Shown: positions 1 through 20,000 of the stretch, in pieces
Layout: every line of letters starts with the position of its first letter
Numbering within the stretch: position 1 is the stretch's first letter
DNA from: an uncultured virus (IMG/VR IMGVR_UViG_3300021399_000162)
Taxonomy: Duplodnaviria; Heunggongvirae; Uroviricota; Caudoviricetes
DNA: 20,000 bases
Reading direction: 5' to 3' (one strand)
Virus record (IMG/VR): IMGVR_UViG_3300021399_000162
The notes under the pieces: generated by a model
Seen by the model: only the letters and a program-made list of their open reading frames with translations
Database searches by the model: none
Told to the model about the DNA's origin: nothing
Made by a program: the position numbers and the translations under genes

Positions 1-2
1 AC

Positions 3-308
3 TACAATGGAACTTTCCTCCAGCTGCAGGAAGATTTGTACAACAATTACATCAACCATGGAGTGAAACTCATTCTGTGGAATGATTGTCTGAAGGCACT
101 TGGCAAGAAGAAGCTCAGTGCTGCAGGTAATCACGTTGGCTGGGTTTACAACAAAGATGCAGTCGGCAAGCAGATTGATTTCCGTGCTCGTCTGGTGCTC
201 AGGCGAAACGAGAATGGCGAGCTTGAACGTTGCTGGCTGCTTGACCCAAATGTTCTTGGTAATGCAGAAGAGATTGCTCTCGAGCGTGGATACATTAGCA
301 AATTTTAA
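3..308 (+). CDS. Phage hypothetical protein, C-terminal part (5' end outside window)
   Basis: The frame is open from position 3 to TAA at 308. The pattern LWND..KALG....AAG..VGW...LLDPNVLG resembles recurrent phage hypothetical families. It is followed directly by the GGAGG RBS of the next gene. Confidence 0.7.
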   Translation, partial: YNGTFLQLQEDLYNNYINHGVKLILWNDCLKALGKKKLSAAGNHVGWVYNKDAVGKQIDFRARLVLRRNENGELERCWLLDPNVLGNAEEIALERGYISKF

Positions 309-323
309 ATTGGAGGAATTAGT

Positions 324-893
324 ATGAAAGGCGCAGGTATTATCGGGTTCTTTAGTGGATTGGCTATCGGCGGTGTCGGAGTATTCTTCGGCACCCGTCG
401 CCTTCTTGAGGATAAGTACAAGAAAGATCTCGAGGTTCAGCTTGAAGCTCAGATCAAAGAAGTTCGTGAAGCATTTGCGAATGCCAAGCACATGGAGCGC
501 AAGGATGAAAAGGAAGCTCCTGCTAAGGAACCTGCAACCATGGATCAGGCAGCGGAGGCTCATACCAAGTATGCAGCTGACTCGTCTGTCAACTCTGTGG
601 ATTTCCTGAAGACACAGCAGCCCAAGAAGCCGTATATCATCACCGTTGAGGAGTACGACACGAAGGGTTATGATAAAGCGGAGTTCCTGTATTTCGCAGA
701 TGGCACACTCATCAACATCAAGAATCGTGACGTCCCGTATACTCCGGATCAGATCACAGCGATCTGCGGAAACATGTGGCGTGACCTTATTGGACCAGAC
801 AGCGGTGAGATCTATCTCAGAAATGACGAGATCAAAACCGACATCGCCATCACTCGCGATCTGAGGAAATACTCCGATTATATTCGCAGGTAA
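324..893 (+). CDS. Phage protein with N-terminal membrane anchor, coiled coil and PYIITxEEY-type C-terminal domain
   Basis: 189-aa ORF with a GGAGG RBS upstream. It has a Gly-rich hydrophobic N-terminus followed by a charged heptad segment. Confidence 0.8.
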   Translation: MKGAGIIGFFSGLAIGGVGVFFGTRRLLEDKYKKDLEVQLEAQIKEVREAFANAKHMERKDEKEAPAKEPATMDQAAEAHTKYAADSSVNSVDFLKTQQPKKPYIITVEEYDTKGYDKAEFLYFADGTLINIKNRDVPYTPDQITAICGNMWRDLIGPDSGEIYLRNDEIKTDIAITRDLRKYSDYIRR

Positions 894-908
894 TTGGAGT
901 GATGTGAA

Positions 909-1457
909 TTGACCGAGGGACTTGACCGGCTTGAGCTGGGTTACTTTACCTGGCTCAAGAGCCGTGTCGGGATGGAGCATCATCAACGGTTGCTCCTAGA
1001 GTTATATTTAACGCCATTTAGGTGGACCATGGATATGGACGAGAATCGAGCTGGTGATGGGCTTAACATGCGCTATAGATACAGTTATAGCCAGGGCCTG
1101 AGTAAGGAAGACAGAGATAAGCTTGATAAAATTCGTCCTTGCAGTGTTCTTGAGGTTATGATCTCAATGGCTGTCAGAGCTGAAGAGGAATATATGGTCT
1201 CAGGCGATGACGACATGACTGCAAAATGGTTCTACCACATGGTGGCATCTCTTGGATTGATTGGCATGAATGATGTCAAATTCGATCGAGAGAAGGTTCA
1301 AGAAAAACTGAATAAAATGATGGATAGAGACTACTCACCTAATGGGCTGGGTGGTCTCTTTTTCATTCCTGGCTATGACAAGGATGACCTACGAACTGTC
1401 GAGTTGTGGTATCAGATGATGGCCTATCTCGACTATTATATTTATGGAGGAGAATAA
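909..1457 (+). CDS. Phage hypothetical protein
   Basis: 182-aa ORF with a TTG start after GGAG. Motifs include DENRAGDG..MR, CSVLEVMISMA, GxGGLF and ELWYQM..YL. It is tightly packed between its neighbours. Confidence 0.8.
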   Translation: MTEGLDRLELGYFTWLKSRVGMEHHQRLLLELYLTPFRWTMDMDENRAGDGLNMRYRYSYSQGLSKEDRDKLDKIRPCSVLEVMISMAVRAEEEYMVSGDDDMTAKWFYHMVASLGLIGMNDVKFDREKVQEKLNKMMDRDYSPNGLGGLFFIPGYDKDDLRTVELWYQMMAYLDYYIYGGE

Positions 1458-1459
1458 AA

Positions 1460-1840
1460 ATGATGAACAATGTTGAAAATTACTATGGTGTTAATGTCTC
1501 TGAGAACCCCGAACTCGTGAAGTGGATGAAGGACGTGGACGAATTCCTGGATACTGTGTATCACGACCGTGGTCGCCTCAATAACAACTTCAAGGTGTTT
1601 ATGGACGCTCACAATAAGCTTGGTGATCGTGTTGAGGAGCTTGAGAACACCGTCGGTTCTCTCCGTGCAAACAATACGCTTTTGGGCTTTGGACTTCTGG
1701 CGATCAGTGTCAGTGGTCTGTTGCTGTGGTGGTCCCAGTCTGAAACTGATGAGCAGGTTGCCCAGCTGTCTGGTGAAATGGAAACCATGCGCGAGAAGAT
1801 CAGGACCATGGCCGACGCGTTTAATTTTGATGCAAAGTAA
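1460..1840 (+). CDS. Coiled-coil protein with one transmembrane segment
   Basis: ATG at 1460 after GGAGGAG. The hydrophobic stretch LLGFGLLAISVSGLLLWW is flanked by coiled-coil-like regions. Confidence 0.75.
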   Translation: MMNNVENYYGVNVSENPELVKWMKDVDEFLDTVYHDRGRLNNNFKVFMDAHNKLGDRVEELENTVGSLRANNTLLGFGLLAISVSGLLLWWSQSETDEQVAQLSGEMETMREKIRTMADAFNFDAK

Positions 1841-1851
1841 GGGATAAGAGT

Positions 1852-4800
1852 ATGGATTTCGTCCTGATCACGCACAGGTTTACAAAAGACGGGGCAGTGG
1901 AGGTGTACCCAAAGTTCATAATCAAAAGTCCTTCAGAGGATCTGATGATTAAAGGCGGAGACTTCTACGCGGTTTGGGTAGAAGACCGACAGCTTTGGTC
2001 TACCGTAGAGCAGGACGTAATCGATCAGATTGACACACTCCTTGACAAATACGCCAAGGAGAATGCCACCAGGTTCGAGCCACGTCGTGTCAGAGTTCTA
2101 CATATGTGGGACGCTGAGACTGGCATGGCCGACCGGTGGCATAAGTATTGTAAGCAGCAGATGCGTGACTCGTTCCACATGCTGGATGAGAAACTTATAT
2201 TCTCCAATACTGTCGTTAAAAAAGAAGACTATGCCTCCAAGAGACTTCCCTACCCGCTTGAGGAGGGGAAGACAGAGGCGTGGGATAAACTGATCGGAAC
2301 CCTCTACAGTCCCGAAGAAAAACATAAAATCGAGTGGTGTATTGGAGCGATTGTCAGTGGTGACAGCAAGAAGCTCCAGAAGTTCATGGTTTTGAATGGC
2401 GATCCAGGAACAGGCAAATCTACACTGCTCGATATTTTGGATAAGAAGCTGTTTGTAGGGTACACAGATTCCGTGGACTCTTCAGCTTTGGGTTCTTCCT
2501 CGAACTCATTTGCTTTGGAGAGCTTCAAATCCAATCCGTTGGTCGCCATTCAGCATGAGGGTAACCTGAGTAGGATTGAGGACAACACTCGACTCAACTC
2601 ACTGGTTTCCCACGACAAGATGACAGTCAATGAGAAGTTCAAGACCGCATATTCAAATGCATTTAAGACGTTCTTGATACTTTCTTCAAACAGACCTGTC
2701 AAGATCACCGATGCTCGAAGTGGTTTGCTGAGACGATTGATAGACGTCATGCCAACTGGTGACAAGGTTGAGCGTAACGAATACGATCGGCTCAATACTC
2801 AGATCGACTTTGAGCTCGGTGCCATTGCTTGGAAGTGTCTCAAGATATATGAGGCGGACAAGCATTACTACGACACCTACGTCCCTACCCGAATGCTCCA
2901 AGCCACAAACGACTTCTACAATTATATTATGGATGGCGACACGTGGCTTGCATTCAAGAATGATGATAGTACTACACTCACTGCAGCTTGGGCACTGTAT
3001 AACAAGTATTGCGAGTATGCCAAGGTGCAATACCCGATGACACTCAGGCCGTTTAAGGAGGAGTTGAAGAATTATTTCAAAGAGTACCATGACCGCATCA
3101 CGATTGACGGCGTCCGAGTCAGATCATACTACAAAGGATTCAAGTATGATAAATTCGAAAAAGACGAAGATGACGTTAGTATTCAAACCACTGTGGCCAA
3201 ACAAGAGGGTATACATAGCTCTGAAGCCACGAAAGGATGGCTGCACCTGACCAAGATACCTAGTCTGCTTGATATTGAGCTGGCAGGTATGAAGGCACAG
3301 TATGCTCCACCTGAAGGCAAACACATGCGAACTTGGGATAATGTCACAATGACTCTGGCTGATCTGGACACGAGCAGACTTCATTATGTTCTTGTTCCGG
3401 ATCAGCTTATTGTTGTTGACTTCGATATTACTGGTGAGAATGGCGAGAAAGATCTGGAAAGGAATCTTGAGGAAGCTTCGAAGTGGCCTGCGACCTATGC
3501 AGAGCTCAGTCAGAGCGGTAAAGCCATTCACCTGCATTATTACTACCAAGGCGATAAGAGTCTTCTCAGCAGCGTTTATGATGACAAGATTGAGATAAAG
3601 ACTCTTACTGGCAAGCAGTCACTCAGGCGGAAACTGAGCTTATGTAATGATATTCCAATTGCCAAGATTTCCAGTGGTTTGCCAATGAAGGAGGTTAAGA
3701 AGACGCTAGATACTAAGCGGCTGTCAAGCGAGAAAAGTTTGAGAGAACTGATCAAGCGGAATCTTGCAAAGGAGATACACCACGGGACCAAACCCTCAAT
3801 TGACTTCATCTACAAAATTCTTGAGGATGCCTACGCAAGCGAGCTGAGTTATGACGTATCTGACATGCGTAATGCGATCACAGCGTTTGCGGCTGGCAGT
3901 ACTCATCAGCCTGACTATTGTCTCAAGGTTGTTAACCGGATGAAGTTCATGTCTGAGGACAAGATTCAGAGCGCTGTACAAAAAGCCGAAAACGGTTCGC
4001 GTATGGTGCCTTGCGATCTTGAGATATTTCCAAACCTGTTCCTCAACTGCTGGAAAGAAATGGAAGACTATTCTCCGAACAGCTTTGAAGGAACACCGGA
4101 GGAGAAATGGCGTCAGTATATTGAGCGGCTGAAGGTTGATCACAAACCGGTTGTTAAGATGTTCAACCCGAAGCCGTATGAGATTGAGGAATTTGTCAAG
4201 CGTCGGTTCTTTGGATTCAACAACCGGAACTATGACAATCATCTCATGTATGCGCGAATGATGGGCTATAGCAACCTGCAGTGTTATACCTTGAGCAAAC
4301 GCATCACAAGCAACGACCATACAGCTAAGTTCAGAGAGGCAAATGACCTGAGCGAGACTGACGTGTATGACTTCGCATCTGCGAGTAATAAGAAATCTCT
4401 GAAGCAGCTTGAGATAGATATGGGGTTCTACCATCAGGAACTCGGTCTCGACTGGAACGAGGAAGTACCTGAGGAATTGTGGCCTAAGGTTGCAGCATAT
4501 TGTGAGAACGATGTGCTGGCTACTGAAGCGGCATTTTGGTATCTCCAATCTGACTGGACTGCTCGAGAGATTCTGGCAGACATCGCTGGGATGACCGTGA
4601 ACGATACGACAAACCAGCTGACAACCCGAATTATATTTGACCGGATGCGTAATCCTCAGAGTGAATTCCAGTATAGGAATCTCGCTTTGCCGGTTAAGGA
4701 ATTAAAGGAAGAGGTTCTGAAGTTCCTGCGTGAGGCTGATCCTGAGATGATGAGTCATCTGCACGGTGATGAAGAGTCTCTCCTACCCTACTTTCCAGGT

Positions 4801-6102
4801 TATGTCAAAGAGAACGGTATCTCGACGTACAGAGGTGAAGAGGTCGGTGAAGGCGGTTACGTCTATGCCGAGCCTGGTTGTTATATTGATGTGGCATTGC
4901 TTGACGTTGCATCAATGCACCCACACAGTATTATTGCCGAGTGCCTCTTTGGTCCAAGATTTACGAAGAGATTCAAGGAAATCGTTGACGGTCGTGTTGA
5001 TATTAAGCACGAAGCCTGGGATGAATGTAATAAGATCCTGGATGGAAAACTTGGGCCTTATATTGAGAAGGTCAAGCGTGGTGAATTGACTTCCAAGGAA
5101 CTCGCTAATGCTCTTAAGACGGCCATCAACTCAGTATACGGCTTGACTTCAGCAGCCTTTGATAATGCGTTCAGAGATCCTCGTAACGTCGATAACATCG
5201 TTGCAAAGCGTGGCGCATTGTTCATGGTTAACCTGAAGCATGAAGTCCAGGAGCGTGGATTCACAGTCGCTCACATCAAGACAGACTCAATTAAGATCCC
5301 GAATGCAACTCCGGAGATCATCAAGTTTGTCATGGATTATGGCAAGGACTATGGATACACGTTCGAACACGAGGCTACATATGAACGTATGTGTCTCGTG
5401 AATGACGCTGTATATATTGCAAGATATGCGACAGCGGATAAGTGTAAGGAACTCTATGGATATGCTCCTGGCGAGAATGCCAAGCACGGTGGTCAGTGGA
5501 CAGCTACAGGAAAGCAGTTTGCTGTGCCGTATGTCTTCAAGACCCTGTTTAGTCATGAACCGATTGTGTTCAATGACTTGTGCGAGACGTTTAGAGTCAC
5601 TGGAGCATTATATTTGGACAATAATGAAGGTCTTCCTGATGTGAGTGAGTACGAGAAAGAACTGAAGAAGTTCCTCAAGGAAAACCAGGCTGATTGGGAA
5701 GAGTACAACGATCATCTGAAATATGCTTACACACTTGATGAAAGGGCCGAGAATCCAGTTGCAGCTCGCTTTGAGGACAAGTGTAGATATTTTGATGAGC
5801 AGATTGCCAAAGGCCACAACTACCAGTTTGTGGGACGCGTTGGATTGTTCACACCTGTAAAGCCAGGAACTGGCGGTGGATTGTTACTTCGGAGATCCGA
5901 TGATAACAAGTTCACCTCTGCTACTGGTGCTAAAGGATTCAGGTGGGTCGAAAGCACGTCGATCAATGCTGAGAGAATTATCGCCAATGGCAAACCAACG
6001 TTTACTATGGACGACATTGATCATGGCTTTTACATTAAGCTTGTTGACGATGCCAGAAATGCAATTAGCCAGTATTGTGATTTTGACTGGTTTGTGAATT
6101 GA
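1852..6102 (+). CDS. Multidomain replicase: SF3/D5-like helicase + AEP/Prim-Pol primase + 3'-5' exonuclease + family B DNA polymerase
   Basis: Walker A GDPGTGKS (~2398-2421). Primase-like VVDFD (~3412-3426) and ELSQSGKAIHLHYY (~3502-3543). Exo I CDLEIF (~4012), Exo II FNNRNYD (~4216), Exo III YCENDV (~4498). PolB motifs DVASMHP (~4903), KTAINSVYG (~5116-5142) and IKTDS (~5275-5289). Confidence 0.88.
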   Translation: MDFVLITHRFTKDGAVEVYPKFIIKSPSEDLMIKGGDFYAVWVEDRQLWSTVEQDVIDQIDTLLDKYAKENATRFEPRRVRVLHMWDAETGMADRWHKYCKQQMRDSFHMLDEKLIFSNTVVKKEDYASKRLPYPLEEGKTEAWDKLIGTLYSPEEKHKIEWCIGAIVSGDSKKLQKFMVLNGDPGTGKSTLLDILDKKLFVGYTDSVDSSALGSSSNSFALESFKSNPLVAIQHEGNLSRIEDNTRLNSLVSHDKMTVNEKFKTAYSNAFKTFLILSSNRPVKITDARSGLLRRLIDVMPTGDKVERNEYDRLNTQIDFELGAIAWKCLKIYEADKHYYDTYVPTRMLQATNDFYNYIMDGDTWLAFKNDDSTTLTAAWALYNKYCEYAKVQYPMTLRPFKEELKNYFKEYHDRITIDGVRVRSYYKGFKYDKFEKDEDDVSIQTTVAKQEGIHSSEATKGWLHLTKIPSLLDIELAGMKAQYAPPEGKHMRTWDNVTMTLADLDTSRLHYVLVPDQLIVVDFDITGENGEKDLERNLEEASKWPATYAELSQSGKAIHLHYYYQGDKSLLSSVYDDKIEIKTLTGKQSLRRKLSLCNDIPIAKISSGLPMKEVKKTLDTKRLSSEKSLRELIKRNLAKEIHHGTKPSIDFIYKILEDAYASELSYDVSDMRNAITAFAAGSTHQPDYCLKVVNRMKFMSEDKIQSAVQKAENGSRMVPCDLEIFPNLFLNCWKEMEDYSPNSFEGTPEEKWRQYIERLKVDHKPVVKMFNPKPYEIEEFVKRRFFGFNNRNYDNHLMYARMMGYSNLQCYTLSKRITSNDHTAKFREANDLSETDVYDFASASNKKSLKQLEIDMGFYHQELGLDWNEEVPEELWPKVAAYCENDVLATEAAFWYLQSDWTAREILADIAGMTVNDTTNQLTTRIIFDRMRNPQSEFQYRNLALPVKELKEEVLKFLREADPEMMSHLHGDEESLLPYFPGYVKENGISTYRGEEVGEGGYVYAEPGCYIDVALLDVASMHPHSIIAECLFGPRFTKRFKEIVDGRVDIKHEAWDECNKILDGKLGPYIEKVKRGELTSKELANALKTAINSVYGLTSAAFDNAFRDPRNVDNIVAKRGALFMVNLKHEVQERGFTVAHIKTDSIKIPNATPEIIKFVMDYGKDYGYTFEHEATYERMCLVNDAVYIARYATADKCKELYGYAPGENAKHGGQWTATGKQFAVPYVFKTLFSHEPIVFNDLCETFRVTGALYLDNNEGLPDVSEYEKELKKFLKENQADWEEYNDHLKYAYTLDERAENPVAARFEDKCRYFDEQIAKGHNYQFVGRVGLFTPVKPGTGGGLLLRRSDDNKFTSATGAKGFRWVESTSINAERIIANGKPTFTMDDIDHGFYIKLVDDARNAISQYCDFDWFVN

Positions 6103-6117
6103 GAGGAGATTATATTT

Positions 6118-6666
6118 ATGATTAATGGTTTCACGTCTTTCAACGTTAACCTTGATAGTACCAACTTCATCTTTGCTACCAATTTCGCAGGTGATCCGTC
6201 TCGTGACCGCTTCAATGATACCCGTCGCAAGTGCAACATCCTTGTGCCCAAGACCATGGTTGAGGATCTGCGCTCTAAGGGTGTGACGATCAAGGAAACT
6301 AAGCCGCGTGAGACTGACGATCCTGCTACGTTTGTTCCGGAGTATTATGTTTCTGCTCAGGTGAAATACCGCAAGCGCGATGGCTCTCTGGTCAAGTATC
6401 CTCCGAAGGTATACCTTGTGGTCGGAAACAATCCTCCTGTACTGCTTGATGAAGGCAGTATTGATTGTCTGGATGCAATCCGGGTCAAGAATGTGCGTAC
6501 TGTTCTCAGTCCTTATGCTCAGGAAACACCGAACGGTCTGCGTGTCAGTATGTATGTCCGTGTGATGTATGTTGAGCAGGACTTGACTGATGATCCGTAT
6601 GCTGATTACTATCGTCGTACGAATGAAGTCAACCAGGATGCCGATCCTGAGGATGAGCCGTTCTAA
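6118..6666 (+). CDS. Putative single-stranded DNA-binding protein
   Basis: Lies immediately downstream of the replicase, has a beta-rich core, and ends in an acidic tail (DPEDEPF) typical of phage SSBs. RBS GAGGAG. Confidence 0.72.
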   Translation: MINGFTSFNVNLDSTNFIFATNFAGDPSRDRFNDTRRKCNILVPKTMVEDLRSKGVTIKETKPRETDDPATFVPEYYVSAQVKYRKRDGSLVKYPPKVYLVVGNNPPVLLDEGSIDCLDAIRVKNVRTVLSPYAQETPNGLRVSMYVRVMYVEQDLTDDPYADYYRRTNEVNQDADPEDEPF

Positions 6667-6675
6667 TATCGGATC

Positions 6676-6702
6676 CGCGATATTTGTCCCTCCTATTATG
6701 AA
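6676..6702 (+). promoter_or_regulatory. Conserved promoter-like motif CGCGA-N13-YATTATGAA, copy 1
   Basis: CGCGA TATTTGTCCCTCC TATTATGAA, intergenic, followed by AAGGAGG and ATG 6724. One of five copies with identical spacing. Confidence 0.75.
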
Positions 6703-6723
6703 ATAATTAAGGAGGTGCTCTTT

Positions 6724-7023
6724 ATGGCACGTTTGATTCTCAATATTGTTTCTTTGTATATTGGACTCGGAATTGCGACGACTGTTATCGTGGTAGTATG
6801 TCTGGCACTGACGATCACATGGATGTCCGATGTCAAGCTTGGTGAGGCTTTTTTAAGGGCAACAACCTTTGCAAAAGTCTCCGGACTACTGGCATCGACA
6901 TTTCTATGGCCGGCTGTATGGATTGACTTCTTCCGGAAATACCCCGAGCAATCAAAGAAAAGTATACCTGAACAATCACGAGAATATGACGAGATGGTAA
7001 AGGATATACTCGAGAACAGTTAA
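6724..7023 (+). CDS. Small membrane protein (LWP-motif paralog 1)
   Basis: RBS AAGGAGG at 6709-6715 favours ATG 6724. Two hydrophobic segments, the second containing FLWP. Confidence 0.8.
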   Translation: MARLILNIVSLYIGLGIATTVIVVVCLALTITWMSDVKLGEAFLRATTFAKVSGLLASTFLWPAVWIDFFRKYPEQSKKSIPEQSREYDEMVKDILENS

Positions 7024-7027
7024 TTTC

Positions 7028-7073
7028 AGGCCTAAAGGTCTTGAGTGTGACAGCTCAAGGCCTTTTAGGCTTT
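7028..7073 (+). terminator. Repeated stem-loop (terminator-like), copy 1
   Basis: AGGCCTAAAGGTCTTGAG-TGTGACAG-CTCAAGGCCTTTTAGGCTTT immediately after the stop codon. Confidence 0.7.
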
Positions 7074-7076
7074 GCC

Positions 7077-7103
7077 CGCGAGTTTTATACCTCCTATTAT
7101 GAA
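7077..7103 (+). promoter_or_regulatory. Conserved promoter-like motif, copy 2
   Basis: CGCGA GTTTTATACCTCC TATTATGAA, followed by AAGGAGG and ATG 7128. Confidence 0.75.
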
Positions 7104-7127
7104 ATAAAACTTAAGGAGGTTTTTCTC

Positions 7128-7400
7128 ATGTCGTTTGATAGTATCGTATGTGTTTATTTCTGTGTTGGAATGATCTCATTTCCATGGATGAGCATAGCCA
7201 TGGCACTGTATGTAAACCATGGTGAAGATCCGGCAACGGGGCTTAAGATTATTGTGGATAGCCACAGTAACATTGAGCTTCTGATTGGGTTCTTCATCAT
7301 GATTATTCTGTGGCCACTGGTGCTGCTTGGAACTGTAAAAGGGATGTTCCAACGAGAAAAAGCACGCGAACTTGTGAACACACAGGAGACGGACGAGTAA
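7128..7400 (+). CDS. Small membrane protein (LWP-motif paralog 2)
   Basis: The AAGGAGG RBS supports ATG 7128 rather than the TTG at 7041, which lies inside the hairpin. Two hydrophobic segments and IILWP. Confidence 0.8.
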   Translation: MSFDSIVCVYFCVGMISFPWMSIAMALYVNHGEDPATGLKIIVDSHSNIELLIGFFIMIILWPLVLLGTVKGMFQREKARELVNTQETDE

Positions 7401-7404
7401 TTTC

Positions 7405-7451
7405 AGACTTGAAAGGTCTTGAGTATGACAGCTCAAGGCCTTTTAGGTTTT
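7405..7451 (+). terminator. Repeated stem-loop (terminator-like), copy 2
   Basis: AGACTTGAAAGGTCTTGAG-TATGACAG-CTCAAGGCCTTTTAGGTTTT, nearly identical to copy 1. Confidence 0.7.
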
Positions 7452-7454
7452 GTC

Positions 7455-7481
7455 CGCGATATTTGCACCTCCCATTATGAA
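7455..7481 (+). promoter_or_regulatory. Conserved promoter-like motif, copy 3
   Basis: CGCGA TATTTGCACCTCC CATTATGAA, followed by AAGGAGG and ATG 7503. Confidence 0.75.
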
Positions 7482-7502
7482 TAAGATTAAGGAGGTGCCT
7501 TT

Positions 7503-7751
7503 ATGGCAACTATTTGGACTATTATCTGTTGGTATTCGCAAATTGGTAAGATCGTGTATATACTCTGCCGCTGCTTGTACTGGTTCAACGAAGGAGGCGG
7601 AAACTTCATCCGTGGCATCAAAGCCTGGTTTAACAAACTTGGCAGTCATGCTGAAGATGAATTAAACCTGATCTTCGTTGCCTGGTTACTGTGGCCGGCT
7701 CTTATATACAAGACCATCAAGTTGCTTCGTGCCAAAGATGTAGCAAAATGA
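7503..7751 (+). CDS. Small membrane protein (LWP-motif paralog 3)
   Basis: RBS AAGGAGG. 82 aa with a hydrophobic N-terminal segment and a second segment containing WLLWP. Confidence 0.78.
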   Translation: MATIWTIICWYSQIGKIVYILCRCLYWFNEGGGNFIRGIKAWFNKLGSHAEDELNLIFVAWLLWPALIYKTIKLLRAKDVAK

Positions 7752-7784
7752 TTGTCTACTGGTAGAACTAAATCGGTTCGATTT

Positions 7785-7818
7785 AAAAGGTCTTGGGTAT
7801 AACAGCTCAAGGCCTTTT
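7785..7818 (+). terminator. Repeated stem-loop (terminator-like), copy 3
   Basis: AAAAGGTCTTGGG-TATAACAG-CTCAAGGCCTTTT. Same stem as copies 1 and 2, with an A>G change that still pairs as G-U. Confidence 0.68.
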
Positions 7819-7843
7819 GAGTTTTGACTTGGAGGTGAGTGCG

Positions 7844-7981
7844 ATGGATTACAGGAGTATCACTTGTAGTAGATATTTCTATACTTGGGAGCTTGAAGTC
7901 CGTAATGGATACCATCCACCTAAAAAGAAGAGACGATTGTGGAAGGAGTTTGTACAATGGCTGACAATGAAGAAAAACTGA
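7844..7981 (+). CDS. Small basic hypothetical protein
   Basis: GGAGGTG RBS at 7831 and ATG 7844. 45 aa. Confidence 0.5.
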   Translation: MDYRSITCSRYFYTWELEVRNGYHPPKKKRRLWKEFVQWLTMKKN

Positions 7982-8430
7982 AGAGCACCATTTCTAATCC
8001 GATAGACGAGTGTGTGTTTGAAAGTCTTTTCGGCATACCTCATCTTAGATCAGATATGCCTTTGGCGCCTGCATTGCTTGAAGAAACCATTAACAATCTT
8101 AACAAAAATCAAATACTGGAGGAGAAGAAACCTATGATGAATCGCAAGGAAGTACTTGATAGAGCTGACCAGTGTGTGAACGGAGACCGTGAAGGCTCGT
8201 ACGGATCGCCTGAGAATAACTTCGCCCGCATTGCAAAGATGTGGAATGCATACCTCGGGAACACATACCCTCGCAAGGATCTAAAGCCTTCTGACGTTGC
8301 TGCTATGTTGGCCCTGCTCAAACTTGCTCGCATCGGTTCCGGCAACTACAAAGATGACAACTGGATTGACCTTGCAGGCTATGCGGCTTGCGGTGGAGAG
8401 CTCCAGAGTATGGAGGAAGATGACGAATGA
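7957..8430 (+). CDS. DUF6378-like protein (all-alpha nucleotide pyrophosphohydrolase-like family); alternative start at 8134
   Basis: Motif GDREGSYG.PENNF..IA..W..YL...DVA.ML.LLKLAR.....DNWIDLAGYAACG. RBSs precede both 7957 and 8134. Confidence 0.75.
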   Translation: MADNEEKLKSTISNPIDECVFESLFGIPHLRSDMPLAPALLEETINNLNKNQILEEKKPMMNRKEVLDRADQCVNGDREGSYGSPENNFARIAKMWNAYLGNTYPRKDLKPSDVAAMLALLKLARIGSGNYKDDNWIDLAGYAACGGELQSMEEDDE

Positions 8431-8618
8431 CAACTGACGACATGCGGAATTATATCCGCTGCATCTATGGTGACCGGATCAGAGGGCAGTGGATAGGCCA
8501 CATGTCCGACAATCAGGTCATTGCAATCTACCGTTCACTCCAAGCAAGAGGAATAACCAAGCCTGTTGTCAAGAAAGATCCTCCCGGTGAAAAGTACGAA
8601 CAGCTTTCTTTCCTGTAA
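8427..8618 (+). CDS. Small phage hypothetical protein
   Basis: ATGA overlap with the previous stop and a GGAGG RBS. Contains W..HMSDNQVIAIY and ends EQLSFL. Confidence 0.7.
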   Translation: MTTDDMRNYIRCIYGDRIRGQWIGHMSDNQVIAIYRSLQARGITKPVVKKDPPGEKYEQLSFL

Positions 8619-8619
8619 G

Positions 8620-8646
8620 CGCGAATTTTGCATCCTCCATTATGAA
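8620..8646 (+). promoter_or_regulatory. Conserved promoter-like motif, copy 4
   Basis: CGCGA ATTTTGCATCCTC CATTATGAA, starting just after the stop at 8618 and upstream of the 8688 gene. Confidence 0.72.
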
Positions 8647-8687
8647 CAGAACGTTCACAATAAAATTAAATTTGGAGGATTTGACTT

Positions 8688-9098
8688 ATGAAGAAAATGT
8701 TTGTGCTTTATCTGGTACTGGCTCTGGTGTTCGGAATTATGAACATTGTTGTGGCAGAAATGGAACCGATATCGGTTGTTGATTCATATCTTGAAGAAGA
8801 CGAGCACGTAGAAGTTTGGGTGGCAAGTCGGTATCATGGCTTTGAGGCTGATGGCGACACTCGTGAATACGAAATTTACGAGTACATTATCGGCACTGAA
8901 GACCATGCGCTGACAGACACCGTGATTGCTTACGTTACCGTCGATGGAGACATCTATCAAGAACCTGTTCGGGCCTGGCTTGACACTGACAAGTTTGATA
9001 TTAATGACACACCTGAGACTATGGCCCAGAAGGTTATTGACTTGGCTAAAGAAAGCAAAGACTACGATTTACTGGCTATTGGTTGGACGACAAAGTGA
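8688..9098 (+). CDS. Secreted acidic protein with Sec-type signal peptide
   Basis: MKKMFVLYLVLALVFGIMNIVVA|E signal peptide, GGAGG RBS and a very acidic mature part. Confidence 0.8.
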   Translation: MKKMFVLYLVLALVFGIMNIVVAEMEPISVVDSYLEEDEHVEVWVASRYHGFEADGDTREYEIYEYIIGTEDHALTDTVIAYVTVDGDIYQEPVRAWLDTDKFDINDTPETMAQKVIDLAKESKDYDLLAIGWTTK

Positions 9099-9107
9099 CA
9101 AAGGCTG

Positions 9108-9148
9108 GAGGCTGTGCTGATGAAAAGGCATGGTCTCTTTCCTTTTTG
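9108..9148 (+). terminator. Intrinsic terminator
   Basis: GAGGCTGTGCT...GGCATGGTCTC stem with G-U pairs, followed by TTTCCTTTTT. Confidence 0.6.
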
Positions 9149-9163
9149 TTTGGAGTGACAGAC

Positions 9164-10417
9164 TTGTTTAAATTGAAGAAGCACCAAAGAGATGCACTGA
9201 AGCAGATTCATAATGGATGCATCGTGTGCGGCGGAGTTGGCTCAGGTAAATCGCTGACGGCTCTGTCGTACTATTATATTCTTAATGGCGGAAGCGAAGC
9301 GTTTCTTAACGGCGAATCATACGGCAAAATGAGCAGTCCAAGCGATTTGTACATCATTACCACTGCTAGAAAACGAGATACCTTTGAGTGGAAAAAGGAA
9401 CTGGCCGTCTTTCTGCTCTCCCAAAACACAGAACTAACACCTTACCACAACAAGGTAGTTGTTGATAGCTGGCAGAATGTACAGAAGTATATTTCCGTTA
9501 AGAACGCTTTCTTCATATTTGATGAGCAGCGTGTCGTGGGATCGGGCGCTTGGGCAAAGGCGTTCATCAAGATCTCGAAGAGCAACCAATGGATTATGTT
9601 GTCGGCTACTCCTGGCGATTCCTGGAGTGATTATGCTGCCGTGTTTATAGCAAATGGTTTTTACAAGAGTTTCACTGAGTTCCGCAACGAGCACGTTGTA
9701 TATAGTGCATTCACTTCTTATCCGAAGATTGATAAATACATTGGAACAAAGAAACTCGAGCGATATCGAGACTTGGTACTGGTTGACATGTCGTTCGTTC
9801 GCAGAACCACTGCTCATCATTATGATATTTTTACAGGCTTTGATGGAGACCGGTACAAGCGTGTGTATCGTGAACGGGTTGATCCGGACACTGGCGAGCC
9901 CATACAGAACGCTGCCGGTCTTTGCTATACCCTTCGAAGGATTGTGAACTCGGATGAGTCCAGGCAGGTTGCTATGCTGGAATTGGCTGAGCAGTGGCCT
10001 AAGATGATCGTATTCTACAACTTCGACTATGAGCTTGATATTCTCAGAGGGTTAGCCTGGCCTGAAGGAACTGTAGTAACTGAATGGAACGGTCATAAGC
10101 ACGATCCCATTGCTGTCGAGTCAGACAGGTGGATCTACTTAGTTCAGTACAACTCTGGAGCTGAGGGTTGGAACTGTATTGAGACAAACGTGCTTGTGTT
10201 CTATTCTCAGAATTACTCATACAAAATGATGGTGCAGTCAGCAGGACGTATTGATCGGATGAATACGCCTTTTATTGATTTGTACTATTACCATCTGAAG
10301 AGCAGGTCGGGTATTGATCTTGCGATTAGTCGGGCTCTTGCTCAGAAGAAGAACTTTAATGAAGGGAGGTTCTGCTTGAAATGGGCGGAGCAACAGAATC
10401 CCCGAAGTGGCATATGA
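9164..10417 (+). CDS. SF2 (SNF2-like) DNA helicase
   Basis: Q motif (KHQ), Walker A GGVGSGKS, Walker B FIFDEQ, motif III LSAT, AEGWN and motif VI QSAGRIDR. TTG 9164 after GGAG is preferred because 9083 spans the terminator. Confidence 0.88.
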   Translation: MFKLKKHQRDALKQIHNGCIVCGGVGSGKSLTALSYYYILNGGSEAFLNGESYGKMSSPSDLYIITTARKRDTFEWKKELAVFLLSQNTELTPYHNKVVVDSWQNVQKYISVKNAFFIFDEQRVVGSGAWAKAFIKISKSNQWIMLSATPGDSWSDYAAVFIANGFYKSFTEFRNEHVVYSAFTSYPKIDKYIGTKKLERYRDLVLVDMSFVRRTTAHHYDIFTGFDGDRYKRVYRERVDPDTGEPIQNAAGLCYTLRRIVNSDESRQVAMLELAEQWPKMIVFYNFDYELDILRGLAWPEGTVVTEWNGHKHDPIAVESDRWIYLVQYNSGAEGWNCIETNVLVFYSQNYSYKMMVQSAGRIDRMNTPFIDLYYYHLKSRSGIDLAISRALAQKKNFNEGRFCLKWAEQQNPRSGI

Positions 10418-10590
10418 AGTGGGGTGTGCGCGTGAATTCGGAGGTGAAGCCTGTTGGTACCAAAATTAACTGTACAGGTTGTTTGCACTTATATTTGAAC
10501 TCAGACGGATCGTATGGGTGCGATCATCCAGGTGAACATGCTTGCTTAACTAGTCGGTACAGAGTGTTTAAGGAGGTTAAAGATGAGTGA
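10414..10590 (+). CDS. Small Cys-rich protein (possible metal binding)
   Basis: ATGA overlap with the helicase stop. Contains CTGC..H..C..C. Confidence 0.55.
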   Translation: MKWGVRVNSEVKPVGTKINCTGCLHLYLNSDGSYGCDHPGEHACLTSRYRVFKEVKDE

Positions 10591-10894
10591 TTACTGGTAC
10601 TATCTAATTATATTCCTGCTGTCTTTTATTACTCTGCAGTTGATGAGGATACGGTATCGTCTTGATCAGATTAAAGATAAACTCGATCACCATAACAAAG
10701 TAACTGTTGATATGATCCGGCAGTTAGATAATACCATTGTGCGAAACTACTCATTTTGTGTTGACGATGGGTTTAGTGGATGGCAGCCTTGGAGCATTGA
10801 TAGTTTTAAGGAGGGTGAAAACAATGACGGCAGACGAGGAGAGGCTGGAACGAGCCAAGATCAAGCAACTGGAGAAGATAGCTACGATTCTTGA
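10583..10894 (+). CDS. Membrane-anchored coiled-coil hypothetical protein
   Basis: AAGGAGG RBS and N-terminal hydrophobic YWYYLIIFLLSFITL. Confidence 0.65.
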   Translation: MSDYWYYLIIFLLSFITLQLMRIRYRLDQIKDKLDHHNKVTVDMIRQLDNTIVRNYSFCVDDGFSGWQPWSIDSFKEGENNDGRRGEAGTSQDQATGEDSYDS

Positions 10895-11045
10895 CAAAAT
10901 TGATAAGCATCTTAAGGCACTGATTCCGGAACCGCCTAAGGATGTTATTGAGAATGATGATCCTTTCCGAACTGGATATTTGAAAGATGGTATGAAACTT
11001 AGTGTTACTTGTGATGTTGAGGAGGGCAACACAGATGAAATTTGA
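10824..11045 (+). CDS. Hypothetical protein
   Basis: AAGGAGG RBS at ~10808-10814, ATG 10824 and a charged helical N-terminus. Confidence 0.65.
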   Translation: MTADEERLERAKIKQLEKIATILDKIDKHLKALIPEPPKDVIENDDPFRTGYLKDGMKLSVTCDVEEGNTDEI

Positions 11046-11853
11046 TGGAAAGAACCTTGAAGAAGTATTGGCAGCACAAAAACGGTATGTTGAGGAATGG
11101 GTTAGTCACGGCGAAGTAGAAGCATCTATAGCTGATTTCAGCGAATGCCAGTTGAGGGGTATTGATTTCTCTCGTCGTGATTTGAGTGAGGCTGATTTCT
11201 CCGGCTGCTATCTGATTGAATGTAAATTCAATGATGCCAATCTACACAGTGCTAATTTCAGGAATGCCACTCTGGAAGAAGTAGAGTTCAAATCTACGAA
11301 AATGACTTGTGTAGATTTTGAGAATGCTCGTATTGATGTAAGCATTTTCGAAGATGTGAGTCTTTATTACGCCAATTTCCATAATGCTCAACTGATGTAT
11401 ACGGATATTAACCATTCCAGGATCAACGATGACACCTGTTTGTGTGGTCTTAGACTGCATAAGGTCAAGAATATGCCTTATGTTCCCATGGTCTGTCCTG
11501 AAGAGGGTGAGTTCATTGGATGGAAGGCTTGCGACTATGGATATTCTGATTTCCACAAGAGTCAGACAGTCATTGTGAAGCTGCGTATACCTGCTGATGC
11601 AAAACGTTCGTCCGCTCTTGGTCGTAAGTGTCGTGCAAGCAAAGCTGAGGTGCTGGCTGTGTATGATCTTGACGGTAACGAATTGGACCCAGCGATTACT
11701 CCTCATTCCTTCTTTAATGATAACTTCATGTACCATGTCGGAGCCATTGTTGAACCAACTGTCCCCTTTGAGGAAAACCGTTGGGAGGAATGCGCTCCTG
11801 GTATTCACTTCTTTATCAACCGTCGGGAAGCAATTGAGTATGTAAGTGTTTAA
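11035..11853 (+). CDS. Pentapeptide-repeat protein with DUF5758-like C-terminal domain (paralog 1)
   Basis: A(D/N)(F/L)xx repeats (ADFSE, IDFSR, ADFSG, ANLHS, ANFRN). C-terminal CPEEGEFIGWK...IVKL.IP.DAKRSSA.GRKCRASKA...RW.EC..GIHFF. GAGGAGG RBS before ATG 11035. Confidence 0.9.
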   Translation: MKFDGKNLEEVLAAQKRYVEEWVSHGEVEASIADFSECQLRGIDFSRRDLSEADFSGCYLIECKFNDANLHSANFRNATLEEVEFKSTKMTCVDFENARIDVSIFEDVSLYYANFHNAQLMYTDINHSRINDDTCLCGLRLHKVKNMPYVPMVCPEEGEFIGWKACDYGYSDFHKSQTVIVKLRIPADAKRSSALGRKCRASKAEVLAVYDLDGNELDPAITPHSFFNDNFMYHVGAIVEPTVPFEENRWEECAPGIHFFINRREAIEYVSV

Positions 11854-11883
11854 ATTATATTTAATTAAGGAGGATTTAACTTT

Positions 11884-12693
11884 ATGAAATATGACGGAAC
11901 TAATCTTGAGGCTGTGTTGAAAGCCCATAGAAGTTATCTTGCCAATGTAAAAAATGAGGATGGGTCCAGGGCTGATTTCTCTGGAGAGGTTCTTGAGGAC
12001 TTAGATTTTAGTATGAGAGAATTGGCTGGTGCAGATTTTTTTGGTACTACAATTAAAAATTGTAACTTCTGTGATGCTAATCTGAAGTTTTCAGATTTCA
12101 GTAATGCTAGCATTGGCAACAGCCGGTTCAGCCGTGCTCAGATCTATGCAGCTAATCTCACTAATTCACACTTTTGGTGTTGCCAGATGGATAATGTCAA
12201 TCTTGAAAGCGCTTGCATGCGTTATGCGCGTTTAAGATATGGTGATTTTGAAAACGCTGTGATCAGTCCCACTACTGATTTATGTGGTCTTAACGTAGCT
12301 CATGTGAAAAATATGTTTTATGTGCCAATGGCTTGTCCTGAAGAAGGCGAGTTCATTGCTTGGAAGAAGTGTGTGGCCGTTGACCGAGATGGAACAGGGC
12401 TGCATAAAGAGGTTATTGTGAAGCTGAAGATCCCTAAAAGGGCTCGTCGGTCGTCTGCTCTTGGCCGTAAGTGTCGTGCAAGTGAAGCTATTGTCTTAGC
12501 CATTCAGGACCTTAAAGGCAATGACATTAGTCGTAAAGTTGCAGCTTTTTCATCATACTGCAATGACTTTGCATATGAGCTTGGTAAGACAGTTATACCT
12601 CGTGAACCTTTTGATGATGACCGTTGGAACGAGTGTTCAACCGGCATTCACTTCTTTATTAACCGCAAGGAAGCGGTCGACTATTCACTGTGA
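11884..12693 (+). CDS. Pentapeptide-repeat protein with DUF5758-like C-terminal domain (paralog 2)
   Basis: Same architecture and motifs as 11035..11853. AAGGAGG RBS. Confidence 0.9.
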   Translation: MKYDGTNLEAVLKAHRSYLANVKNEDGSRADFSGEVLEDLDFSMRELAGADFFGTTIKNCNFCDANLKFSDFSNASIGNSRFSRAQIYAANLTNSHFWCCQMDNVNLESACMRYARLRYGDFENAVISPTTDLCGLNVAHVKNMFYVPMACPEEGEFIAWKKCVAVDRDGTGLHKEVIVKLKIPKRARRSSALGRKCRASEAIVLAIQDLKGNDISRKVAAFSSYCNDFAYELGKTVIPREPFDDDRWNECSTGIHFFINRKEAVDYSL

Positions 12694-12716
12694 TATTTAA
12701 TAAGGAGGAAACAACT

Positions 12717-13286
12717 ATGAATTACCAGAACTACTACGAATTCCGTAAAGCTAAGGAAGCCGCTGCTGCTCAGAAGAGCGAGTCCGAACTGAACGAAGAG
12801 AACCGTAAATTGAAGATGTGGCTTGGTATTGCCATTGGCACGACAGTCTTTGCGGGTCTTGGCTGCTATTATTGCTGGAAAGATACGCAGGCTTGCAAGG
12901 CACTGATATCCGAAGCAAATGCCCACGTGAAGCGCATTGCCAACATCAATGTGAATGAGCGTGTGGTTGAGAATGCGGTCAATAAGGCGACCAAGGAAGC
13001 CGCTGATAAGGCCGTTTACAGCGCCACACAGAGCGTTTTCGCAGAGACTAAAGCAGAGATCCGGGCGAAGGTTAAGGCCGCTGTAGAGGCGTCTATGGCC
13101 AAAGTAACGGATGCTGTAGCAGTCAAGATGGCTAAGGAAGTCGCTGATATTTCTCGAGAGGACATTATTGACGACGTAGTTAAGGCTACGACTGAGAAAC
13201 TGTCCGATATGCTTGAGGAAGAGCTTGGCGACGAGATGACCAAGGTTGGTGAGATCTACAAGAATATTGTGGAGGCTCTCAACTGA
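12717..13286 (+). CDS. Membrane-anchored Ala/Lys/Val-rich helical protein
   Basis: AAGGAGG RBS and ATG 12717. One TM segment (WLGIAIGTTVFAGLGCYYCW) followed by a long amphipathic helical region. Confidence 0.78.
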   Translation: MNYQNYYEFRKAKEAAAAQKSESELNEENRKLKMWLGIAIGTTVFAGLGCYYCWKDTQACKALISEANAHVKRIANINVNERVVENAVNKATKEAADKAVYSATQSVFAETKAEIRAKVKAAVEASMAKVTDAVAVKMAKEVADISREDIIDDVVKATTEKLSDMLEEELGDEMTKVGEIYKNIVEALN

Positions 13287-13313
13287 TATTCTCTTGGATA
13301 GTTGGCAGTTTTT

Positions 13314-13356
13314 GAGGGGGTTGGGTCGCTTTATGACCCAATCTCTCTTCTTTTTT
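13314..13356 (+). terminator. Intrinsic terminator
   Basis: GAGGGGGTTGGGTCG-CTTTA-TGACCCAATCTCTC stem followed by TTCTTTTTT. Confidence 0.75.
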
Positions 13357-13396
13357 GACCTATTTGCGACTAAATTATAGGAAGGATGATATATTT

Positions 13397-14074
13397 ATGA
13401 AGGCAATTGAGGCTGGTTATGATATTTTGGATGAGATTTCGTATGGTGGAATCGAGGAATTGAAGAAAATTGAGCGTGCTGCGAGGACTTGCTACAAGTC
13501 TGAAGACAAAATTACGGAAGATGGCTCTTCAGCAAAGAAGCTTGTGGCCGGTTTGATAAAGTCTGGACACGAGGCAATGCTCGAACATGGAGGTCTTTCA
13601 GTGCGCTTTATCTGTGATAGAGGGGTGTCACACGAGCTCGTAAGGCATAGAATGGCGTCATTTGCCCAGGAATCTACCCGGTATTGCAACTATTCGAAGG
13701 ATAAATTTGGCAAAGAATTGACCTTTGTGATACCTGAATTGCATAAAAATAACGAAATTATGGGCCCTGAAGAGTGGATTCTTTGGTCAAAAGCCATGAA
13801 AACCTGCGAAGAATGCTATATGAAGCTGCTTGATATCGGTGTTCCGCCCCAGTTGGCCAGGTCAGTGTTGCCGAATTCACTCAAAACTGAGGTTGTTGTG
13901 ACCGCAAATTGGCGTGAATGGCGTCACATTTTCAGTTTGCGGTGCGCTCCGGATGCTCATCCTGATATTCGATACCTTATGATGTGCCTTTTGGAGGAGC
14001 TTCACAGCAGAATTCCGGTACTTTTCGATGATATTTGGGAGAAATATGGGTTTGACGCAGCTGCAAAGGAGTGA
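13397..14074 (+). CDS. thyX: FAD-dependent thymidylate synthase
   Basis: ThyX signature RHRMASFAQESTRY, plus GHEAMLEH, ARSVLPN, NWREWRH and AHPDIR. ATG 13397 follows AGGAAGGA. Confidence 0.95.
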   Translation: MKAIEAGYDILDEISYGGIEELKKIERAARTCYKSEDKITEDGSSAKKLVAGLIKSGHEAMLEHGGLSVRFICDRGVSHELVRHRMASFAQESTRYCNYSKDKFGKELTFVIPELHKNNEIMGPEEWILWSKAMKTCEECYMKLLDIGVPPQLARSVLPNSLKTEVVVTANWREWRHIFSLRCAPDAHPDIRYLMMCLLEELHSRIPVLFDDIWEKYGFDAAAKE

Positions 14075-14081
14075 TTTTTGA

Positions 14082-14378
14082 ATGTTCAAGCGAATTTTGT
14101 GCGTCTTGATTATGTGTTTTATGCTATTTTTGCTCTGCGGATGCGATTGGGAGAACAATATTCGGGATGGAACAGTGTTTACCGTCGATCCTGAGACCAA
14201 AAATTTGCCTAAATCAACCGCTTTTGTGAGATTTGGAAACCAAATAAACCAATTTTACGTGTTTGATGTGGCTGATTATTCACTTGGAGGAGATAATTGG
14301 ATCGTTTTGAAGGCTAAAGATGGCCGAATTTTCAAGACTAGCCAGGTGAATGTGCTCATTATTGAGGGTTCTGACTGA
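14082..14378 (+). CDS. Putative lipoprotein
   Basis: MFKRILCVLIMCFMLFLLCG|C lipobox-like signal and an AAGGAG RBS. Confidence 0.75.
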   Translation: MFKRILCVLIMCFMLFLLCGCDWENNIRDGTVFTVDPETKNLPKSTAFVRFGNQINQFYVFDVADYSLGGDNWIVLKAKDGRIFKTSQVNVLIIEGSD

Positions 14379-14435
14379 TATTTTGAGGATTTTTCGACAG
14401 TAAATTGACGATTTTGAGAGGAGATTTTGCGAGTT

Positions 14436-14666
14436 ATGAACGGTTTTGTATGGTGTTTGTCTGTTATTTTTGTGGCTTTGGTGTTCAGTTTGGCGGTCGT
14501 TTTGGCCGGTTCTGCACTCATTGGAGTATGGTTTGAGACCAAAAATCGAGAGGCTAAGAAGGCTGCTGAAGGCGCTGCGAGTGCATTGAAGGAGCTTGCT
14601 GAGCTGATGAAAAACGACAAAAATCTTGGAAAAAATGAAGAGAAATCGGAGGAAAACGGGCATTGA
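14436..14666 (+). CDS. Small membrane protein
   Basis: Long N-terminal hydrophobic segment followed by a charged tail. GAGAGGAG-like RBS upstream. Confidence 0.6.
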   Translation: MNGFVWCLSVIFVALVFSLAVVLAGSALIGVWFETKNREAKKAAEGAASALKELAELMKNDKNLGKNEEKSEENGH

Positions 14667-14729
14667 AATGAATGATATTTTGAAGATTGTTTGGCAAAAA
14701 TCGTGAAAACCCTGGTAAAAATTGTGTAA

Positions 14730-15046
14730 AAAATGGCCATTTTGCTGCCCACCCAAAAGTGGGCAGAAGGTGGGCAGAGGGTGGGCAGAAGCGGTTTTTG
14801 GCGATTTTTGTTAACAATTTGTTCACAATTTTCTAATCAAATTTTAATTTTTTGGGTCAAAAATTGCAAAAAAGTGGCCAAAAGTGGCCAGCTGCCCACC
14901 CTCTGCCCACCCAGGGTGGCCAGCTGAAACCGTTGGGGCCCAAGGGTTTGAGGGGTGTCTGCCCGGGTGGCCGGGTTTTTTCTTAACTAATATATAAAAG
15001 ATAATTATATATATTAAGTAGGGAAAAAGGGTGGCCACCTGGCCAG
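14730..15046. repeat. Non-coding direct/inverted repeat cluster with AT-rich core (putative replication origin)
   Basis: GTGGGCAG x3 (14759, 14770, 14781; 11-bp period) and CTGCCCAC x3 (14745, 14892, 14903). A perfect 20-bp inverted repeat at 14769-14788/14892-14911. GTGGCCA at 14874, 14884, 14916 and 15031. AT-rich stretch at ~14976-15020. Confidence 0.7.
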
Positions 15047-15192
15047 ATAGGATAAAACACATATTTTCCAAGATTTTGGTGGGTCTGGTTTTTGGTCAGA
15101 TTTGCGTCCAAGTTCGTGTGTCTCTTCAAGTTAACTTGCCTCTTGTTTTCGCTCAAAATTTGTGGCATGATATTTCTGAGGTGAACTGAGAA

Positions 15193-15477
15193 ATGGGTAA
15201 GTTTAGACTTGAATTCATGCGAACCGCTTATGACGAAAATGGTGACGAAGTACCCTGTGATATTTGCGACGGAACTATGAAGTGGAAACCATCTCGCAGA
15301 CTGTGGATTTGCAGCGACTGCGGTCGAGAGATGAAACGCGCACAGTTCTTCAATTATATCGGTGCTGACCCGCCAAGTACCAAGTGTCTTTCGTCGTGTC
15401 ATGAGAACTATCCCCTCTGCAAAAGATATTGTCCGTTCTTTGATGTCTCGGATGATCCTGATGGACCGATGATTTAA
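15193..15477 (+). CDS. Zinc-ribbon / Cys-rich protein
   Basis: CDIC...CSDC plus CLSSC...C...C. GAGGTG RBS. Confidence 0.75.
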   Translation: MGKFRLEFMRTAYDENGDEVPCDICDGTMKWKPSRRLWICSDCGREMKRAQFFNYIGADPPSTKCLSSCHENYPLCKRYCPFFDVSDDPDGPMI

Positions 15478-15501
15478 ATTTTTATAGGCTTATCGCAAAA
15501 T

Positions 15502-15545
15502 GAAGAGTCATTGTACTGATATTTGTGCAGTGGCTCTTTCTTTTG
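15502..15545 (+). terminator. Intrinsic terminator
   Basis: GAAGAGTCATTGTAC-TGATATTT-GTGCAGTGGCTCTTT stem followed by T runs. Confidence 0.7.
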
Positions 15546-15577
15546 TCCTTTTTGTCTTATTTTTATACCATTTCTTC

Positions 15578-15604
15578 CGCGATTTTTGCAATCTCTATTA
15601 TGAA
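15578..15604 (+). promoter_or_regulatory. Conserved promoter-like motif, copy 5 (upstream of the nuclease-RNAP operon)
   Basis: CGCGA TTTTTGCAATCTC TATTATGAA, just downstream of a terminator. Confidence 0.72.
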
Positions 15605-15682
15605 GAGAAAAGAACCTATTCGGCGACTTTCTCTTTTTCGTTTGTCAATGATATTTGGTGTGTTTTGGAGGTGATTCGGGCC

Positions 15683-15991
15683 ATGGCTCAGAACGAACGA
15701 GTGTTTCAGGCTAAGCTTATTAAAGAGCTTCATACACGCTTTGATCCTTGTATCGTTACCAAGATGGATTCCGGTCACATCCAGGGCATACCAGATCTAC
15801 TGATATTGCGCGGAAACAAATGGGCTACACTTGAAGACAAGAAGTCCAAAGACGCCTCGCATCGTCCTAACCAGGACTATTACGTTTCGCAAATGAACGG
15901 CATGTCTTTTAGCCGTTTTATTTATCCTGAGAATAAGGAGGAGGTTCTGAATGAGCTCTCAAACTTTTTCCTTGGACCGAACGCGCAGTAA
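15683..15991 (+). CDS. VRR-NUC-like PD-(D/E)XK nuclease (putative Holliday junction resolvase)
   Basis: E..FQ..LIK.L...GIPDLLIL....ATLEDK....RPNQ.YY motif series. The GGAGGTG RBS supports ATG 15683. Confidence 0.82.
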   Translation: MAQNERVFQAKLIKELHTRFDPCIVTKMDSGHIQGIPDLLILRGNKWATLEDKKSKDASHRPNQDYYVSQMNGMSFSRFIYPENKEEVLNELSNFFLGPNAQ

Positions 15992-16028
15992 ATGATATTC
16001 CCTTTCGCTGCAAGAAAGGACCTAACAC

Positions 16029-16586
16029 ATGCAATTTAACAAGCATTACAACCTTGAAGGCAGTCATGCTTTTCTTGGTGCCAGCAAATATCATTGGATA
16101 AACTACGACGAAGAGAAACTCATCGCAAGCTACAATAGCTTCCTGGCTGCACAGAAAGGCACAGAGCTTCATAGCTTTGCTGCACAGTGCATTAAACTTG
16201 GCCAGCGTCTTCCAAAGAGTCACAAGACTCTCAATATGTATGTGAACGACGCTATTGGTTTCAAGATGGTCCCCGAGCAGGTGCTGTACTATTCAGACAA
16301 CTGTTATGGCACAGCAGACTCAATTATATTCAAAGATGATTTCCTCAGGATCCACGATCTTAAGACTGGCGCGACACCGACTCATATGGAGCAGCTAATG
16401 ATATATGCTGCTCTTTTTTGTTTGGAGTACAGAGTTAAACCTGGTCTGATAGGTATGGAACTGAGAATCTACCAGAACGATGATATTGCTATTCTGCAGC
16501 CTCAAGCCACTGATATTCTCCCGATCATCGACAAAATTGTGACATTCGATAAACTCATCAATAAGATTAAAGAAGTAGAGGGTTGA
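16029..16586 (+). CDS. PD-(D/E)XK (DUF2800/Cas4-like) exonuclease
   Basis: HAFLGAS, GTELH, EQVL, GTADSI, IHDLKTG and QLMIYA match RecB-type motifs. AAAGGA RBS. Confidence 0.8.
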   Translation: MQFNKHYNLEGSHAFLGASKYHWINYDEEKLIASYNSFLAAQKGTELHSFAAQCIKLGQRLPKSHKTLNMYVNDAIGFKMVPEQVLYYSDNCYGTADSIIFKDDFLRIHDLKTGATPTHMEQLMIYAALFCLEYRVKPGLIGMELRIYQNDDIAILQPQATDILPIIDKIVTFDKLINKIKEVEG

Positions 16587-16591
16587 TGTGT

Positions 16592-19500
16592 ATGAATTCC
16601 GTAACTAAAGAAATGATATTGCATTTCAGCGGCGATCCTCTGCTGCTTGAGGGTGTCGACGATGATATTGATGTCATTGATGTATTTCTTATGCATTCCG
16701 GACGAGGCCACGATGATAATCCTCCAGGACGAGGATCTGGAGTACTTCCGTGGGGTTCTGGTGAAAATCCTTACCAGCATGCAGGTGATTTTGTCACTCG
16801 TGTTAAGCGTGCTCGTAAGCAGCATCCAGAGCTCAGCCAGGATGATATTGCTAAGATGGTTGGCTGCAAGAGTGCCAGCGATCTTAAGAAACAGTACTCT
16901 AAGTCTTTGTCTGTTTATAGAGTTGGCAGAAACAAAGAGATCGATGCTCTTCTTAAAACCGGCATGACTCAGCAGGCTGTGGCTGATAAATTCGGCGTCA
17001 ATGAATCTACACTTAGATCTTGGCTGAATCCAGAAAGCCGTAAGAAAGCAGAAAAGTCTCAGATCATTGCTGATGGCTTGGAGAAGCTCGTTAAGGAACG
17101 TGGACTGATAGATGTTGGTGCTGGTGTTGAGAAAGAACTTAACTGTTCTAAAGAAAAGCTCAACGAAGCTCTGGCCATTCTTCAGGATAAAGGATATCCA
17201 ATTTATGGCGGACGTGTTCCTCAGGCTACAAATCCTGGCAAGCAGACTACTATTAAAGCACTTGGTGATCCGAGCAGTGATGTTAAGTGGAGCGACTTAT
17301 ATCAGCATCCTGAAAAGATTCAGTCTGTTACCGATTATATTGTCCGTGAAGGTCCTGATGGTCAGGAGGTATTTACTAAAAAATGGCAGTATCCTGCAGC
17401 CATTGATCCTAAGCGCATTATGATCAGATTCCGGGATGATATTGCTCCTGATGGTCATACTGGCATTGAGCGAGACGGCACAATCGAGATTCGTCGCAAT
17501 GTTCCTGATCTTGATCTCAAAGGTAGTCATTACGCTCAGGTTCGCATCATGACTCAGGATGGCCATTATCTCAAAGGTATGGCTCACTATGCATCTGAGG
17601 AAATGCCTGAAGGTGTTGATGTGATATTCAACACCAATAAGACAAGAGCTCAGGCTGATATTGTCTTTAAGAAGATTAAGAGTGATCCGAACAATCCTTT
17701 TGGCGCTCTTCTTAGAGAGAATGGCGGTCAATACACTTATATTGATAAAGACGGCAAAGAGAAACTTGGACTGATAAACAAAACCCGGCAAGAAGGTGAC
17801 TGGGAAGATTGGGATGATACTCTTCCTTCGCAGTTCCTTGCTAAACAGCCAAGAGAGCTGATTGAGAAACAGCTCGGCAAATCAATCGCAGCTAAGAAAA
17901 AAGAATATGAGGAACTGATATCCTTAACCAATCCTACGGTTAAGAAGAAGTTGCTTGAAGACTTTGCTAATGGCTGTGATTCTGACTCTATTCATCTTAC
18001 CGCCGCTAAACTTCCAAGACAGAAATACCAAGTGATATTGCCTCTGCCGACTTTGGATGATAATGAGGTTTATGCTCCGAACTTCAAGAACGGCGAAACG
18101 ATTGCTCTTATAAGATATCCGCATGCTGGATTGTTTGAAATTCCGATTCTCAAGGTTAACAACAATAACCCTGAAGCTATAAAAAGATTTGGCAGTAAAG
18201 ACGATGGCAGCGGTAGTGCAATGGACGCAATTTGTGTAAACAAGCATATTGCTGATATTCTGTCTGGCGCTGATTTTGATGGCGACACGGTAATGTGTAT
18301 TCCTTGTAATGATACAAGATATTCAGATACCAAAATCGCCAATAAACCACCTTTGAAGGATCTTGAAGGCTTTGATCCAAAGGATGCTTACGGATATTCT
18401 GATACTTATCGTACTACTGAGACTTATATTGGTAAAGATGGTAAAGAGCATATAAAAGATGTCGATCATTATATTCGTAACGGTGTCGAATTTAAACCGA
18501 TGAAACGGACTCAGCTCGAAATGGGAAAGGTTAGTAACCTTATTGCTGATATGACAGCTAAGGGTGCTCCTGATTCTGATTTAGCTTTGGCTGTTAAACA
18601 TTCAATGGTTGTTATTGACGCTGAGAAGCATCATCTGGATTGGCAGGCTTCTGAGAAAGATAATCGTATTGCCTATCTCAGAAAGAAGTACCAGGAACAC
18701 TACGATGATCAGGCATCAATTGATGAAGATGATCCTAGTTATGGTGCATCAACTCTCTTTACAAGAGCTAAATCCCCCTATAGGGTGACTAAACCTACAG
18801 GAACCCCACATATCGATCCTGAGACCGGAAAACTCGTATACACTGAGAAGCAGCTCAAGCCTCAAATGTATACTGGAAAAGACGGAAAACAGCATATTCG
18901 TGAAATGGAAGTTCCTCTTCTCTCTACCAAGGACAGTGCATTTGAGCTCGTATCCGTAGTTAACAGCAAGAATCCCCCTAAGAATATGGAGGATATCTTC
19001 AGAACCAACCCCAAGGAAGCTGCTTATGCCCTTTATTCAGATCAGCTTCGTGCTATGGCTAATGAGGCTCGTAAAGAAATTCTCAGATCCGGTGATATCA
19101 AATTTAACCGTTCTGCACAAGAGCAATATTCTGAAGAAGTCGCTCATCTTAAAGAAGAGCTTCTTAAATCTGAACTTAATGCTCCAAGAGAAAGAATGGC
19201 TCAATATTACGCTCGTAGTGTAACTCTTGCTAGAAAAGAAGAAAATCCTGATTTAACTAAGAAAGAAATCAAGAAAATTAGTAATCAGGCTCTTGCTAAT
19301 GGACGAGTTCGCTATGGAGCTCATCGTAATACTGTCGATATATCAGAAAAAGAGTGGGATGCTATTCAAGCAGGCGCTATTCCAGCGACCAGCCTTAAGC
19401 GACTTCTCAATTATGCTGATATGGACAAAGTTCGTGCATATGCAACACCTAGACAAGGTGTAAAACTCACTGAAGGTCAGCAGAATCGCATTAAAGCTAT

Positions 19501-19594
19501 GTTGAGTAAAGGTAAAACTCCTGCTCAAATTGCTGAAGTTATGCACATTTCTGAGTCTACTGTCAACTCTTACAGGAAAGGAGGCAAACCATAA
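16592..19594 (+). CDS. Single-chain two-barrel RNA polymerase (YonO / eukaryotic RdRP-like) with multiple HTH domains; start may be 16586
   Basis: RDG, YAQVRI...LKGM (~17531-17581), RYPH (18113-18124), LSGADFDGD (18260-18286), MGKVSN (~18521) and SMVVIDAEK (~18602-18628). HTHs near 16830-16890, 16961-17026 and 19511-19573. Confidence 0.82.
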   Translation: MNSVTKEMILHFSGDPLLLEGVDDDIDVIDVFLMHSGRGHDDNPPGRGSGVLPWGSGENPYQHAGDFVTRVKRARKQHPELSQDDIAKMVGCKSASDLKKQYSKSLSVYRVGRNKEIDALLKTGMTQQAVADKFGVNESTLRSWLNPESRKKAEKSQIIADGLEKLVKERGLIDVGAGVEKELNCSKEKLNEALAILQDKGYPIYGGRVPQATNPGKQTTIKALGDPSSDVKWSDLYQHPEKIQSVTDYIVREGPDGQEVFTKKWQYPAAIDPKRIMIRFRDDIAPDGHTGIERDGTIEIRRNVPDLDLKGSHYAQVRIMTQDGHYLKGMAHYASEEMPEGVDVIFNTNKTRAQADIVFKKIKSDPNNPFGALLRENGGQYTYIDKDGKEKLGLINKTRQEGDWEDWDDTLPSQFLAKQPRELIEKQLGKSIAAKKKEYEELISLTNPTVKKKLLEDFANGCDSDSIHLTAAKLPRQKYQVILPLPTLDDNEVYAPNFKNGETIALIRYPHAGLFEIPILKVNNNNPEAIKRFGSKDDGSGSAMDAICVNKHIADILSGADFDGDTVMCIPCNDTRYSDTKIANKPPLKDLEGFDPKDAYGYSDTYRTTETYIGKDGKEHIKDVDHYIRNGVEFKPMKRTQLEMGKVSNLIADMTAKGAPDSDLALAVKHSMVVIDAEKHHLDWQASEKDNRIAYLRKKYQEHYDDQASIDEDDPSYGASTLFTRAKSPYRVTKPTGTPHIDPETGKLVYTEKQLKPQMYTGKDGKQHIREMEVPLLSTKDSAFELVSVVNSKNPPKNMEDIFRTNPKEAAYALYSDQLRAMANEARKEILRSGDIKFNRSAQEQYSEEVAHLKEELLKSELNAPRERMAQYYARSVTLARKEENPDLTKKEIKKISNQALANGRVRYGAHRNTVDISEKEWDAIQAGAIPATSLKRLLNYADMDKVRAYATPRQGVKLTEGQQNRIKAMLSKGKTPAQIAEVMHISESTVNSYRKGGKP

Positions 19595-19860
19595 TGGATG
19601 AACAGGAATATAGAGAGTGTGCAATCACTACAAAGGACAATCCATACGACCCTTTTACTCAGTTTGATCATTGGTTCTTGTTTGACGTTGAAAAAGGCTA
19701 CTATTCATGTGGCTATTTGGCTCGTGTTTGCCACATTTCCAGTGAAATGACTGAAGATGAGGTGAATCAGGTCATTGAACAAGCAATTGATGACATTATT
19801 CGTCTCGATTTTACAGGAATGTACACCAAAAAATACAGAGACGAGCCTGTTCCGGCCTAA
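19594..19860 (+). CDS. Small acidic phage protein
   Basis: TAATG coupling with the RNAP stop and a GGAGG RBS. Motif ITT.DNPYDPFTQFD.W..FD..KGY. Confidence 0.8.
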   Translation: MDEQEYRECAITTKDNPYDPFTQFDHWFLFDVEKGYYSCGYLARVCHISSEMTEDEVNQVIEQAIDDIIRLDFTGMYTKKYRDEPVPA

Positions 19861-19927
19861 AAATAGGCCATTTTTGACCACTTTTAAAGCCTCTAACCTC
19901 CCTATTAGTGGCTTTACCCCGTTCTAA

Positions 19928-20000
19928 GGGCATGGGGGGGGTCCCGCAATGACTCCCCCTCCCCTTTTCGCAGGGTCATCAGAAAAACCTCCGGGGGACC
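19928..20000. other. G/C-run-rich non-coding sequence; possible genome terminus / cos region
   Basis: GGGGGGGG...CCCCCTCCCCTTTTCGCAGGGTC...AAAAACCTCCGGGGG after the last gene of the operon. Confidence 0.4.

What the first reader, a model, noticed from the sequence alone, without database searches (positions are those of the whole stretch)
6676..15604. Five-copy fixed-spacing motif CGCGA-N13-YATTATGAA: candidate promoter for the phage RNAP
Seen: copies at 6676-6702, 7077-7103, 7455-7481, 8620-8646 and 15578-15604. All are intergenic, on the + strand, with an exact 13-nt spacer (T-rich then C-rich). Each lies just after a stop codon or hairpin and upstream of an RBS. The upstream box is not TTGACA and the spacer is too short for a sigma-A promoter. 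Inference: a bipartite phage-specific promoter read by the HTH-bearing RNAP. Copy 5 heads the operon that encodes the RNAP itself, implying positive autoregulation. Together these would form a compact orthogonal polymerase-promoter system.
Basis: partly seen in the sequence, partly recalled or inferred. Interest (0 to 1): 0.85.

Follow-up and report, generated by a model that had tools for sequence, protein, structure and literature searches.

The report
Promoter set of a phage polymerase
Five copies of a roughly 28-base signal in this gut phage belong to a promoter family found only in phages that carry an unusual one-protein RNA polymerase, which probably reads them; this would be a compact, self-contained gene-expression system that has not yet been tested at the bench.

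Summary
CGCGA-N13-YATTATGAA occurs 5 times, all on the + strand, against 0 expected.

It is the window's share of a sharply bounded element, about -24 to +4. This element is the top de novo dyad in every relative I examined: four IMG/VR relatives, Faecalibacterium phage FP_oengus, Streptomyces phage Rima and Arthrobacter phage Gordon. A weight matrix finds 276 forward and 3 reverse sites in about 1.75 Mb.

In five host genomes (about 16 Mb), 38 of 39 pattern hits lie inside the prophage that encodes the polymerase. So it is not a host promoter class.

One copy lies about 0.9-1.4 kb upstream of the polymerase gene in nearly all relatives. That copy is window copy 5.

Ribosome-binding sites start 0-2 nt after the motif in 50 of 226 sites. 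Only 31% of sites have the A that sigma-70 needs. Both argue for a start at the G right after TWAT.

This link is inferred, not shown.

Earlier notes of this scan flagged the same polymerase family and a promoter-like motif on other DNA.

The parts
6676..6702 (+). Copy 1 (CGCGATATTTGTCCCTCCTATTATGAA). Weak variant that lacks the CA at motif positions 12-13. Inferred start G at 6700. Serves ORF 6724-7023.
   Evidence: 15.3 bits. Begins 10 nt after the stop of 6118-6666.
7028..7072 (+). Terminator-like hairpin with a U-rich tail, directly upstream of copy 2.
   Evidence: -27.9 kcal/mol, z -5.2.
7077..7103 (+). Copy 2. Inferred start G at 7101. Serves ORF 7128-7400. The only copy that also passes a loose sigma-70 scan (TTGCCC-17-TATTAT).
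   Evidence: (18.8 bits).
7405..7450 (+). Terminator-like hairpin, a near-duplicate of the one at 7028-7072, directly upstream of copy 3.
   Evidence: (-27.6 kcal/mol, z -6.2) and the alignment.
7455..7481 (+). Copy 3. Inferred start G at 7479. Serves ORF 7503-7751.
   Evidence: 25.2 bits.
8620..8646 (+). Copy 4. Inferred start G at 8644. Serves ORF 8688-9098 and the helicase gene 9083-10417 behind it.
   Evidence: (25.2 bits).
15495..15546 (+). Terminator-like hairpin with a T-rich tail upstream of copy 5.
   Evidence: -26.3 kcal/mol, z -7.4.
15578..15604 (+). Copy 5, the best-scoring copy. Inferred start G at 15602. Heads the endonuclease-exonuclease-polymerase operon. It is the homologue of the copy conserved about 0.9-1.4 kb upstream of the polymerase gene in nearly all relatives.
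   Evidence: (36.2 bits).
15683..15991 (+). Endonuclease gene, first gene behind copy 5. The start ATG at 15683 was read from the sequence.
   Evidence: (phrog_93, E 2.4e-11, on the longer ORF 15500-15991).
16029..16586 (+). Exonuclease gene.
   Evidence: phrog_3953, E 8e-81; DUF2800.
16583..19594 (+). Gene for the 1003-aa single-chain two-barrel RNA polymerase. It has HTH domains at about aa 123-166 and a sigma-70 region-4-like HTH at about aa 961-999. Proposed reader of the motif.
   Evidence: HTH_23 1.6e-10, Sigma70_r4_2 5.1e-8, weak RdRP. (phrog_4291, 5.4e-290). (invariant GADFDGD). (AF2 pLDDT 79.7; Foldseek QDE-1 E 8.4e-7, phage gp64 RNA polymerase 3.7e-6).
19594..19860 (+). Small conserved ORF, last gene of the copy-5 operon. 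It is followed by a short terminator-like hairpin at 19854-19869.
   Evidence: (phrog_4303, 5.4e-31).

Best explanation
The five copies are promoters of a class that is private to one family of phages and prophages. This family comprises FP_oengus-like phages of gut Clostridia and their actinophage and lactococcal relatives.

The element runs from about -24 to +4. Its parts are CGC at -24 to -22, a W-rich tract, CA at -13/-12, T at -6, TWAT at -4 to -1, and then a purine start G-R-A. Transcription most likely begins at the G directly after TWAT.

The most likely reader is the phage's own 1003-aa two-barrel RNA polymerase (YonO/QDE-1-like), acting without a sigma factor and using its fused HTH domains to recognise the upstream duplex part. 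The AT-rich -4 to -1 segment would be melted.

In this window the promoters drive small genes and replication genes. Copy 5 drives the endonuclease-exonuclease-polymerase operon, so once some polymerase exists it would amplify its own synthesis.

Shown here: the motif is real, directional, sharply bounded, phage-private and tied to the polymerase gene.
For: (1) Reality and direction.
- 5 of 5 window copies are on the + strand, with 0 expected.
- The weight matrix gives 276 forward and 3 reverse hits in about 1.75 Mb of relatives.
- 226 of 258 non-redundant sites have an SD, a start codon and an ORF of at least 35 codons within 120 nt downstream.

(2) Independent de novo recovery. The same dyad ranks first in each genome tested:
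- the window, G002, G003, G004 and G005
- FP_oengus, 11 copies
- Streptomyces phage Rima, 11 copies
- Arthrobacter phage Gordon, 7 copies

(3) Not a host promoter class.
- In five whole host genomes, 38 of 39 hits to CGCRWWWWWW-N10-TTATGR lie upstream of or beside the prophage polymerase gene on its strand. The reversed-pattern controls gave 0, 0, 2, 0 and 0 hits.
- Sigma-70-like sites in the window number 33 against 34.3 +/- 6.9 expected, and only 1 of the 5 copies qualifies.

(4) Geometry unlike sigma-70.
- The would-be -11 position is A in only 31% of 251 distinct sites.
- Only 78 of 251 have both A at -11 and T at -7.
- The SD core starts 0-2 nt after the motif's G in 50 of 226 sites, and 0-6 nt after it in 70 of 226.
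- Conservation starts abruptly at -24 and continues through +4.

(5) Link to the polymerase.
- 73 of 80 genome loci that encode the polymerase have at least one forward match.
- 78 of 176 matches sit 500-1500 nt upstream of the gene.
- Of 80 IMG/VR loci fetched by the conserved subtype pattern, 73 have the polymerase downstream on the same strand. Four are too short to tell. Of the last three, two contigs encode it elsewhere and one is a 59%-complete fragment.

(6) Few other candidate readers.
- No Sigma70_r2 was found in G002-G005 or FP_oengus, while the control search scored in 10 bacterial genomes.
- Of 83 ORFs in complete genome G003, only six non-structural proteins are shared with all six comparators: DNA polymerase, helicase, endonuclease, exonuclease, a 196-aa protein of unknown function, and the polymerase. 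The polymerase is the only one with recognisable HTH domains.

(7) The protein is a two-barrel RNA polymerase.
- Invariant GADFDGD motif.
- AF2 pLDDT 79.7.
- Foldseek hits QDE-1 (E 8.4e-7) and a phage gp64 RNA polymerase (E 3.7e-6).
Against: - There are no transcript 5' ends and no assay. The only RNA runs found were low-depth metatranscriptome contigs, which cannot show starts.
- In the window's own five copies, YATTAT does carry A and T at the sigma-70 -11 and -7 positions, and the box sits 13 nt upstream. This matches the geometry of activator-dependent T4 middle promoters (recalled, not checked in a paper). From the window alone, host sigma-A plus a phage activator cannot be excluded.
- The SD argument applies to 50-70 of 226 family sites but to none of the window's five, whose SDs start 10 nt or more after the G.
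- The polymerase gene sits behind a promoter of its own class, and many relatives are prophages. Some host-dependent entry point must therefore exist, and I did not find one.
- The structural and late modules carry no copy. If the enzyme is a late-gene polymerase like YonO, it would need another signal or read-through past the hairpin at 19854-19869.
- Hairpin-plus-U terminators next to three copies are typical of host-polymerase transcription units.
- By eye I saw no simple match between variants of the C-terminal HTH recognition helix and variants of the box. No formal covariation test was run.
Confidence: 0.65

Rival explanations
1. The host sigma-A RNA polymerase uses YATTAT as a -10 element. 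A conserved phage-encoded activator bound at the CGCGA/CA part replaces -35 recognition, as in sigma appropriation at T4 middle promoters. On this reading the phage's own polymerase serves other genes.
For: - All five window copies have A and T at the -11 and -7 equivalents.
- Rima and Gordon have a perfect TATAAT at that place.
- The box-to-hexamer spacing of 13 nt resembles MotA-box promoters (recalled).
- Intrinsic-terminator-like hairpins flank three copies.
- Prophages need host polymerase to get started.
- YonO, the one tested relative, transcribes late genes only (PMC5467207, passages read), whereas these copies sit in the early and replication regions.
Against: - Across the family the -11 equivalent is A in 31% and T in 59% of 251 distinct sites.
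- SD cores start 0-2 nt after the hexamer's following G in 50 of 226 sites, so a start about 7 nt downstream would cut them off.
- G-R-A-R after the hexamer is conserved.
- No sigma region 2 was found in five phage genomes.
- The Pfam and PHROG scans of the 27 window ORFs named no activator.
- The only universally conserved non-structural proteins without a known role are a 196-aa protein and, in 5 of 6 comparators, a 273-aa protein.
Confidence: 0.17
2. The repeats are 'boundary sequences' whose main role is to promote homologous recombination and gene shuffling between related phages. This was proposed for a 32-bp intergenic repeat of cluster AU Arthrobacter phages.
For: - The preprint 10.1101/2020.01.10.891226 (passages read) reports six intergenic copies flanking a gene cassette prone to rearrangement in phages of the same polymerase-bearing cluster.
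- In the window, copies 2 and 3 come with near-identical hairpins, as if a cassette had been duplicated.
Against: - The strict strand bias, 276 forward against 3 reverse.
- The fixed position just upstream of SDs.
- The sharp -24 to +4 footprint, with conservation of single bases across two host phyla.
- The conserved placement before the polymerase operon.

These are the properties of a read signal, not merely of homology patches. Recombination at repeated promoters could be a side effect. I could not see the preprint's logo (it is a figure), so that its repeat equals this motif is likely but unverified.
Confidence: 0.04
3. The motif is an operator or an RNA-level signal. Either it is a binding site for a phage repressor or regulator (possibly the HTH domains of the polymerase protein acting as a regulator), or it is a processing or stability signal within longer transcripts.
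For: - Many copies per genome, with high base conservation.
- The polymerase protein carries three HTH-type hits.
- Temperate members need to silence about 15-20 transcription units at once.
Against: - The element is asymmetric, with no dyad symmetry, unlike typical operators.
- It has no internal complementarity that would form an RNA structure.
- There is no Rfam match in the window.
- Its fixed short distance to SDs, and the purine run at the inferred start, fit initiation better.
Confidence: 0.08

Closest known systems
YonO of Bacillus prophage SPbeta and its promoter P_YonO (Forrest et al. 2017, PMC5467207; passages read)
   Same: A single-chain two-barrel RNA polymerase encoded by a temperate phage of a Gram-positive host. 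It uses a phage-specific start site.
   Different: YonO's promoter sequence was left undetermined, and it serves one late operon. Here there is a defined multi-copy motif in the early and replication regions. The enzyme carries fused HTH and sigma-4-like domains, and by PHROG it belongs to another family (phrog_4291).
Thermus phage P23-45 gp64 non-virion and gp96 virion two-barrel RNA polymerases with their GC-rich and AT-rich promoter motifs (preprint 10.1101/2022.12.01.518664; passages read)
   Same: Phage two-barrel polymerases, each with a private motif within -30 to +1 of mapped starts. Motif and polymerase co-occur across related phages. A gp64-type structure is among the Foldseek hits (8f72, E 3.7e-6).
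   Different: Those promoters were mapped by cappable-seq and ChIP-seq; here nothing is mapped. The sequences are unrelated. Whether those enzymes carry fused HTH domains was not examined here.
T7-type single-subunit RNA polymerase promoters (recalled from general knowledge)
   Same: A compact contiguous promoter that abuts the start site, with an AT-rich -4 to -1 segment, a purine (G) start, and many co-oriented copies in one phage genome.
   Different: The polymerase fold is unrelated (right-hand type against two-barrel), and so is the sequence. The resemblance is functional only.
T4 middle promoters (MotA box at about -30 plus a sigma-70 -10; recalled from general knowledge)
   Same: An upstream box 12-13 bp from a -10-like hexamer, with no -35 element.
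   Different: See the first rival explanation: the family-wide loss of the -11 A, the SD adjacency, and no MotA/AsiA-like or sigma gene recognised.
32-bp intergenic 'boundary' repeat of cluster AU Arthrobacter phages (preprint 10.1101/2020.01.10.891226; passages read)
   Same: Probably the same element. Arthrobacter phage Gordon (cluster AU) carries about 9 early-region copies of cTCGCAAGAATTACA-N4-TTATAATGAG, plus one before the endonuclease gene.
   Different: It was interpreted as a recombination signal. The words 'promoter' and 'RNA polymerase' do not occur in that text. Identity with this motif is unverified because the logo is only in a figure.
The 'putative RNA polymerase with HTH at both ends' of FP_oengus, Lactococcus phages and the actinophage supercluster (Koert et al. 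preprint 10.1101/842583; passages read)
   Same: The same protein family as window 16583-19594 (40-42% identity to FP_oengus).
   Different: That work predicts the enzyme only. The word 'promoter' does not occur in its text.

Membership tests
Sigma-70/sigma-A promoter (-35 TTGACA, 16-18 bp spacer, -10 TATAAT) | A -35-like hexamer 16-18 bp upstream of the -10 hexamer | tested here: not met
   Only 1 of 5 copies (copy 2, TTGCCC-17-TATTAT) passes a loose consensus scan. The window total is 33 sites against 34.3 +/- 6.9 in shuffles. Information content upstream of -24 is at most 0.7 bit.
Sigma-70/sigma-A promoter (-35 TTGACA, 16-18 bp spacer, -10 TATAAT) | A at -11 and T at -7 of the -10 hexamer | tested here: inconclusive
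   Met in 5 of 5 window copies, but in only 78 of 251 distinct family sites. The -11 equivalent is A in 31% and T in 59%.
Sigma-70/sigma-A promoter (-35 TTGACA, 16-18 bp spacer, -10 TATAAT) | The same promoter class is used by host genes | tested here: not met
   38 of 39 pattern hits in five host genomes lie in the polymerase-encoding prophage.
Sigma-70/sigma-A promoter (-35 TTGACA, 16-18 bp spacer, -10 TATAAT) | Start site about 5-9 nt downstream of the -10 hexamer | not testable with these tools
   There are no 5'-end data. Indirectly, SD cores begin 0-2 nt after the hexamer's following G in 50 of 226 sites, which argues against this spacing.
Phage-polymerase-specific promoters (T7-like, P23-45-like) | Many co-oriented intergenic copies of one compact motif abutting the transcribed region | tested here: met
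Phage-polymerase-specific promoters (T7-like, P23-45-like) | The motif is confined to genomes that encode the polymerase | tested here: met
   The one exception is a 59%-complete contig.
Phage-polymerase-specific promoters (T7-like, P23-45-like) | Transcripts start at the motif and depend on the phage polymerase | not testable with these tools
   Needs 5'-end mapping and in vitro or in vivo assays.
T4 MotA-type middle promoters (sigma appropriation) | An activator box about 12-13 bp upstream of a sigma-70 -10 element | tested here: inconclusive
   The geometry fits in the window. The -10 quality fails in most of the family.
T4 MotA-type middle promoters (sigma appropriation) | Phage-encoded activator and co-activator (MotA/AsiA-like) | not tested
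   There was no dedicated search. The Pfam and PHROG scans of the 27 window ORFs named none.
Two-barrel single-chain RNA polymerases (YonO/QDE-1-like), for the proposed reader | Catalytic DxDGD loop | tested here: met
   GADFDGD, with D564, D566 and D568 invariant in 8 and in 49 sequences.
Two-barrel single-chain RNA polymerases (YonO/QDE-1-like), for the proposed reader | Double-psi beta-barrel polymerase fold | tested here: met
   AF2 mean pLDDT 79.7 and pTM 0.66. Foldseek hits: QDE-1 E 8.4e-7, phage gp64 RNA polymerase E 3.7e-6, RDR2 E 3.8e-5. TM-scores are low at 0.22-0.37. No sequence-level PDB hit.
Two-barrel single-chain RNA polymerases (YonO/QDE-1-like), for the proposed reader | DNA-dependent RNA synthesis | not testable with these tools
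   Biochemistry is needed. YonO is the tested precedent (PMC5467207, passages).

The most novel reading that the evidence does not exclude
The 1003-aa enzyme is a self-sufficient, sigma-free two-barrel RNA polymerase. Its fused HTH domains, including a sigma-region-4-like one at the C-terminus, read a 28-bp duplex promoter (-24 to +4) in cis, and it starts at the G after TWAT.

The polymerase-promoter pair has been kept almost unchanged from gut Clostridia prophages to Streptomyces and Arthrobacter phages. It would therefore work independently of the host. It would be a minimal natural model of promoter recognition by the cellular-type polymerase fold, and a portable orthogonal expression system. 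Its self-driven operon (copy 5) would act as a positive-feedback commitment switch for lytic growth.
Probability: 0.45. Interest if true: 0.85.

Novelty: new variant of a known kind. Interest (0 to 1): 0.7.

Why it matters
Phage polymerases with private promoters are a known kind (T7, N4, P23-45, AR9). For the YonO-like single-chain two-barrel enzymes, however, promoter recognition is largely open: YonO's own promoter was left undetermined in 2017.

This family pairs an uncharacterised polymerase that has built-in HTH and sigma-4-like domains with a sharply defined, highly conserved promoter. The pair occurs in 232 bacterial genome stretches encoding a relative and in 250 sequenced phage records.

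That makes a long-standing question directly testable with one protein and a 35-bp DNA fragment: how a minimal cellular-type polymerase finds and opens a promoter without sigma.

It also offers three practical gains:
- a candidate orthogonal expression system for Gram-positive bacteria and gut anaerobes
- a simple sequence handle for annotating transcription units in these prophages
- a different reading of the 'boundary repeats' reported in cluster AU phages

Tried and rejected
- **RNA evidence.** The best holds 6% of the sampled words. Laid on the window, they gave short contigs at depth 2.8-6.5, with no start or end information. This says nothing about transcription either way.
- **Own genome.** It is not held. 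The nearest record, G001, is a 7.3-kb near-identical fragment that repeats four of the copies.
- **DNA similarity.** A search of 6000-9200 against sequenced phages gave no match.
- **Covariation.** I looked for covariation between the C-terminal HTH recognition helix and box variants (CGCGA, CACGA, CGCA). Box variants mix within single genomes and I saw no simple code against the helices. I ran no formal test, so this is neither for nor against.
- **Second (late) motif.** There are no further main-motif copies, even at low matrix scores, in the late modules of FP_oengus, G002, G003 and G005. Conserved G-run and C-run elements downstream of the polymerase operon look more like a packaging or end region; I did not follow them up.
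- **L008-L016 lineage (870-aa polymerase).** The dyad count found nothing. The matrix then found one strong copy per locus, 2.65 kb upstream of the gene.
- **Pfam scan of small ORFs around 14.3-15.7 kb.** It failed twice on a frame slip of mine and I did not repeat it. I make no claim about those ORFs beyond reading the sequence.
- **Literature.** Searches found no description of this promoter. Searches were badly chosen and uninformative. The library lacks most subscription journals. The original Lactococcus phage 1706 paper was not found, so a description there cannot be excluded.
- **Other scans.** No Rfam family and no tRNA in the window.

Full report
**Observation.** The pattern CGCGA-N13-YATTATGAA has exactly five matches in the window, at 6676, 7077, 7455, 8620 and 15578. 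All are on the + strand. None of 200 dinucleotide-preserving shuffles gave even one match. Relaxing to three mismatches adds only six poor matches, four of them on the other strand, against 3.07 expected.

All long genes of the window lie on the + strand. Each copy sits in a short gap:
- Copy 1 is 10 nt after a stop codon, and copy 4 is 2 nt after one.
- Copies 2, 3 and 5 directly follow strong hairpins with U-rich tails: -27.9, -27.6 and -26.3 kcal/mol, z -5.2 to -7.4.
- Each is followed by a GGAGG-type ribosome-binding site and an ATG, at 6724, 7128, 7503, 8688 and 15683.

**Setting.** The window is the replication module of a tailed phage. Its genes are:
- a 1416-aa DNA polymerase/primase (phrog_4210)
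- an ssDNA-binding or annealing protein
- a helicase
- two pentapeptide-repeat/DUF5758 proteins
- ThyX
- an endonuclease and an exonuclease
- a 1003-aa protein that matches phrog_4291 over its whole length (E 5.4e-290)

The 1003-aa protein has HTH_23/HTH_3 hits at residues 123-166. It has a Sigma70_r4_2 hit at 977-997, part of a cluster of C-terminal HTH-type hits spanning about 961-999. It also has a weak hit to the eukaryotic RdRP family.

An alignment with relatives shows an invariant GADFDGD motif. An AlphaFold2 model (mean pLDDT 79.7) matches QDE-1 (E 8.4e-7), a phage gp64 RNA polymerase (8f72, E 3.7e-6) and plant RDR2 in Foldseek, with low TM-scores of 0.22-0.37. There is no sequence-level match to any solved structure.

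This is the 'putative RNA polymerase with HTH domains at both ends' predicted by Koert et al. for FP_oengus, Lactococcus phages and an actinophage supercluster (preprint 10.1101/842583; passages read). Homologues occur in 250 sequenced phage records and in 232 bacterial genome stretches that encode a relative, mostly gut Clostridia.

**The motif is a family trait, found independently in each genome.** I counted all spaced dyads de novo.

| Genome | Top dyad or site |
|---|---|
| Window | CGCGA-N14-ATTATG |
| G002 (polymerase 93% identical) | CGCGA-N13-TATTAT |
| G003 (56%) | CACGA...TATGGA |
| G004 (42%) | TTCGC...ATTATG |
| G005 (39%) | TCGCA...TATAGG |
| Faecalibacterium phage FP_oengus | CGCGA-N14-TTTATG, 11 copies |
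| Streptomyces phage Rima | TCGCA-N13-CTATA, 11 copies; sites read cTCGCAAGAATTACAyGCCCTATAATGAGACC |
| Arthrobacter phage Gordon | TCGCA-N13-TTATA, 7 copies |

A lineage with an 870-aa polymerase showed no dyad. It does have one strong copy per locus, 2.65 kb upstream of the gene.

I seeded a 45-column weight matrix with a loose regular expression and iterated it. It finds 276 forward and 3 reverse sites at 14 bits or more, in about 1.75 Mb of relatives oriented by the polymerase gene. The counts per genome, from the same matrix, are:
- G003: 15
- G004: 21
- G005: 18
- first 50 kb of FP_oengus: 14
- G002 (66% complete): 8
- the window: 5

**Anatomy.** I aligned sites at fixed offsets. Conservation rises abruptly at the first C of the box and falls off four bases (ordinary copies) or about eleven bases (pre-polymerase copies) after TWAT. 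The ten bases upstream are merely T-rich, at 0.7 bit or less.

Several positions that the seed expression did not constrain are strongly conserved:
- C at motif position 12: 98%
- A at position 13: 88%
- T at position 19: 86%
- a purine at position 27: 98%

The element is therefore one block rather than two boxes: CGC, a W-rich tract, CA, about five variable and often C-rich bases, T, N, TWAT, then G-R-A-R. Window copies 1 and 2 lack the CA and score lowest, at 15.3 and 18.8 bits. Copy 5 scores highest, at 36.2 bits.

**It is not a host promoter class.**
- In five whole host genomes of 2.8-4.1 Mb each, the pattern CGCRWWWWWW-N10-TTATGR has 39 hits. Of these, 38 lie on the polymerase gene's strand within about 28 kb upstream or 5 kb downstream of it. 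The one outlier is at 1,075,082 in the Faecalibacterium prausnitzii chromosome. The reversed-pattern control gave 0, 0, 2, 0 and 0 hits.
- In the window, sigma-70-like sites are no more frequent than in shuffles (33 against 34.3 +/- 6.9), and only copy 2 qualifies.
- The base that would be the sigma-70 -11 adenine is A in 31% and T in 59% of 251 distinct sites. Only 78 of 251 have both the -11 A and the -7 T.

**Where transcription probably starts.** Of 258 non-redundant sites, 226 have an SD core, a start codon 4-12 nt later and an ORF of at least 35 codons within 120 nt. The SD core begins 0-2 nt after the G that follows TWAT in 50 of these, and 0-6 nt after it in 70. A sigma-70-type start about 7 nt past the hexamer would remove those SDs.

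Together with the conserved purines G-R-A-R, this places the likely start at that G. The promoter would then span -24 to +4 and abut the start site, as in T7-type promoters (recalled) and the P23-45 promoters. This is an inference. In the window's own copies the SDs lie 10 nt or more downstream, so they do not discriminate.

**Link to the polymerase.**
- A forward match occurs in 73 of 80 polymerase-encoding genome loci, with 176 forward against 21 reverse overall.
- 78 of the 176 lie 500-1500 nt upstream of the gene. There the sequence is nearly constant: CGCGAAAAAAACATGCCCTTTTATGAAGAGAGA. Window copy 5, 1005 nt upstream of the gene, is this site.
- Scanning IMG/VR for that subtype gave at least 117 stretches, and 80 were fetched. 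In 73 the polymerase gene is downstream on the same strand, 71 of them at 881-1379 nt. Four loci are too short. Of the other three, two contigs encode the polymerase elsewhere and one is a 59%-complete fragment without it. This test is partly circular, because the pattern came from the copy linked to the gene.

**Who else could read it?** A signal conserved from Clostridia phages to Streptomyces and Arthrobacter phages needs an equally conserved reader.
- No Sigma70_r2 domain is found in G002-G005 or FP_oengus, while the same search scores in 10 control bacteria.
- Of 83 ORFs in the complete genome G003, only six non-structural proteins are shared at E 1e-4 or better with all six comparators: DNA polymerase, helicase, endonuclease, exonuclease, a 196-aa protein of unknown function, and the polymerase. 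The comparators are the window plus G002, G004, G005, FP_oengus, and the right arms of Rima and Gordon. The polymerase is the only one of the six with recognisable DNA-binding domains.

This makes the polymerase the most economical reader, but it does not prove it.

**What speaks against, or remains open.**
- No 5' ends are available. The only RNA runs were uninformative contigs.
- From the window alone, a host sigma-A plus phage-activator mechanism (T4 middle-promoter-like, recalled) fits the geometry.
- Many relatives are prophages, so the first polymerase molecules must come from host transcription. I found no candidate entry promoter.
- The structural and late modules have no copy, and the copy-5 operon ends at a small hairpin at 19854-19869. 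What transcribes the late genes is therefore unexplained. YonO, the one tested relative, is a late-gene enzyme.
- I saw no simple correspondence between HTH helix variants and box variants, and I ran no formal test.

**Comparison with what is known.**
- Phage polymerases with private promoters are well known. For two-barrel single-chain enzymes the nearest worked example is P23-45, with mapped starts, two motifs and ChIP-seq.
- YonO's promoter was explicitly left open.
- For the present family, the searches listed under Tried and rejected found no promoter description.
- One preprint reports a 32-bp intergenic repeat in cluster AU Arthrobacter phages and reads it as a recombination boundary. 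Its text contains neither 'promoter' nor 'RNA polymerase'. Gordon, a cluster AU phage, carries the present motif at comparable places, so this is probably the same element. I could not see the logo.
- Earlier notes of this scan on other genomes (e1-5872891, e1-4270999, e1-5851503) had already flagged the polymerase family and a promoter-like motif. I treat these as leads, not as evidence.

My odds:
- about 0.9 that this is a phage-private promoter class
- about 0.65 for the full statement that the HTH-bearing two-barrel polymerase reads it, starting at the G after TWAT

It is a new variant of a known kind, and it is readily testable.

Noticed in passing
window 14740-15050: A dense iteron field. 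GGTGGGCAG occurs three times at 11-nt spacing, its inverse CTGCCCACC three times, and GTGGCCA five or more times. A 20-nt perfect inverted repeat lies at 14769-14788 / 14892-14911. Next to it is an AT-rich near-palindrome at 14976-15028. It looks like a replication origin or another protein-loading site, and it lies just upstream of the copy-5 operon.
   Followed up: partly
window 19930-20000; loci L060-L139 within 2.5 kb after the polymerase gene: G-run and C-run elements follow the polymerase operon. Related 10-12-mers recur in relatives: TTCTCCTTTC in 27 of 42 loci, CACCCCCTCC in 22 of 42, and ATCGCGGCGGTC in 18 of 42. In the actinophages the genome ends fall here, so this may be the packaging or cos region, or the 'second motif' mentioned in an earlier scan note.
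   Followed up: partly
window 7028-7072 and 7405-7450: Two nearly identical terminator-like hairpins, each followed by a promoter copy, as if a hairpin-promoter cassette had been duplicated along with small genes.
   Followed up: partly
window 11002-11853 and 11884-12693: Two adjacent paralogous genes that each combine pentapeptide repeats with a C-terminal DUF5758 domain (E about 1e-29 to 1e-30). Function unknown. Pentapeptide-repeat proteins often mimic DNA.
   Followed up: no
window 15193-15477: A 94-aa ORF with paired-cysteine motifs (CxxC twice, plus more cysteines), read from the sequence as a zinc-ribbon-like protein, lying between the iteron field and copy 5. It had no Pfam or PHROG match.
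   Followed up: no
G006:C1:1075082-1075107 (Faecalibacterium prausnitzii chromosome): The single motif hit outside the polymerase-encoding prophage in five host genomes. Its context was not examined; it could be a prophage remnant or chance.
   Followed up: no
L064 14740-17502, L074 15620-17527, L133 13903: In some relatives, promoter copies also occur downstream of the polymerase gene. This differs from the window's close relative G002, where the roughly 32-kb structural module has none.
   Followed up: no
G002 527-1516 compared with window 15970-15993: The close relative G002 (87-92% nucleotide identity over the overlap) carries a 329-aa ORF at the place where the alignment with the window breaks, between the endonuclease and exonuclease genes. 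This is a gene-sized insertion or replacement inside the copy-5 operon.
   Followed up: no
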